A DNA stretch of 64,000 nt from Minisyncoccota bacterium. GTDB lineage: Bacteria; Patescibacteriota; Minisyncoccia; Phycocordibacterales; GWA1-40-21. The DNA is taken from contig JBAZRH010000001.1 in the NCBI GenBank assembly GCA_041663045.1, positions 276,403-340,402 on the forward strand, read 5' to 3'. The notes beneath the pieces are model-generated. The model had not been told where the DNA came from. It made no database searches and saw only the letters and a list, made by a program, of their open reading frames with translations. The translations under genes were made by a program, and so were the position numbers. The stretch's first letter is position 1; every line of letters begins with the position of its first letter. Of this stretch, positions 1 to 64,000 are shown one piece after another.

Positions 1-410
1 GTGGTGGTAGATACGACGATTTGCTCGATATATTCGGCAAAGAGAAAGTGCCGGCAGTCGGCTTTGGTATGGGAGACGTGGTGATCCGAGATGTATTGGA
101 AACATTTAAGCTTTTGCCAGAAATAAAAGCTGTCGCCGATTTATATATCTGCACATTCAATGATGATTCTATCGGCTATGCACAAGACTTGGCACAGAAA
201 TTGAGAAATAGCGGTCTCAAGGTTTCCGTAGATTATTCAAATAAAAAAGTTGGTGATCAAATAAAATACGCGGATAAAAATAAAATCCCTTATATTGTTT
301 GTATTGGAGATGAGGAAGTAAAGACTGGTAAATTGAAATTGAAAGAGCTAAAAACCGGAAACGAAGTCCAAACAACTGATTCTGATATTACCAAGGAAAT
401 GAAAAGATAA
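1..410 (+). CDS. hisS: Histidyl-tRNA synthetase, C-terminal part (5' end lies outside the window)
   Basis: Translation in the frame starting at nt 3 gives GGRYDDLLDIFGKEKVPAVGFGMGD, the class II aaRS motif 3 of HisRS, followed by an alpha/beta anticodon-binding domain. Confidence 0.8.
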   Translation, partial: GGRYDDLLDIFGKEKVPAVGFGMGDVVIRDVLETFKLLPEIKAVADLYICTFNDDSIGYAQDLAQKLRNSGLKVSVDYSNKKVGDQIKYADKNKIPYIVCIGDEEVKTGKLKLKELKTGNEVQTTDSDITKEMKR

Positions 411-417
411 TTAAATT

Positions 418-810
418 ATGATAATTGATCATGCAAACCTTTGGAAAGAAGGAAAATATATTGATATGTGGTCTGTCCCCCACGTCTTATGCGGGGTTAT
501 CTTTGCAGGCATATTAAATTGGCTTGGAATTGGTTTTTTGTCGAACCTAATCCTTTCTACGATAATAATGATCGGTTGGGAATTTTTTGAACTCTACGTT
601 TTAAATGTCCATGAATATATAACAAATAAAATAATGGATGTCGTAACAGGGCTTATCGGTTTTTTTATTATGTATTCATCAATATCAAGATATGGTATAA
701 AAGCTATGCTTCCTTGGCTAATAGTTACCATAATAATCTGGCTTATCTTGAATTATTGGGGTTTTTACGCCCACAAGACAAGAGTTGATAGTGAAAATAT
801 TGTATCATGA
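418..810 (+). CDS. Small polytopic membrane protein, function unknown
   Basis: 130 aa ORF with three to four hydrophobic helices. Its ATGA overlaps the next gene. Confidence 0.5.
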   Translation: MIIDHANLWKEGKYIDMWSVPHVLCGVIFAGILNWLGIGFLSNLILSTIIMIGWEFFELYVLNVHEYITNKIMDVVTGLIGFFIMYSSISRYGIKAMLPWLIVTIIIWLILNYWGFYAHKTRVDSENIVS

Positions 811-1379
811 GAAAAATAGTCTTTGACATTGAAACAGATGGAATAATCACAACCGTCGGCACAAAACAGGTCTTCCCAAATATGTATGTGGTTTGTATTT
901 ACGATTCATTGACCGACAAGTTTTCTAGCTATACAAAGGAGCAACTCAAAGATCTTTGGCCGATTTTGGAAAAAGCAGATCTGCTTATCGGCTACAATAG
1001 TGACAGTTTTGATATACCCATACTGAATAAATATTATTCCGGAGATTTGACCAAAATCGCAAGTCTGGATCTGCTTTCGGAGATCAAAAAGTCTATCGGC
1101 AGAAGAATCAAGCTCGATAATGTCGCTGAAGCGACACTCGGTAGAAATAAAACTGCTCACGGACTTCAAGCGACAGAGTGGTGGAAACAAGGCAAATATC
1201 AAGATGTTATAGACTATTGTATTGAAGATGTGAGAATTACAAAAGATATTTACGAATTTGCTCTGAAAAATGGTTTTCTAAAATACAAAGATATTAAGGA
1301 TATAAAAGAGATAAAGCTCGACACTTCAAAATGGCATGATAAGAAAGACTCCGCACTGACTTTTACATTGCCATTTTAA
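807..1379 (+). CDS. DEDD-family 3'-5' exonuclease (DnaQ-like / RNase H-like fold)
   Basis: Exo I motif FDIETDG, Exo II motif YNSDSFDIPIL and Exo III motif YCIEDV are present. Confidence 0.7.
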   Translation: MRKIVFDIETDGIITTVGTKQVFPNMYVVCIYDSLTDKFSSYTKEQLKDLWPILEKADLLIGYNSDSFDIPILNKYYSGDLTKIASLDLLSEIKKSIGRRIKLDNVAEATLGRNKTAHGLQATEWWKQGKYQDVIDYCIEDVRITKDIYEFALKNGFLKYKDIKDIKEIKLDTSKWHDKKDSALTFTLPF

Positions 1380-1404
1380 TGCTACTGTGCCATCCGGTGA
1401 ACGA

Positions 1405-1572
1405 AAACTTGCCTAAAATTTTTGCTAGGGGTGGCAACCTGTTCTTTTTGAAAAGACTTGGGAGGAGTGGCTGACGACGGACAGAGAAAAACTTTAGCAA
1501 AAGTTTTTCGTGCTTTTCAAAAAGAATAGGTTGACAGGACCCCGAGAAAATTTTAGGCAAGTCCGAGTGAGC
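1405..1572. repeat. Long imperfect palindromic intergenic repeat, family C copy 3
   Basis: Outer arms ttgcctaaaattt / aaattttaggcaa and inner arms aacctgttctttttgaaaag / cttttcaaaaagaa. It is about 70% identical to the 25030-25207 element and ends in the motif gtccgagtgagc. Confidence 0.7.
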
Positions 1573-1574
1573 TT

Positions 1575-2570
1575 TTATTTAAGATATTTCTCCTTATTAG
1601 CCACATGCCCATCGTGCGTGACTGCATAATGCATAATGCCACTGCTATCAGCTAAGAAATATAAATACGGGGTCTTAATCGGAGTAATGGCGGCCTGTAT
1701 TGCCAAAAGTCCTGGATTTGAAATAGGGGTTGGTGGAAGACCTTTATTGGTATAAGAGTTATATGGTGAATCTATTTTTAAATCATCAAGTGTTAGCATC
1801 TTTGATGTCTTGCCATTTATATATTTAAAAGACACATCAACCTGTAAAGGCATTCCGAGAGAAATTCTCCTCCACAAAATACCAGCTATGGTGCGACGTG
1901 TTTCTATAGTCCTAGCTTCCCCTTCAAGAATAGATGCCATTTTGACGACATCAGAAAGCGGTTTACCGAAAGATTTAATCTCGGTATTAAGTGCTTTAAT
2001 CTTTTCATCGAAGTTTTCTATCATCATATCGACTACCTTATTTTCTTTCGTACCGGGAGCTATAAGATATGTGTCGGGGAAAAGATACCCTTCATATTTT
2101 GTAGCATATTTCAAGAATTCTTTTTTATCAAAAGTCTGTAAATTCTTATAAAGCAAGTCTGCTACTTGATAATTATTTAATCCTTCCGGAATAGTTATCC
2201 TCATTGGAGATATTTTTGTATCTCCATGTGCGAATCTCCACGCTAAAGCCACAACGTTTTGTGCATTCGGCATTGCATAATCCCCCTCTAGAATCCTAGA
2301 ATTACCTGAAATGACAAATACTAGCCCTTTAAATAAAAATTCTGATTTTATAATATGCTTCGAAGATAAATCGCTTGCAAGAGAAGAAAGTGTTTGCCCA
2401 ACCTTGAGGTCATAGATTAAACCTTTAGGAAAATCCCTCGGCGAAGAAAGAAAAGATATGTAAAAGATTATAAAAAAAAGAGCCACAACAGATCCAGTCA
2501 GAAATACAAGACGCCTCTTCAAGAGAGGGTCTTTGTAAAGTTTTATTTCTCTTAGAAAATCGTAATGCAT
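1575..2570 (-). CDS. mltG: Endolytic murein transglycosylase MltG (YceG family)
   Basis: N-terminal TM helix followed by the YceG-like domain, with the C-terminal motif YNSYTNKGLPPTPISNPG. Confidence 0.8.
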   Translation of the reverse strand: MHYDFLREIKLYKDPLLKRRLVFLTGSVVALFFIIFYISFLSSPRDFPKGLIYDLKVGQTLSSLASDLSSKHIIKSEFLFKGLVFVISGNSRILEGDYAMPNAQNVVALAWRFAHGDTKISPMRITIPEGLNNYQVADLLYKNLQTFDKKEFLKYATKYEGYLFPDTYLIAPGTKENKVVDMMIENFDEKIKALNTEIKSFGKPLSDVVKMASILEGEARTIETRRTIAGILWRRISLGMPLQVDVSFKYINGKTSKMLTLDDLKIDSPYNSYTNKGLPPTPISNPGLLAIQAAITPIKTPYLYFLADSSGIMHYAVTHDGHVANKEKYLK

Positions 2571-2572
2571 TT

Positions 2573-3853
2573 TTAAATCGGCAAGTTGGCTGGAGCTTCT
2601 GATTTCTTGGAAGGAACCCTAGTGAGTGTTGGTGTCTGCGAAACAATACCGCTTGGAAAATGAAACACTGTGGCGAGTTCTTCGGTGGTTAAGACAAAGG
2701 GCTTGGAACCACCGAGATGTTTATAAGGCCATTCAAAAAACGAACGAAGCTTGTATGCATGTAACAGATCTCTCTTTAATCGGCTTACTTTTCTGGCTTC
2801 CATAGCCTTTAGGAAAGGTAAAACAGTTAAGACATCCTTCCACACGTCACTTGTACCTGTATTATGACTTGTACCGAAACGATTTAAAAGATTTGAACCA
2901 TATTGCCTAAGACATCCTGTAAGACCACTAATATTTGCTGGGGTGAAAGAGGCTTTTTCTGCGATATAGACACTTCTTATCATACAATCAAAAGCCATTT
3001 TCCCTTTACTTCTCTCTAGAGCTGCAATTATTTCATTTTGACCCTTTGTAGGATTTGGAAATCTAAACTTATTTTCTTCATCTCCAGAGCCTTGCATAGC
3101 AGATTCTCTAACTTTCTTTATCTCTTTATCTATATCCTTTACCCACTCTCGTTCTTTCGTGAGCCTTCCATGAAAGAGTGTTTCTTCTTCATGCTTTTGA
3201 ATCAATATCTGCAACCAGGCGTATTCCCCTTTCTTTAAAGTACCCATATACTCAACAATCGGTGTCAAAGGGTCTATCTTGTATTCTTCCTCTTGATCTT
3301 TGTCTAAACCATAGTCAATGTAAGTTTTAATGGGATAAGCATCCGGTTTAGAAAGTCTATGTTGTCTTCCAAACATAGGGTACTTCTCTTCATCGAAAAA
3401 GACTTTATTAGTATAGTCTTCTTTTACCTCATATATTTCAATATTCGGATATTGCGCATAAAGCTGGGCTTCAATAATATTCTTAAATTTTGCTTGGCTC
3501 ATCCAAATATAGAAATGTACCGCCCCCCCCAAAGATACGATTTCACAACTAAAACAAGGTCTTGTTTTACCTTCTAAATAAGTCTGTGTAAGATTTTCAG
3601 ATCCTGCTCTTTGAAGGTATGTAAAAAAGATTTCCATAGCAGCGGGAGATTTCATAATTTCCTTAGGTAATTTGATCTCCAATAAACAGCTTTTCTGCTT
3701 TTCAATGAAGACTAATTTGATCCACCTAAATCGTAAAATCCAAAAAGCACAAAATAGCATAATGGGCATTGCTATAGGCAAGACAATAAGTATAACTTTA
3801 AAAGTTAGAGGGAAAAGTTTAGTACCTATGCCGTAAAAAAATGTGCTCCACAT
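2573..3853 (-). CDS. Membrane-anchored hypothetical protein (426 aa)
   Basis: Long ORF with an N-terminal TM helix, tightly linked upstream of mltG. I recognise no motif. Confidence 0.5.
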   Translation of the reverse strand: MWSTFFYGIGTKLFPLTFKVILIVLPIAMPIMLFCAFWILRFRWIKLVFIEKQKSCLLEIKLPKEIMKSPAAMEIFFTYLQRAGSENLTQTYLEGKTRPCFSCEIVSLGGAVHFYIWMSQAKFKNIIEAQLYAQYPNIEIYEVKEDYTNKVFFDEEKYPMFGRQHRLSKPDAYPIKTYIDYGLDKDQEEEYKIDPLTPIVEYMGTLKKGEYAWLQILIQKHEEETLFHGRLTKEREWVKDIDKEIKKVRESAMQGSGDEENKFRFPNPTKGQNEIIAALERSKGKMAFDCMIRSVYIAEKASFTPANISGLTGCLRQYGSNLLNRFGTSHNTGTSDVWKDVLTVLPFLKAMEARKVSRLKRDLLHAYKLRSFFEWPYKHLGGSKPFVLTTEELATVFHFPSGIVSQTPTLTRVPSKKSEAPANLPI

Positions 3854-3891
3854 TGTAAATATATTATAACAAAATATTAATACAAAAGAAA

Positions 3892-3930
3892 AGGGGGCGT
3901 CCGCCTGAAGCGGACGCCCCCTTTTCTTTT
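3892..3930. terminator. Bidirectional rho-independent terminator
   Basis: Hairpin gggggcgtccgc-ctgaag-gcggacgccccc flanked by A/T runs, lying between convergent genes. Confidence 0.8.
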
Positions 3931-3939
3931 AATTATCCT

Positions 3940-4974
3940 TTATTTTACTACCTCGTATTTTCCGTCTTTATTTTTCTTGAAATACTTCTTATTCTGCAGA
4001 TTGATAACTATCGTATTTTCCTTGACATATCTCTCTTTCAAAACTTTCTCTATAATCTCCTGCTTTGTAAGAGGGCCGCTTTTCTCCAGAATCTTCTTAA
4101 TAACATCTTTGACAACACCGCTCATATAACCCCATTCTGCAAGAGCATATAAACCTCTGCCTACAAGTACAAATCTAGGGTCTTTAATAAGTTCATTGTG
4201 AGTTGTGGCGACATGGGCTTTCTTATTAAATACTGTTGCTATGGCTTTTGCTACTTCTCTAAAGTGTATTGGTGAACCATGTTTCCTAATGACAAGATAT
4301 GCATAGTCTCTCATACCCTTTGTGCTAATATTTGGAGATTCTGATCTACCCCATTCACCCAAAGGGTTTTTTCCAACCTTCTTTGAAAGGGCAAGCCATC
4401 TTTTCGCGATTTCTTCTGATCTATATTGTTCAGCAACATCTTCCACATAACCCAAGAAAGATTTTATCATTTCTTGTTCTGTAACAAGTTCATTATCTTT
4501 CAAACTTTCATACAACTTCTTTAGAGAGTTGTGAATTTTATCTGCAAGTTGTTCGTCAATAAACCACCTGTGTTTAAAATCTTCGTCTTCCTTAATCTTC
4601 TTAAACGGATGTCCAACAACAAGAATAAAGTTCAAGTGGCTTTGAGTGCTTAGATCTTTCGAAACAAAATCGAGAAGATCTTGCTCCACAACTATTCCAC
4701 CGAGGTTATGAATAATCTTCTCTATTTCATCAAATGATGGTTTTTCGTCAGTATAGTTTTTAGATTTTCTTATGATGTTTAGAGCGTGATTTTCTATTTG
4801 TCTCACCCTTTCTCTTGTAATACCATAGGTCTTACCTATTGCATCTAGAGTCATCGGCTCAGGATTTTTCCCGAGACCATATCTCTTTGTAATAACGTCT
4901 CTTGATCTCTCTGGAAGAGCCAAAAGCAACTTCTTAGAAACCTGTTTCGGTTTAAAACTTATTGTTGTTGACAT
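3940..4974 (-). CDS. Sigma-70 region-4-like HTH protein with a C-terminal HARE-HTH-like winged helix
   Basis: RYGLGKNPEPMTLDAIGKTYGITRERVRQIENHAL is a region 4 HTH. The C-terminus (GSPIHFREVAKAI...YALAEWGY) resembles a HARE-HTH domain. The start is more likely the internal Met at 4974 than 5031. Confidence 0.6.
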   Translation of the reverse strand: MSTTISFKPKQVSKKLLLALPERSRDVITKRYGLGKNPEPMTLDAIGKTYGITRERVRQIENHALNIIRKSKNYTDEKPSFDEIEKIIHNLGGIVVEQDLLDFVSKDLSTQSHLNFILVVGHPFKKIKEDEDFKHRWFIDEQLADKIHNSLKKLYESLKDNELVTEQEMIKSFLGYVEDVAEQYRSEEIAKRWLALSKKVGKNPLGEWGRSESPNISTKGMRDYAYLVIRKHGSPIHFREVAKAIATVFNKKAHVATTHNELIKDPRFVLVGRGLYALAEWGYMSGVVKDVIKKILEKSGPLTKQEIIEKVLKERYVKENTIVINLQNKKYFKKNKDGKYEVVK

Positions 4975-5064
4975 GCTATTAATATTTATTAAAACTGATA
5001 TTGACGAATATCGTACAAAGCATACTATCACCGATGCAGAATAAAGTCAAATGGGTATTGACTT

Positions 5065-7935
5065 TTAAATTACAAAGTTGATTATTTTGTTTTTTACGAA
5101 GATAGTCTTCAGTATTTTCTGACCGGAGAGCCACTTGACTATATCTTGATTTGCTAATGCCTCCTTTCTAACATCTTCTTCGGAAACATCGCTTGACATG
5201 GGAAGCGTTGCTCGGACTTTACCATTTATTTGTACTACTATTTTCACTTTTGCTGATTTTATTTTGGCTTCATCATATTTTGGCCAAGGTTCCACTGCAA
5301 GAAGCTTTTTATTGCCAAGATTAGCCCATACTTCCTCGCACAAGTGCGGAGCAAATGGCGAAAGGATTTTGATAAAAGCCAGATAAGTTTCCTCATCAAT
5401 TTTTTCTTGAGCCTCTAAATGGTTTACAAATATCATCATCGCGGACACGGCGGTATTTGCATTAAACGATTCTATATCTTCCGTAACTTTTTTAATTGTC
5501 TTGTGTAAGAGTGATTGGGTGTCATTTGAATCAATAGTCTTGTCTGAGATTTTCTCCTGTAATTTCCAAACTCTTTCCAAAAATCTTCTTGAACCCACCA
5601 TACTATCTGTACTCCAAGAAATTTCCTGCTCAAAAGGCCCCATGAAGGATTCATAGATTCTCAAAGTATCGGCACCGACATTTTTCACTACTTCATCCGG
5701 ATTTACAACATTGCCATATCTCTTACCCATTTTCCTACCATCGGAACCAAGTATCATACCTTGATTGCGAAGCTGTTTGAAAGGTTCTTTTGTACTTACA
5801 ATACCGATATCATAAAGGAATTTATGCCAGAAACGAGCGTAGATAAGATGTCTTGTAGCATGCTCGGCCCCTCCAACATACATATCCACTGGAGACCAGT
5901 ATTTCTCTTTTTTGGGATCAATCAAAGCTTTACTATTCTTCGTATCCATATATCGGAGATAATACCAAGATGATCCTGCCCATTGAGGCATTGTATTTGT
6001 TTCCCTTTTCGCTTTTTCTCCGCATTTCGGACATTTTGTATTTACCCATTTTGAAATAGCAGCGAGAGGCGATTCTCCTGTGCCTGTCGGTTCATATGAC
6101 TTAACTTTTGGAAGCTTGAGTGGCAAATCTTTTTCTGGGACAGGGACAGCTCCGCATTTCTCACAATGCACCACGGGGATAGGCTCGCCCCAATATCTCT
6201 GTCTTGAGAAAACCCAATCTTGAAGTTTATAATTTTTCGTCATCTTTCCACCGGCAAATTCGGTAATCTCTTTCATTATTTCGGTATTTTTTTTGCCGTC
6301 AAATTTTCCAGAGTTTATCATCACGCCGTCATTTGTATAGGCTATATCTCCCTTTTCTAATCTCTCTAGCCAAATATCCATTTCTGCATGATTCAAAGTG
6401 CCGATAACTATATCTTTCACATTCATCCAAATCACTTCATGCTTTTCCTTCTCTTCCTCGGACATCTCATCTCTCTCTTCGTCTTTCAAATCAAAGCAAA
6501 TGGCGTTTGTATATGCAATTCTGTTTTCATCTTTATGCGCTGCAAAATATTCTGCACGGACTTGTCCACCCAAGACTTTTGGATTGACAAGGTTTTTATA
6601 ACCAGTCTCTTCCCAAGCCTCTCTTCTTGCTGCATCTATAATATTTTCACCTTCATCTACTCCTCCCATTGGAAAAGTCGTCCATGGTTGCTTTTTCCAT
6701 TTCAAGCAAATGATCTTACCGTCTTTAGGATTGCGAATAATTACATGCACGTTTCTCCTTTCAACACTTTTCTTTCCTGCGACTGGTGGATTTCTCTTAT
6801 CAATTCTCTCTGGGATAATCACCTCTTTTATCGGTAAATTATATTTCTTGGCAAAAGCAAAATCGCGGTCGTCGTGTGCGGGCACTGCCATCACGCAACC
6901 TGTACCATAGTTGGCTAAAACATAGTCTGCAATAAATACCGGCACTTTTTCGCCGTTGACTGGATTAATAGCTAATATTCCGCCGAGCTTCACGCCGGTC
7001 TTTTCTTTACCTTCGGCAGTTCTGTCTATTTCACTTTTATTTTTTATTTCTTTTCTGTATTTTTCTACTTCAGCCCAATTTGATATGTGAGATTTATATT
7101 CGTCTACTATCTTATGCTCTGGGGCAATGACGACATAAGATAAGCCAAATAAAGTGTCCGGTCTTGTTGTGAATACCTTTATTTCTCCGATCTCTTTCTT
7201 AAATCTTGAATCATGAATCTTGAATCCTATCTCTGAGCCTTCCGAACGCCCTATCCAATTCTTCTGAAGCTCTTTGATATGCGTAGGCCAATTCAGTGCA
7301 TCAAGATCGTCCAAAAGTCTATCGGCATAATCACGGATTTTGAGCACCCATTGTCGCATCGGTTTTTTTTCTATTGTCGTCCCGCATCTTTCACATTTAT
7401 CACCGTCCAGATCTTCATTTGCCAAACCGGTCTTACAAGATGGGCACCAATTTATCGGCTCATAACTTTCATAAGCCAAACCTTTTTTGAAAAGCTGTAA
7501 GAAAATCCATTGCGTCCATTTATAATACTTTGGATCAGTGGTATTTATCTCGCGAGACCAATCGTAATTCAAACCCATTATTGAAATCTGTTCTTTAAAT
7601 CTTTTTACATTTTTCTTTACGGCAATTTCGGGATTGATTTTCATCTTCATCGCGTACTGCTCCGCAGGCAAGCCAAAAGCGTCCCAGCCCATAGGGTGAA
7701 GCACATTAAAACCGTTCATCTTTTTGAATCTTGAGTAAATATCGGTAGCTATATATCCGCGAGGATGCCCAACATGAAGCCCTTCGCCAGATGGATATGG
7801 GAACATATCCAATACATAGAATTTCGGTTTATTCGAAGTATCTTCCGTCTTAAAGGTCTTTTTGTTTGCCCAAATTTTCTGCCATTTCTTTTCAATTTCT
7901 GAATGATTATAAATGTTTACCTTTTTTGATTTCAT
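5065..7935 (-). CDS. leuS: Leucyl-tRNA synthetase carrying an inserted Nudix hydrolase domain
   Basis: HVGH motif, TRPDT editing-domain motif, WVFSRQRYWG and a KMGKR (KMSKS-like) motif identify LeuRS. A roughly 140 aa insert (residues about 389-530) carries a perfect Nudix box, GGVDEGENIIDAARREAWEETGY. Confidence 0.9.
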   Translation of the reverse strand: MKSKKVNIYNHSEIEKKWQKIWANKKTFKTEDTSNKPKFYVLDMFPYPSGEGLHVGHPRGYIATDIYSRFKKMNGFNVLHPMGWDAFGLPAEQYAMKMKINPEIAVKKNVKRFKEQISIMGLNYDWSREINTTDPKYYKWTQWIFLQLFKKGLAYESYEPINWCPSCKTGLANEDLDGDKCERCGTTIEKKPMRQWVLKIRDYADRLLDDLDALNWPTHIKELQKNWIGRSEGSEIGFKIHDSRFKKEIGEIKVFTTRPDTLFGLSYVVIAPEHKIVDEYKSHISNWAEVEKYRKEIKNKSEIDRTAEGKEKTGVKLGGILAINPVNGEKVPVFIADYVLANYGTGCVMAVPAHDDRDFAFAKKYNLPIKEVIIPERIDKRNPPVAGKKSVERRNVHVIIRNPKDGKIICLKWKKQPWTTFPMGGVDEGENIIDAARREAWEETGYKNLVNPKVLGGQVRAEYFAAHKDENRIAYTNAICFDLKDEERDEMSEEEKEKHEVIWMNVKDIVIGTLNHAEMDIWLERLEKGDIAYTNDGVMINSGKFDGKKNTEIMKEITEFAGGKMTKNYKLQDWVFSRQRYWGEPIPVVHCEKCGAVPVPEKDLPLKLPKVKSYEPTGTGESPLAAISKWVNTKCPKCGEKAKRETNTMPQWAGSSWYYLRYMDTKNSKALIDPKKEKYWSPVDMYVGGAEHATRHLIYARFWHKFLYDIGIVSTKEPFKQLRNQGMILGSDGRKMGKRYGNVVNPDEVVKNVGADTLRIYESFMGPFEQEISWSTDSMVGSRRFLERVWKLQEKISDKTIDSNDTQSLLHKTIKKVTEDIESFNANTAVSAMMIFVNHLEAQEKIDEETYLAFIKILSPFAPHLCEEVWANLGNKKLLAVEPWPKYDEAKIKSAKVKIVVQINGKVRATLPMSSDVSEEDVRKEALANQDIVKWLSGQKILKTIFVKNKIINFVI

Positions 7936-8027
7936 CCTGAAATAATACAGTATAATATGATTTTACAAAAGTGCTTGACATTCCAAATATATTCTGTAAT
8001 ATTATAGATGGGAAGGAGTTCGTTGTT

Positions 8028-8204
8028 ATGAATGCAAATACACAAGAACTTGAGAATTTGTTCCGAGAAATCGCTGTGATACTCAGTACGAGTGTCGAGG
8101 CGGTAAAGGCTTTCTTTGCGGATGCAGAGAAAGTCAGTGATGAAGAATTGGTTAAATTGAAAAACAAAAGGAGGAAACGTCATGTACGAGATCACACTGC
8201 TTAG
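8028..8204 (+). CDS. Small hypothetical protein (58 aa)
   Basis: ATG preceded by GGAAGGAG. A TTGACA...TAATAT promoter lies upstream near 7973-8005. The C-terminus is basic. Confidence 0.4.
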   Translation: MNANTQELENLFREIAVILSTSVEAVKAFFADAEKVSDEELVKLKNKRRKRHVRDHTA

Positions 8205-8343
8205 GATCACAAAGTGGGGATTTGGATTCTTTGAAGTCGCCGAAGTAACGGAGGGGTCCAATAGGGCTTTCTTCTTTATATCAATCAACAGGGCGTACGG
8301 TCTTCAAGTCTGTCTCCTGTGGTTGAACAGGTATGAAAGATAG
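8182..8343 (+). CDS. Small hypothetical protein (53 aa), translationally coupled to the previous mini-ORF
   Basis: AAGGAGG sits 7 nt before the ATG. The ORF overlaps the 3' end of the upstream mini-ORF and is followed by a terminator. Confidence 0.4.
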   Translation: MYEITLLRITKWGFGFFEVAEVTEGSNRAFFFISINRAYGLQVCLLWLNRYER

Positions 8344-8350
8344 GCTGACT

Positions 8351-8386
8351 CAGCCGGCACAGATATAGTGCCGGCTGATTTTTATT
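8351..8386 (+). terminator. Rho-independent terminator
   Basis: cagccggcac-agatatag-gtgccggctg followed by TTTTTATT. Confidence 0.75.
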
Positions 8387-9440
8387 CCTCTATCTCCGGC
8401 TTCGATACCTCCAAAAGCTCAATATCCGATTCTTTTCCTGTAATTCTTACCACGTCTTTATCTATCTTTTTAAATTCTTTATTTGAATTATTGAAATGAT
8501 TTACAGTGGTCGCAAGAGCATTTCCAAGCTTGCCCTGATATTCTTCATAGCTTTTCAAATGTTTCTGTAAACCTTCCACATTTTTGCGAATCTCTTTTGC
8601 TGACTCCTCTATCTGCATCGCCTTGAGCCCTTGCAGAACGGTCTGCAGATATGCAAGGAATGATGTCGGCGAAACAATGATAACTTTATATTTATTGGCA
8701 GCTCTTTGTATCAGATTGTCCGTCTCTTCCGTTATCGCGCCTATCTTATTGACCAACAAATCATAATAAATCGCTTCATGCGGAATAAACATAAAAGCGA
8801 AGTCCATTGTCCCCTCTTTCGGACGAATATATTTTGAAGTCTCCTGAATACGCAATTTTAAATCATTTACAAAAGCCTTCTCCAATTTTTCTTTTTCTTG
8901 AGGATTCTGCTCCACGCTCAATTTATTATAATTTTCTAAAGAAAACTTTGAATCAACAGGAATTATTTTATCTTTTATAAAAACAGCTGCATCCACTATC
9001 TCGCCATTGGCAAATGCATATTGCATTTTATATTGTGTCGGCGCTAAAACATTTTGCAATAAAGTCTCCAAATAATATTCACCGAGAATTCCACGGTGCT
9101 TCGGATTCTTCAAAATATCCTGAAGCGATTGAAGCTGATCGGCAAAAGAGACAACTTGCTTATTAGTCTCATCTAGCTTGGTAAGACCCTGGGTAACATC
9201 GCGGATAAGCTTGGCTGACTCGCTGAATTGATTGCGGACTGATTCATTCATATGGCGGGTGGTCTCGCTCATCTTGGTATCTACTGTGCGATTGAGCTCA
9301 TTGATCTGCTCAAGGATAAGCTTGAGGCCAATATCTTCGCCTTTCTGCTCAACCTTGCCAGCACCTCTTATGGACACAATAAGCCAAACAAGTAGCGCGA
9401 TAATTATTACAAATAAGATAACTAAAATTGTTGATGGCAT
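8382..9440 (-). CDS. rmuC: DNA recombination protein RmuC
   Basis: N-terminal TM helix, a long coiled coil, and the RmuC C-terminal region (GEYYLETLL...IVDAAVFIKD...IPVDSKF). Confidence 0.8.
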   Translation of the reverse strand: MPSTILVILFVIIIALLVWLIVSIRGAGKVEQKGEDIGLKLILEQINELNRTVDTKMSETTRHMNESVRNQFSESAKLIRDVTQGLTKLDETNKQVVSFADQLQSLQDILKNPKHRGILGEYYLETLLQNVLAPTQYKMQYAFANGEIVDAAVFIKDKIIPVDSKFSLENYNKLSVEQNPQEKEKLEKAFVNDLKLRIQETSKYIRPKEGTMDFAFMFIPHEAIYYDLLVNKIGAITEETDNLIQRAANKYKVIIVSPTSFLAYLQTVLQGLKAMQIEESAKEIRKNVEGLQKHLKSYEEYQGKLGNALATTVNHFNNSNKEFKKIDKDVVRITGKESDIELLEVSKPEIEE

Positions 9441-9485
9441 ACAAGTATTATATCATTCGTGGCTAAAAATAAAAAATGTGATAAT

Positions 9486-9947
9486 ATGTCGAGTATGAGT
9501 ATACATAAAATAATTAAAGACGGAATAAAAGAAGCGATGTTGAAAAAAGATGTATTAAGGCTTACGGTGCTTCGCGGAGTATCTTCTGCCTTTACAAACG
9601 AAATAATCGCAAAAGACATAAAAGGAGATGAATTGGGAGATGAAGAAGCTCTTGCAGTTATACGAAGACTCGTAAAACAGAGAAAAGACTCTATCGAACA
9701 ATTTACAAAAGGTGGCAGACCAGAGCTTGCAAAAGCTGAAGAAGCCGAGATGAAAATACTTGAAGCTTTCTTGCCACAAATGATGAGTGAGGATGAAGTG
9801 AGAAAAGTTGTGGAAGCGAAAATCGCTTCTGCCGGAAATGTGGATAAAACAAAAATCGGACAATTTATCGGCTCCGTGATGAAAGAACTTAAGGGGAAGG
9901 CGGATGGAGCAGTGGTGAAAAAGGTTGTTGAGGAATTGGTGAAATAA
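9486..9947 (+). CDS. yqeY: GatB/YqeY domain protein
   Basis: YqeY-like helical domain (LTVLRGVSSAFTNEII...ELAKAEEAEMKILEAFLP). An upstream GTG at 9459 is possible, but the ATG at 9486 is more likely. Confidence 0.7.
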   Translation: MSSMSIHKIIKDGIKEAMLKKDVLRLTVLRGVSSAFTNEIIAKDIKGDELGDEEALAVIRRLVKQRKDSIEQFTKGGRPELAKAEEAEMKILEAFLPQMMSEDEVRKVVEAKIASAGNVDKTKIGQFIGSVMKELKGKADGAVVKKVVEELVK

Positions 9948-10070
9948 AAGCTCCCTCCCATCACTATTTTCCACCAGTGTGCCTTCATCCCGAAGAAAAT
10001 CATAATCGCTGTTCTATACGAAAAATCCCAGAGTCGCTCCCGCACCTCCCGCCCGTGAGGTTTTTCTGTT
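9948..10070. repeat. Intergenic repeat, family B copy 1
   Basis: Shares ccattttc(c/t)caccagtgtgccttca...gaaaatcat..tcgctgttctatacgaaaaatc with 42128-42320 and, inverted, 53500-53645. Confidence 0.75.
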
Positions 10071-10094
10071 CAATTCCTTGATATGTTTTGTGGT

Positions 10095-10124
10095 TTGACA
10101 ATCGATATACGACTCTGGTATAAT
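10095..10124 (+). promoter_or_regulatory. Near-consensus sigma-70-type promoter
   Basis: TTGACA - 18 nt - TATAAT. A GGAGGA RBS and the ATG at 10172 follow. Confidence 0.7.
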
Positions 10125-10171
10125 ACACCCAGACAAGTTTTCCTGGTTTTCAAAGTGATCGGAGGATTATT

Positions 10172-10417
10172 ATGGGAAGAAAAAGGAAATGGACAGATGA
10201 GGAGCTGATAAAAGAGGCTGGCAGATTGTTCCGAAAAGGAAAGCCCGCGTTTGACGCCGTGAAAGCTGTATTCAATAAGCATGGCATATTCAACCGAGAG
10301 AGGTTTCGTAGAATCCGCCAAGCGATACTTGGTCAGCCTACTGAGCCACACCGGGAGCAACCGCCCCAAGACGATCGCAAGCCGTGGTATTTAGATGAAC
10401 GAACCGGCATGGCCTGA
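10172..10417 (+). CDS. Small basic hypothetical protein (81 aa)
   Basis: Strong promoter, RBS and downstream terminator. GC is noticeably higher than in neighbouring genes. Confidence 0.55.
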   Translation: MGRKRKWTDEELIKEAGRLFRKGKPAFDAVKAVFNKHGIFNRERFRRIRQAILGQPTEPHREQPPQDDRKPWYLDERTGMA

Positions 10418-10428
10418 TCAGCACCTCG

Positions 10429-10461
10429 AACACCCCCGCCTACTACGGGGGTGTTTTTTTA
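10429..10461 (+). terminator. Rho-independent terminator
   Basis: cacccccgcc-tacta-cgggggtg followed by TTTTTTT. Confidence 0.8.
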
Positions 10462-10574
10462 TTTATGTGACCTCACGGGGAATCGGTCACGAGTATTTTT
10501 CTGCTGAAAAATCTCGCTACCCCGCCTCGCGCCGTCACGCTCCGGCTTTCGATTCCCCTGGACTTAAATAAAAA

Positions 10575-10606
10575 TCACCAGCGAATAATGCTGGCGATTT
10601 TTATTT
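10575..10606. terminator. Bidirectional terminator downstream of tRNA-Glu
   Basis: caccagcg-aataat-gctggcg, with a T-run on both strands. Confidence 0.65.
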
Positions 10607-10609
10607 ATG

Positions 10610-10681
10610 TGACCCTACAGAGAATCGAACTCTGATTACAGCCTTGAGAAGGCCGTGTCCTAACCGTTAGACGATAGGGCC
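10610..10681 (-). tRNA. tRNA-Glu (anticodon CTC)
   Basis: The reverse complement GGCCCTATCGTCTAACGGTTAGGACACGGCCTTCTCAAGGCTGTAATCAGAGTTCGATTCTCTGTAGGGTCA folds as a cloverleaf with a TTCGATT T-loop. The anticodon loop is TTCTCAA. No CCA is encoded. Confidence 0.85.
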
Positions 10682-10797
10682 AATATTAAATTGTTTAAAC
10701 TAAAATCTCGAACCCTGAATTTACCTTCTTACAGAAGCCGTATACCTATTCTGTTTTATATTTCGCTTCACTCATATAAAACCATCATAGGTCTTTC

Positions 10798-10950
10798 ATT
10801 TGGGTCCCTTGCCCAAATTTCAACCTCTCGAAGGCCGTGTCCTAGTCACAAGTCAAAGTCTGCTGACTTTGCTTGCGACCCCCTCTCGTGCCGTCGCACT
10901 CCGATCTTGCGGTTGGGTCCCACCCCAACCTCACGTTAGACGATGAGGCC
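10798..10950 (-). pseudogene. Degenerate tRNA-Glu-like pseudogene with a roughly 93 nt insertion in the D-loop
   Basis: The reverse complement begins GGCCTCATCGTCTAACG and ends TAGGACACGGCCTTCGAGAGGTTG, homologous to the tRNA-Glu 5' half and anticodon arm. The T-arm and acceptor 3' half are replaced by a tttgggtccc...gggacccaaa hairpin that also occurs inside the repeat at 63645-63735. Confidence 0.55.
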
Positions 10951-11009
10951 AAAAATCAGCGGGCATTTTGCGAAACAAAACGCCCGTCTCATATTTTTAT
11001 AACATAATA

Positions 11010-12305
11010 TTATCTTTTTTTCCACTCTTCCTCCTGCCTCACAAGTAGTTCTTCTGCTTTTTCTGGTTCTGCCATCACTTCCTCTACAGTTCGTTCCATA
11101 CGAGTTGATTGCGAGCCTTTTATAAGTATAATATCACCCTCCCTTAATATATCCTGCAAGGCTGTACCGGCTTCAACAGAATTGTCAAATTGAAAGACGT
11201 TTAATTCACCAAGACCATTGTCAAGAGCTCCTTCAGCAATCCTCCTCGATCTCACTCCAACAGTCATTAAAATATCTGAGGATTCTGCAACAAGCTTTCC
11301 TGCCTCATAATGTTCTTCTGTTGAGTGTTTACCAAGCTCCATCATATCTGCAAGAACGGCAATTTTTCTGGCTTTTGTCTTAATATCTTTTAGAGCTTTG
11401 AGAGCCGAGTGTAGTGCTACGGGTGATGAGTTGTAAGTATCATCTAAAATTGTCGTATTCTTTATTCCTAGTAATATCCTCATTCTACCCTTCGGCGATT
11501 CGTGTTTTAAAAGTCCTTCACCAGCTTTAACAAGATTCACATCTTGTGAAAGACCAACAGAGATAGCAGCCAAAGATGAATAAATACTCTGCATACCAAG
11601 TGAATATTTTATAATTATTGGTACAGAATTGTTTAAATATCCCACTTTGAAAATCATGCCATCTGGCGTTCTCGTCTTCTCTTCATAATGTATTTCGATA
11701 TTTGACGCTTTAATATCGGCATCACCCAAAAGACCGTACTTTAAAATCCTAGTATTTGCCCTCTGTGTCATTTTCATAGCGTCAACATCATCAGCGTTTG
11801 CAATTAACACCCCGTCATATTTCAGAGCATCTACTAAATACCATTTCTCCTTTATTATTTCATCTCTATTTTTAAAGAACTCAATATGAACAGGAATTTG
11901 TGCAAATCTTGTCAGAACTACTACATCTGGGCGAAGCCACTTCGATATGTTCTTAATATCTCCTGGCCTATCTGCACCAACTTCGAGTATAAGCCATTCT
12001 GGGTAACTCTGTCTCCAGATTATCAATCTTAAACCTTCCCAAATATTATTAAGCCATTTAAAAGGGTTGCTCCAAGCGTTCGGACACCCGAGTATCGTAA
12101 GTGGAATACCAATGTCACTATTAAAACTCTTTTCACTTTTTCTAACGTAAAATGATCCGGACATTACTGAAAAAATAGCGTCTTTTGTGGACGTTTTCCC
12201 AACACTCCCAGTAACCGCCACTACTTTAGGGTTGTATTTCTTCAGGACAAGTCTTGATTCAAATTGAATTATCTTCGTAATTATTTTCTTGAAAATTGAT
12301 TTCAT
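11010..12305 (-). CDS. murF: UDP-MurNAc-tripeptide--D-Ala-D-Ala ligase MurF
   Basis: Mur ligase P-loop AVTGSVGKTSTKD, middle and C-terminal Mur ligase domains, and dcw cluster context. Confidence 0.85.
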   Translation of the reverse strand: MKSIFKKIITKIIQFESRLVLKKYNPKVVAVTGSVGKTSTKDAIFSVMSGSFYVRKSEKSFNSDIGIPLTILGCPNAWSNPFKWLNNIWEGLRLIIWRQSYPEWLILEVGADRPGDIKNISKWLRPDVVVLTRFAQIPVHIEFFKNRDEIIKEKWYLVDALKYDGVLIANADDVDAMKMTQRANTRILKYGLLGDADIKASNIEIHYEEKTRTPDGMIFKVGYLNNSVPIIIKYSLGMQSIYSSLAAISVGLSQDVNLVKAGEGLLKHESPKGRMRILLGIKNTTILDDTYNSSPVALHSALKALKDIKTKARKIAVLADMMELGKHSTEEHYEAGKLVAESSDILMTVGVRSRRIAEGALDNGLGELNVFQFDNSVEAGTALQDILREGDIILIKGSQSTRMERTVEEVMAEPEKAEELLVRQEEEWKKR

Positions 12306-12359
12306 GTTTTTATATTAGCATATCGAGAGTACAAATGACAAAAATGTTTTTATCTTATT

Positions 12360-14099
12360 CTATCTATCTGGCGGTATCTCATAATAATTTATTAAATATT
12401 TTGCAATATCAAAAAAAGGTTTAGAAAGAGTATTTGAAGCAAAATCTATATTTTGAGGTTCGATTGTATATAAAAATACTAAAAATCTTGGATTATATGC
12501 CGGGAAATATCCGAAAAAAGAATGCAAAAATCTGTCTGGATAGTAACCTCCACCATCTTTGGCTGATCTTGCTATCTGTGCAGTACCTGTCTTTGCAGCA
12601 ACGCTATAGTGTTCAATTTTATATTGTCCTTGTATTAAGGCCGTGTCTACCAAGTTTACAAGCATTCTCGTAATCTCTTCTGATGTTCCTTTACTTATTA
12701 TTTGTTGCGCTTCATCTATATAAGAGACTTTCTTAGATAATCCAACCTTATAATCGATCCTCGATACGACGTGCGGGGTAATGAGTTTGCCACCATTCGC
12801 TAACACAGAAAAAGCTCTTGTTGCAGCAATAGGTGTCATAGAAAAACCCTGCCCAAAGGAAGCGTTCGCAAACTCTATTTGTTTTGAACTGCTTAGATTA
12901 GATGTGAGATTGTCTATATTTCCTGCCGACTCACCAGGTAAATCTATACCGGTCTCTGTACCTATACCAAACCTTTTGAAATAATCCAAAAACTTCTGTC
13001 TGCCCATGCTTTGCATAACAAAAGTAGCACCAGTATTCATTGAGTGATTCAACACATCTTGCATACTTGTTTTACCTCTGCTTTTTTTATCAACATTGTA
13101 AACCTTATAGCCGTCTAATTCGATAAAACCATAATCCGTAAATGTTGTTTTTGCACTTATAACGCCAGAATCAAAACCGGAAGCCATAGTAATCGCCTTT
13201 ATTACTGATCCTAATTCGTAAGAATCACTTACAAGTGGATTTGAAAAAACGCCAACATCTTTTTCTTTACTAAAATCATTTAAATTAAACTCTGGATATA
13301 CCCCCATAGCATATATTTCTCCAGTTTTGGGGTCTATTACTATTCCGCCGGTGATTTTCGAATTCCATTTCTTTGTAGTCTGACTAAGTGCATTTTCAAG
13401 ATACCCTTCTACTTCAGGATTTATGGTAGTAATAATATCGCCTTCTCTTTGTGAATCTTGTATAAAATTCTTATTTATATTTGAAAATATTTCGGCAAAT
13501 ACGTTTACATAAATATCACCGCCATCTCTGACTAGAGTATCATTATAGTATTTCTCTAGACCATATCTTCCCTCGAGAGCATCACCGACATCATTATACC
13601 CAACAAAACCAGTAAGACGAGCGGCAAGACTTTCTCCAGGATAATATCTCCATTTTTCTTTTTGAATAATAAGGCCTGTAATCTTCTCTGCATCGATCTT
13701 CTTTACTATTTCTTCTGGAACCTTTCTCGCTATCTCTTCATATGGATCATTCTTCTTTAACATTTTAGAGTAGAAAACGGCAGGGTCTAAAGTAAGATAT
13801 TGAGAGAGCGTCTTATAAACCAGATCTCCATCTAAAATCAACTTTGGACTGACTGCTACTGTATATCCGGTCTTTAATGTCGCGGCAGATACAAGTGATC
13901 CATCTTTTGTTTGAAAAAATATGCTTCCCCTATCAAAAACATTGTTAGATACTGTCGTATATTGTCTATCGGCTTTTTCTAAAAAAATATCACCGTTTAC
14001 AATTTGCAGAAAATACAGTCTAACAGTTAGTAATATAGAAAAAAGAATTATCAGAATAAAGATAAACCTAACCCTTAATGAGAAACTACTTGTTTTCAT
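12360..14099 (-). CDS. ftsI: Penicillin-binding protein FtsI (PBP3-type transpeptidase)
   Basis: N-terminal TM helix, PBP dimerisation domain, and the GSVIK (SxxK), SMN (SxN) and KTGTA (KTG) motifs. Positioned between ftsL and murF. Confidence 0.85.
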   Translation of the reverse strand: MKTSSFSLRVRFIFILIILFSILLTVRLYFLQIVNGDIFLEKADRQYTTVSNNVFDRGSIFFQTKDGSLVSAATLKTGYTVAVSPKLILDGDLVYKTLSQYLTLDPAVFYSKMLKKNDPYEEIARKVPEEIVKKIDAEKITGLIIQKEKWRYYPGESLAARLTGFVGYNDVGDALEGRYGLEKYYNDTLVRDGGDIYVNVFAEIFSNINKNFIQDSQREGDIITTINPEVEGYLENALSQTTKKWNSKITGGIVIDPKTGEIYAMGVYPEFNLNDFSKEKDVGVFSNPLVSDSYELGSVIKAITMASGFDSGVISAKTTFTDYGFIELDGYKVYNVDKKSRGKTSMQDVLNHSMNTGATFVMQSMGRQKFLDYFKRFGIGTETGIDLPGESAGNIDNLTSNLSSSKQIEFANASFGQGFSMTPIAATRAFSVLANGGKLITPHVVSRIDYKVGLSKKVSYIDEAQQIISKGTSEEITRMLVNLVDTALIQGQYKIEHYSVAAKTGTAQIARSAKDGGGYYPDRFLHSFFGYFPAYNPRFLVFLYTIEPQNIDFASNTLSKPFFDIAKYLINYYEIPPDR

Positions 14100-14424
14100 T
14101 TGTAGACAAAGATAGGCCGTTTGAAGATGGTTTAAGAGCCAAGAATTTCTGGTTTTTTATAGCAATAAAACCTTTGGATACAGCCAGATCCATTGTTATA
14201 GCGTTTTTAGCATTTAGATAGTTAAATTCTGCAGAATTTATACTTGAATTCAATACAGAAACGTCTTTTTCAAGCCTTTCTGTCTTAATGGAATTCATAA
14301 CAACACCATAAACCAAAATTATGTATGAAGCCAAGAGAGATACAAATACTGAGAGAAGAATTCTTGTGACGTTTTTCTCCCCGTATGTGAATTTTCCTAT
14401 TTGGTTTTTAATTGCTTTTGTCAT
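14086..14424 (-). CDS. ftsL: Cell division protein FtsL-like
   Basis: Small bitopic protein between rsmH and ftsI, with a single TM helix and a coiled-coil periplasmic tail. Confidence 0.6.
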   Translation of the reverse strand: MTKAIKNQIGKFTYGEKNVTRILLSVFVSLLASYIILVYGVVMNSIKTERLEKDVSVLNSSINSAEFNYLNAKNAITMDLAVSKGFIAIKNQKFLALKPSSNGLSLSTNENK

Positions 14425-15311
14425 ACTATTTTTTCAATAACTCTAAGTTTTGCACTTCTCGATCTTGGATTTTCGTGTATCTCCCTTTCACTTGGAACAA
14501 TTGGTTTTTTGTTTATAAGTCTCCCTTCTCCTATTTTTGACTTATCTCTGAAAAAATTTTTAACTTCTCTGTCTTCAACGCTGTGAAAAGAAATTATCCC
14601 TATACGTCCGCCGTTATTTAACAGTGTCCATCCTTTTTGCATACCTTCTTTCAGAGCACTGATTTCATCATTTACTGCTATTCTCAAAGCCTGAAAAGTT
14701 TTTGTAGCAAAATGTATTTTTCCTCTCTTGTATGCTGCGGGTACTGCTCTTTTGATTATCTCTACAAGGTCAACTGTTGTCTTTATCGGCTTTTCTTTTC
14801 TTGCCTCGACAACTTCCCTCGCAATTCTTCTAGAATATCTTTCATCCGAGTAAGCGTAGATAATGTCCGCTATTGTCTCTTCGCTCCAGTTGTTTAGAAT
14901 TATCTCGGCGGTTACGCTTTCACCTTCTCCCTCAGAAAATGTCATAAGGAGGGGTTCGTTATTTCTTAAGGTAAAGCCCCTGCCGGATGCATCAAGTTGA
15001 TCGGATGATAGTCCAAGATCAAGGAGAATCGCATCTACCGAAGAGACACCGACAGAGCTTAAAACCGAATCAATCTTTCTGTAATCAGATAAGACAAGAT
15101 CAAACTTGCAGCCAATCTTTGAAAGACTTGCTTCTGCCCTTCTTATTGCCCCCATATCTCTATCCGTAGCGATAACGCGCACCTTTCCACCAAACTCTGA
15201 ACAAACTTTTGCACAGTGACCAGCTCCTCCAAGAGTACCGTCAAAAAACACGGCCCCTGGTTTAAGATTAAGATTTTCTATAGCTTCATTTAAAAGAACT
15301 GTCTTGTGCAT
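14421..15311 (-). CDS. rsmH: 16S rRNA (cytosine1402-N4)-methyltransferase RsmH (MraW)
   Basis: FFDGTLGGAGH SAM-binding start and full-length MraW homology. Follows mraZ. Confidence 0.9.
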   Translation of the reverse strand: MHKTVLLNEAIENLNLKPGAVFFDGTLGGAGHCAKVCSEFGGKVRVIATDRDMGAIRRAEASLSKIGCKFDLVLSDYRKIDSVLSSVGVSSVDAILLDLGLSSDQLDASGRGFTLRNNEPLLMTFSEGEGESVTAEIILNNWSEETIADIIYAYSDERYSRRIAREVVEARKEKPIKTTVDLVEIIKRAVPAAYKRGKIHFATKTFQALRIAVNDEISALKEGMQKGWTLLNNGGRIGIISFHSVEDREVKNFFRDKSKIGEGRLINKKPIVPSEREIHENPRSRSAKLRVIEKIV

Positions 15312-15315
15312 GGCT

Positions 15316-15750
15316 TTACAGAGCCCCGGCCTGACCTAATTTCTCTGCTAATTGATCGGCCCTTTTCTCCACAACACCCTTGTATTCTTTCCAGGATTCT
15401 TCATTCCAGATTTCAACTCTATCCTGAACACCGACAACTGATACTTTATTCTTAAGATTTGCTCTTGCGACTAAAAATTCCGGTAATAGTATTCTTCCGA
15501 TAGTATCTACTTCCACTTCTGTCGCACTTCCAAACATATATCTGTTGAAGCTTCTGTTGTCCGCTTGAAGCATTGAGAAATCGGAAAGTCTTTCTGAGAT
15601 TTTCTTCCACTGTGCAAAAGTAAATATCCAGAGACAATTATCAAGTCCGGCAGTAATAATAATCTTCCTTCCCATCTCTTTGCGAAATTTCACTGGGAGA
15701 GAGACTCTTTTCTTATCGTCTAGTGTATGTATGTATTCGCCAATTAACAT
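15316..15750 (-). CDS. mraZ: Transcriptional regulator MraZ
   Basis: Tandem MraZ domains (DDKKRVSLP / GRILLP). First gene of the dcw cluster. Confidence 0.85.
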   Translation of the reverse strand: MLIGEYIHTLDDKKRVSLPVKFRKEMGRKIIITAGLDNCLWIFTFAQWKKISERLSDFSMLQADNRSFNRYMFGSATEVEVDTIGRILLPEFLVARANLKNKVSVVGVQDRVEIWNEESWKEYKGVVEKRADQLAEKLGQAGAL

Positions 15751-16021
15751 AAGAATTCTATTATTAGTTTAAGGAAGACTTAATAAAATCTCTCACTTTT
15801 TATTTTATCCCACTTCTTCCCACTTATGCTGTATTTTATAGCACTTAGTCCCACCAAGCAACACCTAGACTGTTGATAAGTTCAAATACAAAAATCCATC
15901 CTTATCTACCAATGGTGGATTTGACATATCGCAGAGATAGGACTAGTATAAAAAATGGAAAATACATGTATACACTCGTGTGGGTGCACTTGTATAGCGA
16001 TGTTGTTTGAAGGAGGTAAAG

Positions 16022-16438
16022 ATGAACAATAAAGACCTTGATTGGAGAGAGATTGTCAGAATAATTGTAGCTATGGTGGCGGTCATTGGAACTGTGGCAA
16101 TCGTCGTAAGTGCTAGTATAAACGTACAACACAAACACGGCCACGACGAAGACACTCGAACGAAAATACCCTTTCATTCTGACCTCAAGTCGGAAATGAT
16201 TTATGGAGGGGTTATCAACACGAGTATCAAGAAATCTCAACAGATCGTCAGGTTTGGTAATAAATTATTGGTTGAGCTCGTCGAATACGACATAACAAAT
16301 GCGAGGTTTACACCAGTCGGTACACGGAGATATTTGTTAAAACTTGATGACTATATCCCCAACATCGGCGAATATGCTCTCGCTATCAAAACACCAAGTG
16401 GGATTAAACTTGTTAAGTATAACCCGCCAAAACCTTAG
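16022..16438 (+). CDS. Membrane-anchored hypothetical protein
   Basis: AGGAGG RBS before the ATG at 16022. A TTGACA-N17-TAGTAT promoter lies near 15935. N-terminal TM helix, then a terminator. Confidence 0.55.
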   Translation: MNNKDLDWREIVRIIVAMVAVIGTVAIVVSASINVQHKHGHDEDTRTKIPFHSDLKSEMIYGGVINTSIKKSQQIVRFGNKLLVELVEYDITNARFTPVGTRRYLLKLDDYIPNIGEYALAIKTPSGIKLVKYNPPKP

Positions 16439-16454
16439 TCATCTGGCCATATAA

Positions 16455-16500
16455 AGCCGCCCGCGAAGGACTCTTGCGGGCGGCTATCTTTATTTATCGA
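16455..16500 (+). terminator. Rho-independent terminator
   Basis: gccgcccgcgaaggactcttgcgggcggc followed by TATCTTTATTT. Confidence 0.8.
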
Positions 16501-16503
16501 ATA

Positions 16504-17151
16504 TTATTTTCCTGTTCTAACACATCTTGTCGCTGCGGCTCCACCTGCTGGTTGATGATAAACACTTCCATCAGAAAAAAGTACTATGAATTTGTCCCCT
16601 CTGTATCCTGCTGGAGATGTATAAGTCCAATACGGGCCTTCTGTTGTATTTGGAAAAAAGGTTTTATTTATAGCTGGATCAAAAGAGCCAGTGTCTACAA
16701 TGGAGCTAAGTTCTTTAAGAGTAGGCATTCTCCATTCCTTACTATTTCCACCCAAATTTAATCTCTCACATTCAGATCTGGCTTTAGACCATTCCCGAAG
16801 AGCGGCACTTCCAGAAGTACATTTACTGCCTGACATACCTTGAACACATTTTGCCCAGATAAGACCAGTATAATTATCTGTTATAGTGTTATCGCCATTA
16901 TCTTTATAGTTAGTTGGTGATTCAGGTGGTATACCCCTAGCTAATTGAGTAATTGTGGATGTGGCAATTGGCGTTGTAGATGTTGCTATTTTAATAGTTG
17001 AGAGACCAACCGTCCCGAATTTGCCTGAAAGAAATTCCGCGAGATTCTCTTTCAAAACATGTTTATAAGAGACTCTATCAAAAACAACGAATGAAAAAAG
17101 TAAAACTGCAACAAAAGAGAGTATCAATGTCTTTTTATTTTCTTCTATCAT
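16504..17151 (-). CDS. Secreted DUF1566 (Lcl C-terminal domain-like) protein
   Basis: N-terminal TM or signal sequence. The C-terminal DUF1566-type signature is ITDNYTGLIWAK...WRMPTLKEL. Confidence 0.6.
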   Translation of the reverse strand: MIEENKKTLILSFVAVLLFSFVVFDRVSYKHVLKENLAEFLSGKFGTVGLSTIKIATSTTPIATSTITQLARGIPPESPTNYKDNGDNTITDNYTGLIWAKCVQGMSGSKCTSGSAALREWSKARSECERLNLGGNSKEWRMPTLKELSSIVDTGSFDPAINKTFFPNTTEGPYWTYTSPAGYRGDKFIVLFSDGSVYHQPAGGAAATRCVRTGK

Positions 17152-17179
17152 ACTGGTCTAATTAATAATTACTAGTAAA

Positions 17180-18637
17180 TTATCCCTTTCGTTTCATAAA
17201 TGGAAATATCTGACATTCCCTAATCGGCTTGTCCGACAAGAAACTAAAAAGCCTTTCAGAAAAACCGAAACCAAAAGTCGGTGGCATACCGTATTCAAGT
17301 GCTTCGACAAATTCTCCGTCCATCATCTGCGCTTCTTCATCTCCAGTTTCTCGAAGCTTGGCTTGTCCCTCAAATCTCTCCATCTGATCGAGCGGATCAT
17401 TGAGCTCGCTGAAACCCTTACCCATTTCAGAACCAGCAAGGATAACTTGGAACCTTTCTACAAGATCAGGATTTTTTTCCATTCTTTTTGCAAGCGGTTC
17501 CATCATCACCGGCACATTTATAAGGAATCCTGGACCGCCAATTTGCTTCCTGCAATATTTCCACAAACTATCTATCGCTCTGTTTTTATTAAAACCTTTT
17601 TTGTCATATTCGATTTTCAAATCCTGTATTTTGTTTTCCATATCTTTGAGAGATGCGGACAAAATATCCACTTTCGTTATTTTCTTTATTGTATCGACAT
17701 AATCATATCTTTCCCATTTACCACCAAGATCTATGTCAAAGCCTCTTACTTTAAATTTCAGTGTACCAAAAGTCTCCGTGACAATATATTTATACATTTC
17801 TTCTATGAATTTCATGCCGATTTCATAATCTGAATATGCCCAATAAAATTCCATATGCATATAATCTTGCAAGTGTTCTGCATCAGCACCTTCGTTTCTA
17901 AAGATTCTACCTATTTCAAAAACCTTTGGAAAACCCGCAACCATAAGACGTTTGAGCCAAAGCTCCGGTGAAATTCTCAAGTATACGTCTGTATCATAAG
18001 CATTATAATGCGTAATAAACGGCCTTGCATCCGCTCCACCCGCCGTATTCTCAAGAATAGGTGTATCCACTTCCATAAAATTTCTCTCTAGAAGAAAGTC
18101 CCTCGTTGATTTCCAAAACTTCGATCTCTTCACAACCATATCTTTCACTTCCGGATTCGACAGTATATCCAAATATCTTTTTCTTAATCTTTCTTCTTCA
18201 TCTTGAAGACCGTGCCATTTCTCCGGCAAAGGTCTCAAACTTTTCGTAAGCATTTTCCATTCCTCTACCTTAATGGTTTTTTCGCCCTTTTTTGTAATAA
18301 AAAGTGTTCCGGAAACTTCCACAAAATCTCCTATATCCGCAGTATTTTGAAATAGATCAAAAGCACTTGCGTCCATCTCATCTTTCTTGAGAAGTCCTTG
18401 AAAAAGTGCAGTGCCATCATTTATATTGAAAAACATTAAACCACCTTGACCTCTTATGGCTATAATCCTACCCACCAGGTAGATTTTTCCTTTCTTAGAG
18501 ATATTTTCAAAGTCTTTTATAACTTCAGATAGATAGAAATCTCTTTTACTCTTTGCAGGGTAAGGGTTTATACCCCTGGCCTGAAGCACCTTCATCTTCT
18601 CTATTCTCGTATTTCTAAGTTCTTCAAAAGAAGCCAT
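17180..18637 (-). CDS. lysS: Lysyl-tRNA synthetase (class II)
   Basis: N-terminal OB-fold anticodon-binding domain plus a class II catalytic core with motifs 1-3 (FRNEG..., GGxxR). Confidence 0.9.
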   Translation of the reverse strand: MASFEELRNTRIEKMKVLQARGINPYPAKSKRDFYLSEVIKDFENISKKGKIYLVGRIIAIRGQGGLMFFNINDGTALFQGLLKKDEMDASAFDLFQNTADIGDFVEVSGTLFITKKGEKTIKVEEWKMLTKSLRPLPEKWHGLQDEEERLRKRYLDILSNPEVKDMVVKRSKFWKSTRDFLLERNFMEVDTPILENTAGGADARPFITHYNAYDTDVYLRISPELWLKRLMVAGFPKVFEIGRIFRNEGADAEHLQDYMHMEFYWAYSDYEIGMKFIEEMYKYIVTETFGTLKFKVRGFDIDLGGKWERYDYVDTIKKITKVDILSASLKDMENKIQDLKIEYDKKGFNKNRAIDSLWKYCRKQIGGPGFLINVPVMMEPLAKRMEKNPDLVERFQVILAGSEMGKGFSELNDPLDQMERFEGQAKLRETGDEEAQMMDGEFVEALEYGMPPTFGFGFSERLFSFLSDKPIRECQIFPFMKRKG

Positions 18638-18649
18638 TTTAAGTATAAA

Positions 18650-19114
18650 TTATTTTATGTCTATAACTCTATATTTTTGAACGCCAGACGGAGCATTAAA
18701 ACTGAAATTCTCTCCCTTCTTCTTTCCAAGTACTGATGCACCTATCGGCGATCTGTTGGATATTTTACCAGCAGACATATCAGACTCGGCTGACCCTACT
18801 ATCATAAAGGTTCTTTTTGCACCGCCGTCTTTTTCTACAGTAACGGTACTGCCTATAACAGCGTGGTCTCCGTGTTTGTCTTCAACAACCGTCGCATTTT
18901 TCAATATTTGATCTAATTTAGAGATTCTCTCTTCAACGCTTGCTTGTAGAGCTCTTGCTTCGTGATATTCGGCATTTTCCGAAAGGTCTCCCAAACCTCT
19001 GGCATAGTCTAAAGACTCTGCGACTTCTTTCCTCTTTACATTTTTAAGATCTTTAAGTTCAGTCACCAATTCACTATATTTCTGCTTCGTAAGATACTCT
19101 CTTTTTTCTTCCAT
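18650..19114 (-). CDS. greA: Transcription elongation factor GreA
   Basis: Coiled-coil N-terminal domain with an FKBP-like C-terminal domain. 154 aa. Confidence 0.85.
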   Translation of the reverse strand: MEEKREYLTKQKYSELVTELKDLKNVKRKEVAESLDYARGLGDLSENAEYHEARALQASVEERISKLDQILKNATVVEDKHGDHAVIGSTVTVEKDGGAKRTFMIVGSAESDMSAGKISNRSPIGASVLGKKKGENFSFNAPSGVQKYRVIDIK

Positions 19115-19187
19115 ATTTAAAAAGGCTTAAAATAATAATTCAGTGGTTATTCTAACATATTAAAGCTAGAAATCAAAAGATTTACTA

Positions 19188-20894
19188 CTATTGTAAATAC
19201 TCCGGCCGATTCGCATAAATCCATTCAAAAATCTGTCGCATCGGATAAACGCCTCCGTAAGTCGTATGTACCGGACCCTTTTCCATTATTAAAGCAAAAG
19301 CATATTTTGGTTTTTCATAAGGGAAGAAACCGATAACCCAAGCATTTATAAATTGCTTCTGCGAACCAAGTTCGGCTGTTCCGGTTTTTGCACCAAGTGA
19401 AAATTCTGGGAATTGAAGTCCTGTGGCAGTTCCCCCAGCATCCACTGCCATTTTCATACCCTCACGAGCGACTTGAAAATAACCTGAATCGATAGGTATT
19501 GTCTGAGATTCCCCTCCCTCCCCACCAAATATTATGGTTGGCTCCAAAAGCTTGCCTCCGTTTGCAATGCTAGCCACAGCACGTACTGTCTGTATCGGAG
19601 AAACTTGGAAGCCATATTGCCCAATAGATGTATGATACGTATCTCCGATCCTCCAATCATCTCCATTAAAATTTACTGCTTTCCACGCTGGATCAGGAAG
19701 GGTTCCTTGAGTTCCATTGAAAAAACCGTTCGGTAATGCCGAGCCAAAACCAAACATTTGCATATATTTTTTAATATTATCTATTCCGAGGCCCTTCTGA
19801 TTTTCATAGCCTCCACCAATTTCATAGAAATATACATCGGAGGAAACAGCCAGGGCTTCCCTCATATCTACATATCCATGAGCCTTCCAGTCTTTGAAGA
19901 CGGACGGCTTCGATGGGTCATACTGATTTGGTAAAGAAATAGAGCCTGTACTTAAAATATTGTCATATTGACCTATAATTTTTTCCGCTAGAGCCGCTAC
20001 CGCCATGAATGGTTTAACAATAGATCCAGGAGTATAAAGACCGTCCACTATTCTATCTAGAAATGGATTATCTTTATCTTTTATATATCTGTTTATCTTT
20101 GTGTTATCCTTCCCATCTGTCAAAACCTGTTGATTATATTCAGGATAGCTAACGAGCGAAAGTATTTCACCAGTATTAACATCCATTATCACAGCTGCAC
20201 CACCTGTATATCCTGCGGTCAGAGCTATGTTTGAAATTATTGCATACATTGCATTGGATAAGTCAGAGTCAACAGATAACTTTATATCCTTCCCGTCTTC
20301 TGGTGGCCTTAAAACACTCTCGGATTGTGTTTTACCAAGTGCGTTTATCTCAAGAATTTTCAAACCATTTTCACCAGAAAGTTCCGTATTGTAGAATTTT
20401 TCAACACCATCTTTTCCAATAAAAGTGTCACTATAATAAAAACCGTACTTATCCTTTGACGGGTATTTCAAATATCCGACTATATGTGATAGGCCCGATA
20501 TTGTTTCATATTTTCTTAATGCAAATTCCGGATTATTTTCATCAAAGACATTCCATGCAAGTTTCTTATTGTTTTTATCCAAGATCACCCCGCGCTTTGC
20601 AAAAATAAGTGTATGCCTTAGTCTATTATTTTCACTCCTATCAAAATACTCAGGCCCCATTGAGACCTGTAGATACCAAGACCTCCAAAAAAATGACAGA
20701 AAAATAATCACAAAGACTATACCGAGAAAGAAAAACGTTCTTATAGAAATTGGTTTTTCTATTCTCCCCTCAAATTGATGAACATCAAAATTTGGCAAGT
20801 TTTCTGAGTCAATAAAAATCTCATCAGGATCAATATCTTTTGTCCTATTCTTATAAGAATCTTTTTTAAAAAGTTTTTTTATATTCCTATACAT
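19188..20894 (-). CDS. mrdA: Penicillin-binding protein 2 (elongasome transpeptidase, MrdA-like)
   Basis: GSIVKPF (SxxK), SSD (SxN) and KTGTAE (KTG) motifs. Lies immediately downstream of mreB-mreC-mreD. Confidence 0.8.
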   Translation of the reverse strand: MYRNIKKLFKKDSYKNRTKDIDPDEIFIDSENLPNFDVHQFEGRIEKPISIRTFFFLGIVFVIIFLSFFWRSWYLQVSMGPEYFDRSENNRLRHTLIFAKRGVILDKNNKKLAWNVFDENNPEFALRKYETISGLSHIVGYLKYPSKDKYGFYYSDTFIGKDGVEKFYNTELSGENGLKILEINALGKTQSESVLRPPEDGKDIKLSVDSDLSNAMYAIISNIALTAGYTGGAAVIMDVNTGEILSLVSYPEYNQQVLTDGKDNTKINRYIKDKDNPFLDRIVDGLYTPGSIVKPFMAVAALAEKIIGQYDNILSTGSISLPNQYDPSKPSVFKDWKAHGYVDMREALAVSSDVYFYEIGGGYENQKGLGIDNIKKYMQMFGFGSALPNGFFNGTQGTLPDPAWKAVNFNGDDWRIGDTYHTSIGQYGFQVSPIQTVRAVASIANGGKLLEPTIIFGGEGGESQTIPIDSGYFQVAREGMKMAVDAGGTATGLQFPEFSLGAKTGTAELGSQKQFINAWVIGFFPYEKPKYAFALIMEKGPVHTTYGGVYPMRQIFEWIYANRPEYLQ

Positions 20895-20913
20895 GATCTT
20901 CTCTGACCGAACC

Positions 20914-21180
20914 CTACTCCCGAGAATAGAATTTTAACACTGTTTTTAATTTAAGAGAAATTAAAAACAAAATCAAAAATATTATCGTGAAAACGAACGG
21001 AAAATTAAAACCAAAAATATTTCCACTTCCATAAATCCTATCTATAAGATAAGCAAATATAACCCCTTCCAAAAAATCTGTAAAGAAAAATGTTAAGACA
21101 AAAAGAAAGATGGCTGTAATATATGGTGGAAATAAGAAGACAAAAATCAAAGCAAAGATATCAAGGATTACTCTTAACAT
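20914..21180 (-). CDS. mreD: Rod shape-determining protein MreD-like
   Basis: 88 aa polytopic membrane protein positioned between mreC and the PBP2 gene. Confidence 0.5.
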   Translation of the reverse strand: MLRVILDIFALIFVFLFPPYITAIFLFVLTFFFTDFLEGVIFAYLIDRIYGSGNIFGFNFPFVFTIIFLILFLISLKLKTVLKFYSRE

Positions 21181-21181
21181 T

Positions 21182-21994
21182 TCATTTTTTATTATTCGGA
21201 ATCAAGATTTCTACCCATTTTAGCTCTAAAACATTTATTGGGCTTTTAAACAAGACTGTCTGAAATGAGTCAGCCTCTTTATATTCCACCTTTTCAACTA
21301 TACCAAAAATATTTGGAGAAATGGAGGGGATCACCACATCGTCACCTTCTTTAATATCTATCTCCCTTGGGAGCTCAATCTTAAAATTTCCTCCCCCTAT
21401 ACCGACAGCTTCTTTTAAAACATTGTTTGAGCCAACCAAGACTAGAACTTTCTCATCTGGTGAAGAATAGAGTATTACTTTTGAAGAGTTTGCATAGACC
21501 TCTGACACTCTGCCGATAAAGATATTGCCATCTGCAGAGACTTTGTCTCCAACCACTACACCAGCATCTGTACCGATATCTACGATCAAGGTGTCATATG
21601 GTGAGAAAGATGGCTTAACTAAAATACTCGCCAAGACAGCCTTTGAATAAATACTTTTCCTACCAAGTAGGTCTTTTAGATCAGTGTTTTCTTGAATTAA
21701 GATTCTATTCAATTCTGTGTCTTTTTTACCTTTTGTCATTTCACTTTGAAGCAACTGATTTTCTGCTATGAGAGCAGATTTCGACTTCAACCTCTCAAGG
21801 CTATTTGAGAAAAAAGAATTGAGGCTTGATCCAACTTTCCAAAAAGGTTTCCCTACCCAGAAAAGAATTGCTCTGGCTGATAATGTACTAAATGTAAAAA
21901 TGACGAGGAAAAACAAGACTATGACAATAAGCCACAGTCTTTTTCTGTTCCTTGAGTTATTAAAACTATTTCTTTGGGGGTAATTCGTCCTCAT
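21182..21994 (-). CDS. mreC: Rod shape-determining protein MreC
   Basis: N-terminal TM helix, a coiled coil, and two beta-rich MreC domains. Confidence 0.8.
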   Translation of the reverse strand: MRTNYPQRNSFNNSRNRKRLWLIVIVLFFLVIFTFSTLSARAILFWVGKPFWKVGSSLNSFFSNSLERLKSKSALIAENQLLQSEMTKGKKDTELNRILIQENTDLKDLLGRKSIYSKAVLASILVKPSFSPYDTLIVDIGTDAGVVVGDKVSADGNIFIGRVSEVYANSSKVILYSSPDEKVLVLVGSNNVLKEAVGIGGGNFKIELPREIDIKEGDDVVIPSISPNIFGIVEKVEYKEADSFQTVLFKSPINVLELKWVEILIPNNKK

Positions 21995-23036
21995 TTTGTA
22001 TCAAAACTTCTCTATATTCATCAATGTTTTCAAGAATAATACCAGCTCCCCTTGCTACTGCTGTAAGCGGGTCGTCAGCAATCCTAACCGGTATTTTTAG
22101 ATATTCTGTTAAAAGTGTATCTAGACCCTTAATGAGTGCACCTCCTCCAAAAAGATAAATACCTCTCTGCATAATATCGGAAAGAATCTCCGGTGGGGTT
22201 GTCTCAAGCACTTCCTTTGTACCCTCTACAAGTGCTTCTATAGAAGAAGACATAGCTTCACGGACATCACCGTCTGTAATAATAACTTCTCTCGGTAGAC
22301 CAGTAATAAGGTCTCGTCCTTTTATAGAAGTCTCCATTGATTCATTTGGTACAACAGCTCCGATAGCAATTTTTACATTTTCTGCAGTTTTTTCCCCGAT
22401 CAATATTTTAAATTCACTTCTGATATAAGAGATAATGTCGTTGTTTAGCTTGTCTCCCGCTATTCGAAGATTTTTTGATCTTACAATACCAGAAAGCGAA
22501 ATTACTGCGATATCAGATGTTCCCCCGCCAATATCTATAACCATATTCCCAACTGGTGATTTTATCGGCAGACGGATTCCTATTGCTCCAGCCATTGGCT
22601 CTTCTACTATATGTACCTCGCGAGCTCCAGCGTTTCTAGTGGCGTCTTTTACCGCTCTTATTTCAACGTTTGTAACACCGGAGGGTACTCCAACTACTAC
22701 ACGTGGGCCAAGCATTTTGGGAGAGATTTCTTCAGCCTTTCTGATAAGATGAGCTATCATTTCTTCTGTAACTTCAAAATCTGAAATCACTCCGTCTACA
22801 AGCGGTCTTACAGCAACAATGTGTGCCGGTGTCCTACCGAGCATTTCTTTGGCTTGAGTACCGACAGCCACCACACGTCCCGTCTTTTGATTCATAGCTA
22901 CCACGGATGGCTCATTTATCACGATACCTTTCCCTGCAAGATACACCAAGGTATTTGCTGTACCCAAATCAATCCCAATATCATTGGAAAATCGTCTATA
23001 TAGTTTTCTTTTTGTGTCTTCAATATACTTAAACAT
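21966..23036 (-). CDS. mreB: Rod shape-determining protein MreB
   Basis: IGIDLGTANTLVY phosphate-1 motif with full actin-fold homology. Likely start is MFKYIEDT at 23036; the ORF-track extension to 23096 is probably spurious. Confidence 0.9.
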   Translation of the reverse strand: MFKYIEDTKRKLYRRFSNDIGIDLGTANTLVYLAGKGIVINEPSVVAMNQKTGRVVAVGTQAKEMLGRTPAHIVAVRPLVDGVISDFEVTEEMIAHLIRKAEEISPKMLGPRVVVGVPSGVTNVEIRAVKDATRNAGAREVHIVEEPMAGAIGIRLPIKSPVGNMVIDIGGGTSDIAVISLSGIVRSKNLRIAGDKLNNDIISYIRSEFKILIGEKTAENVKIAIGAVVPNESMETSIKGRDLITGLPREVIITDGDVREAMSSSIEALVEGTKEVLETTPPEILSDIMQRGIYLFGGGALIKGLDTLLTEYLKIPVRIADDPLTAVARGAGIILENIDEYREVLIQNEDELPPKK

Positions 23037-23126
23037 GATTGATTTTTTATGAGCAAAGCGAATTTTAAAAATCATCACCCTGTGAAATGCCGACACCGAC
23101 GGCGTATTTCACTCTGGTATTTCGCC

Positions 23127-24383
23127 TTACTTGTAATTTTCTATAAACTTAAAAACATCTTTCTCTTTCAATATCGACACTTTTCCACTCTTTCTTTCTT
23201 TTATTTCAAATTCGCCTTTTTCAATACCTTTTTCACTTACTACTATTCTCAATGGTATTCCTATAAGATCCGAATCATTGAACTTCTCTCCGGCACGGGC
23301 ATCTCTATCATCATATAACACCTCTATACCTATTTTTGCAAGTGTCTCATAAAGTGCTTCGGCAGTTTCCTTAACTTTTTTATTTTCTGATACAAGCTCT
23401 ATAAGATGCACCTTGAATGGCGCGATAGACACCGGCCAGACGATTCCTTTGTCATCGGACATTATTTCTACGATAGTCCCCATCGTCCTACTTGGACCAA
23501 ACCCGTAACAACCCATGAAGACTGGTTTTTTATCACCTTCTTCATTCACATAGTCCAATCCCAACGGCTCAGAGAATTTAAAACCGAGTTTAAATATATT
23601 TCCTACCTCTGATGATTTTTTTTCTACCAGTTTTTTATTACCGCATTCTGGGCAAGCCTTGAGCTCATCGGACAGTTCTTTGTTTACAGCAACTTTGCAT
23701 TTATCACAACAATAAATAGTATCCTCGCCATTGGGAGTTAGGGTTTGAAATTCATGTGAATATTTACTGAATGTACCTCCTTTTGCATAAGTAAAATAAG
23801 TTATATCACCAATACCGAGTCTACTAAATATTTTCTCGTAAGCTTCTTTAACCTTACCATAAAATATTTCATGTTCTTTTTCATCGATAGAAAAAGAGTA
23901 CATGTCTTTCATTAGAAATTCTCTGCCTCGCATTATCCCGCTCTTTGCTCTTGCTTCATTCCTAAACTTCGTCTGTATTTGATATGGGTAAACTGGTAAA
24001 TCTTTGTACGATCTTATATGGTTTTTTAAAAGTGTTGTCAGAGGCTCTTCGTGTGTAGCACCAAGACCAAGCTCCGTGCCATTGTTTAATTTTGTCTTAA
24101 ACCAGATACCCATCACTTCATCGCTCCATCTGCCTGTCTTTTCCCACGAACCTTTGTCTTGCAATGCAGAAAGCAATAATTCCTGACCACCTATAGCATT
24201 TAGTTCATCTCTTATAATATTGCAAATATTGTTGAGGACTTTCAAACCAAGCGGTAGATAGTCATAAACTCCGGCCATTTCTTTATTTATAAATCCGGCA
24301 CGAATCAGGAGATTTGCATTTTTTGATACTTCGTCTTTAGGACCCTCTTTGCGGGTCTTACTTAGCAACTTTGATTGTCTCAT
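23127..24383 (-). CDS. proS: Prolyl-tRNA synthetase (compact form lacking an editing domain)
   Basis: MRQSKLLSKTRKE...YDYLPLGLKVL N-terminus, class II core, a zinc ribbon CDKC...CPEC, and a C-terminal anticodon-binding domain. Confidence 0.85.
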   Translation of the reverse strand: MRQSKLLSKTRKEGPKDEVSKNANLLIRAGFINKEMAGVYDYLPLGLKVLNNICNIIRDELNAIGGQELLLSALQDKGSWEKTGRWSDEVMGIWFKTKLNNGTELGLGATHEEPLTTLLKNHIRSYKDLPVYPYQIQTKFRNEARAKSGIMRGREFLMKDMYSFSIDEKEHEIFYGKVKEAYEKIFSRLGIGDITYFTYAKGGTFSKYSHEFQTLTPNGEDTIYCCDKCKVAVNKELSDELKACPECGNKKLVEKKSSEVGNIFKLGFKFSEPLGLDYVNEEGDKKPVFMGCYGFGPSRTMGTIVEIMSDDKGIVWPVSIAPFKVHLIELVSENKKVKETAEALYETLAKIGIEVLYDDRDARAGEKFNDSDLIGIPLRIVVSEKGIEKGEFEIKERKSGKVSILKEKDVFKFIENYK

Positions 24384-24422
24384 ATGGTAAATACTACATT
24401 AATTTGAGCCAAAACAAAACAC

Positions 24423-24451
24423 TTGACTTTTGCAGTTGTGGTGATAGAATC
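24423..24451 (+). promoter_or_regulatory. Sigma-70-type promoter for the mini-ORF operon
   Basis: TTGACT - 17 nt - TAGAAT. Confidence 0.55.
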
Positions 24452-24475
24452 ATCCTCAGAAAAAAGGATGTATTT

Positions 24476-24574
24476 ATGAATTTCAATTTGACTCTGGCTG
24501 TCATAGTGGCGGTAGTGATCGTATTGTGGATGTTGGCAACTCACAAGGAAAAGCAACGGAGTAGAAAGAAATGA
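24476..24574 (+). CDS. Mini-protein 1 (32 aa, single TM helix, basic C-terminal tail)
   Basis: MNFNLTLAVIVAVVIVLWMLATHKEKQRSRKK. Its stop overlaps the next ATG (ATGA). Confidence 0.45.
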   Translation: MNFNLTLAVIVAVVIVLWMLATHKEKQRSRKK

Positions 24575-24720
24575 AAACGCTAGCTCCTACTATCCTGATA
24601 TTGGGTTATGTGATAGTTAGCATCCTCACCATCGTGACAGTACGATTTGGTCTCGCTTTGCGTATTGAATACGCAGTGATGAGGTTTGTCAAACGCTGGA
24701 ATAAAAAGGAGAAAAAATGA
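24571..24720 (+). CDS. Mini-protein 2 (49 aa, single TM helix)
   Basis: MKTLAPTILILGYVIVSILTIVTVRFGLALRIEYAVMRFVKRWNKKEKK, with ATGA overlap at both ends. Confidence 0.45.
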   Translation: MKTLAPTILILGYVIVSILTIVTVRFGLALRIEYAVMRFVKRWNKKEKK

Positions 24721-24878
24721 AATGGTCAGAATTGAGCACAGCAGAACATGCCCTCATAATCACGGTCGGATTTATCATCTTGTCTGTGATTGGGTCTTGG
24801 CTTATCCGCAAAATCCCTTTCATAAAAGAACATGAGGACAAGGTCGACGGGAGGACTGAAGAAATCGATGGGTCGTGA
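24717..24878 (+). CDS. Mini-protein 3 (53 aa, single TM helix, acidic tail)
   Basis: MKWSELSTAEHALIITVGFIILSVIGSWLIRKIPFIKEHEDKVDGRTEEIDGS. A terminator follows. Confidence 0.45.
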   Translation: MKWSELSTAEHALIITVGFIILSVIGSWLIRKIPFIKEHEDKVDGRTEEIDGS

Positions 24879-24892
24879 AGAACAACTCATTA

Positions 24893-24929
24893 GACGGCGC
24901 GAACAAGAGTTCGCGCCGTATTTTTTTAT
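24893..24929 (+). terminator. Rho-independent terminator
   Basis: gacggcgcgaacaagagttcgcgccgt followed by ATTTTTTTATT. Confidence 0.8.
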
Positions 24930-25029
24930 TAAACACGTTTGTAAGCGACCGAAGCCCCGCCATTTTCTCACCATTGCCGAAAGCTCCCTCCACCCACTTT
25001 CTCTACGATCTAGCGGACTCTGTAAGTTA

Positions 25030-25207
25030 GCGAGCGAGGATTTATAAATATCTTTGCTAGGGGTGGCGAGCCTGCCCCTTTTGAAATGCCTTGGGAGCGC
25101 GACGGCGCGAGCACGAGGAATTTTCTAGCAAGAAAATATCCGTGCATTTCAAAAGGGGCAGGTCGACAGGACCCCGTGAAAATATTTATCAAAACCCGAG
25201 CGAGTTT
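25030..25207. repeat. Long palindromic intergenic repeat, family C copy 1
   Basis: tttgctaggggtggcgagcctgcccctttt...aaaaggggcaggtcgacaggacccc with the central gcgcgacggcgcgagca. Flanked by agcgagcgagg and cccgagcgag. Confidence 0.75.
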
Positions 25208-26302
25208 TTAATGAATCAACTTCAAAATATCCTTATAAGTAATAAAAATCATCAGGCCGATAAGCAGTGCAAAACCGATTCCATTGGCCCAATTGGCTAT
25301 CGCCGGTTTTATTTTCCTTCTGAAGACTGCTTCTATGAAAACGAATAAAACTCTTCCACCATCAAGCGCCGGAAATGGCACTGCATTTAATACGGCCAAG
25401 TTTATAGAAATAAGAGCAATGAATCCGAGAAGATATGACGCGCCGAGATTCCTCGCCTGTCCCACCATTCCCGCTATTCCCACAGGACCTGAAATTTGCG
25501 ATATTAAACCTTTTTCACCTGTGAAAGCCCCGGCAATAAATTTCCACATACCGACAGCGACGACTTTTATTTCAAGGATGGTAAGTTTGACCCCCTCCCA
25601 AAAAGAGCTGAAAAATCCGAGCTTAAGAGTCCCCGCAAAATCCATTGCTATACCTATAGCCTTTTTACCTTCTGTTATCCCTGCAATCGGGACGATGTTC
25701 ACACTACTCGTAGATACACCTCTTTTTATCTCTAAATTCACAGCCGCTACACTTTCCGAAATAATTTTCTGAATTTGTTCTATCTTAGGGTTTGCCAGAT
25801 TCTGCTTATCTCCAGAAATATTTATAATAAAATCCCCTTCTTTGAGACCTGCTCTTTCTGCTGGAGATCTTTCGGCGACAGAGATTATAATCACACCTGC
25901 GTCTTTTATTTTACTTGCGTAACTATCACTCACAGAAGTAAGCATTCCAAGATTGAAAGAAATTGAAATCAAAATCCAAGCAAAGACAATATTTAAAAAT
26001 ATTCCTGATAGGAGGACTACAATTTGCTTCCATTTTGAAGCATTTACAAAGCTTCTGGCAGAATCGGCACCTTTCATAGATTCTTCGTTCGGATCCTCAC
26101 CAAATATCTTTACATAACCTCCGAAGGGGATAAGGTTCAAAGCGTATTTTGTCTCACCTCTCTGCCAGCCAAAGACTTTTGGCGGAAAGCCAATGGCGAA
26201 TTCATCTACTCGAATACCAAACATCTTCGCAGAGATAAAATGCCCAAGCTCGTGGACAAAGACGAGAACCGCAAGAATTATTAAAAAAAGTAATATGGTC
26301 AT
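25208..26302 (-). CDS. rseP: Site-2 protease RseP (M50 zinc metalloprotease with PDZ domain)
   Basis: HELGH zinc motif in TM1, a PDZ domain, and a C-terminal LDGG motif. Confidence 0.85.
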   Translation of the reverse strand: MTILLFLIILAVLVFVHELGHFISAKMFGIRVDEFAIGFPPKVFGWQRGETKYALNLIPFGGYVKIFGEDPNEESMKGADSARSFVNASKWKQIVVLLSGIFLNIVFAWILISISFNLGMLTSVSDSYASKIKDAGVIIISVAERSPAERAGLKEGDFIINISGDKQNLANPKIEQIQKIISESVAAVNLEIKRGVSTSSVNIVPIAGITEGKKAIGIAMDFAGTLKLGFFSSFWEGVKLTILEIKVVAVGMWKFIAGAFTGEKGLISQISGPVGIAGMVGQARNLGASYLLGFIALISINLAVLNAVPFPALDGGRVLFVFIEAVFRRKIKPAIANWANGIGFALLIGLMIFITYKDILKLIH

Positions 26303-26307
26303 GTTTT

Positions 26308-26486
26308 AAAAAGTTGAGGATTTGTAATTTGTTGTGTCCGCAGGCTCCTTTTCTGGTGCGATGTGGTGTAATTTTGCGAGAAGTAATCTTTGAGCAAAAG
26401 TATACCACATCGCAAGCCGCCGAGGATTAGGAAATTTTTCGGCTGGGAAAAATTTCTGCACAACAAATTGTAAATCCTCAACCTTG
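26308..26486. repeat. Long near-perfect palindromic repeat, family A copy 1
   Basis: aaagttgaggatttgtaatttgttgtgtccgcagg...ggtgcgatgtggtgtaattttgcgagaagtaatctttgagcaaaagtataccacatcgcaagcc...ctgcacaacaaattgtaaatcctcaacc. Confidence 0.8.
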
Positions 26487-26487
26487 C

Positions 26488-27039
26488 TTATGAATTAATC
26501 TCTTTCTCCTTCTTCTCCAAAATCACCTCTAGGGCTTTACTACCTTCATCGATAATCTTCTGCATCTCATTCTTAAATCTAAATTTATCATCTTCGCCCA
26601 TTCCGCCTTTCTTTTCCTTTTCCTGAATATCATTCCAAACTTCATCTCTTATCCCTCTCAGGGTCTTTCTCGCATCCTCAAGCTTAGTCTTTGCCGTCTT
26701 TATAATCATCTCCCTTCTCTCTGATGTAAGCTCCGGGAAAAATACTCTGACACCTTTGTCATCCACCGCGACAGATACTCCAAGATTTGCTGATATTATC
26801 GCCTTCTCAATCGCTTTCGCCTGTGACTTGTCCCAAGGGGAAATACGGATGACCCTCGCATCTTCAATGGAAATTCCCGCAACCTGATTGATCGCCATCT
26901 TTGTGCCGTAAGACTCCACTTGCACCCCGTCCAAAATCGCTGGGCTAGCAATCCCTGTCCTGATGCCCATATATTCTTTCTTTAGCCATTCTTCAACTCC
27001 TTTGGCTTTCTCTTTCAAAACCTTAAAATCGTAATTCAT
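26488..27039 (-). CDS. frr: Ribosome recycling factor
   Basis: Full-length Frr homology (GIRTGIASPAILDGVQVESYG...). Confidence 0.9.
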   Translation of the reverse strand: MNYDFKVLKEKAKGVEEWLKKEYMGIRTGIASPAILDGVQVESYGTKMAINQVAGISIEDARVIRISPWDKSQAKAIEKAIISANLGVSVAVDDKGVRVFFPELTSERREMIIKTAKTKLEDARKTLRGIRDEVWNDIQEKEKKGGMGEDDKFRFKNEMQKIIDEGSKALEVILEKKEKEINS

Positions 27040-27087
27040 ATATTTATTATGTTATTGTATTATATCAAAAAATCTACTAAATAAAAA

Positions 27088-27122
27088 CTCGGCCAACTAA
27101 TCAGCCGGCCGAGGTTTTTTGA
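27088..27122. terminator. Bidirectional rho-independent terminator
   Basis: ctcggcc-aactaatcag-cggccgag flanked by A-runs and T-runs. Confidence 0.7.
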
Positions 27123-27131
27123 TTCACTGAA

Positions 27132-27386
27132 CTACATGTGATCGCAGACCTTTAGGTTCTGCCACTTAACGTCGCCATCTGCACGAGCGTGCGCTTCACA
27201 CAGGACGATGACTAACATCTTCGCTGGTAGCAGACTACTTTTCTTCTGCTGAGAAATGCGCTTTTTGTGTTTCTCGAGTACACGACACATCGCCAACTCC
27301 AAATCATGAATGATCATTTTGCGATTCTTCACAATCAAGCTTCTGTGTTTTTTATATAGCTCTTGCTTATCACTCTCGCTTTTCAT
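27132..27386 (-). CDS. Hypothetical protein (84 aa), higher GC
   Basis: ORF with an upstream TTGACT-N16-TAATAT promoter on the minus strand and a downstream terminator. No homology recognised. Confidence 0.4.
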   Translation of the reverse strand: MKSESDKQELYKKHRSLIVKNRKMIIHDLELAMCRVLEKHKKRISQQKKSSLLPAKMLVIVLCEAHARADGDVKWQNLKVCDHM

Positions 27387-27541
27387 GTATGTTCCCCTTC
27401 TGTTTGAGTTAGACAGATTACATTAGTTCTTCTGATTCAGATATTATAACATTTGTTATAAAAGTCAATTTGCTTCCTTGACCGGGCAAATACAATCCTA
27501 CCTTTACTGTATTTTCTTCACTAGCAACTAGAACCTAGCAC

Positions 27542-28228
27542 CTAAAAACTTGGTATGGTGAGTGCCACATACTCTATAAGCATTTTGAGAGATGGTGATT
27601 GCTCGCTAGAGTATTGTCTCACTTTTTCTAGAGATTCCAGCACTCGCACAGTATTTTTGTCTTTCAAATTTGCCTTTTTTGCAATTTCAGATTCTAAGGC
27701 ATTGAAAAATTTAACAACCTGAATTTTACTTTCTTCTTCATCAGAAATACTTTCAGCAAGCTTTTTCACTGCATCCATTCTTTCGCCCACGGACATTTTT
27801 AAAAAGCTTTTTGCATTTATTTTACTCAAAGCCGTGACACTTTCATGCTCCACTATCATAAGGCGTGACCTTAGTGTCGGAATAAGTCCGTTTGCTGAAG
27901 GAATAATTATAAAAAAGTGTGTGCCACCGACTGGCTCTTCAAAAAACTTGAGCATTGCATTTTGCGCCTTCTCCGTAATAAAATTCGCCTGCAAAACAAA
28001 AATCTTTTTATCTGAAACTGTCGGGCGATTGTAATGAAGCTCTTTTAGCGTGCGACTATCTTCCGTATCCATCGTGTCATATTCACCATACCAAAAATCA
28101 GGATTGCTATGTATTGAAAATTTAAGTTCCTTTTCAAAAAACTTCTCCAATTCCAAAATCACCTGCTCCGCCTCGCCGACAATGCAATATGCGTGATGTA
28201 AATTTTTGCCTTGGGTGAAAAGATTCAT
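27542..28228 (-). CDS. holB: DNA polymerase III delta' subunit-like clamp-loader protein
   Basis: Short AAA+-like fold (CIVGEAEQVILE..., FFEEP..., IPTLRSR) typical of compact delta' proteins. Confidence 0.6.
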   Translation of the reverse strand: MNLFTQGKNLHHAYCIVGEAEQVILELEKFFEKELKFSIHSNPDFWYGEYDTMDTEDSRTLKELHYNRPTVSDKKIFVLQANFITEKAQNAMLKFFEEPVGGTHFFIIIPSANGLIPTLRSRLMIVEHESVTALSKINAKSFLKMSVGERMDAVKKLAESISDEEESKIQVVKFFNALESEIAKKANLKDKNTVRVLESLEKVRQYSSEQSPSLKMLIEYVALTIPSF

Positions 28229-28321
28229 AGATACATCATAATATAAAAATTAGGTAAAAGAAAACCGCCTCTGCAAGCGCTTAGTTTTCTTTCCGCTTGC
28301 GGACGGTTTCACCAGTTGTCA

Positions 28322-28576
28322 TTACACCAATGGTGGTAGTTGTTTTTTTCTACAATCAAACGCGGCCCATAATGCAACGTAGCCAAAAATCACCATGACT
28401 GTCATGGTCGCACATCCATGAATTTTCTTCATGGCCGCGATCTTATAACCAAAAATCAAATATGCTGTAATGCCGGCCAAAACGTACGAAACAATGAAGG
28501 CAAACAGAGGGCTCAAAACAACCCAAACCAAGACGGCCATTATCATACAGAGCCAGGCCATAATATTTTCTTTCAT
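28322..28576 (-). CDS. Small membrane protein, function unknown
   Basis: 84 aa with three hydrophobic helices. Confidence 0.4.
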   Translation of the reverse strand: MKENIMAWLCMIMAVLVWVVLSPLFAFIVSYVLAGITAYLIFGYKIAAMKKIHGCATMTVMVIFGYVALWAAFDCRKKQLPPLV

Positions 28577-28730
28577 ATTTCTCTCCTTCTTACCAACATT
28601 CGCTTAATTGGCTTTTTAGGCCAAAGTTGTGAGTTAAGCGATAAACTCAAAGTCAAAATCAAAGAACTACTCTAGTATGATAGCATACTTGAGTATAAAA
28701 GTCAAGCATTTGGGTGATTTTGTTAGCTAA

Positions 28731-28888
28731 ACAGCCGAAAGACGGCTTTAGAAAGCCATTTTTCGGCTAGGCGAGCGAGTCGGGTGCTTTTAAAAAGCAT
28801 TGCACAGCGCGACGGCGCGAGCATAGCAAAAAGCCAGCAGGCTTTTATGCGCGGTTTTTAAAAGCACCCGATGAGCGAGCCGTCTTGA
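28731..28888. repeat. Long palindromic intergenic repeat, family C copy 2
   Basis: cagccgaaagacggc...gagcgagccgtcttg outer arms, gggtgcttttaaaaagc / gcggtttttaaaagcaccc inner arms, and the same central gcgcgacggcgcgagca as 25030-25207. Confidence 0.75.
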
Positions 28889-28893
28889 ATTCG

Positions 28894-29907
28894 TTATCTC
28901 TTCGAAATAATACTCTTCTTGTAAGTATCCAAGTGTTCTAACGCAATCCCCGTCCCTTTTGCCACACAGTAAAGAGGATCTTTTGCCACAACAGCTTTCA
29001 CACCAGTGCGTCTGAAAACAAGCTCGGCGAGATTGCGAAGCATTGAAGAACCACCGGTCATAATAATCCCTTTATCAATAATATCGGCAGCGAGCTCCGG
29101 CGGAGTCTCCTGCAATACATCTTTTATCGCTTTTATCATATCTTTGAGTTCTTTGGCGATAGCTTTTACTATTTCATTGGTCTTTATTTCCGTCGAGCGA
29201 GGAAGTCCTGTAAGAAAATCTCTTCCTTTTATAATAAGCGAAAGCTCTTCCTCTACCGGCACAGCACTACCTATTTTTATTTTAATATCTTCTGCAGTTT
29301 TATCTCCTATCGCCAAGTTGAATGTTTTTTTAATATAATCAGCAATCGCAGCATCTATTTTATTGCCCGCACATTTTACAGAAGTTGAAGAGACAATCCC
29401 TCCAAGAGAAATCACGGCGACATCTGTCGTCCCTCCTCCGATATCCACCACCATATGTCCCATCGGCTCATATATAGGAATACCTGCGCCGATAGCTGCA
29501 AGAATCGGCTCTTTCACGACATAAGCATTTTTGGCCCCAGCACGGATAGCCGCTTCCACCACAGCTCTTCTCTCTGTAGATGTAATACCAGCCGGCACAG
29601 AGACCATCACTTCTGGTTTAAAAATATTCCATTTGCCGAGAGCTTTGTCTATAAAATATCGAAGCATCGCTTCGGTCACACGATAGTCGGCGATCACACC
29701 ATCTCTCATCGGACGATATGCAATAATACTATCCGGTGTCTTACCTATCATATTTTTCGCTTTCACACCTACGGCAAGGATTTTATTGTCTTGTTCAGAT
29801 ACAGCGACAACAGACGGCTCAAAAAGGACAACACCTTTCCCCGGCACAAATACGAGAGTATTCGCGGTTCCCAAATCTATACCTAATTTTCTGGTGAAAA
29901 TGGACAT
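28894..29907 (-). CDS. mreB: Second MreB/Mbl-like actin homolog
   Basis: LGIDLGTANTLVF plus the full actin fold. A paralog of the 21966-23036 gene. Confidence 0.85.
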   Translation of the reverse strand: MSIFTRKLGIDLGTANTLVFVPGKGVVLFEPSVVAVSEQDNKILAVGVKAKNMIGKTPDSIIAYRPMRDGVIADYRVTEAMLRYFIDKALGKWNIFKPEVMVSVPAGITSTERRAVVEAAIRAGAKNAYVVKEPILAAIGAGIPIYEPMGHMVVDIGGGTTDVAVISLGGIVSSTSVKCAGNKIDAAIADYIKKTFNLAIGDKTAEDIKIKIGSAVPVEEELSLIIKGRDFLTGLPRSTEIKTNEIVKAIAKELKDMIKAIKDVLQETPPELAADIIDKGIIMTGGSSMLRNLAELVFRRTGVKAVVAKDPLYCVAKGTGIALEHLDTYKKSIISKR

Positions 29908-29972
29908 GCGTTTAGTTATTCATATACTAGCTCTTTTTGGGCTTTTTGCAAATGAAAATTAAATTAGGTGTT

Positions 29973-30002
29973 TTGATTTATTTATAGCATATATGCTATA
30001 AT
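29973..30002 (+). promoter_or_regulatory. Promoter with an embedded perfect 20-bp palindrome (candidate operator for the downstream XRE-HTH)
   Basis: TTGATT - 18 nt - TATAAT. The palindrome TTATAGCATATATGCTATAA (29982-30001) overlaps the -10 element. The ATG at 30009 lies about 7 nt past the -10, giving a leaderless or near-leaderless mRNA. Confidence 0.6.
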
Positions 30003-30008
30003 ATTTTT

Positions 30009-31514
30009 ATGAAAAACAAGCTATCAGAAATCGGCAAGCTCATCACCGAGCTTCGTGAGAGACGCGGTATCACACAATCGGCTTTTGCTGAAAAGCTTGG
30101 CACAACACAAAGCGTAATCGCCCGCATAGAAAGCGGTGAGCAAAATCTAACCACAGAAATGCTTGAGAAAATCGGCGAAGCGCTAAATAAAGAAATCTTT
30201 ACAATATCGAAAGGTGCGATGAATCTTGAAATAGAAGGCGGACACAAACTCTCCGGCTCGGTGATTACAAAAACATCCAAAAACGGTGCGATGGGTATTA
30301 TCTCCGCTTCCCTACTAAACAAAGGTAAAACACTTTTAAAAAATGTGCCAAAAATTGAGGAAGTTTACAGAATGGTAGAAATCTTGGAAAGCATCGGTGT
30401 ATCTATCAGGTGGATTGGAGATGATCTGGAAATCGAGGTCAAGAAAATTGATCTCAAAAAGATAAATAAAGAATCCGCCGAGAAAACCAGAAGTATTATT
30501 ATGCTCATCGGCTCACTTTCACACTTTTTCAAGAAGTTTTCCCTACCACAATCCGGCGGATGCAAGCTCGGCTCGAGGACTGTCACCCCGCATTTTTTCG
30601 CCCTTGAGAATTTCGGTGTAAATATAGTCGCGAAATCAAAAAGTTATGAAATTTCGGCAAGTAAACTTAAGCCCGCAGAATTCGCCCTTTATGAAAGTGG
30701 AGATACCGTCACGGAAAACGCCATAATGACCGCCGCCCTTATCCCAGGGAAATCCGTCATCAAATTCGCCTCCGCCAATTATATGGTGCAAGATCTGTGC
30801 TTTTTCTTGGAAGGGCTTGGTGTAAAAATAGAAGGTATCGGTACGACCACCCTCACTGTGCATGGCGTATCGGAAATAAATAAAAATATTACATACTACC
30901 TCGCCGAAGATCCGATCGACTCAATGTTTTTCATAGCCACAGCAATACTCACAAATTCCTCTATAAAAATAGAACGCTGCCCGATAGATTTTCTTGAAAT
31001 AGAATTGCTAAAACTCAAAAAGATGGGCTTTAAATATAAATTATCAAAAGTCTATAAAGCACTGAACGGTAAGACGAATCTTGTAGACATCACCACTTCC
31101 CCTTCCCGACTCACAGCACTTACCGATAAAATAGAAGCGAGGCCCTTTCCTGGGCTCAATATCGACAACCTGCCTTTCTTCGCAGTCATCGCCACACAAG
31201 CCGTCGGGCAAACTCTCATACACGATTGGGTTTATGAAAAAAGAGCGATTCACTACAAGGAGCTAGACAAGCTCGGTGCCGATACTATTCTCGCCGACCC
31301 GCATAGATTTTATGTAAATGGAAAGACAGATTTGCGACCGACAGAAATAATCTGCCCGCCAGCTCTCCGCCCCGCCGCGATTATTTTGATAGGAATGCTT
31401 GGTGCAAAAGGCAGATCGATTTTGCGAAATGTTTACAGCATAAATCGCGGATATGAAGACATTGTGAAGAGGCTGAATGGTTTGGGAGCGAAGATAAAGA
31501 TGTTGAGGGATTAG
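30009..31514 (+). CDS. murA: XRE-family HTH domain fused to UDP-GlcNAc 1-carboxyvinyltransferase (MurA)
   Basis: The N-terminal 65 aa are an XRE HTH (LRERRGITQSAFAEKLGTTQSVIARIESGEQNLT). The remainder is MurA, with GGHKLSGSVITKTSKNGAMGII, catalytic Cys in GGCKLGSRTVTPH, and C-terminal INRGYEDIVKRLNGLGAKI. Confidence 0.8.
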   Translation: MKNKLSEIGKLITELRERRGITQSAFAEKLGTTQSVIARIESGEQNLTTEMLEKIGEALNKEIFTISKGAMNLEIEGGHKLSGSVITKTSKNGAMGIISASLLNKGKTLLKNVPKIEEVYRMVEILESIGVSIRWIGDDLEIEVKKIDLKKINKESAEKTRSIIMLIGSLSHFFKKFSLPQSGGCKLGSRTVTPHFFALENFGVNIVAKSKSYEISASKLKPAEFALYESGDTVTENAIMTAALIPGKSVIKFASANYMVQDLCFFLEGLGVKIEGIGTTTLTVHGVSEINKNITYYLAEDPIDSMFFIATAILTNSSIKIERCPIDFLEIELLKLKKMGFKYKLSKVYKALNGKTNLVDITTSPSRLTALTDKIEARPFPGLNIDNLPFFAVIATQAVGQTLIHDWVYEKRAIHYKELDKLGADTILADPHRFYVNGKTDLRPTEIICPPALRPAAIILIGMLGAKGRSILRNVYSINRGYEDIVKRLNGLGAKIKMLRD

Positions 31515-31567
31515 AAATGGACAGACGGCGCGTTGCTCGTCTGTCCATAAACAGATGGTCATGTGTT

Positions 31568-31738
31568 TTACTTCTGTGTCAGCCACTCCAAAAACTTTTC
31601 GAAACATTTGACACATATGTGATACTTCTTCACTTCACGACTTGGCGAATCATCCGCCAGTGTTTGGGGTGGAGAAAAAGCTAGACCACCGTAAGCATGC
31701 AGTTCCTCGCCACATTTGTCGCATTTCGGCTTTATCAT
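31568..31738 (-). CDS. Small zinc-ribbon protein (56 aa)
   Basis: MIKPKCDKCGEEL...HICVKCFEKF carries two CxxC pairs. AAGGAG sits 8 nt upstream of the ATG. Not in the ORF track because it is under 60 aa. Confidence 0.45.
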   Translation of the reverse strand: MIKPKCDKCGEELHAYGGLAFSPPQTLADDSPSREVKKYHICVKCFEKFLEWLTQK

Positions 31739-32056
31739 TTTCTGCTCCTTTCTACTCTATTTTAGAATATAGCATCAACCTTTTTCAAAGTAAAGAATTA
31801 AAGTGCAGGTGGCTTTTTTTATTAAAAATGATAGTATCAAAGACCTCTGGGGTGATAGATTAAAGCTATTCAGATTGTCGCGACGGGCACCTCCGATGGT
31901 GCTGGATCTCAAGTGCCAAGTATGTCTTTTTTGGCCACGAATCCTTAATGTGTCGCAAGTGGGAGAAGCTGTAATCCACCTAGACACTGATAACTATCAC
32001 CCTGGGGACCAACCTTGCCCGTGCATTGTGCGCGGGCTTTTCTTTTGCAGGCAAGT

Positions 32057-32085
32057 TTGACAAGAATAATCAGATATGCTAGTAT
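32057..32085 (+). promoter_or_regulatory. Sigma-70-type promoter
   Basis: TTGACA - 17 nt - TAGTAT, about 280 nt upstream of the priA-like ATG. Confidence 0.55.
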
Positions 32086-32361
32086 ATAAAGTAGATAAGT
32101 CGGTGCCTCAATGAATGGGTGTCATTGGGGGCTGAACCCGAACATACCCGAAGTCAAGCTGGGTGCACTTCCATCCCAAACTCAAAAACAGAGTCTAAAG
32201 GAAGCGCAATTGGGAATCAAAGCTGACAACCGTCTTGCATACTATTTTATTTATAATGGAGTGTAGGCGGTTTTTCTTTGGGTGAATTCTGGTGGGCCGA
32301 TTTTTCAACCTCGTTCTGACGGGTTGAAAAATCGGCCCCAATCTGTCATTATGTAACAATA

Positions 32362-34287
32362 ATGAGAGCCCTGGAAGTTATACCCATTTCAAGAGGAATT
32401 TCAAAAGAGACTCTTTCGTATTTTACAGGGAGCGATATTTCTGTAGGTGCTATTGTAAAAGTCCCCCTGAGGAAAAGAGTTATCCCCGCCCTCGTCATCT
32501 CTGTAAGAGAAGTTGAAGATATCAAAAGTGAAATCAAAAGGTCTCCCTTCCCACTGCGAAAAGTTGAAAAGATGAAATCTTTCCACCTGCTTTCAAAAGA
32601 GTTTGTGGAAGCTTCACAAAAAGTCGCAGATTATTATGCCGGTTCCACTGGAGCGGTACTTAGCTCTATCATACCGAAAGTGATTTTCGAAAATGCCGAG
32701 AAAATAAAAGTTCCGCAAGAAATCTCAAATACTGATACAAATATCACCTCTGCAGAAAAATTCGTCATACAATCAAATGACGAAGACAGATACGCACACT
32801 ATAAAAGTATAATCAGGGAAGAGTTTGCCAAAGATTCCTCTGTCTTTTTCTGTTTGCCGACAATTCAAGATATTAAGAAAGCGGTGGAGAAGCTTCAAAA
32901 AGGTATAGAAAAGTATACTTTTATCCTCCACTCCTCCATGGGCAAAAAAGAAATGCTAGAAACGATAAACAAAATACTTGCCGAAGATCATCCTCTTCTC
33001 ATAGTTGCGACTGGTGGTTTTCTCTCGATTCCAAAGACAAAGATAAGCACGATTATTCTCGACAAAGAGAATTCCCGCGCATATAAAACACAAGTCAGAC
33101 CATATATTGATATTAGAAATTTCGCCGAAACACTTGCAAGTAAGATGAGGGCAAAAATAATCTTCGGTGATCTGCTTTTGCGAACAGAAACAATCTGGCG
33201 TTATAAAAATGCTGAACTAGTAGAAATAGCCTCTCTTAAATTTCGTTCGCTTACCACCTCATCTCAAGAGATTGTAGATATGCGATACAAAAAAGAAGAC
33301 ACGGAACCTATCACCCCCTCCAAGCCCGAAGTAAAAAAAGAATTCAAGGTCTTTAGCCCAGAACTTGAAAATAAAATAAAAGAGAGTATAGAAAACAACG
33401 AACATATGTTTATCTTTACTGCTCGTCGTGGTCTCTCGCCTTCCACTCTTTGCGCCGACTGCGGAAATATAGTTAAATGTAATTCCTGCGGAGCACACAA
33501 CGTTCTTCATAAGTCGCCGGCAGAAAATTTCTTTTTGTGTCACAAGTGCGGAGAAAGAAGAAGCGCTTTAGAAAAATGCTCAAACTGTGGTGGTTGGCGA
33601 TTGACTACTCTTGGAATCGGCTCAGAATTGGTGGAAGAAAAGCTAAAAGAAATGTGTCCGAATGCTAAAGTAGTCAGAATTGATTCAGATATGACACCAA
33701 CACATAAGAAAGCAGAAATCGCAGCTGAGAAATTTTATAATTCCCCACAAAGTATTCTCATCGGTACAGAGATGGCACTTCTATATCTTACAGAAAAGAT
33801 AGAAAACTCTGCCGTGGTTTCTATAGATTCTTTTTTCTCTATTCCGGATTTTAGAATAAACGAGAGAATCTTAAACATCCTACTCAAAATGCGGGCAATC
33901 ACTGACAGAAAACTCATAATACAAACTCGCGATGCAACACAGAAAGTCTTTGAATACGCTATCAAAGGAAATCTCGTAGATTTTTATAGAGATGAGTTGG
34001 AAGACAGAAAGGTTCTTCGTTACCCACCTTTTTCAAATCTTATAAAGATTTCAATACTTGGTGCCAAGAATGAAGTGGTGCCTTTTGTGGAGAATTTCCA
34101 AAAAGAAATAGATCCGTATGAAATAGACGTCTTCCCAGCTTTTATACCACAAGCCAAAAACAGATATAGCGTAAATGGAATTATAAAGATACCTCAAGGT
34201 GAATGGCCAAATTCAAAACTTATAGAAAAATTAAAAGCTCTCCCACCAAATTTCTCAGTAAATGTGGATCCAGACTCTCTCATTTAA
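32362..34287 (+). CDS. priA: Primosomal protein N' (PriA) homolog with degenerate ATPase motifs
   Basis: N-terminal 3'-DNA-binding-like region, RecA-like lobes, and a Cys-rich region (CADCGNIVKCNSCGAH...CHKCGE...CSNCGG). Walker A is replaced by QSNDEDRY, and DEEH becomes DKEN. Confidence 0.75.
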   Translation: MRALEVIPISRGISKETLSYFTGSDISVGAIVKVPLRKRVIPALVISVREVEDIKSEIKRSPFPLRKVEKMKSFHLLSKEFVEASQKVADYYAGSTGAVLSSIIPKVIFENAEKIKVPQEISNTDTNITSAEKFVIQSNDEDRYAHYKSIIREEFAKDSSVFFCLPTIQDIKKAVEKLQKGIEKYTFILHSSMGKKEMLETINKILAEDHPLLIVATGGFLSIPKTKISTIILDKENSRAYKTQVRPYIDIRNFAETLASKMRAKIIFGDLLLRTETIWRYKNAELVEIASLKFRSLTTSSQEIVDMRYKKEDTEPITPSKPEVKKEFKVFSPELENKIKESIENNEHMFIFTARRGLSPSTLCADCGNIVKCNSCGAHNVLHKSPAENFFLCHKCGERRSALEKCSNCGGWRLTTLGIGSELVEEKLKEMCPNAKVVRIDSDMTPTHKKAEIAAEKFYNSPQSILIGTEMALLYLTEKIENSAVVSIDSFFSIPDFRINERILNILLKMRAITDRKLIIQTRDATQKVFEYAIKGNLVDFYRDELEDRKVLRYPPFSNLIKISILGAKNEVVPFVENFQKEIDPYEIDVFPAFIPQAKNRYSVNGIIKIPQGEWPNSKLIEKLKALPPNFSVNVDPDSLI

Positions 34288-35101
34288 AATCGTAATGAAC
34301 CTTATTTCCATATCGTAAGTCTATATGTTTTATTTTTGAGAGGAAAGTCTTGTCGGTTTTAATATCGCCGCTGTCTATAAGCGCTTTCAAATTTCTAAGA
34401 GAAACATTAAAATCTTGTTTATCATTTATATTTATTTTACCTCCATCAAACAAATAAATTTCATATTCCCCTTCTGGAAGAGACAACACTCCAACAGGAT
34501 TTATATTTAAATTATAGATACCTTTGAATAAACTAGATAGTTCTGTAAAAACTCTCTCATCCAGAAAATTGGTTCCGATTATATTTGTACCACTGTGCCC
34601 ACCAAGATATTTTGGAAACGGATTACCGAAGAAAATCGGCGCATCGGAGAAAATTATTCCGTTTTTATCTATAAAATAACAGTCGTTAGATGTGATACTT
34701 CCGCCATCGCACCAAAGAGCAAATACGGATCTCTCCACCACATAAATATTTATACCTTGAACTCCACTGATACCTACCCTTATACTTTCTATTTTCTTCA
34801 AATTATCCAACAGAGTCTCTTCTATCCCGAATCTTGGTAAAAAGATTTGATTGTCTCTATTCAAGACAAATAAATACTTCTTAGAGAGTATATTTTTTAC
34901 GATATTTACTATCTCTTCTGAAGAGACCGTGGAGTTTCCGCTTACAGAAATATCCTTTATCCTGAAATCGGGATAATATGAACATATTGAAATAAAGATA
35001 AAGAGCACAAAAAGAAAAGCTAGGAAGGAAAGAAGTTTAAAGAAGAAATTCTTTCTTCTCTTCGAGTTTAAAGACAAACCAATGTTGGATCTAAAAGGCA
35101 T
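34280..35101 (-). CDS. ftsQ: Cell division protein FtsQ/DivIB-like (POTRA domain)
   Basis: N-terminal TM helix, a POTRA-like domain (DISVSGNSTVSSEEI), and a C-terminal beta domain. Confidence 0.55.
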   Translation of the reverse strand: MPFRSNIGLSLNSKRRKNFFFKLLSFLAFLFVLFIFISICSYYPDFRIKDISVSGNSTVSSEEIVNIVKNILSKKYLFVLNRDNQIFLPRFGIEETLLDNLKKIESIRVGISGVQGINIYVVERSVFALWCDGGSITSNDCYFIDKNGIIFSDAPIFFGNPFPKYLGGHSGTNIIGTNFLDERVFTELSSLFKGIYNLNINPVGVLSLPEGEYEIYLFDGGKININDKQDFNVSLRNLKALIDSGDIKTDKTFLSKIKHIDLRYGNKVHYDFK

Positions 35102-35144
35102 TTATGTAAATATTATATATCATAGATGAATTAAAAGCATTATA

Positions 35145-35176
35145 AAAAAGCCGCGCCCGAAGGGCGCGGCTTTTGT
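35145..35176. terminator. Bidirectional terminator
   Basis: aaaagccgcgcccgaagggcgcggctttt. Confidence 0.8.
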
Positions 35177-35187
35177 ATTTGTCTTTC

Positions 35188-36456
35188 TTACTTTTTCCCG
35201 ATAAATTCCTTCCCGCCCATATATTTTCTCAACACTTCAGGAATCTTGATAGTGCCATCTGCTTGTTGATAGTTTTCAACAATACATGAAAGTAGTCTTG
35301 GAGTTGCAGCCGCAGTACAATTTAGAGAGTGCGTAACGAGTTTTTTACCACCTTCATCATATCTAATATTAAATCTTCTTGTCTGAAAATCATGGTAATA
35401 AGATGCACTAGAAAGCTCTCTGTAGGTATTTGCAAATGGGAACCAAGCTTCCGTATCGTATTGTTTTACCTTACTCTGACCCAAATCACCCCCACATATA
35501 AGCAATCTTCTGTAAGGCAAACCTAATGACTCAATGAATTGTTCAAAATTTCTGTTTATTTCCTCGTGGAGTTTTGCTGATTCTGCATGATCTGCTTTAC
35601 AGATTATTAACTGCTCAAGCTTGAAAAATTCATGGACACGAATCAAGCCTCTAGTATCTTTACTGTAGCTTCCCGCCTCCCTTCTATAACATGGTGAAAA
35701 AGCTAAATATCTTTTTGGCAATTCTTCACTTTTCAAGATTTCTCCGGAGTGATATGCCATCATAGGGACTTCGGCGGTACCTGACAAAAAGTCGTCATCT
35801 TGCGTTTTAAATAAATCTTCAGAGTCTCTTGGTAAATGTCCTGTGCCATAGAAATGCTCTTTCTTTACAATCGCCGGAGCGATAAAAGGGTTGAACGATC
35901 TACTACCAAAGAACTCTCTGGCATAGTTCCAAATAGCCCAAGTTAGATTTGCACCATCATTTTTCAAGAAATATCCTCTAAACCCGTGTGTTTTTGTGCC
36001 GCGTTCAAAATCAACCATATCGAGCTTTAGCATCAATTCTGCATGATCTTTTATTTTAAAATCAAATACTGGTTTTTCTCCCCAAAGACATGCTTCAACG
36101 TTTTCTGTTTCATCCTTGCCTTCTGGCACAGAAACATCCGGGACATTCGGCACCGCAAGCATTTGAACCTGCCAGTTTTTCATAATCTCTTTCAACTGCT
36201 CTTCTTCTTTCTGTAATCCTTCTTTCAACTTTTTCATTTCAGATAAAAGCTCGGCTTTTGCGCCAGCATCAGCAAGTTGCGGTAATCTCAAAGAGACGGC
36301 GTTCTGCTCGGCTCTCTTCGTCTCAATAGCGGAAAGAAGCTCTTTACGTTTGTCGTCGAGTTTTAGAAGCTCGGTAGGATCAAACTTCAAATGCTTTTTC
36401 CTCGCCGCCTCTATGATGAGGTCTTTATTGTCTCTTATGAATTTTATGTCTAACAT
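35188..36456 (-). CDS. serS: Seryl-tRNA synthetase
   Basis: N-terminal coiled-coil tRNA-binding arm plus a class II core. 422 aa. Confidence 0.9.
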   Translation of the reverse strand: MLDIKFIRDNKDLIIEAARKKHLKFDPTELLKLDDKRKELLSAIETKRAEQNAVSLRLPQLADAGAKAELLSEMKKLKEGLQKEEEQLKEIMKNWQVQMLAVPNVPDVSVPEGKDETENVEACLWGEKPVFDFKIKDHAELMLKLDMVDFERGTKTHGFRGYFLKNDGANLTWAIWNYAREFFGSRSFNPFIAPAIVKKEHFYGTGHLPRDSEDLFKTQDDDFLSGTAEVPMMAYHSGEILKSEELPKRYLAFSPCYRREAGSYSKDTRGLIRVHEFFKLEQLIICKADHAESAKLHEEINRNFEQFIESLGLPYRRLLICGGDLGQSKVKQYDTEAWFPFANTYRELSSASYYHDFQTRRFNIRYDEGGKKLVTHSLNCTAAATPRLLSCIVENYQQADGTIKIPEVLRKYMGGKEFIGKK

Positions 36457-36522
36457 ATTTTTAAAATTAAATTGAAAAAAGTAATTAATTAACAGTTTTC
36501 TTATTTATTATAGTATCAATAA

Positions 36523-37413
36523 ATGGTAAAATCAGCAATGATGCTAAAAGATTTTGAAATGGACACACTCACCGGCGATGAAATACCCGAAATGCTTCGA
36601 GAAATACCCGATGCACCGAAGAAACTCTACATTCAAGGTAAATTGCCCGGTCCAAATACCAAACTTCTCTGTGTTGTCGGCTCACGCAAATACACACCTT
36701 ATGGAAAAGAAGCCTGTGAAAAGTTGATTGCCGGACTTCGTGGTTATGATATCGCTATTGTCTCTGGCCTTGCGCTTGGCATAGATAGTGTCGCACACAG
36801 ATCAGCACTTGAGGCTGGCTTGAAGACAATCGCTGTCCCAGGATCAGGCCTCGATGAATCCGTCCTCTATCCACATACGCATAAAAAACTCGCGGAAGAT
36901 ATTTTGGAAGCGGGCGGAGCGACGCTTTCTGAATTTGAACCGAAATTTCGTGCAGTGTATTACAGTTTCCCTCAAAGAAATAGAATTATGGCGGGATTTT
37001 CTCACGCCACGCTTGTCATAGAAGCAGAAATAAAATCCGGCACACTTATCACCTCCAAATTTGCAACAGAATACAATAGAGATGTCCTCGCACTCCCCGG
37101 CTCAATATTTTCCAAAAATTCCGACGGACCACACATGCTCATTCGCCTCGGTGCGACACCTATTCGCACAAGCACAGATATTTTGGAAGCACTTGGATTT
37201 AATATTGATGAGGAACCTCAAAATCTGGAGCTCAAATATGCCGACTGTTCAGACGAAGAGCTTCTCGTTATCAAAATCCTTTCCGAACCAATGTCAAAAG
37301 ACGACCTTTTCCGCACCCTCAAAATGCCTGTCTCAAAAGCCAACGCTGTGATTTCAATAATGGAGATTAAGGGGTTGATAAAGGAGAGTTTGGGGGAGGT
37401 TAGGTTGACATAA
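36523..37413 (+). CDS. dprA: DNA processing protein DprA (Smf)
   Basis: Rossmann-like DprA domain (VVGSRKYTPYGKEA...IVSGLALGIDSVAHR) with a C-terminal winged helix. Confidence 0.85.
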   Translation: MVKSAMMLKDFEMDTLTGDEIPEMLREIPDAPKKLYIQGKLPGPNTKLLCVVGSRKYTPYGKEACEKLIAGLRGYDIAIVSGLALGIDSVAHRSALEAGLKTIAVPGSGLDESVLYPHTHKKLAEDILEAGGATLSEFEPKFRAVYYSFPQRNRIMAGFSHATLVIEAEIKSGTLITSKFATEYNRDVLALPGSIFSKNSDGPHMLIRLGATPIRTSTDILEALGFNIDEEPQNLELKYADCSDEELLVIKILSEPMSKDDLFRTLKMPVSKANAVISIMEIKGLIKESLGEVRLT

Positions 37414-37441
37414 TCTCTGAAAGTACTAATATCTCTCTTAC

Positions 37442-37696
37442 GGAAAAGAGCAACGATTGGCTATGAGGCAGATACCTTAGCTGCCCGATCATCGGCCTAA
37501 AACCGAAGACGGAAGGACTCGAAGCCTTCAATCGAGTTATAATCAGACGATACTCCGTAGCATAGCTGGGAGACAATGAAGTTGTGCTCTGGCACAATGG
37601 AGTCAACAGTGAAATACCAGTGGGTGATCAATCTGATTATAACTGCTCTTTTCCCCATTTCGCGCCGTGAACACATCTGTGTCACGGCGCTATTTT
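37442..37696 (+). ncRNA. Candidate structured ncRNA of unknown class, with closing helix and intrinsic terminator
   Basis: ggaaaagagca (37442-37452) pairs with tgctcttttcc (37643-37653), enclosing about 190 nt. A terminator gcgccgtgaacacatctgtgtcacggcgc plus T-run follows directly. No ORF. Confidence 0.35.
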
Positions 37697-37748
37697 TTAT
37701 ACAAAAATTTGCTAAAAGTTGAAATATGGTATATTAGTATCAAATAAT

Positions 37749-39950
37749 ATGAAATTATTAATCGTTGAGTCTCCGTCAAAAGCGAAGACAATAGAAAAAT
37801 ATTTGGAGGGTGCTTATACAGTAAAGGCGAGTGTGGGGCATATTCGTGATTTGCCAAAAAGCAATAAAAAGGCCATTGATATTGAAGGTGGTTTTATTCC
37901 CTTTTATGAAATCAGTCCTGGAAAAGAAAAAGTCGTTGCTGAAATAAAAAGTTTGGCAAAGCGAGCAGACGAAGTACTGCTCGCAACCGACCCTGACCGA
38001 GAAGGAGAAGCGATCGCATGGCATATCAAAGAAGCTGTTGGGCTCAAAAATCCAAAAAGGATTTGTTTTTATGAAATTACAAAAGAGGCGATAAAAGAGG
38101 CGTTGCAAAATCCTCGTGAAATAGATGAGAATCTACGAAAGGCACAGGAAGCAAGGCGTGTGCTAGACAGACTTGTCGGCTATGACCTTTCCGGCCTTAT
38201 TTGGAAAAAAGTGCGATATGGGCTTTCTGCCGGACGCGTTCAATCCCCCGCTCTTCGTATAATAATGGAGCGAGAAAGAGAAATCCGCGTATTCAAGCCA
38301 GAACAATTCTGGGTCTTGGAAGCTGATGTAAAAGTAAAGACGGGTGAACAAGTCACTTTATCTTGTGAAGATGAACCGCGAGATATTAAAATCGTCGAGA
38401 AAATCCTTGAACTTGGCAATAAAGAGCCTTGGACTGTAAAAAGTGTCACGGAAACAGAAGCCAAGAGAAGCTCAAGAGCACCATTTACAACATCCACACT
38501 TCAGCAGACTGCAAGCACTCGCCTCGGATACGCGCCATCAAAGACAATGAGCATAGCCCAGAAGCTTTATGAAGCCGGTCTTATTACATATATGAGAACA
38601 GACAGCACAAATATGAGCGCAGTGGCACAAGATCAAATCGCTACACTTGTAAATAAAAAATACGGAGCGAATTACGCGGAGAGAAAAGTCTATGCAACAA
38701 AAAGCAAAAACGCCCAGGAAGCACACGAGGCTATTCGTCCTACCCACGCAGAAAATGAAATCGAAGGATATACCGACGAGCAAAAAAGGCTTTACAGACT
38801 TATTTGGCAGAGAGCTGTCTCTTCGCAGATGGCTGATGCAAAAATATTGAGGACAAAGATCGTGGCACAGATTGGTGATGGCAAAGAAGCCACGAAAAAT
38901 GGAGTACCAACTCGTGGTGAACTTCCTGGCTTTTCTGCAAATGGTTCTCGCACTCTTTTTGACGGCTGGCTAAAAGCAGACCCAGAAGCCCGTGGAGAAG
39001 ATGTTGAATTGCCGACTATAAAAGCTCTTGAGCCTTTGAAACTTTTGGACTTGAGAAGTCAGGAAAAGTTTACCGAACCACCAGGCAGATATACAGAAGC
39101 GGGCCTTATAAAAGAACTTGAGAAAAGAGGTATCGGCAGACCTTCTACATACGCTTCTATTATGAGGACTATCGAAGATCGGGGTTATGTGCAGAAGCAA
39201 AACAAAACTCTCATGCCGACAGATACTGGAGAAGTGGTCAGCGATTTCCTTGAGAAAAACTTCCCTACTTATATCAGCGACACTTTCACAGCCGAAATGG
39301 AAGACGAGCTTGATGATATTTCAAATGGGAAAAGAGAATATACAAAAACCTTGAAAGATTTCTATGGTCCTTTCAAAAAAGATGTGAGGTCAAAAGATAA
39401 AATAGAAAAGACGAACAATCTTGGCGAGGCTGATCCTAGTATCAAATGTCCAAAATGTAATGGGCCGATGGTTATCAAACTTTCGAAGACAGGTAGGTTC
39501 TTGAGCTGTAAGAATTTTCCAGACTGTCTTGGTGCTAGAAAGATAACTGGCGAAGAACTTGAAGGGCCAAAAGAAACCGGTGAGAAATGCCCTGAATGTA
39601 AAGACGGTAAACTCATGGAGCGTGATGGTAAATTCGGCAGATTTATCGCTTGTTCAAATTATCCAAAATGCAAATTTATCAAAAAGGATGCCGAGCTTGA
39701 AAGACAAAACTCTACTGGCGTAGCTTGCCCAGTTTGTAAGACAGGTATGATGACAGAAAGACGCGGACGCTTCGGCCTATTCTATAGCTGTTCAAATTAT
39801 CCAAAGTGCAAAAATGCCATAAAAGCCAAGCCAACTGGCAATCTCTGCCCTACCTGTGGCGCCCTTATGATGCTCGGCACCAAAACCATACCTGAGCGTT
39901 GCAGTAATAAAGCCTGTGCAAATCATAATCCGCATAAATTAGGAAAGTAG
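37749..39950 (+). CDS. topA: DNA topoisomerase I with C-terminal zinc ribbons
   Basis: MKLLIVESPSKAKTI Toprim start, catalytic Tyr region, and four C-terminal Cys4 zinc ribbons. Confidence 0.9.
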   Translation: MKLLIVESPSKAKTIEKYLEGAYTVKASVGHIRDLPKSNKKAIDIEGGFIPFYEISPGKEKVVAEIKSLAKRADEVLLATDPDREGEAIAWHIKEAVGLKNPKRICFYEITKEAIKEALQNPREIDENLRKAQEARRVLDRLVGYDLSGLIWKKVRYGLSAGRVQSPALRIIMEREREIRVFKPEQFWVLEADVKVKTGEQVTLSCEDEPRDIKIVEKILELGNKEPWTVKSVTETEAKRSSRAPFTTSTLQQTASTRLGYAPSKTMSIAQKLYEAGLITYMRTDSTNMSAVAQDQIATLVNKKYGANYAERKVYATKSKNAQEAHEAIRPTHAENEIEGYTDEQKRLYRLIWQRAVSSQMADAKILRTKIVAQIGDGKEATKNGVPTRGELPGFSANGSRTLFDGWLKADPEARGEDVELPTIKALEPLKLLDLRSQEKFTEPPGRYTEAGLIKELEKRGIGRPSTYASIMRTIEDRGYVQKQNKTLMPTDTGEVVSDFLEKNFPTYISDTFTAEMEDELDDISNGKREYTKTLKDFYGPFKKDVRSKDKIEKTNNLGEADPSIKCPKCNGPMVIKLSKTGRFLSCKNFPDCLGARKITGEELEGPKETGEKCPECKDGKLMERDGKFGRFIACSNYPKCKFIKKDAELERQNSTGVACPVCKTGMMTERRGRFGLFYSCSNYPKCKNAIKAKPTGNLCPTCGALMMLGTKTIPERCSNKACANHNPHKLGK

Positions 39951-39982
39951 CTACTTAGTCTGTAGATTTTTAGGAAATACAA

Positions 39983-40030
39983 ACACATAGGGTTTTTGCT
40001 CCGCAAAAACCCTATGTGTATTTATTCTTA
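39983..40030 (+). terminator. Rho-independent terminator
   Basis: acacatagggtttttgc-tccg-caaaaaccctatgtgt followed by a T-rich run. Confidence 0.8.
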
Positions 40031-40048
40031 ATATGCTATTATTTATAT

Positions 40049-40591
40049 ATGCAAAATAACGGATCAAAAATCTTTGTCGGAATGTTAGTGATGACAAAAT
40101 TGAAATTGTTTGAAAATTCACCAGAAGAACTTGTAGCTATACTACAAAGAAGAGGTAAGATAGAATCAGAAAATGGAAAAGGATTTAAATGGCAGAAATT
40201 TTCTGGCTTATGTGAAGTAACATCGTATGGAAAAGCAGAAGAGGGAGAAAGTTGGGAACAAGCATTAGAAAGAGAGATGAATGAAGAGTTGGGAAATGAA
40301 GTTGCTACTGCGATCTTAAAATCTGAGAGAAAGATAATACATAAAATAACCGAGGATGACGGGGATGAGGTCACGGTTTGTGTATGTCTCTTACCAGCAG
40401 ATTTTCTAAACAAGCTTAAATTAGAAGTCTCTACTGGTGGTATCGAAATAATAACAAGGGGTGATTTAAATAAAGTTAAATATTTCAGATTTGGGACATT
40501 AGAAAACATAACATCTACAGATCTAAACGAAATAATAATAACAACACTACCGATTGAGAAATTGAAAGAATCCTTTGAAATATTTGGATAA
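40049..40591 (+). CDS. Nudix hydrolase
   Basis: Nudix box GKAEEGESWEQALEREMNEELGN. The start is uncertain (40016, 40049 or 40079). Confidence 0.65.
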   Translation: MQNNGSKIFVGMLVMTKLKLFENSPEELVAILQRRGKIESENGKGFKWQKFSGLCEVTSYGKAEEGESWEQALEREMNEELGNEVATAILKSERKIIHKITEDDGDEVTVCVCLLPADFLNKLKLEVSTGGIEIITRGDLNKVKYFRFGTLENITSTDLNEIIITTLPIEKLKESFEIFG

Positions 40592-40609
40592 TTCAGATAC
40601 TATATACAG

Positions 40610-42127
40610 ATGCCATATGAAGATATAATTTCATTGATGGACTCACCATCGAAAGATGATGTAGCGCTTATAAAAAAAGCAACAACTTTTGCTGAAGAAG
40701 CACATAAGGACATAAAGAGAAAATCTGGTGAACCTTATTTCAACCATGTCTTTGAGACAGCTAAAACTCTAGCAAGCTTCAAGACTGACTCTGCAACGAT
40801 AGCTGCAGGGCTTTTACATGATTCAATAGAAGATGGTGTGGCGACAGAAGAAGAAATAAAGAAAGGATTTGGAGATGAAATACTCTTTTTAGTAAACGGG
40901 GTTACAAAGCTTGGAAAAGTAAAGTATCGAGGAGCGGAAAGACATATAGAAAGCTTGAGGAAATTCATGGTGGCAATGTCACAAGATATTCGAGTACTCA
41001 TCATTCGTCTTGCCGACCGTCTTCATAATATGAAGACTTTACAATATGTCCGACCCGACAAACAAAAGAGAATTGCCCTTGAAACTCTCGAGATTTACGC
41101 ACCACTCGCCTACCGTCTTTCTATAAGGAAACTTTCACGTGAGCTTGAAGACCTCTCGTTTGAATATGTAAGCCCAGAGGAATATGATGGTACAGTAGTT
41201 CTCTTAAAACAAAAGAAAGACGAGACCTTACCACGATTGGAGAAATTTATAAAATCTGTAAAGAAAGCCCTAGCTAAGGAAAGAATGACAAATATAAAAA
41301 CAGACTATAGGCAGAAAGGAATATATAGTCTCTTTCAAAAACTCAAATCTAAAGGAAACGATATAGAAAAGGTCTATGATATATTGGCGTTGCGTGTAAT
41401 GCTACCCGATGTCCAAGATTGCTATAAAGCTCTCGGAATAATACACGGTGTGTGGAGACCGCTTCCAGGAAGAATAAAAGATTATATAGCGTTTCCAAAA
41501 CCAAACGGCTATCAAAGCTTGCATACTACAGTTTTCACTGGTGACGGTTCAGTAGTAGAAGTACAGATAAGAACGGAAGAAATGCACAGAAATGCTGAAT
41601 TCGGTATCGCCTCTCATATTTCATACAAAGATAGTCACAAAAATGGGAACAAAAGTTCTGATATTGATTGGTTTAGACAATTTCTACCAAGGACTATTAA
41701 TTTTGCAAAGGTAAATAAATTAAATAATAAAAAAGAAATGCCAGAGTGGATTACAGAACTTGCTGATTCTCAAGATGGAATAAAGACTAGTGGAGAAAGA
41801 GAGGAATTCTTAGAAGATCTAAAGGCCGACTTCTTCTGTCAAAGGATTTTTGTGTTTACACCAAAAGGAGAGGTAGTAGATTTGCCTACTGGTTCATCTA
41901 CTCTTGATTTCGCATATGCGATTCATTCTGACGTAGGGGACCACGCAAGTGGAGCGAAGATAAATGGCAAACTCGTAGCCATGAAAACAGAATTAAATAA
42001 TGGTGATATTGTAGAGATTAGCACAAGTAAATCTAGTAAACCAAGTTCCAAATGGTTGGAAATTGTAAAGACGAATATGGCGAAAAGACATATTAATAAT
42101 TATTTGGAGAAGCAGAAGAAAAAATAA
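40610..42127 (+). CDS. rel: Short bifunctional RelA/SpoT-homolog (HD hydrolase + synthetase + TGS domains)
   Basis: HD motif HDSIED, synthetase region (RIKDYIAFPKPNGYQSLHTTV) and a TGS domain. No ACT domain. Confidence 0.85.
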   Translation: MPYEDIISLMDSPSKDDVALIKKATTFAEEAHKDIKRKSGEPYFNHVFETAKTLASFKTDSATIAAGLLHDSIEDGVATEEEIKKGFGDEILFLVNGVTKLGKVKYRGAERHIESLRKFMVAMSQDIRVLIIRLADRLHNMKTLQYVRPDKQKRIALETLEIYAPLAYRLSIRKLSRELEDLSFEYVSPEEYDGTVVLLKQKKDETLPRLEKFIKSVKKALAKERMTNIKTDYRQKGIYSLFQKLKSKGNDIEKVYDILALRVMLPDVQDCYKALGIIHGVWRPLPGRIKDYIAFPKPNGYQSLHTTVFTGDGSVVEVQIRTEEMHRNAEFGIASHISYKDSHKNGNKSSDIDWFRQFLPRTINFAKVNKLNNKKEMPEWITELADSQDGIKTSGEREEFLEDLKADFFCQRIFVFTPKGEVVDLPTGSSTLDFAYAIHSDVGDHASGAKINGKLVAMKTELNNGDIVEISTSKSSKPSSKWLEIVKTNMAKRHINNYLEKQKKK

Positions 42128-42320
42128 ACTCCCTCCGCCCCGCCATTTTCTCACCAGTGTGCCTTCACCCCAAAGAAAATCATAGTCGCTGTTCTATACG
42201 AAAAATCAAGAACTCGCCACATCAGAATGTGTCTCAAACAACTTGATTTTTCTAAACAGCTCTTTGATTTTACTTGGGGTTCTCGGCAATGGTGAGAAAA
42301 TGGCGGGGCTTCGGTCAACA
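42128..42320. repeat. Intergenic repeat, family B copy 2 (long palindromic form)
   Basis: ccgccccgccattttctcaccagtg...caatggtgagaaaatggcggggcttcgg arms. Its core matches 9948-10070 and, inverted, 53500-53645. Confidence 0.8.
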
Positions 42321-42336
42321 GTTGACTCCACAAAAA

Positions 42337-43323
42337 CTAAAGCGAGAAGTTTTTCACCGAATACATATCCTCATTTTCTTCATCGGCTTTCTTTTCTTCC
42401 GCACTTCTATCATCTATCGGCGCCTCCTCCACAACAGGCTTTATCTCCCCCACTTCTGTAATATGTTTATTGAGCAATTCATCCACCTTCCTCTTTTTCT
42501 GATTTTCCACCATATCAAGTATGGCGCGTAAATCTTCATTTGAGAAAAAGTCTATAGTAATCTTCCCTCCGTTTTGCCCCTTTTCTATATGAACTCTCGT
42601 ACCAAGAGAATCTGTGAATTTCTGTTCGAGTGATGTAATTTCAGGATCGATAATAATTTCTTTCTTCCTTGCTTTATCAAAAGCGATTTTTCTGGCAATA
42701 AGTTCGGCATCGCGCACTGTCATCTTCTTATAAAGAATTTCTTTAAATAAAGTCTCCTGTTCGTCTTTCCTGTCCAAAAGCATAAGAAGTGGGCGTGTAT
42801 GTCCCTCGCTTATTTTTCCTTCCCTAAGGGCCAAAAGCATATGCTGTGGCAACAGTAATATACGAAGGCTATTAGATACATATTCCCTACTCTTGCCCAT
42901 TTTCTGGGCAATCTGGATATGTTTAAGACCAAATTGATCTGCAAGCTGTCTAAATGCTTCGGCTCTATCCACAGCGTTCAAATCTTCTCTTTGGAGGTTT
43001 TCAATGATAGCGAGTTCAAGCTTCATCAGATCTGATTCGTCTTTTGAACGAATAACTACAGGTACTTGAGGAATACCCGCGATCTTTGATGCGCGAAGTC
43101 TGCGTTCACCGGAGATAAGCTCATACTCAACCAAAATACCATCTTCTTTAACTATTTCATTTCTTGTGACAACAAGGGGCTGGAGAACACCATATTGCTT
43201 AATAGATTCAGCAAGGTCTTTGAGCTTAAGTTCGTCAAACTCCTTTCTTGGTTGATACGGGTTCGGCTTTATTTTATCTGTCTCAACCCAAAATATTGAA
43301 TCGCTAAAAAACTGTGATGACAT
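42337..43323 (-). CDS. parB: Chromosome partitioning protein ParB
   Basis: ParB box GERRLRASKIAGIPQVPVVI, an HTH and a C-terminal dimerisation domain. Likely start is MSSQFFSD at 43323; the longer ORF extension would overlap tRNA-Leu. Confidence 0.85.
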   Translation of the reverse strand: MSSQFFSDSIFWVETDKIKPNPYQPRKEFDELKLKDLAESIKQYGVLQPLVVTRNEIVKEDGILVEYELISGERRLRASKIAGIPQVPVVIRSKDESDLMKLELAIIENLQREDLNAVDRAEAFRQLADQFGLKHIQIAQKMGKSREYVSNSLRILLLPQHMLLALREGKISEGHTRPLLMLLDRKDEQETLFKEILYKKMTVRDAELIARKIAFDKARKKEIIIDPEITSLEQKFTDSLGTRVHIEKGQNGGKITIDFFSNEDLRAILDMVENQKKRKVDELLNKHITEVGEIKPVVEEAPIDDRSAEEKKADEENEDMYSVKNFSL

Positions 43324-43401
43324 AATTGATATTATTTTAGCACATAAAAAGAATCTATTAAAATTGATTTTTGTGTATAAATTGTGTAGTATTTGGGTGA
43401 T

Positions 43402-43485
43402 GCCGGAGTGGCGGAATTGGTAGACGCGCACGACTCAAAATCGTGTTTCGAAAGGGGTGAGGGTTCGAGTCCCTCCTCCGGCACA
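43402..43485 (+). tRNA. tRNA-Leu (anticodon CAA), long variable arm
   Basis: GCCGGAGTGGCGGAATTGGTAGACGCGCACGACTCAAAATCGTG...GGGTTCGAGTCCCTCCTCCGGCA. The anticodon loop is CTCAAAA. Confidence 0.85.
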
Positions 43486-43802
43486 TGAATTATATCTTCA
43501 TAGGACTTATGGTGTTAGTTGCTATTATAGAGACCGTGGGAGATATTCTGTTTAAATTTTGGGCAATACAAAATAAAAATTTATTTTTAATCTCCGGTGT
43601 TCTCCTGTATGTAATTGCCACCATAATCTTTGCTTTTTCTTTAAGATATGAAGCCTTATCAAAAGCAATATCAATATTTTCAATCATGACTTTAATTCTT
43701 GTTGTACTTGCAGGCTTTTTTATATTTAAAGAAAATGTAACCATTATACAAAAGATTGGAATCTTGTTGGGGATAATAAGTATTGTGTTAATTGAGATAT
43801 GA
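43485..43802 (+). CDS. Small four-TM transporter-like protein (SMR/EamA-like)
   Basis: 105 aa with four hydrophobic helices. Confidence 0.5.
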   Translation: MNYIFIGLMVLVAIIETVGDILFKFWAIQNKNLFLISGVLLYVIATIIFAFSLRYEALSKAISIFSIMTLILVVLAGFFIFKENVTIIQKIGILLGIISIVLIEI

Positions 43803-44692
43803 AAAAGAAAATCTTAGTCATCCTCGGCCCTACTGCCACAGGCAAAAGCGATATTGCTGTAAAGCTCGCACAGATTTTTAATGGAGAGATAATCGGTGCC
43901 GACTCAAGACAGGTTTACAAAGAATTAAATCTAGCATCCGGAAAAATCACTAAAAAAGAAATGGGTGGTATTAAACACTATCTTCTTGACGTCGCCGATT
44001 TGAATAACGATTTCAGTGTCGCTATTTTCAAAGACCTCACTGTAAAAGCTATAAATGAAATCTGGGCAAAAGGTAAAGTACCGATAATCTGCGGTGGTAC
44101 CGGTTTTTATATTGAATCAATAGTAAAAAATATTTCCATGCCGGAAGTTCCGGCTAATAAAGAATTGAGAGGAAAGCTTTCTAAAAAGAGTACAATGGAG
44201 CTTTTTGAAATACTTTCTAAACTCGATCCAAAGAGAGCAGAAAAAATAGATAAAAATAATCCTGTCCGTCTCATAAGGGCAATTGAAATAGCAATAAAAC
44301 TTGGCAATATCCCACAAAATACAATGGGCGAACCTATTGCAGATTTTATACAAATCGGACTTGATTTACCAGACAATATTTTAAAAGAAAAAATATTGAA
44401 AAGAATAAATGATAGATTGAATGTCGGAATGATTGAAGAAATTGAAGATATTTTAAAAAGTGGTATTAGAGAAAAAAAACTCTCTTCACTCGGGCTTGAG
44501 CCACGCCATATTTTGAGATTTCTAAAAAAAGAGGTGACAAAAGAACAGATGATTGCCGATCTATTCAAAGACACTTGGGCTTTTGCAAAAAGGCAAAGGA
44601 CTTGGTTTAAACGAGACAAGGATATAAAATGGTTTAAAAAAGAGGAAAAAGATATCGAGAAAATTGCTGATTCTATAAAAGAGAGGTTATAA
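43799..44692 (+). CDS. miaA: tRNA dimethylallyltransferase MiaA
   Basis: P-loop ILGPTATGKSD plus the DSRQVYK motif. Confidence 0.9.
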   Translation: MKKKILVILGPTATGKSDIAVKLAQIFNGEIIGADSRQVYKELNLASGKITKKEMGGIKHYLLDVADLNNDFSVAIFKDLTVKAINEIWAKGKVPIICGGTGFYIESIVKNISMPEVPANKELRGKLSKKSTMELFEILSKLDPKRAEKIDKNNPVRLIRAIEIAIKLGNIPQNTMGEPIADFIQIGLDLPDNILKEKILKRINDRLNVGMIEEIEDILKSGIREKKLSSLGLEPRHILRFLKKEVTKEQMIADLFKDTWAFAKRQRTWFKRDKDIKWFKKEEKDIEKIADSIKERL

Positions 44693-44696
44693 TTTG

Positions 44697-44767
44697 CGGG
44701 CGATGGAGGAATCGGACCTCCGACAGCGGTTTTGGAGACCGCAGTTATACCACTTAACTAATCGCCC
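44697..44767 (-). tRNA. tRNA-Trp (anticodon CCA)
   Basis: The reverse complement GGGCGATTAGTTAAGTGGTATAACTGCGGTCTCCAAAACCGCTGTCGGAGGTCCGATTCCTCCATCGCCCG has the anticodon loop CTCCAAA. Confidence 0.85.
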
Positions 44768-44803
44768 GTGGTTAAACAAATATAACATAAAATTTCAAAA
44801 TGA

Positions 44804-44830
44804 AAAACCACCGCAAGGTGGTTTTTCTGA
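44804..44830. terminator. Bidirectional terminator downstream of rpmG
   Basis: aaaaaccaccgcaaggtggttttt. Confidence 0.75.
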
Positions 44831-44859
44831 TTCTGTATACTGAATACTTATACCATATA

Positions 44860-45018
44860 TTACTTCTTGATTTCCTTGTGTGGGGTATTCTTTTTGCACC
44901 ATTTACACCACTTCTTGAGCTCGATTTTGCGCTCAACTTTCTTCTTGTTTTTCCTGCTCCAGTAATTTACTCTTTTACAGTCTTTACAGGCAAGTTTTAT
45001 CAATTGATCTTGTGACAT
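44860..45018 (-). CDS. rpmG: 50S ribosomal protein L33 (zinc-ribbon type)
   Basis: MSQDQLIKLACKDCKRVNYWSRKNKKKVERKIELKKWCKWCKKNTPHKEIKK has the C4 L33 pattern and the ELKK(Y/W)C motif. Absent from the ORF track (52 aa). It overlaps a spurious plus-strand ORF at 44800-45015. Confidence 0.75.
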   Translation of the reverse strand: MSQDQLIKLACKDCKRVNYWSRKNKKKVERKIELKKWCKWCKKNTPHKEIKK

Positions 45019-45074
45019 AATATTATTATTTAAGTCAGCAAAGTATAGCCCAAAATGTCGAAAAAAGCAAATGA

Positions 45075-46751
45075 TTAGAGTTCGCTCGTATCCGGCACAA
45101 TCGGTCTGACTTTCCAGAACTTTTTGTGTAGGGTCTTGATGGTCTCTTCAAGCTCCACGCTTCCAAGTAATTTAAGCACTATAATACAGGCAATAATACC
45201 CATTATTCCAGAGAATAATCCTTGCAACAGAATGCCGAAAAAAGTATTTATATTTAAAATATCATCGAAAAGATTTAGACCGAGATAAGCTACAGCTCCC
45301 ATTATCACGGAAGCGGAAAAACTTTGAAAGAGAGTATTGAAAAGTGTCTTTGAAAAATCTTTGAATGCGCGTCCAAACATAGTCCAAAGCATTATGCAGT
45401 TTAATATTTGTGCCAGAGAAAAACCAAGGCCAAGCATAAGTACATTTGTACCAGAAAGATCATCGACCCTGAATAAATGTTCAGTGAAATATCTAAACAT
45501 TGGGAAAATATCAAAAAGCTTTACAAATACATATGAAAAGACAATCGTAAATATTCCAGTTGCAAGACTCGTATATAAAGATTTGCCTGTATTCCCTGTC
45601 GCATAAAAACCTCTAATAAAAAGCAAGACGAGTGCTTGAGCAACCACGGAAACTGAAAAGATTGCAAGTGTCGCTGCAGTGAGCTTGGTATCAGACCAGT
45701 CAAAATTCCCTGCTCCATAAATTGTCCTGACTATCTGTGCACGAAGGACGATAAAAAGGACGCTGACCGGAATAGACCAAAAGAGAATATGTCTTGCTCC
45801 AGTAATAATATGTGAAATAAACTCCTCTCTTTGACCATTTGTAAATAACCTAGCAAGTGTTGGAAATGCTGCTATGGAATAGCTGACACCTATAATAGTA
45901 AGGGGTACAGATTGAAGATTTATCGCAAAGTTAAAAATAGAAATAGATCCGTCTTTCATAAAAGAAGCAATACCCAAAAGTGCGATAATAGAAATCTGTG
46001 TCATACCGAGAGTAATTGTCCTCGGAATAGAAATTATTATAATTTTCTTAATTGACTGAAAATCAAAATATATAGGCCATGGTTTAAAAAGACAGCTCGC
46101 GAATACAAAAGGAAGTTGTATAGCAAGATGCATAATAGCGCCGATAATTACCCCATAAGCAAGGCCATAAATACCAAAAATTGGATACAAAAATATGACT
46201 CCGGCAATAATACCTATATTGTAAAAAAGTGGACTTAAAGCATAAACCAAAAATCTTTTGCCTACTTGGGTAATACTCGCTAAGAAGTTTGAGATGCCGA
46301 GAAGAATCGGTGAAAGGAGCAGAATCCTCGTCATAGTTATAAGTTCTGGAAAGAGATTCTTATCCATACCGCTAAATATGTGCGGTGCAATATATGGTAT
46401 TAAAATGTAAGCGATGATGCTGACTAAAATTATTAAAATAAAGAAAAATGAGAAAATACTATTTATAAATTTCTTTCCTTCTTCTCTATCCTTATCAAGT
46501 CTTTCTGTGATAAATGGGACGAGCACAGATATTGATACGAGAGACGCTACTGTGACAAAGATAAAATCCGGAATTCTGAAAGATGAATAATAGACATCAA
46601 GAGTCGTACTTGCACCAAAAGTTGAAGCAAATATCCTATCACGAAATAGTGCTAGGATTTGAGATAGAAGAGCAAAAATACCAAGCAAATAAGCAGCCTC
46701 GTGCAAGCCGTTTATCTCTTTATAAAAAATACTGAAAAACTTTTTAACCAC
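45075..46751 (-). CDS. murJ: Lipid II flippase MurJ (MviN)
   Basis: 558 aa, 14 predicted TM helices, MurJ/MviN-like N-terminal region. Confidence 0.75.
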   Translation of the reverse strand: MVKKFFSIFYKEINGLHEAAYLLGIFALLSQILALFRDRIFASTFGASTTLDVYYSSFRIPDFIFVTVASLVSISVLVPFITERLDKDREEGKKFINSIFSFFFILIILVSIIAYILIPYIAPHIFSGMDKNLFPELITMTRILLLSPILLGISNFLASITQVGKRFLVYALSPLFYNIGIIAGVIFLYPIFGIYGLAYGVIIGAIMHLAIQLPFVFASCLFKPWPIYFDFQSIKKIIIISIPRTITLGMTQISIIALLGIASFMKDGSISIFNFAINLQSVPLTIIGVSYSIAAFPTLARLFTNGQREEFISHIITGARHILFWSIPVSVLFIVLRAQIVRTIYGAGNFDWSDTKLTAATLAIFSVSVVAQALVLLFIRGFYATGNTGKSLYTSLATGIFTIVFSYVFVKLFDIFPMFRYFTEHLFRVDDLSGTNVLMLGLGFSLAQILNCIMLWTMFGRAFKDFSKTLFNTLFQSFSASVIMGAVAYLGLNLFDDILNINTFFGILLQGLFSGIMGIIACIIVLKLLGSVELEETIKTLHKKFWKVRPIVPDTSEL

Positions 46752-46815
46752 GCTATTTTTGTTTTATTCGTATAGTATACAAGAGAAAGGCTTAAAATAA
46801 AATGTTAATAATGAG

Positions 46816-46848
46816 AAAGGGGCGCGCCTTACGGCGCGCCCCCTCCAT
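46816..46848 (-). terminator. Terminator following rnpB
   Basis: ggggcgcgcc-ttac-ggcgcgcccc. On the minus strand it is followed by TTTCTCATTATT. Confidence 0.6.
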
Positions 46849-47203
46849 AACCTTTATACCTATAAGCCGAATTCTGTCTCCTACTTTTTACAGTAAGTAG
46901 ACGGTCATCTATCTGGGCTACTGATTACTCAGTCGCTCAAGCGGCGCTCCAAGCATCAAATGGTGCTCGGCACGGCCTTGCACAGAGGTAAGGATTTTGT
47001 CGTTGCACTTCTGCGTCTCCGCAAAATTATTCCCGAAGGAATCCTAGCCTTTCGGCATCGGCGTCACTGTTCGCACCTCTTAGATTGCTCTAGACGGGCG
47101 TTACCCGCTACCCAAATCCATCCGCCCGAAGGCGTACGCTGTGTTCGGACTTTCCTCCAGCTATTTGCATAGCCAGCGACCATCCAATACAAAGGCAAAA
47201 TAA
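46848..47203 (-). ncRNA. rnpB: RNase P RNA (bacterial type)
   Basis: The reverse complement contains GGAGGAAAGTCCGAACAC (the P4 5' strand GGAAAGUCCG), GGGTAACGCCCG, AGATAGATGACCGTCTAC and the 3' region GACAGAATTCGGCTTATAGG (P4 3' strand ACAGAAnnCGGCUUA). A TTGCAT-N17-TATACT promoter sits upstream on the minus strand. Local GC is about 50%. Confidence 0.85.
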
Positions 47204-47366
47204 GTATACAATGGGCTATAAAATAATGCAAGTATCGCCTTGACTTTACTATCATAATATGATAGCATACTAAACGGAAAGTCAGGAGGATTAGTGATTA
47301 CTAACTCCCCCATTGACAATTGAATATGCGGTCAAAAAGGCGCTAATTTGCGCGAAAGGTTTGGAC

Positions 47367-48509
47367 ATGAAAATAAAATTGATTGTTGGATACTTGATAG
47401 CAAATGCTATCTTGCTCCTCATTGGGCTGGGACTAATTCTTTTTAAGGTCTCGGTTGATGTAGAGAATCGTTTCAACTTAGGGTTCATTATCATCTCTCT
47501 GCAGATGGTATATTTCGCCCTCAGTTGTAAGATCATCGGGCCGAGAATAAAGGCCGTGCTGGTCTTTCTGGGAAATCCGGTGTATGAGGTTAGTTCTGGT
47601 TTTGCTTTTGTACCATTCTTGTTTTCCTGGCTAGAAAAAATGCCAGGAACAGTGATACAGATGCAAATACCCGGAGAACCAGAGATGATTGACAGAAGTG
47701 GGGATGATAAGAAAAAACTGTCTCCCGGAATGGTTCGACCAATCCGTATCACGACTGGTTTTGCGGCAGTGGCAATTAAAAACTTCCCTGCTGACAAGAA
47801 AATCATCATGGACGATCCGTTGCAGAAGCGTATGACCCTAGAAGTCACGGGGTACATACGTATGAAAGTTAAAAACGCAGTTGAATACCTCAAGAACCTT
47901 GGAAGTATTGAACAATTGGAAAAACAGGTCCGAGATACTTTTGAGGCCACAATGAATGTGGAGTTCGGAAGACGAACCCCAGGCTTGATCACAACACACC
48001 TGAAAGAAGTTAATAAGGCTCTGTTGCGAGAAATGAAAAGAATTGTGGAAAAACCTGGATGGGGACTTGAGGTAGAGAGTGTAGGACTTTTGGAAAGGGA
48101 TATCACCCACCAGCTCAACACGGCACTTCGTGATGCCTCAATGGCTGATGTAATGATTCAGACAGCTGAGTCCCAAAAACAACAGGCAATCAGAAAGGCT
48201 GAGGGTGAAAGACAGAAGAGGATTCTGGAAGGTCAGGGGGATGGCTTGGCAGAGCAGTCTGTACTAGAAGGACGTGCTAAAGGACTCGAGAAGTGGGTTG
48301 ATCTGGCGAAAACCAGAGAAGGCTTAATCACCTTACAAATTCAGCTCGCAAATGAAACTGTGCAGAAGGCGAAGTACAGTATCCTTGAGCCTGGATTAGC
48401 TGGTCTTGCGGCGGGAGTCCAACACACATTGCAACAAATCGGTGCAGCAGGTGGTACATCAAAAACCCCTGTAACGCCAGCTAAAAAGGGCGGAGGAGGT
48501 AATCCATGA
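47367..48509 (+). CDS. SPFH/band-7 (stomatin/flotillin/HflKC-like) membrane protein
   Basis: N-terminal TM helix, SPFH domain, and a coiled-coil region rich in Q/E/K/A (ESQKQQAIRKAEGERQKRILEGQG). GC is higher than genome background. The ORF-track start at 47313 is also possible. Confidence 0.7.
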   Translation: MKIKLIVGYLIANAILLLIGLGLILFKVSVDVENRFNLGFIIISLQMVYFALSCKIIGPRIKAVLVFLGNPVYEVSSGFAFVPFLFSWLEKMPGTVIQMQIPGEPEMIDRSGDDKKKLSPGMVRPIRITTGFAAVAIKNFPADKKIIMDDPLQKRMTLEVTGYIRMKVKNAVEYLKNLGSIEQLEKQVRDTFEATMNVEFGRRTPGLITTHLKEVNKALLREMKRIVEKPGWGLEVESVGLLERDITHQLNTALRDASMADVMIQTAESQKQQAIRKAEGERQKRILEGQGDGLAEQSVLEGRAKGLEKWVDLAKTREGLITLQIQLANETVQKAKYSILEPGLAGLAAGVQHTLQQIGAAGGTSKTPVTPAKKGGGGNP

Positions 48510-49096
48510 CCATAATAAGTTATGGAGTAATTGCATTGGTCATAGGTGTAATATCTATACCGGTGGCCATTGCGATAGAAGCCAAAAAGTCTCGCCTGCA
48601 GGGCAATAAGACTGCTGGCAATAAACTAACACCTATCTCGAAGACGATCTTGATAGCAGGATCGGTGTTGGGCCTTTTGATTGGAGGAATCTTCATCAAA
48701 AACTTAACATCGAAATCTGCGACTGAGGTCGCTAAAGTCCGTGTCAAAGCGCCGAGAGAAATCCGGTGGGAGATGTGGTGGGTCAAGAATCCTCTACAGC
48801 CAGGAAGAAACCCGGATATAGTAAGTGCCAGATTCAGGGTTGAAATGACCAGAGATGATGAGCAGGTATTTGAATTCACCCAGTTCTACCAAGATTGGGG
48901 GAAAGAGAAGACCTCTCATTTTTACTGGGACAAGAAAGTAAACTGTGAATACGGCATCTGGGAAGAAGCTTCCACAGGAGTGAAGGGGCGCTGGTATTTG
49001 AAGAAAATCCCCGGAGAGAAAAATATGTACTCCGGCGGAATGTCCAGTATGGATGAAAAGGACGATTGGGCGCCGTTCTTCCTTTCTGGGAAATGA
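48506..49096 (+). CDS. Membrane protein co-transcribed with the SPFH gene (2 TM helices plus a Trp-rich soluble domain)
   Basis: ATGA overlap with the SPFH gene. No recognisable NfeD OB-fold. Confidence 0.55.
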   Translation: MTIISYGVIALVIGVISIPVAIAIEAKKSRLQGNKTAGNKLTPISKTILIAGSVLGLLIGGIFIKNLTSKSATEVAKVRVKAPREIRWEMWWVKNPLQPGRNPDIVSARFRVEMTRDDEQVFEFTQFYQDWGKEKTSHFYWDKKVNCEYGIWEEASTGVKGRWYLKKIPGEKNMYSGGMSSMDEKDDWAPFFLSGK

Positions 49097-49109
49097 CCGT
49101 GTGTTCGCA

Positions 49110-49170
49110 AGAGCGAGGTGGGAGGGATAGGCATGCAAATGCTGATTCCTTCTCCCCCGCTCTTTTTTTT
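49110..49170 (+). terminator. Rho-independent terminator
   Basis: agagcgaggtgggag...ctcccccgctct followed by TTTTTTTT. Confidence 0.7.
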
Positions 49171-49180
49171 ATACTCAAAT

Positions 49181-49212
49181 CAAAACCGAGCGACTTAAGT
49201 CGCTCGGTTTTG
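49181..49212. terminator. Bidirectional terminator
   Basis: aaaaccgagcgacttaagtcgctcggtttt. Confidence 0.75.
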
Positions 49213-49223
49213 ATTTTATAAAT

Positions 49224-49520
49224 TTACAGACCAAATGTTCCCATTACTAGGTTTATTATTCCTTTCACCGAAAGCATAATAAACATCCCTATTACCCCAT
49301 AAAGCATATGCATTCCGCCCTCTGCTCTTTTTTCTGCACTTTCTGCATTCTTTACGAATCCATATACTCCGTAAAGAAAAACTACAAGTGCCCAAATAAA
49401 CAACAAATATATCGCTGGATTTAGTATTTCAGCTTTGATCTTTGAAAACATTGAGTCAAAACTGGTACCTTCACCAGACATCACATTTGCCGCATAGACT
49501 TTGGTGAACAGAAAATTCAT
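49224..49520 (-). CDS. VirB2/TrbC-pilin-like double-TM mini-protein, paralog 5
   Basis: Two hydrophobic helices separated by the charged loop KNAESAEKRAEGG. Shares the YGVYGFVK and MLYGVIGMFIMLSVKGIINLV signatures with the four upstream paralogs. Confidence 0.55.
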   Translation of the reverse strand: MNFLFTKVYAANVMSGEGTSFDSMFSKIKAEILNPAIYLLFIWALVVFLYGVYGFVKNAESAEKRAEGGMHMLYGVIGMFIMLSVKGIINLVMGTFGL

Positions 49521-49526
49521 TTATTG

Positions 49527-49895
49527 TTAGTAGGTTATAGGTACAATATTTTGAATGCCCGCATCTAATGCACTGGCGCCACGTGTGTTGAAAGTTGATT
49601 GCAAGATATTTACCAATCCCCAGACAGAAACCATGACAAAGATACCAACTATACCATAGATAATCTGTGTCTTTGCAGTTTTCTTTTTGTCTTCATCTCC
49701 AGCAATAGTGTACTGAAAAACCTCCCAAATAAAATAAACAACGGCGATTGCTATAAATAGCGGAACAAGCATAGACAATATTCTAGCTGCCCAAACGATT
49801 AAGCCACTCAATCCCTGACCTGTTGTATATGTTACCTGAGCCAAAGCCATAACTGGCAAAGCAAATGTAACTCCGACTGCTAATACTTTTTTCAT
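49527..49895 (-). CDS. VirB2/TrbC-pilin-like double-TM mini-protein, paralog 4
   Basis: Sec signal peptide (MKKVLAVGVTFALPVMALA), TM1, loop AGDEDKKKTAKTQ, and TM2 IIYGIVGIFVMVSVWGLVNILQSTF. Confidence 0.55.
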   Translation of the reverse strand: MKKVLAVGVTFALPVMALAQVTYTTGQGLSGLIVWAARILSMLVPLFIAIAVVYFIWEVFQYTIAGDEDKKKTAKTQIIYGIVGIFVMVSVWGLVNILQSTFNTRGASALDAGIQNIVPITY

Positions 49896-49995
49896 AATTA
49901 AACTAATTAATAAACTAATAATTCCTAAAAATGACGACCATTTTTAATTAACACTATAATTATAAACCAATCCAGTAAATAGGCAAATGGGTTAT

Positions 49996-50397
49996 CTACA
50001 GCTTTGGGATATTGATATCCGAATTACCAAGCTTAAATGTGTTTTGCAATACCGATACCAATCCCCAGACAGAGACCATGACAAAGATACCAATAATGCC
50101 CCAAAGGATAAACTCCCTACCTGATTGTTTGTCATCACCTTCAGCCCTAATAAACTTAAATACTCCATAAAGAAATACAACAACAGCAAGGGCGACCAAT
50201 AGATATACAACGGGTTTTAATATTCCACCGATAATTATATTATTAATTAATTCTTTAAAATTATGCGGACTAGAAACAGAAGACGTGCCGGCAGCAAAAG
50301 TAGCTGTACTAGAGAGAAAAAGCACTCCCAACACTACCGAAGACAATATATGACTTATCAATTTGGTTTTATTTTTCATCTTATTATTTTGCCACAT
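49996..50397 (-). CDS. VirB2/TrbC-pilin-like double-TM mini-protein, paralog 3
   Basis: Signal peptide, TM1 VFLYGVFKFIRAEGDDKQ, and TM2 ILWGIIGIFVMVSVWGLVSVLQNTF. An alternative start lies at 50379. Confidence 0.55.
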   Translation of the reverse strand: MWQNNKMKNKTKLISHILSSVVLGVLFLSSTATFAAGTSSVSSPHNFKELINNIIIGGILKPVVYLLVALAVVVFLYGVFKFIRAEGDDKQSGREFILWGIIGIFVMVSVWGLVSVLQNTFKLGNSDINIPKL

Positions 50398-50725
50398 TAT
50401 TAATTGTACCAGTAACTATATTTGCTATAAGTTGTGAACCGAGCAAGATAACAATACCAATAATCGTCCATTTAAATGTATCCTTTGCTTTTGTTATCTC
50501 CCCAGGATTACCGCGAGCATCTACAAATAGATATCCAGCATATATTAAAAACATAATACAAATTACAGAACCAATCTCTATTACTACATTTAGGAAACTT
50601 TTTACAGTTCCAATTAAACTATCACTTTTAAGTGGGTTTGTGATTGTTTGACCGTGGGAAATTAATGGTATCAACAAAAGTGAGAAGAGAAAGATCGATG
50701 TGAGATTTATTAAAATTTTTTTCAT
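50384..50725 (-). CDS. VirB2/TrbC-pilin-like double-TM mini-protein, paralog 2
   Basis: Signal peptide, TM1 MFLIYAGYLFVDARGNPGE, and TM2 WTIIGIVILLGSQLIANIV. Confidence 0.5.
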   Translation of the reverse strand: MKKILINLTSIFLFSLLLIPLISHGQTITNPLKSDSLIGTVKSFLNVVIEIGSVICIMFLIYAGYLFVDARGNPGEITKAKDTFKWTIIGIVILLGSQLIANIVTGTINNVAK

Positions 50726-50751
50726 ATGATTATTCTAATTAATATATTATT

Positions 50752-51171
50752 TTATTTCAAGAATTTCAAATAAAGTGAGCTATCCTTGGTCAACCCCTTT
50801 ACTATAGCATATACGATAACCCAGGCACACAACAAAAAGAACAGTCCATAAACACTCTTTTTAAACATTGCCAGAGCTCTTTCCCTTTCTCCAGAATTGT
50901 TTGGATTCAACAAAATTCTCCCCCCTGCAATCGCAAAAGTAACAGTAGCAATAGTCGCAGAAATGCCGATAACCCACTTTATAAAGTTGTCTATCATACT
51001 AACAAAAGCATCAAAATCACATGGGCACTCTGGACTACCATCACATCCGATTATTCCTCCTAACATAACACATTCTATTGGTACAGATTTCGAAGCCGCC
51101 AAGGAGATGGCTGGTACAACAAATATTACTATCGCCAATACACAAAATAGAACTTTCAAATTAAATTTCAT
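50752..51171 (-). CDS. VirB2/TrbC-pilin-like double-TM mini-protein, paralog 1 (Cys-rich N-terminal region)
   Basis: Signal peptide, a CxxxxxxxCxxxxxCxC segment, then TM1, the loop NPNNSGERERA, and TM2. Confidence 0.5.
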   Translation of the reverse strand: MKFNLKVLFCVLAIVIFVVPAISLAASKSVPIECVMLGGIIGCDGSPECPCDFDAFVSMIDNFIKWVIGISATIATVTFAIAGGRILLNPNNSGERERALAMFKKSVYGLFFLLCAWVIVYAIVKGLTKDSSLYLKFLK

Positions 51172-51178
51172 ATATAAA

Positions 51179-52477
51179 TTATAACAAATAATCTAACTCT
51201 TGGCTTGCTTTCTTCAATGAGTCTAGCGTCTTTGATCTGCCTGTTGTAATGTCATTTATCATGTTTTGAAATATCTGACTTGTCTTTACACTGTCTGGAT
51301 CAAGCCAACCTTTTGATATAAGAGCTGAATTATAGAAGATGGTTTGGGATAGATCGGCTGTGCCAGCAGAAATAGTATCTCTCCTCGCTGGAGAATAGCT
51401 AGTAAATCGCAAAAAGACAGAGGATACATCCGGCCCAGTAAGGGTTGATATTGTAGTATAGGCTTGCGCTATGTTTTTAGAGCTATTCAGAATAGCAAAA
51501 CCTTGAATATCTCCGTAGGTGGTCTTTGTCTTTGTATCAACCACTTGTGGTAACATGGCAACATCAAAATTCAGGTTTGGATTCTTAGCTCTAAGATCTG
51601 GAAGTTCAGACGCTTTGCCGAAATATAAAGCTAAATCCCCACTTAAGAACAGCTGTTTATCCGATACCAAAGCACTATTCCAAGAATAAACTGATTTCTT
51701 AGGATTTGAATAATCGGTATAAAAATTTAATGCTTGTTCTACAGGAGACAAAACACCAGCTTCGAGATTACCAGAATTTGATATTAGTGAACTATTTAGT
51801 TTGGTGCCGTCAGATTGAACGATTTTATTACCGGTCTGCATTATCAGTGCGCTTATTATCTCTTTTGCATTGTTTATATTATTAAATCCCCCAAAAGCAA
51901 CGGCACTCTGTAATATGTTGGCATTGGTATCACTTTTTGAAAACTTACTAGCTAAAAGTGGAATTTCAGACCATTTAGTTGGTGGCGTGGCTATTCCTGC
52001 TCCAGAAAAGATATCTTTATTCCAATACATGACAAGAGGGTCTACAAAAAATGGTAAGGCGGTTATTCCACTCGATGTAATATATAAATTACTTTCTTGC
52101 ACAAAAGTATCACTAAATATCCTCTCTGATAAAATTTGAGGGGAAATCAGAGAAATCTTATCAGAATATCTTATTATTAAATCGCTCGGTAATAAGACTA
52201 CGTCTGGACCTTTCCCACTTGCGATCGCCTCAATAAGGGATTGATCAAGAATAGACCGCTCTTTCTGTGTATATTTTATATTCAATTCTATATTTAAATC
52301 CTGTCTAATTTTACTTAAGAGATTGTTAAATATATTTTGATCAACTGAACCCCAAATAGATATTTCAGCATTGTTTGTTTTGCTATTATTGACTTTATAA
52401 GATGCAAATATTACGAGTCCAAGAATTATAAAAAAACCAAAGATCGAAAGAAGTATTATTTGAAAGCTGTTTTTCAT
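51179..52477 (-). CDS. Membrane-anchored extracellular solute-binding protein (ABC-type, family 1) without adjacent permease or ATPase genes
   Basis: N-terminal TM anchor followed by an SBP_bac_1-like fold (GPDVVLL..., ALPFFVDPLVMYWNKD...). Confidence 0.6.
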   Translation of the reverse strand: MKNSFQIILLSIFGFFIILGLVIFASYKVNNSKTNNAEISIWGSVDQNIFNNLLSKIRQDLNIELNIKYTQKERSILDQSLIEAIASGKGPDVVLLPSDLIIRYSDKISLISPQILSERIFSDTFVQESNLYITSSGITALPFFVDPLVMYWNKDIFSGAGIATPPTKWSEIPLLASKFSKSDTNANILQSAVAFGGFNNINNAKEIISALIMQTGNKIVQSDGTKLNSSLISNSGNLEAGVLSPVEQALNFYTDYSNPKKSVYSWNSALVSDKQLFLSGDLALYFGKASELPDLRAKNPNLNFDVAMLPQVVDTKTKTTYGDIQGFAILNSSKNIAQAYTTISTLTGPDVSSVFLRFTSYSPARRDTISAGTADLSQTIFYNSALISKGWLDPDSVKTSQIFQNMINDITTGRSKTLDSLKKASQELDYLL

Positions 52478-52478
52478 A

Positions 52479-53003
52479 TTATTTTCTAAAGATTATTCCG
52501 TAATGATTTGCACCTGCGGAGATTTCTCTATCAATTACAAAGCCATGTTTTTTAAAAAGTTCTAATGCCCTTTCTTTTGATAGGACATCTTTGGATTGTG
52601 GACCAATACCACCAAAAGAACTAAGCCAGTCTATAAGAAGAATCCTACCGCCCTTTTTGAGAATTCTTCTGGTCTCCAGAATAACATTATCTTTTTGCTC
52701 AAGTTGGAAAAGAATATTCGCCATTATTGCTGAATCTATAGAAGACTCGCGGAGTTTTGTACCGCCCAAGTGTTCCAAGTCTGCCCAAACAATATCTATA
52801 TTTTTAAGATGCCTAAGATTAGCTTCTTTTTTGAGTTTTTGAAGAAGATCTTTTTGAACGTCCACAGCATAAACTCTGCCGTTTTCTCCTACAGCTTCAG
52901 CTGCAGCAAAAGAATAATACCCTGCGCCGGAACCAAGGTCGGCAACATAAGTACCCTTCCCCAAACTAAATTGTCCTATATTTTTTTCAGGATCGGAAAA
53001 CAT
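52479..53003 (-). CDS. Class I SAM-dependent methyltransferase
   Basis: Motif I VADLGSGAGYYS, the acidic-loop residue in VYAVDV, and motif IV IDWL. Confidence 0.7.
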   Translation of the reverse strand: MFSDPEKNIGQFSLGKGTYVADLGSGAGYYSFAAAEAVGENGRVYAVDVQKDLLQKLKKEANLRHLKNIDIVWADLEHLGGTKLRESSIDSAIMANILFQLEQKDNVILETRRILKKGGRILLIDWLSSFGGIGPQSKDVLSKERALELFKKHGFVIDREISAGANHYGIIFRK

Positions 53004-53149
53004 GATTGATTTTTAAGGAGTGAAATGACTATAAAAATCATCACCCTGCGAAATGGAGTTTGCTTTGGCAAACGACATATTTCACTGGGGTCTATTTCAC
53101 TTGGTTAATTATATCATAATAAAATACTGACAAGTAGGGCGGGTGTGGA

Positions 53150-53312
53150 GAAAAAGCTCATTCACATCCCCGCTTTTCTGTGCAGAAATTTTCCCCAGCC
53201 GGAAAATTTCCTAATCCTCGGCGGCTTGCGCTGTGGTATACTTTTACTCGAAGATTACTTCTCGCAAAATTACACCACATCGCACCAGAAAAGGAGCCTA
53301 CGGACACAGAAA
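53150..53312. repeat. Family A repeat copy 3 (inverted orientation)
   Basis: Reverse complement of the 26308-26486 and 61520-61757 cores: ctgtgcagaaattttccccagccggaaaatttcctaatcctcggcggcttgcgctgtggtatactttt...ctcgcaaaattacaccacatcgcacc...ggacacag. Confidence 0.8.
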
Positions 53313-53499
53313 AATGGGGACGTTCATTCGCTTACAGCAGAAAAATACGGCTTTGTAAAGCCATACTTCATAAGCGAGCGAGATTCTCAATTTTCTAGCA
53401 TTGCCGAGAACCCGTGATAGAAGCAGTGTTCACTCTTATATTAGCTTCCTCGGCTCGGAAATGAAAAAGGAATTTTCATTTCTCTCGCTCTACGTCGCT

Positions 53500-53645
53500 A
53501 ATAAATCAAGGAGATGTTTAGAAAAATCAAGTTGTTTGAGACACATTCTGATGTGGCGAGTTCTTGATTTTTCGTTAAGAACATCGACTATGATTTGACT
53601 CTGGTGAAGGCACACTGCTAGAAAATTGAGAATCGAGCGAGCGTT
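53500..53645. repeat. Family B repeat copy 3 (inverted orientation)
   Basis: gagacacattctgatgtggcgagttcttgatttttcg is the reverse complement of the 42190-42230 segment. Ends with gaatcgagcgagcg. Confidence 0.8.
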
Positions 53646-56116
53646 TAAATCAAGGTTACCGACGCAATACTATCCCCTTCTCTTAATTTCATAACTCTCA
53701 CACCCTGCGTCTGCCTACCGAGCGAAGGAATTTCTTTGACCGCCACGCGTATGACCTGACTCTTTTTTGAAATAGTTGCGATTTCGTCTTCGCCGTCTGT
53801 GACGACTTTTGCGGAAATAATCTCCCCCGTTTTTGGTGTAACTTTCATGGTCTTGATACCAGACCCGCCTCTCTTTTGCACTTTATATTCTTTGAGTGGA
53901 GTTTTCTTTCCATAACCGTTTGAGCTCACCACGAGAAGCTCCGGATTCTGCATTGTTTTTGAAATAATGGCTGTACCGACGACAGTATCCCCTTTTCCAA
54001 GCTTTACACCACGGACACCAGAAGCATTCCTGCCCATAACGCGAATATCTTTATCTTTGAATCTGATAGATTGCCCTTTCGATGTGGCGATTATCGCCTC
54101 GTCGCCGTCATTCATAAAGAGCGCCGACTGAAGCTCATCTCCTGCATCTAGAGTGATGGCTATCAAGCCGTTTCTACGAACGTCTTTGAAGTTTTCTGCA
54201 TCCACCCTCTTTGCCGTACCGTTTTTCGTCACAAAGATAAGTGAGAGTTTCAAATTCTTCATCGCCTTTGGCATAGCAAGGACAGAAGTGATTTTCTCCT
54301 CACCAGAAATCGCCAAGTAGTTTACAATCGCCTTGCCTTTTGTCGCTCTCTTACCTTCTGGCAATTCATACATTTTTATTTGATACGCCTTTCCTTTGTC
54401 TGTGAAGAAGAGAATATCATTGTGTGTAGAAGCAGTAATAAAATGAGTAATAAAATCTTCATCTTTTGTATCAAGGTCCACCACTCCCACCCCACCCCTC
54501 TTCTGCTTTCTGTATTCGTCTGGGTTTGTCCTCTTTACATATCCGCCAGCAGTAAGGACGAGCATACTTTCTTCGTCTGCTATCAAATCTTCATCTGAAA
54601 GTGTCTGTACTCCGCCTTTTATAACTTTTGTCCTTCTCTCATCGCCGTATTTGGCTTTGATTTCAAGAAGCTCGGACTTAACTATTTCGAGAATTCTCTT
54701 TGTCTTTGCCAAAATATCTTTCAAATCTTTTATAAGGGCCTGCACGGCAGAAAGCTCATCTTCGATTTTCTTTCTCTCAAGTCCGGCGAGCTTCTGCAAA
54801 CGCATTTCAAGAATGGCATTGGCTTGGATTTCCGAAAACTTAAATACTTTCATGAGCTGTGCACGAGCGTCATCTACGTCTTTTGATTTCTTTATAAGTT
54901 TGATGATTTCGTCTATATGATCAAGCGCCTTTTTCAAACCAAGCAAAATATGCTCTCTCGCCTCGGCCTTTTTCAAATCAAATTCTGTCCTCCTTTTTAC
55001 GACAATCTTTCTATGATCTATGAATTCTTCCAGGAAAGAAAGGAGTGAAAGTGTCTTCGGTACGCCGTCTACAAGAGCGACAAGGTTGAAGTGAAATGTC
55101 TCCTCGAGCTGTGTATGTTTATACAAATAATTCAAAACGCTTTGTGGCTGAGCGCCATTTTTGAGGTCAACGACAATACGGATGTCTTTTGCAGACTCAT
55201 CACGCAAACCCCTTATACCTTCTATTTTCTTTTCACGGACAAGCTCGGCGATAGCGATGATAAGCTCGGCTTTGTTGACCCTATAAGGTATCGAGGTGAT
55301 TATTATCTGAAATTGACCTTTTTTGTCTTCTACTATTTCGGCATGACCTCTCGTCACCACCCCTCCTCTACCTGTGGAATATGCGTGGTTGATATCTGTT
55401 TGATTGTAAATCATCCCGCCTGTCGGAAAATCTGGCCCTTTTATAAATTTCAAAAGGTCTTCAGTGGTAGCATCTTCATTGTCTGCCAAGTGAATAGTTG
55501 CATCGATCACCTCTCCAAGGTTGTGCGGGGGGATATTCGTCGCCATACCGACAGCAATACCGAGAGTTCCGTTTAACAAAAGGTTCGGCACACCGGCTGG
55601 AAGGACGGTTGGTTCTTTTTTGGTATTGTCATAGTTGGGCTTCCAATCAACGGTTTCTTTTTCCAAATCTTTCAGCATTTCACCGGCGATTTTTGACATC
55701 TTCGCCTCGGTGTATCTCATAGCGGCGGCTGAATCGCCGTCTATGTTTCCAAAGTTTCCCTGACCGATAATATGCGGATATCTAAGTGAGAAATCCTGTG
55801 CCATTTTGACCATAGAATCATAGACAGCAACATCGCCGTGCGGGTGATAATTTCCAAGTACTTCTCCGACCACAGCGGAAGATTTCCTTGTCCTTGCACC
55901 TGCGGTAAGGTTCATTTGGCCCATGGCATAAAGGATTCTTCTATGCACTGGTTTCAAACCATCGCGGACATCGGGAAGGGCGCGGTCTGTGATGACAGAC
56001 ATGGCATAGTCGATAAATGACTCTTTCATTTCGGTCGTAATGCTTCTGTCGGAAAGAGCTCTATGCTCTATTTTTACAGCTTCCTCTCCATTTCCTTCTG
56101 ATTTGTTTTTCGCCAT
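53645..56116 (-). CDS. gyrA: DNA gyrase subunit A
   Basis: [14 protein letters not shown], the active-site Tyr region, and C-terminal beta-pinwheel repeats. Confidence 0.9.
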
Positions 56117-56118
56117 GA

Positions 56119-56346
56119 CTATTTATTAAAAATTTCTACAAAATTATCTTTCAATTCTTTCATCTGTCCTGAATCAAATATTGATTTTCTAATTTCTGGA
56201 CTATCAACAATGTTAATCAAATTATTTAAGACAAGTGCAAATATTACCACAATCAAAGTGATAACGACAGCGCTTGTAAAGGCAAAAACTCTCTTTTTTC
56301 TTTCTGGCATTTTCTCTATCTTTGAAAGAAAAGACATAATTTTCAC
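56119..56346 (-). CDS. Small single-TM protein
   Basis: 75 aa with one TM helix, immediately upstream of gyrA. Confidence 0.4.
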
Positions 56347-56985
56347 TTACAAATTTGCAGAAAGAACCACCACCTCGCCCTGTTTGCCATCCAAATCCTT
56401 CTTCTTGATTGTCAGCTTGTCTATCGGTTTTACATTTTCTTCACCCGCTGCTTTCAGATATTTCTTCAAACCATCTTTTTGTCCGACATCCCCATAATGC
56501 ATCGGTATGATTATCTTCGGCTCGATTTCCACAGAAAGCTTTTCTGCTTTCACTGCATCAAGTACACCGTCGTCGCCCACGGGCAAGAAGAGAATATCGA
56601 CATCACCAAGTGCTTCTTTGACTTCGCTTGAAAGATTGATATCGGAAAGCGTGCCAAGGAAACAAAGATTCATATTTTCAAGAGTGACGGAATAAATAGT
56701 GTTGATGCGTTCTTTGCCGGCATAAGAAGATTTCGAACCAAAACCTTTTATGAAAATTTCTTTGACTTCGTATTCGCCCGGACCGGAAATGACAAAAGGG
56801 TCCTTGCCATTGTAAGAGAGGTTTTCTGTGCCATTCATATCCGGGTGATTGACGCTCACAAGTGCAATATCAGCAAAAAAACGTGTCGGCTTAAACTTTG
56901 ATTCTTTTGAAATCGGATTAAAAGCGAGGGTTGTGTCGCCAAACTGAACTTTAAAAAATTCCACCCCTTGATAAGTGATAATCAT
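56347..56985 (-). CDS. MBL-fold metallo-hydrolase-like protein (degenerate His motif)
   Basis: UPF0173-like beta-lactamase fold. LVSVNHPDMNG replaces the canonical HxHxDH. Confidence 0.55.
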   Translation of the reverse strand: MIITYQGVEFFKVQFGDTTLAFNPISKESKFKPTRFFADIALVSVNHPDMNGTENLSYNGKDPFVISGPGEYEVKEIFIKGFGSKSSYAGKERINTIYSVTLENMNLCFLGTLSDINLSSEVKEALGDVDILFLPVGDDGVLDAVKAEKLSVEIEPKIIIPMHYGDVGQKDGLKKYLKAAGEENVKPIDKLTIKKKDLDGKQGEVVVLSANL

Positions 56986-57019
56986 GGGTTAATTATAGCA
57001 AATTCCGACCGATTCGGCA

Positions 57020-57255
57020 ATACAAAAAAAGCTCCCTCGCATTTCCTTTTTGGTGCACACGTCAAATTTCCCTGCGAGGAATTTGCGCTCCCTCTCGGCC
57101 TCTCTCGTCCGCCTGATTACAGGCGAACGCCATGCCCGCTCGGCCTGCGAGAGTCACCAAAAAAGAAAACGCTCGGTCGCTAACATAAAAAAATCCCAAC
57201 AAAAAACCACACGAGTGGAGGAAACTTTTCCTCTCAACTCGCGTGGTATCACTCG
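57020..57255 (-). ncRNA. Candidate GC-rich structured small RNA or 3'-UTR element between two intrinsic terminators
   Basis: On the minus strand, a hairpin ccacacgagtggagg...cctctcaactcgcgtgg plus TTTTTTG comes first. A roughly 170 nt GC-rich segment follows, with the stems ctctcgcaggccgag/ctcggcctctctcg and cgcctgattacaggcg. It ends with cctcgca...tgcgagg plus TTTTTTT. Confidence 0.3.
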
Positions 57256-57274
57256 CCAACCCTGACTCACCCAC

Positions 57275-57706
57275 TTACTTGAGCAGAATCGCTGTGCAGA
57301 CGAAGTGTTCGCCTTCACTGCCATCGATTTCAACCGAATCCGTGAGGGTTTCGACGGCTTTCGTCTGCTTTTTGTCATCATCACTCATCTGGTCGAATAC
57401 TTCCCCAATGTCTGGCTTGAGGAAGAAGCGAGAAGACGATTTGACAAGAAAACGAATTCGTTTGAACTCCTTTAAACCATCGACGAGTTCGTCGGGCTTG
57501 AAGTCGAACGTGTGCGATATACCCCGAGGGTTCTTGCGGATTTTTTCCATCGTATCTTTGTCTGCCGTATAGTAGCCCACAACACTTCCTTTCCCTTTGT
57601 GGGTTTCAGACACGATGAGAATTCTGCTAAGTAACTCGCGAATCTCATCAGATGACGTCCTTTTGTAGTTGCTGTACAGAACTTTCGTATCTATTTTATT
57701 TCCCAT
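57275..57706 (-). CDS. Hypothetical protein (143 aa), higher GC
   Basis: ORF with a downstream terminator. No motif recognised. Confidence 0.5.
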   Translation of the reverse strand: MGNKIDTKVLYSNYKRTSSDEIRELLSRILIVSETHKGKGSVVGYYTADKDTMEKIRKNPRGISHTFDFKPDELVDGLKEFKRIRFLVKSSSRFFLKPDIGEVFDQMSDDDKKQTKAVETLTDSVEIDGSEGEHFVCTAILLK

Positions 57707-58059
57707 GATTATTCTCCTTCTTCTTGATTTTATTACTGGTATTTACCAGTGTGGACTTCCGTTTGAGATGTTAGCATAGTTTAAACTTTTTGTCAAGCAT
57801 TTACTTTCCCATATCTTCGTGTATTATTCTTTCTGTTAATAGCAGTCGTGCAAAGAGATAACCTCGATCATCGGAAAATTCAAGATTACGGAAGATGAAC
57901 GAAACTTTTTGAGCGAACAATTTATTTGTCCGCTAGTGAGCGGATTTTCTTGTCCCGAGTGAAAATCAACGGATTAGAAGAAAAAATAAAATAACCGATT
58001 GAAAATTAAATAGAATTTAAAACAGGTCTCTATTTTTAAATTTTCTTTTCGGGATTATT

Positions 58060-59181
58060 ATGGCAAAAGAAATAAAGAAAGTTGCGATTGCAGATGTAGA
58101 GATTTCTGCCGAAGCAAAAGCAAAGAAAGATAGTTTGATGGGTAAGCTTTTCAATGATGTCAAAAATCCTCCATCGGAAGGAGAAGTCGTGGAAGGTAAA
58201 GTTATCGGAGTTGAAAAGTCTAGAGTTTATGTTGACCTACAACCATTTGGTTCAGGTCTTATTTATGGTAAGGAATTCATCACCGCAAGAGATGTTATCA
58301 AGAAGCTTAATATCGGCGACATCGTCTCCGCAAAAATAGTAGACGTAAATGGAAGAGACGGTTATATAGAGCTTTCTTTGAAAGAAGCTCGCCAGGCCCT
58401 TATCTGGGATGAAGCCGAAAAAGCTATCAAGAGCAAAATCGTATTTGAAATTCCGGTCAAGGAAGCCAACAAAGGCGGACTTATGCTTGAATGGCAAGGT
58501 ATTACAGGATTCTTACCAGCATCACAGCTCAAAGCCGAACACTATCCAAAAATAGTAGACGGGGACAAAGACAAAATTCTTGATGAATTGAAAAAACTCG
58601 TCGGGCAGAAGATTTCTGTCGCGATAATTACTGCCACTCCAAAAGAAGGCAAACTTATTTTCTCCGAGAAAAACATTGAAAAGAAAGAAAAGCAGAAAAT
58701 GGCCGACAAATACAAAGTCGGAGATATTCTGGATGGAGAGATTACCGGCACGGTAGACTTCGGTGTCTTCGTGAAGCTTGAAGATGGTCTAGAAGGACTT
58801 GTGCATATTTCAGAAATCGACTGGGCGCTTGTAGATGATCCAAGAGCAATGTTTAAACAGGGAGATAAAGTCAAAGTAAAAGTTATAGATGTGAAAGACG
58901 GAAAAGTTTCGCTTTCTATCAAAGCTTTGAAGACAAACCCTTGGGTTGAGGCGGAGAAGAAATATAAAAAGGGCGATATGGTGGAAGCTGTTGTCATCAA
59001 ATTCAACAAATATGGCGCACTTGCAAGTATTGAAGAGGGTGTCGCTGGACTTGTGCATATTTCAGATTTCGGTTCAGAAAATAAAATGAAAGAAAAGATT
59101 AGCTTGGGTAAAAACTACACGTTCAAGATAAATCTCTTTGAAGCAAAGGGACAGAAGATGGGGTTGAGTTTTGTTAAATAA
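58060..59181 (+). CDS. rpsA: 30S ribosomal protein S1 (four S1 domains)
   Basis: Repeated S1 OB-fold signatures (GxV.G.V..I...G.FV). Confidence 0.85.
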   Translation: MAKEIKKVAIADVEISAEAKAKKDSLMGKLFNDVKNPPSEGEVVEGKVIGVEKSRVYVDLQPFGSGLIYGKEFITARDVIKKLNIGDIVSAKIVDVNGRDGYIELSLKEARQALIWDEAEKAIKSKIVFEIPVKEANKGGLMLEWQGITGFLPASQLKAEHYPKIVDGDKDKILDELKKLVGQKISVAIITATPKEGKLIFSEKNIEKKEKQKMADKYKVGDILDGEITGTVDFGVFVKLEDGLEGLVHISEIDWALVDDPRAMFKQGDKVKVKVIDVKDGKVSLSIKALKTNPWVEAEKKYKKGDMVEAVVIKFNKYGALASIEEGVAGLVHISDFGSENKMKEKISLGKNYTFKINLFEAKGQKMGLSFVK

Positions 59182-59307
59182 AAGCTCGCTCGGATATCCA
59201 ATTTTGAGACCCGCATTCCGCCATGGGCGGATGATCCCTCTCCCGCCGTCGCGGTCCGTAACTCTCAAAATTAAATATCCTCGCTCGTTTACTTGCAGAC
59301 AAATTCA

Positions 59308-59340
59308 CAGAGGGGGTTCGCTTTGCGAACCCCCTCTTTG
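59308..59340 (+). terminator. Rho-independent terminator after rpsA
   Basis: cagagggggttcg-cttt-gcgaaccccctcttt. Confidence 0.75.
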
Positions 59341-59379
59341 GATTACGGAGGTCGAACCTCCGTAAAACATTTTCTGCAT

Positions 59380-59414
59380 AAAAAAGCGGCGCTGAGCATA
59401 CAGCGCCGCTTACC
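59380..59414 (-). terminator. Terminator for the minus-strand gene at 59430-60143
   Basis: On the minus strand, ggtaagcggcgctgtatgctcagcgccgc is followed by TTTTTTAT. Confidence 0.75.
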
Positions 59415-59429
59415 AAAATCAAGATAGCT

Positions 59430-60143
59430 TCAAGTTTGGATTTCCTTGGCCAAGAAACGCCACGTCTTACAGTGATTCTCTTTCATCCAAAGCTCCGATA
59501 TATTGTCAGAACAATGAATTGTGCGTTTGTTAACACAGAATCCGACTTGACCTATAGGGGTGGTCCCGTCCTGTTCAGTGCTTACTTCCTCTCTCTTGAA
59601 ACTAAGTGCCGCCCTATCCCACTCACCAGTTTCTGGATTAGCAGTAAGTGCTTTGATAGACATTCTATCCACCAATTCTGGGTATCTTCTGATAAATCCC
59701 AATACTTCGACGGGAGTTAGGAATGCTAGATTATTCTCATCGATATATAGGACTACATCCCCGTAAGACATAACCTGATCTTCTGGTGGAAAAATCTTGT
59801 AGACAACCTCTTCGATAACACAGTCGTCACTAGGACTATCCCCCTTAAGTTCCCCTAAGAGCTTATTCTGATTTATGCCAGGATGCACAAAGCCACGTAC
59901 TTTTTTCAATTCTCCGACAAGGAAGTCGGGTGTATCGCAGTGATTTATATCCACTATGTATACACCATCTCCGAATGGATTCGGATCACCTCGTAGGAAA
60001 CGTTTGAAAGCGTTCCCCCAGAAGCGAGCATTTTTGTTACCACTCAACCTTTCGAGAAGGTCAATGATCACACCGAAAAAGTTTTCCGGTAGACCACCAA
60101 GCATCTCAACTATCTTACCGAGCATGTCAGATTTTTTAGACAT
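59430..60143 (-). CDS. Hypothetical protein (237 aa), higher GC
   Basis: Long ORF with its own terminator. No motif recognised. Confidence 0.5.
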   Translation of the reverse strand: MSKKSDMLGKIVEMLGGLPENFFGVIIDLLERLSGNKNARFWGNAFKRFLRGDPNPFGDGVYIVDINHCDTPDFLVGELKKVRGFVHPGINQNKLLGELKGDSPSDDCVIEEVVYKIFPPEDQVMSYGDVVLYIDENNLAFLTPVEVLGFIRRYPELVDRMSIKALTANPETGEWDRAALSFKREEVSTEQDGTTPIGQVGFCVNKRTIHCSDNISELWMKENHCKTWRFLAKEIQT

Positions 60144-60254
60144 GGTCAGCTCCTTTTCTTTTTTACAGAACTTACCGAGTAATCAGCCCTTCTCCGCACA
60201 CGCGAATCAGAGATGATTTCCTTTGTATTTCTATCACTTTGTATACAAAAGTCA

Positions 60255-60297
60255 AATGGGCGGGGTTTGCCTTCGGCAAACCCCGCCCATTTTGTAT
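60255..60297. terminator. Bidirectional terminator
   Basis: aaatgggcggggtttgccttcggcaaaccccgcccatttt. Confidence 0.8.
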
Positions 60298-60301
60298 TTC
60301 A

Positions 60302-60898
60302 CTAGAAACTATTCACAAACCCCGTCGCTATCTCCCTCCCATCTTTCACAAGAATCTCCAAACCTTCGGCGGCTTTTTTCGCGAGCTTTTTAAATGTGAT
60401 CTGTTCGGCTGGTTTAAACTTTCCAAGAATCAAGTCCACTACAGCTTTTTCGCCTTGCGGTTTCTTTATTTTCCCACTTCCAGTTGCTGGTGAAATCCCA
60501 ACTCTCAATCTGATAAACGCTTCGGTCTTTATGGCTTTTACTATTGATACTACTCCCCTATGCCCTCCGGCACTTTTATTAAATGACATTTTTATTTTAC
60601 CAAAAGGAATATCGAGATCGTCGTGTATTACCACAAGTGTCTCTGCAGACTTTTTGCTTTTTATAATAGGTCCGACAGCATTTCCGCTTTTGTTCATAAA
60701 AGTATTCGGCTTTATAAGCATGACGGTATTTTTTCCAACCTTTTCTTTTGCAACGAGAGAATTTAATTTCTTATCCTCTTTCCATTCTTCGACTCCGACA
60801 AGCTTGGCAAAAGCATCGATGACCATAGCCCCTGTATTATGCCTTGTCCATTCATATTCTTGTCCAGGATTCCCAAGACCAACGATTGTGTAATTCAT
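60302..60898 (-). CDS. pth: Peptidyl-tRNA hydrolase
   Basis: VGLGNPGQEY...HNTG signature N-terminus, full length. Confidence 0.9.
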   Translation of the reverse strand: MNYTIVGLGNPGQEYEWTRHNTGAMVIDAFAKLVGVEEWKEDKKLNSLVAKEKVGKNTVMLIKPNTFMNKSGNAVGPIIKSKKSAETLVVIHDDLDIPFGKIKMSFNKSAGGHRGVVSIVKAIKTEAFIRLRVGISPATGSGKIKKPQGEKAVVDLILGKFKPAEQITFKKLAKKAAEGLEILVKDGREIATGFVNSF

Positions 60899-61145
60899 AC
60901 TAATAGTGTAATGCTAAAGACTGAAAAAGTAAAATACTAAAAATTAGTCCGAAAATATAGCTAAAGATAGACTTACTTTGTCGCCCCCAAACTGCTTGAC
61001 AATAAGGACAGATGGGTGTATACTACTAAACAGGAGTATTGGGGTGTAAATGGCTTGTCGCTGTTCATCTTTGATACAAATGATATTTGAAAACGGGTAT
61101 CGCTACCCTTTGGCTAAAAAGCCGTTAGTGAATTTGGAGGAAAAA

Positions 61146-61448
61146 ATGGATAAGATGCTCAAAATGATGTTATTTTTTGTACTTGGGTCCGTCCTGAGTT
61201 TCTGGGGTTTTCATATCGTCTTTGAAGAAAGTATGCACTACGCTTTTTTCGAGACTATAGTCATAGGGATGTTTATACTTGCAAATGACAGTATAACAAA
61301 AAAGGCAACGGTGGATAGAGAGTCTTCGCGTGCATTATACTACTCATTGTGGTTGGTCTTTATAACTACCATGGTTCCATTACGGATAGGGGTCTATTGC
61401 GGTATTATTGACAATGCAAGTGCTTTCGTCTTTAAGATCGTGCCGTGA
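61146..61448 (+). CDS. Small membrane protein
   Basis: GGAGG RBS 6 nt before the ATG at 61146. Three TM helices. A terminator follows. Confidence 0.5.
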   Translation: MDKMLKMMLFFVLGSVLSFWGFHIVFEESMHYAFFETIVIGMFILANDSITKKATVDRESSRALYYSLWLVFITTMVPLRIGVYCGIIDNASAFVFKIVP

Positions 61449-61460
61449 GTAAATCGGTTT

Positions 61461-61498
61461 GTCGCCACCCCGCTTTTATAGGGGGTGGCGATTTTTTT
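61461..61498 (+). terminator. Rho-independent terminator
   Basis: tcgccaccccgcttttatagggggtggcga followed by TTTTTTTAT. Confidence 0.8.
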
Positions 61499-61519
61499 AT
61501 TTCCATTTTCTACTCCCTA

Positions 61520-61757
61520 TTCGTAAGCGAGCGAGACTTGTGATTTTTGAGCATTACATGCTTTAATCTATTTCATGAGCGAGCGAGTATTCCGATTTTG
61601 TTGTGTCCGCAGGCGAGCTTGCATGGTGCGATGTGGTGTAATTTTGCGAGAAGTAATCTTCGAGCAAAAGTATACCACATCGCAAGCCGCCGAGGATTAG
61701 GAAATTTTTCGGCTGGGGAAAATTTCTGCACAACAAAATTGGGATACGAGCGAGCTA
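61520..61757. repeat. Family A repeat copy 2
   Basis: About 95% identical to the 26320-26475 core. Flanked by three CGAGCGAG motifs (61523, 61577, 61746). Confidence 0.8.
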
Positions 61758-61796
61758 TTTGTGTCAAACCCCTTTCCGTATTATAATGCCCTTTAC

Positions 61797-62384
61797 ATGA
61801 AAAAATTCGTCAAAGAAACCCTCGGCGTGGTAATCCTATCCGTAATAATCGTTCTCCCCGTCCGCATATTCATAGCCCAGCCATTTATCGTTTCTGGAGC
61901 ATCTATGGATAATTCTTTTGCCGGCGGTAACTATTTAATAATAGATGAGCTTTCATATAGATTTGAAGCCCCAAAAAGGGGTGATGTTATTGTTTTTAAA
62001 GTGCCAGAAGAAGCCCTCGTACTTTCTCACTATGCATTAGACAAGACTGTATTTTTTATCAAAAGAGTTATCGGCCTTCCGGGTGAGACAATAGAAATAG
62101 ATGGCGATAAAGTTACAATCTTTAATACAGAAAATCCAAAAGGTCTTGTACTTAGTGAGCCTTACGTTTATATAGACAAGCTCTCCCCTTACTACACGGT
62201 TGTAAATAAAAAAATCACCCTTGGTGCAGACGAATATTTTGTTATGGGAGACAATCGCCACAACAGCTCCGATTCAAGATTCTGGGGTACACTGAAAAAG
62301 GAAAATATAAAAGGCCGAGCATTTGTCCGTCTTTTCCCTTTCACACAGATATCACTTTTCCCAGGAGAATATAATCAATATTAA
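61797..62384 (+). CDS. lepB: Signal peptidase I (S26)
   Basis: SGASMDNSF (catalytic Ser), the VKRVIGLPGE motif, and GDNRHNSSDSRFWG. A TATAAT at 61779-61784 lies about 12 nt before the ATG, so the mRNA may be leaderless. The ORF-track start at 61761 is less likely. Confidence 0.85.
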   Translation: MKKFVKETLGVVILSVIIVLPVRIFIAQPFIVSGASMDNSFAGGNYLIIDELSYRFEAPKRGDVIVFKVPEEALVLSHYALDKTVFFIKRVIGLPGETIEIDGDKVTIFNTENPKGLVLSEPYVYIDKLSPYYTVVNKKITLGADEYFVMGDNRHNSSDSRFWGTLKKENIKGRAFVRLFPFTQISLFPGEYNQY

Positions 62385-62385
62385 T

Positions 62386-63582
62386 ATGACAAAACAGAAA
62401 AAAACGAGAAGGGTGGCTGAATCAAAATTTATAAACTTTACACCAATAGACAAAGCTGTTGAAGCTGCGATTTATTATGGCTTTACACCGACAAAACACC
62501 CTAAGGCAAATAAAGAAGATCTTGTAAGGATTTCTGCATTAAAAGAAAGTTGGGCCAAAAGCTGCGCCGAAATGCCTTGGGTTTTCTCTACAGAATTTGC
62601 TGAAGAAAGAGCTGCGTTTTTGAGAGAATATTTTGAACAAAGCATGAATATACTCCCCCAGCCAGTAATGCTCGTCTATGAAAGCGAAACAGGAAAAGAA
62701 AGAGGGAAAAATTCTTTCAATCTTGAAGTTGTAGGTACACCAAAGAGTATTGCCGAAGCCCTTCTTATAAAAACAGCTGTAGCCATACTCGAAGATAATG
62801 GCTATAAGAATCTTTCAATAGAAATCAATAGTATTGGTGACAAAGAATCTTTAAATAAATTTGCAAGAGAGCTTACAAACTACTACAAGAAAAATATAAA
62901 TGAGCTCTCTCCTCATTGCAGGCAAAATTTTAAGAAAGATGCCTTTTATGTTCTCAATTGTGATAAGTGTGAGTGTACAAAGTTAAAAGAAGGGGCACCC
63001 ACTTCTGTGGGATGTCTTTCTGATGAGAGCCGGGTACAATTTAAAGAAGTCTTTGAATATATTGAGACAATGGGAATACCTTTTAAGATAAATAACTGCC
63101 TTGTACCAGATAGAAAGTATTGTTCACAGACTATCTTTGAAATTAAAGATAATGAAAGTGAAGATGCCCTAGCTATCGGCTTTAGATACGACGGGCTTGC
63201 ACAGAAAATCGGTCACAAGAAAGATTTACCTGGAGTTGGATTAAAAGTCTTCCTTAAGAAAAAGTCTACTATTAAAAAAGTCTCAAAACTTAATAAACCC
63301 ACTGCTTTCTATGTGCAACTTGGCGATGATGCAAAACATAAAAGTTTGGAAGTAATAGAGGCTCTTAGAAAAGAAAAAATATTTATTTATCATATGCTTG
63401 GAAGGGATAAATTTGGTAGCCAGTTTGCACTTGTAGAAAAGTCTAAGGTCCCTTATGTGATTATTATGGGCAAAAAAGAATCGCTGGAAAACTCCGTGAT
63501 GATAAGAGAAAATGCCACGAGAACACAAGAGACCATCAAAATAAGTGATTTAGCAAAGTATTTGAAGAAACTTAAGGCCTAA
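62386..63582 (+). CDS. HisRS-like class II aaRS paralog (catalytic-like core plus anticodon-binding domain; degenerate motif 2)
   Basis: HisRS-like insertion region, IGFRYDGLAQKIG (motif-3-like), and a C-terminal class II anticodon-binding domain. Motif 2 arginines are not conserved (YESETGKERGKNSFNLEVVG). Confidence 0.6.
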   Translation: MTKQKKTRRVAESKFINFTPIDKAVEAAIYYGFTPTKHPKANKEDLVRISALKESWAKSCAEMPWVFSTEFAEERAAFLREYFEQSMNILPQPVMLVYESETGKERGKNSFNLEVVGTPKSIAEALLIKTAVAILEDNGYKNLSIEINSIGDKESLNKFARELTNYYKKNINELSPHCRQNFKKDAFYVLNCDKCECTKLKEGAPTSVGCLSDESRVQFKEVFEYIETMGIPFKINNCLVPDRKYCSQTIFEIKDNESEDALAIGFRYDGLAQKIGHKKDLPGVGLKVFLKKKSTIKKVSKLNKPTAFYVQLGDDAKHKSLEVIEALRKEKIFIYHMLGRDKFGSQFALVEKSKVPYVIIMGKKESLENSVMIRENATRTQETIKISDLAKYLKKLKA

Positions 63583-63855
63583 AAGCTCGCTCATATCACT
63601 ATTTTCCTGTGCAGAAATTTTCCCCAGCCGAAAAATTTCCTAACTCCTTACAGGAGCAGTACACCTTTCACATTTTGAGTACAAAACGTTCAAGGTCTTT
63701 TATTTGGGTCCCTTACCCAAATCTCAACTCGGCGGCTTGCGCTGTGGTATACTTTTGCTCGTGAATACACTTCGCAAAATTACACCACATCGCACCGCAC
63801 AAGCTCGCCTGCGGACACAGGAAAATAGTAATATTCGCTCGCTTATCGCTTGCAT
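63583..63855. repeat. Family A repeat copy 4 (inverted) interrupted by a roughly 90 bp insertion
   Basis: The arms match 53150-53312. The insertion (about 63645-63735) contains tttgggtcccttacccaaat, shared with the pseudo-tRNA region at 10798-10820. Confidence 0.75.
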
Positions 63856-63887
63856 TCTTCTATGTAAAGTGTTATCATCTCCCCCTG

Positions 63888-64000
63888 TATGGCAACAAAC
63901 ATCGAAGTAGAAAAAAATAGTAGTGAAAGCAATGCAAGTCTTCTCAGAAGATTTACTAAAAAAGTGCAAGGTTCTGGAGTATTACCAAGAGTAAGATCTA
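63888..64000 (+). CDS. rpsU: 30S ribosomal protein S21, N-terminal part (continues past the window)
   Basis: MATNIEVEKNSSESNASLLRRFTKKVQGSGVLPRVRS matches the S21 LRRFKR..GVL..VR signature. No stop codon within the window. Confidence 0.55.

Follow-up and report, generated by a model that had tools for sequence, protein, structure and literature searches.

A family of structured repeats set against gene stop codons in a Patescibacteria genome resembles REP elements

A family of structured repeats was found in a 64-kb stretch of DNA (the window), with at least 13 copies or fragments in which elements are 100 to 270 nt long. Although CPR/Patescibacteria have some of the most streamlined genomes known, these repeats make up about 3% of the window. 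The copies are best explained, with a probability of roughly 0.5, as REP/REPIN-like non-autonomous elements that are recognised as a folded single strand. The family appears previously undescribed and its members resemble REP/MITE-type selfish repeats with unusually precise placement; the literature searched for the octamer described below and for reports of MITEs or REPs in CPR contained nothing on this repeat family. A search with Rfam covariance models gave no hit at gathering score and only noise up to an E-value of 10.

The comparison with a shuffled expectation that had been proposed for the octamer CGAGCGAG was run on the 64-kb window and revealed enrichment, namely 11 matches on either strand as compared to 0.90 expected (maximum of 3 in the shuffles). 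Ten of these 11 matches are element termini, in line with the claim that the octamer bounds the copies; the remaining one, at 29194 within an mreB-like ORF, probably occurs by chance. Exact starts of the ten are 25031, 25197, 28772, 53375, 53634, 59185 (minus strand), 59280 (minus strand), 61528, 61580 and 61747. The octamer positions given previously shift to these starts, for instance from 53383 to 53375, and position 61598 carries no octamer. Furthermore, the original prediction had the copies bounded by the octamer or its complement, but both octamers of each element lie on the same strand and are direct repeats. The earlier observation was thus partly confirmed: it was real, with some details wrong.

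Each copy forms a long imperfect hairpin with an outer stem in three layers. AAG/CTT pairs constitute the base of the stem. In the next layer, the two same-strand CGAGCGAG octamers pair antiparallel as C-G, G·A, A·G and G-C, twice. The third layer consists of arms of 14–18 bp which are hypervariable yet complementary and contain an ATTTT/AAAAT motif. The stem encloses a core of two conserved hairpins, H1 with a GC stem flanked by G·A/A·G and a GWCG loop, and H2 with an invariant AGCA loop. Cores are swapped, nested or enlarged among copies; type A cores are 95–98% identical in unrelated shells, while the arms of such copies differ by about 50%.

The G·A/A·G pairs at octamer positions 2, 3, 6 and 7 were nearly invariant (19–22 of 22 copies), whereas the Watson-Crick positions co-varied: positions 4 and 8 were G-C (11), A-T (5), C-G (2) or G-T (2) among 22 copies. 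RNAalifold predicted 36 pairs, and compensatory double changes occurred in 30 of these. Paired cells amounted to 91% as compared to 66% in shuffles and 44–46% when partners were slid by one column; none of 500 shuffles reached the observed pairing values, and a structure-based scan gave no match across 20 shuffles. The stem is a clean natural example of a helix with conserved tandem sheared G·A pairs and co-varying neighbours.

The basic form of the element is represented by E7 (59182..59291, minus strand), which is complete and located right after the rpsA stop codon (59179-59181). Only a stub had been proposed to remain at this site; instead, it holds a complete 103-nt element (59185-59287) with perfectly paired arms of 16 nt. 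Its minus strand, here called the GA strand, reads TAAA-CGAGCGAG, an arm of 18 nt, the H1/H2 core, the second arm and CGAGCGAG-CTT. E7 scored 98 bits with the covariance model, and its RNA minimum free energy was -50.7 for the GA strand as compared to -40.0 for the opposite CT strand. A second basic element, E12 (28768..28882, plus strand; 100 bits; -61.9 vs -52.4 kcal/mol for the GA and CT strands), carries CGAGCGAG at 28772 and its partner TGAGCGAG at 28872 and is located 14 nt from the mreB-like stop codon.

Several other copies adjoin stop codons. E1 (1395..1574, plus strand) is flush with the stop codon of an mltG-like gene (1575-2570, minus strand) and lies 18 nt downstream of a convergent exonuclease-like gene; its octamers TGAACGAA / CGAGTGAG are degenerate with pairing kept, and it contains a nested copy (1425-1543, 50.9 bits). 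E2 (9948..10060, minus strand), flush with the yqeY stop codon, is partial and consists of the 3' half with a type C core. E3b (25027..25207, plus strand) is two-layered, with a complete inner element (25061-25170, 77.6 bits) inside an outer CGAGCGAG shell, and is flush with the stop codon of the rseP-like gene (25208-25210); next to it, E3a (24940..25007, plus strand) comprises two fragments, a solo type C 5' end (TAAGCGACCGAA plus arm) and then a solo, opposite-facing end (AAGCTCCCTCC plus arm). E4 (26307..26485, plus strand) has a type A core, lies 5–6 nt past the frr stop codon and fills the frr-rseP intergenic region, with its octamers replaced by the fully Watson-Crick pair GTTGAGGA / TCCTCAAC. 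E5 (42128..42321, minus strand) has a type C core and compensated CC/GG octamers (TGACCGAA / GGAGGGAG); it lies 1 nt past the rel stop codon and 19 nt past that of a convergent parB-like gene. E6 (53371..53644, plus strand), with a type C core and a consensus shell, is flush with the gyrA stop codon (53645-53647). E8 (63583..63845, minus strand), with octamers CGAGCGAA / TGAGCGAG, a type A core and an extra insertion of 82 nt, is flush with the hisS-like stop codon and located upstream of the S21 gene.

Four copies abut no stop codon. E9 (53154..53334, minus strand) has a type A core and octamers CGAATGAA / TGAATGAG with A-T in place of G-C on both sides; its GA strand runs in the same direction as gyrA, with CTTTTTCTCC behind it. 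E10 (57029..57183, minus strand; 58 bits) has compensated octamers (CGACCGAG / CGAGGGAG). Its GA strand runs in the same direction as the upstream gene of 143 aa; CTTTTTTTG comes next and, after it, a promoter-like site for the following gene. Hence, E10 is in a terminator position. E11a (61524-61590, plus strand; 5' half only) and E11b (61576-61757, plus strand; type A core, consensus octamers) together occupy 61524..61757, downstream of a canonical terminator and upstream of a lepB-like start. Additionally, a relative without octamers (10467..10566, minus strand; 28.8 bits, E=1e-4) shares H1 (GACG loop) and H2 (AGCA loop) within a different outer stem. The repeats also give spurious ORF calls.

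Stop-codon adjacency had been described for yqeY (9947), rel (42127), the hisS-like gene (63582) and rpsA (59181), and at all four it was borne out; further stop-adjacent copies were found at the mltG-like gene (1575), the rseP-like gene (25208), frr (26488) and gyrA (53645). The spacing is not spread over the described 0–5 nt and instead shows a sharp mode: at least seven genomes contributed 25 copies, and in 17 of these the octamer started exactly 3 nt past the stop codon, in 20 within 6 nt. These 3 nt are part of the stem, the ends reading (stop)AAG-CTCGCTCG ... CTCGCTCG-CTTA. TAA does occur as the adjoining stop codon, but so do TAG and TGA at exactly the same spacing, and the statement that nearly every copy sits at a stop codon is not true of E9, E10 and E11a/b in the window. 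The abutted gene is on the strand opposite the GA strand. Orientation is fixed, and the GA strand has its 3' foot right at the stop codon. Considering the window only, stop adjacency had a binomial p of ~1e-10 to 1e-12. A search with the covariance model R1, built without the stop codon, revealed three new octamer-bearing copies, every one flush with a stop codon. To our knowledge, this is the sharpest stop-codon adjacency of any bacterial repeat, and it makes a rule that can be tested out of the long-known but loosely documented tendency of REP-like repeats to lie close to stop codons.

Family members were also found in the related loci L002, L005/L029, L011, L012, L127 and L133, and the family appears to be confined to a clade of the Paceibacterota (Patescibacteria/CPR). 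The 606-kb contig CAWDSG010000002.1 carries it, whereas OY970290.1 appears to be without it. A metagenome scan with TAAGCGAGCGAG-N7-9-ATTTT identified L127, L133 and L056 as the real members among the matches listed, nearly all others being chance matches; scans of viral contigs with three patterns gave no family member. In about 10 relatives the region downstream of rpsA has no element and keeps the ancestral terminator, and the gyrA and hisS-like 3' ends of L002, L006 and L029 have no element while the protein C-termini are identical. The copies at rpsA, gyrA and the hisS-like gene are new insertions relative to the sister genomes. Two different genes carry the identical copies L011a and L011c, and L005 and L029 are 93–96% identical, yet the element is rearranged between them.

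A clean pair of empty and filled alleles was looked for at strain level and between L005 and L029, and none was found: exact RpsA, Frr and YqeY proteins led only to short SRR18595301 contigs identical to the window or to nothing, and the L029 rpsU site, considered as an empty counterpart of L005, carries a different short hairpin instead. The repeats break short-read assemblies, and Logan contigs of the same sample (SRR18595301) end inside them. Several species have elements at the same gene ends (rpsU, ftsZ, ybeY and a gene of 404–412 aa), and cores are 88–93% identical between species whose RpsA proteins are only 67–85% identical. This could mean long-term purifying selection and hence a host function. 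The expectation that shells are more alike at orthologous than at non-orthologous sites was not borne out.

Stop codons accounted for only 15 of 181 viable TAAA sites. Since 17 of 25 copies nevertheless sit at one exact distance, tolerance of insertions alone is insufficient as an explanation. Exact placement together with the new insertions at rpsA, gyrA and the hisS-like gene therefore calls for site-specific integration or position-dependent retention. The fixed terminal octamer from which the original prediction derived the idea of site-specific insertion is neither a transposase-type terminal inverted repeat nor a target duplication. A short DNA target by itself cannot explain the preference for stop codons over other TAAA sites.

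Three other readings of the placement were dropped. Guide-target co-variation was not found, the 5' head showing no co-variation with stop-codon type and only ordinary stem extension co-varying. For a stop-codon read-through peptide, frame 0 was not preferentially open and the peptides were not conserved. A replication-strand bias was abandoned because the gene at 30009 encodes a MurA-like protein with an HTH domain and not DnaA, and no origin could be placed in the window.

Alternatively, and with rather low probability, the flush and orientation-fixed position may reflect coupling to the end of host-gene translation or transcription instead of a DNA target, either as a new kind of element that is recognised as a single strand and has its integration or retention defined by the stop codon, or as a CPR-specific asymmetric hairpin device. 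If the latter were true, the device would be strong in the antisense direction and deliberately weak on the mRNA within the footprint of the terminating ribosome; it would insulate gene 3' ends in genomes whose regulatory machinery is minimal. Recurrent occupancy of the rpsU, ftsZ and ybeY ends and the cross-species conservation of cores are compatible with such end-of-gene coupling.

The GA strand is the strand selected for folding, as determined from wobble-pair counts and fold energies. Arms contained 18 G·T wobbles versus 6 A·C mismatches (p=0.02) and octamers 12 versus 3, giving totals of 30 to 9 in favour of the GA strand. This purine strand also folded better, by 7–11 kcal/mol as RNA and by 1–5 kcal/mol as DNA, and the hairpin is so asymmetric that its two transcripts are ~10 kcal/mol apart. 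For the abutted gene, the GA strand serves as template and is therefore unexposed during transcription of that gene, a point against the REP-like reading; the mRNA of the gene carries the weaker C·U form.

These data bear on an action of the repeat as a 3'-UTR element of the abutted gene, which would tune translation termination, ribosome stalling or rescue, or mRNA 3' stability. Here, the first 11 nt, which comprise AAG and the C·U-mismatched octamer and pair weakly, would lie in the footprint of the terminating ribosome and the strong stem would begin at about +12. All flush copies are necessarily transcribed in this orientation, the exact spacing holds for all three stop codons, and protein C-termini are unaffected. 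[quoted passage not shown] 2015, cited in PMC12306157). We nevertheless consider this function improbable: wobble statistics and energies place selection on the opposite strand, four copies are away from stop codons, orthologues in sister species lack the element, and the in-frame read-through ORF is neither open nor conserved.

The same polarity constrains a role in transcription termination. On the abutted gene's own strand no copy has a T-tract after the hairpin. On the GA strand, about two thirds of the copies have 5 or more T among the 9 nt that follow, and this T-rich tail is the complement of ...AAA-TAA-AAG. Because the tail follows the GA-strand hairpin, terminator activity would act on transcription towards the 3' end of the gene or, for E9 and E10, on that of the co-directional upstream gene. 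In the opposite direction, some copies probably serve as terminators; the positions of E1, E5, E9 and E10 fit this role, those of E4, E6 and E8 do not. The earlier proposal of a terminator or 3'-UTR module can stand only if its polarity is reversed relative to the abutted gene. Both interpretations offered in the original prediction, site-specific insertion and modular 3' element, are thus partly supported and survive in modified form.

It seems unlikely that the family as a whole is a host-serving RNA device, i.e. an intrinsic terminator or insulator that faces the gene and stops transcription from a convergent neighbour or spurious antisense transcription, ends the upstream gene in co-directional cases and forms a mobile terminator module comparable to SPRITE, a repeat known to be terminator-like (PMC3184786). 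Selection on the better-folding GA strand fits this idea, as do the 9 nt past the hairpin, which average about 60% T (e.g. CTTTTATTT at E1, E2, E7, L002a and L005c). Furthermore, no other hairpin is present downstream of the convergent gene at E1 and E5, E9 and E10 are in classical terminator positions with T-runs and, for E10, a promoter-like site behind it, and occupied gene ends are shared by several species. However, E4, E6 and E8 lie between co-directional genes with no obvious GA-strand transcription, about a third of the copies have poor T-tracts (e.g. CGTTCACTT, TCTCTAAGG, CCGTCTTGA), and the stem loop of 60–230 nt is atypical for intrinsic terminators. A terminator would not need the fixed 3-nt spacing, and beside E7 the ancestral canonical terminator is kept.

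Gains in some lineages, recent duplicates within genomes and nested copies are evidence for mobility. A REP/REPIN-like element would be copied or converted by a trans-acting enzyme reading the folded single strand, with the conserved mismatches possibly serving as identity marks; RAYT/TnpA_REP and the IS200/IS605 HUH enzymes, which act on single-stranded DNA, provide the parallel. The GT(A/T)AG head 5' of the stem on the GA strand and the CT just 3' of it may mimic the GTAG head and CT cleavage site of REPs. This head was GTAAG in 7 and GTTAG in 3 of 20 copies and matched RT(A/T)AG in 14 of 20; it resembles GTAG and is not identical to it. Once inserted, a copy would enter the transcript of the abutted gene as its 3'-UTR, in the weaker C·U form; in the GA direction it could, for example at E1, E5, E9 and E10, terminate transcription by hairpin plus T-tract. 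The flush stop position would result from specificity of integration or conversion plus retention. Pfam and regex searches of the window and of ~0.5 Mb of relatives' loci, which cover <10% of each genome, revealed no RAYT, IS200-like or other transposase, and an HUH/Y1 motif regex matched no ORF of the window or of these loci.

Mobility could also be that of a classical cut-and-paste MITE with double-stranded terminal inverted repeats, a DDE transposase and a TA/TAA target-site duplication. The size and copy number would fit, as would the location between genes, the potential to form hairpins and the nesting of insertions, and TA or TAA-like sequences are close to both element ends. This origin is largely refuted: the terminal octamers are direct and not inverted repeats, the arms are hypervariable with compensatory changes, unlike a conserved protein-binding sequence, and strand asymmetry is unexpected for a double-stranded substrate. 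No consistent flanking direct repeat of 1–9 nt, nor a duplication of any other length, was found across copies, and none of the duplication models A, TA, TAA/TTA or the octamer itself fits all of them. CGAACGAA/TGAGTGAG pairs perfectly without being a direct repeat; target-site duplication is therefore ruled out.

The repeats touch the 3' ends of core genes, namely rpsA, gyrA, frr, rel and the rseP-like, mltG-like and hisS-like genes in the window and rpsU, ftsZ and ybeY in relatives. Sites located directly after ORF stop codons in fixed orientation are also known from integrons, where attC is a folded single strand of conserved structure and variable sequence with conserved unpaired positions. 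The repeats share all of these properties; moreover, their strand of recombinogenic type lies antisense to the ORF, and their terminal structure varies and can be branched. The possibility that they mark gene 3' ends as attC-like substrates of a tyrosine recombinase of the integron or Xer type is nonetheless very small: the flanking genes are housekeeping genes in conserved synteny and not cassettes, the R''/R' boxes (RYYYAAC / GTTRRRY), and with them any R/L boxes, are absent, and the window contains no integrase.

Correia/NEMIS, RUP, ERIC and Nezha-type MITEs resemble the repeats in being non-autonomous, intergenic, 100–300 nt long, folded into long stem-loops and co-transcribed with neighbours (PMC3184786), but they have IS-matching terminal inverted repeats and target-site duplications, neither of which is present here. 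SPRITE, a repeat of ~105 nt, likewise resembles a hairpin plus T-tract at gene 3' ends (PMC3184786); in the repeats described here, the T-tail is on the opposite strand and points towards the abutted gene, the stem holds a structured core and the spacing to the stop codon is exact.

The closest likeness is to the REP/BIME/REPIN repeats of Proteobacteria, for which RAYT (TnpA_REP) provides mobility. Stems of REPs contain conserved mismatches required by TnpA_REP, which acts strand-specifically on single-stranded DNA with a GTAG head and a CT cleavage site (PMC8266576), and many E. coli REPs are located 1–20 nt from stop codons (PMC12306157). Both families are high-copy extragenic imperfect palindromes with conserved stem mismatches, both have CT by the foot and a short head 5' of the stem that is similar but not identical (GTAG in REPs, GT(A/T)AG here), and both form mosaic clusters in both orientations (here E9/E6 and E11a/b) with many copies near stop codons. 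Strand specificity of the folded single strand is known at the level of recognition in REPs and was computed as fold asymmetry here. In contrast to classical REPs of 20–40 nt, the elements described here are three- to eightfold longer, carry a two-hairpin core and exchangeable or nested cores, and have two tandem G·A/A·G pairs as mismatches. They occur in a CPR host, with no RAYT gene found in the window or the fetched loci, and their placement is flush with a single-nucleotide mode as compared to the 1–20 nt spread of REPs.

The octamer CGAGCGAG occurs 11 times on both strands of the 64-kb window, as compared to a mean of 0.90 and a maximum of 3 in dinucleotide-preserving shuffles. Inspection of the intergenic regions revealed that 10 of these 11 occurrences bound repeat elements; the remaining one, at 29194, is located within an mreB-like open reading frame (ORF). 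The octamer is a terminal signature of the repeats, as the original prediction had stated. Copies had also been described as ending in the octamer or its complement; instead, both octamers lie on the same strand and form direct repeats (25031/25197, 53375/53634 and 61580/61747 on the + strand, 59185/59280 on the - strand). Furthermore, the site downstream of rpsA, believed to retain only a stub, harbors a complete element of 103 nt at 59185-59287 (E7) with 16/16 arm positions paired. A structure-based scan for an octamer with ≤2 mismatches, complementary 16-nt arms and a second octamer retrieved the elements and gave 0 matches across 20 shuffled windows.

A basic element comprises ~105 nt and reads, on the octamer-bearing (GA) strand, GT(A/T)AG – CGAGCGAG – N7-8 ATTTT N5-6 – J – H1 – H2 – J – N5-6 AAAAT N7-8 – CGAGCGAG – CTT. 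Nine basic copies, drawn from five genomes and two metagenome contigs, were aligned. The alignment predicts a three-way junction with compensatory double changes in 30 of 36 pairs. Under this structure 91% of cells pair, as compared to 66% with shuffled 3' partners and only 44-46% when the 3' partners are slid by one column; 0 of 500 shuffles matched the observed pairing by any measure. Hairpin H1 has a GC stem of 4 bp closed by a GWCG loop, and a further G·A/A·G mismatch pair flanks it; H2 has an invariant AGCA loop on a variable stem.

The two octamers of an element form pairs with one another. When the second CGAGCGAG is set antiparallel to the first, the successive pairs are C-G, G·A, A·G, G-C, C-G, G·A, A·G, G-C, and this is the Y-GA-R context in which sheared tandem G·A pairs form. 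Positions 2, 3, 6 and 7 are G·A or A·G in 19-22 of 22 copies, position 4 is G-C in 11, A-T in 5, C-G in 2 and G-T in 2, and position 8 is G-C in 11, A-T in 5 and G-T in 2. Copy E4 has the fully Watson-Crick pair GTTGAGGA/TCCTCAAC in place of the octamers, and in L002b, a copy from a relative, one G·A tandem has turned into G-C/A-T. Direct repeats at the ends of an element might represent a target-site duplication; this origin is ruled out because several octamer pairs are fully pairing without being identical, namely CGAACGAA/TGAGTGAG in the relatives L005 and L029, CGAATGAA/TGAATGAG in E9 and CGACCGAG/CGAGGGAG in E10.

The strand that folds was determined from the wobble pairs, since a G·T wobble on the GA strand is an A·C mismatch on its complement. 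On the GA strand, the arms contain 18 G·T wobbles versus 6 A·C mismatches (p=0.02) and the octamers 12 versus 3. Folded as RNA, the GA strand is better than the complement by 7-11 kcal/mol (-50.7/-40.0, -50.7/-40.0, -54.8/-48.1 and -61.9/-52.4 kcal/mol); folded as DNA, its advantage is 1-5 kcal/mol. It is therefore the GA strand, whether as RNA or as single-stranded DNA, that is under selection for pairing, and the element is a single strand that folds with conserved non-canonical pairs.

For each copy, the 3' foot of the GA strand was checked for the nearby end of an opposite-strand ORF with ≥60 codons. The octamer starts exactly 3 nt past the stop codon in 17 of 25 copies, 1 nt in two, 5-6 nt in one (E4) and 14 nt in one (E12), and the remaining four (E9, E10, E11a and E11b) have no nearby stop codon. 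Hence, the predicted adjacency to stop codons is real and sharper than had been described, but it does not extend to these four copies. The abutted stop codons are TAA in 17 cases, TAG in two (L005b, L012) and TGA in one (L002b). The 3-nt spacer, usually AAG, pairs with CTT at the opposite end; the element proper therefore starts directly after the stop codon. A covariance model of the family, built on an alignment trimmed to exclude the stop codon, found three more octamer-bearing copies (L012, L005c and L011d), and all three lie flush against stop codons (ORF lengths 407, 94 and 252 codons). Counting only the window, 6 of its 13 ends lie at one exact distance (p ~3e-12) and 8 of 13 within 0-6 nt of a stop (p ~1e-10) relative to random placement in its 9.1 kb of non-coding DNA. 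The family thus has a fixed orientation, flush at stop codons. A TAAA target would not by itself account for this choice; stop codons make up 15 of 181 viable TAAA sites. GyrA, HisS-like and RpsA orthologues end in the same residue with or without a downstream element, which therefore does not remodel the abutted gene.

A function as 3'-UTR or terminator module had also been proposed. The placement of four copies fits: E1 and E5 are the sole hairpin downstream of a convergent gene, and E9 and E10 follow a co-directional gene and precede a T-run. The 9 nt past the GA-strand hairpin contain ~60% T on average. However, E4, E6 and E8 are located between co-directional genes and one third of the copies have T-poor tails, so termination cannot be the general rule. 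The mRNA of the abutted gene contains the C·U-mismatched strand of the element, with no U-tract after it.

In about ten relatives an ordinary terminator alone is found downstream of rpsA, homologous to the window's terminator at 59320-59350; E7 is located between the rpsA stop codon and this retained terminator. Likewise, gyrA and the hisS-like gene carry no element in L002, L006 and L029. These sequence comparisons show that the elements at all three genes are gains in the window lineage. Conversely, rpsU, ftsZ, ybeY and a gene of 404-412 aa bear elements in two or three different species, which points to old occupancy or hot spots. Copying within genomes is also evident: the four type A cores of the window are 95-98% identical, whereas their shells (octamer + 14 nt arm) share only about half of their positions, each still internally complementary, and L011 has two copies, at different genes, that differ in one octamer alone. 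Between species, core segments are 88-93% identical although RpsA is only 67-85% identical. In E3b and E1 an outer shell encloses a complete inner element, and E8 has an 82-nt insertion, part of which recurs within a tRNA-like pseudogene. In L005 and L029, genomes 93-96% identical, the element after rpsU is entirely different: L005 has a full element (15758-15914), L029 a short perfect hairpin (14924-15018) composed of the octamer sequences themselves (GAGCGAAGC ... GCTTCGCTC), which indicates fast internal rearrangement. Half elements and solo ends also exist (E2, E3a, E11a). Together, these data show a duplicative, recombining and decaying repeat family with site-resident shells and exchangeable cores.

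The tRNA-like pseudogene (10690-10958, -) adjoins tRNA-Glu(CUC) (10609-10681). Its acceptor/D-arm and anticodon-arm segments are close to tRNA-Glu, with the anticodon loop UUCGAGA; a ~90-nt block with the family's H1/H2 core (10847-10903) breaks the D-loop, a 36-nt hairpin interrupts the anticodon stem, and the T-arm lacks its 3' half. The pseudogene is called by neither ARAGORN nor Rfam. The 36-nt hairpin AGGTCTTTcATTTGGGTCCCTTgCCCAAATtTCAAC is present at 10789-10824 and, 92% identical, at 63693-63728 in the extra insertion of E8; it resembles a further mobile hairpin, of smaller size. A 237-aa ORF without Pfam match (59430-60143, -) adjoins E7 between rpsA and pth. In several relatives (L004, L006, L009, L029) pth directly follows rpsA, and the 237-aa gene is therefore a lineage-specific insertion beside E7. 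The 143-aa ORF beside E10 (57275-57706) is also an orphan. The relatives L004, L010, L014 and L029 lack the GA-octamer family at the rpsA terminator region; downstream of rpsA, at positions ~11070-11330 of their loci, they have other short repeats around the terminator, e.g. AAGTTGAAAGTTAAAAGT-type motifs flanking the hairpin on either side, and L029 has a separate ~90-nt hairpin directly after the rpsA stop codon.

Elsewhere in the window, a leucyl-tRNA synthetase of 956 aa (5065-7935, -) has a NUDIX domain inserted after its editing domain (PF00293, E=7e-16, residues 393-513), an unusual domain combination, and a MurA/EPSP-synthase-fold protein (30009-31514, +) has an N-terminal HTH_3 (XRE-type) DNA-binding domain. 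Class A bacterial RNase P RNA (46847-47195, -) scored 113.9 bits, barely over the Rfam gathering score of 100, which suggests a divergent or reduced RNA.

The RpsA of the window has relatives (76-86% identity) in MAGs that bear the labels Candidatus Paceibacterota, Patescibacteria or 'Saccharibacteria', with contigs or chromosomes of 0.6-0.73 Mb; in most of them the octamer is absent from the 20 kb around rpsA. The octamer-bearing family was found in L002, L005/L029, L011 and L012; among the metagenome matches listed, L127 and L133 contain members and L056 a truncated copy. Core relatives without octamers are present in L004, L010, L014, L027 and at 10467-10566 of the window. Two Logan short-read contigs from sample SRR18595301, L001 (54356-61552) and L037, match the window without a difference; L001, at least, terminates within a repeat element, so the family fragments assemblies. 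Pattern scans of viral contigs found no family member, Rfam contained no matching family even at permissive thresholds, and literature searches found no description of the repeat.

The family is best placed with the bacterial repeats of the REP/REPIN/MITE kind, as a new variant specific to a Paceibacterota clade. Its unusual features are the end-to-end pairing via two conserved tandem G·A pairs, the conserved three-way-junction core, and the orientation-fixed placement against stop codons with single-nucleotide precision. By analogy, the closest working model would be the REP/REPIN–RAYT system together with its IS200/IS605 relatives. There, the folded single strand is bound strand-specifically by an HUH enzyme, which requires conserved stem mismatches, uses a short GTAG head 5' of the hairpin and cleaves at a nearby CT (PMC8266576). 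In the present family, the GA strand has GT(A/T)AG before the stem and CT directly after it. No HUH/RAYT-type enzyme was seen in the window or the fetched loci, a small part of each genome. No short DNA target explains the stop-codon precision, which could stem from specific integration, from conversion among resident elements or from retention. In Escherichia coli, REPs are enriched 1-20 nt from stop codons (PMC12306157), and those <16 nt from the stop are reported, in a statement of that paper citing Liang et al. 2015, to affect translation.
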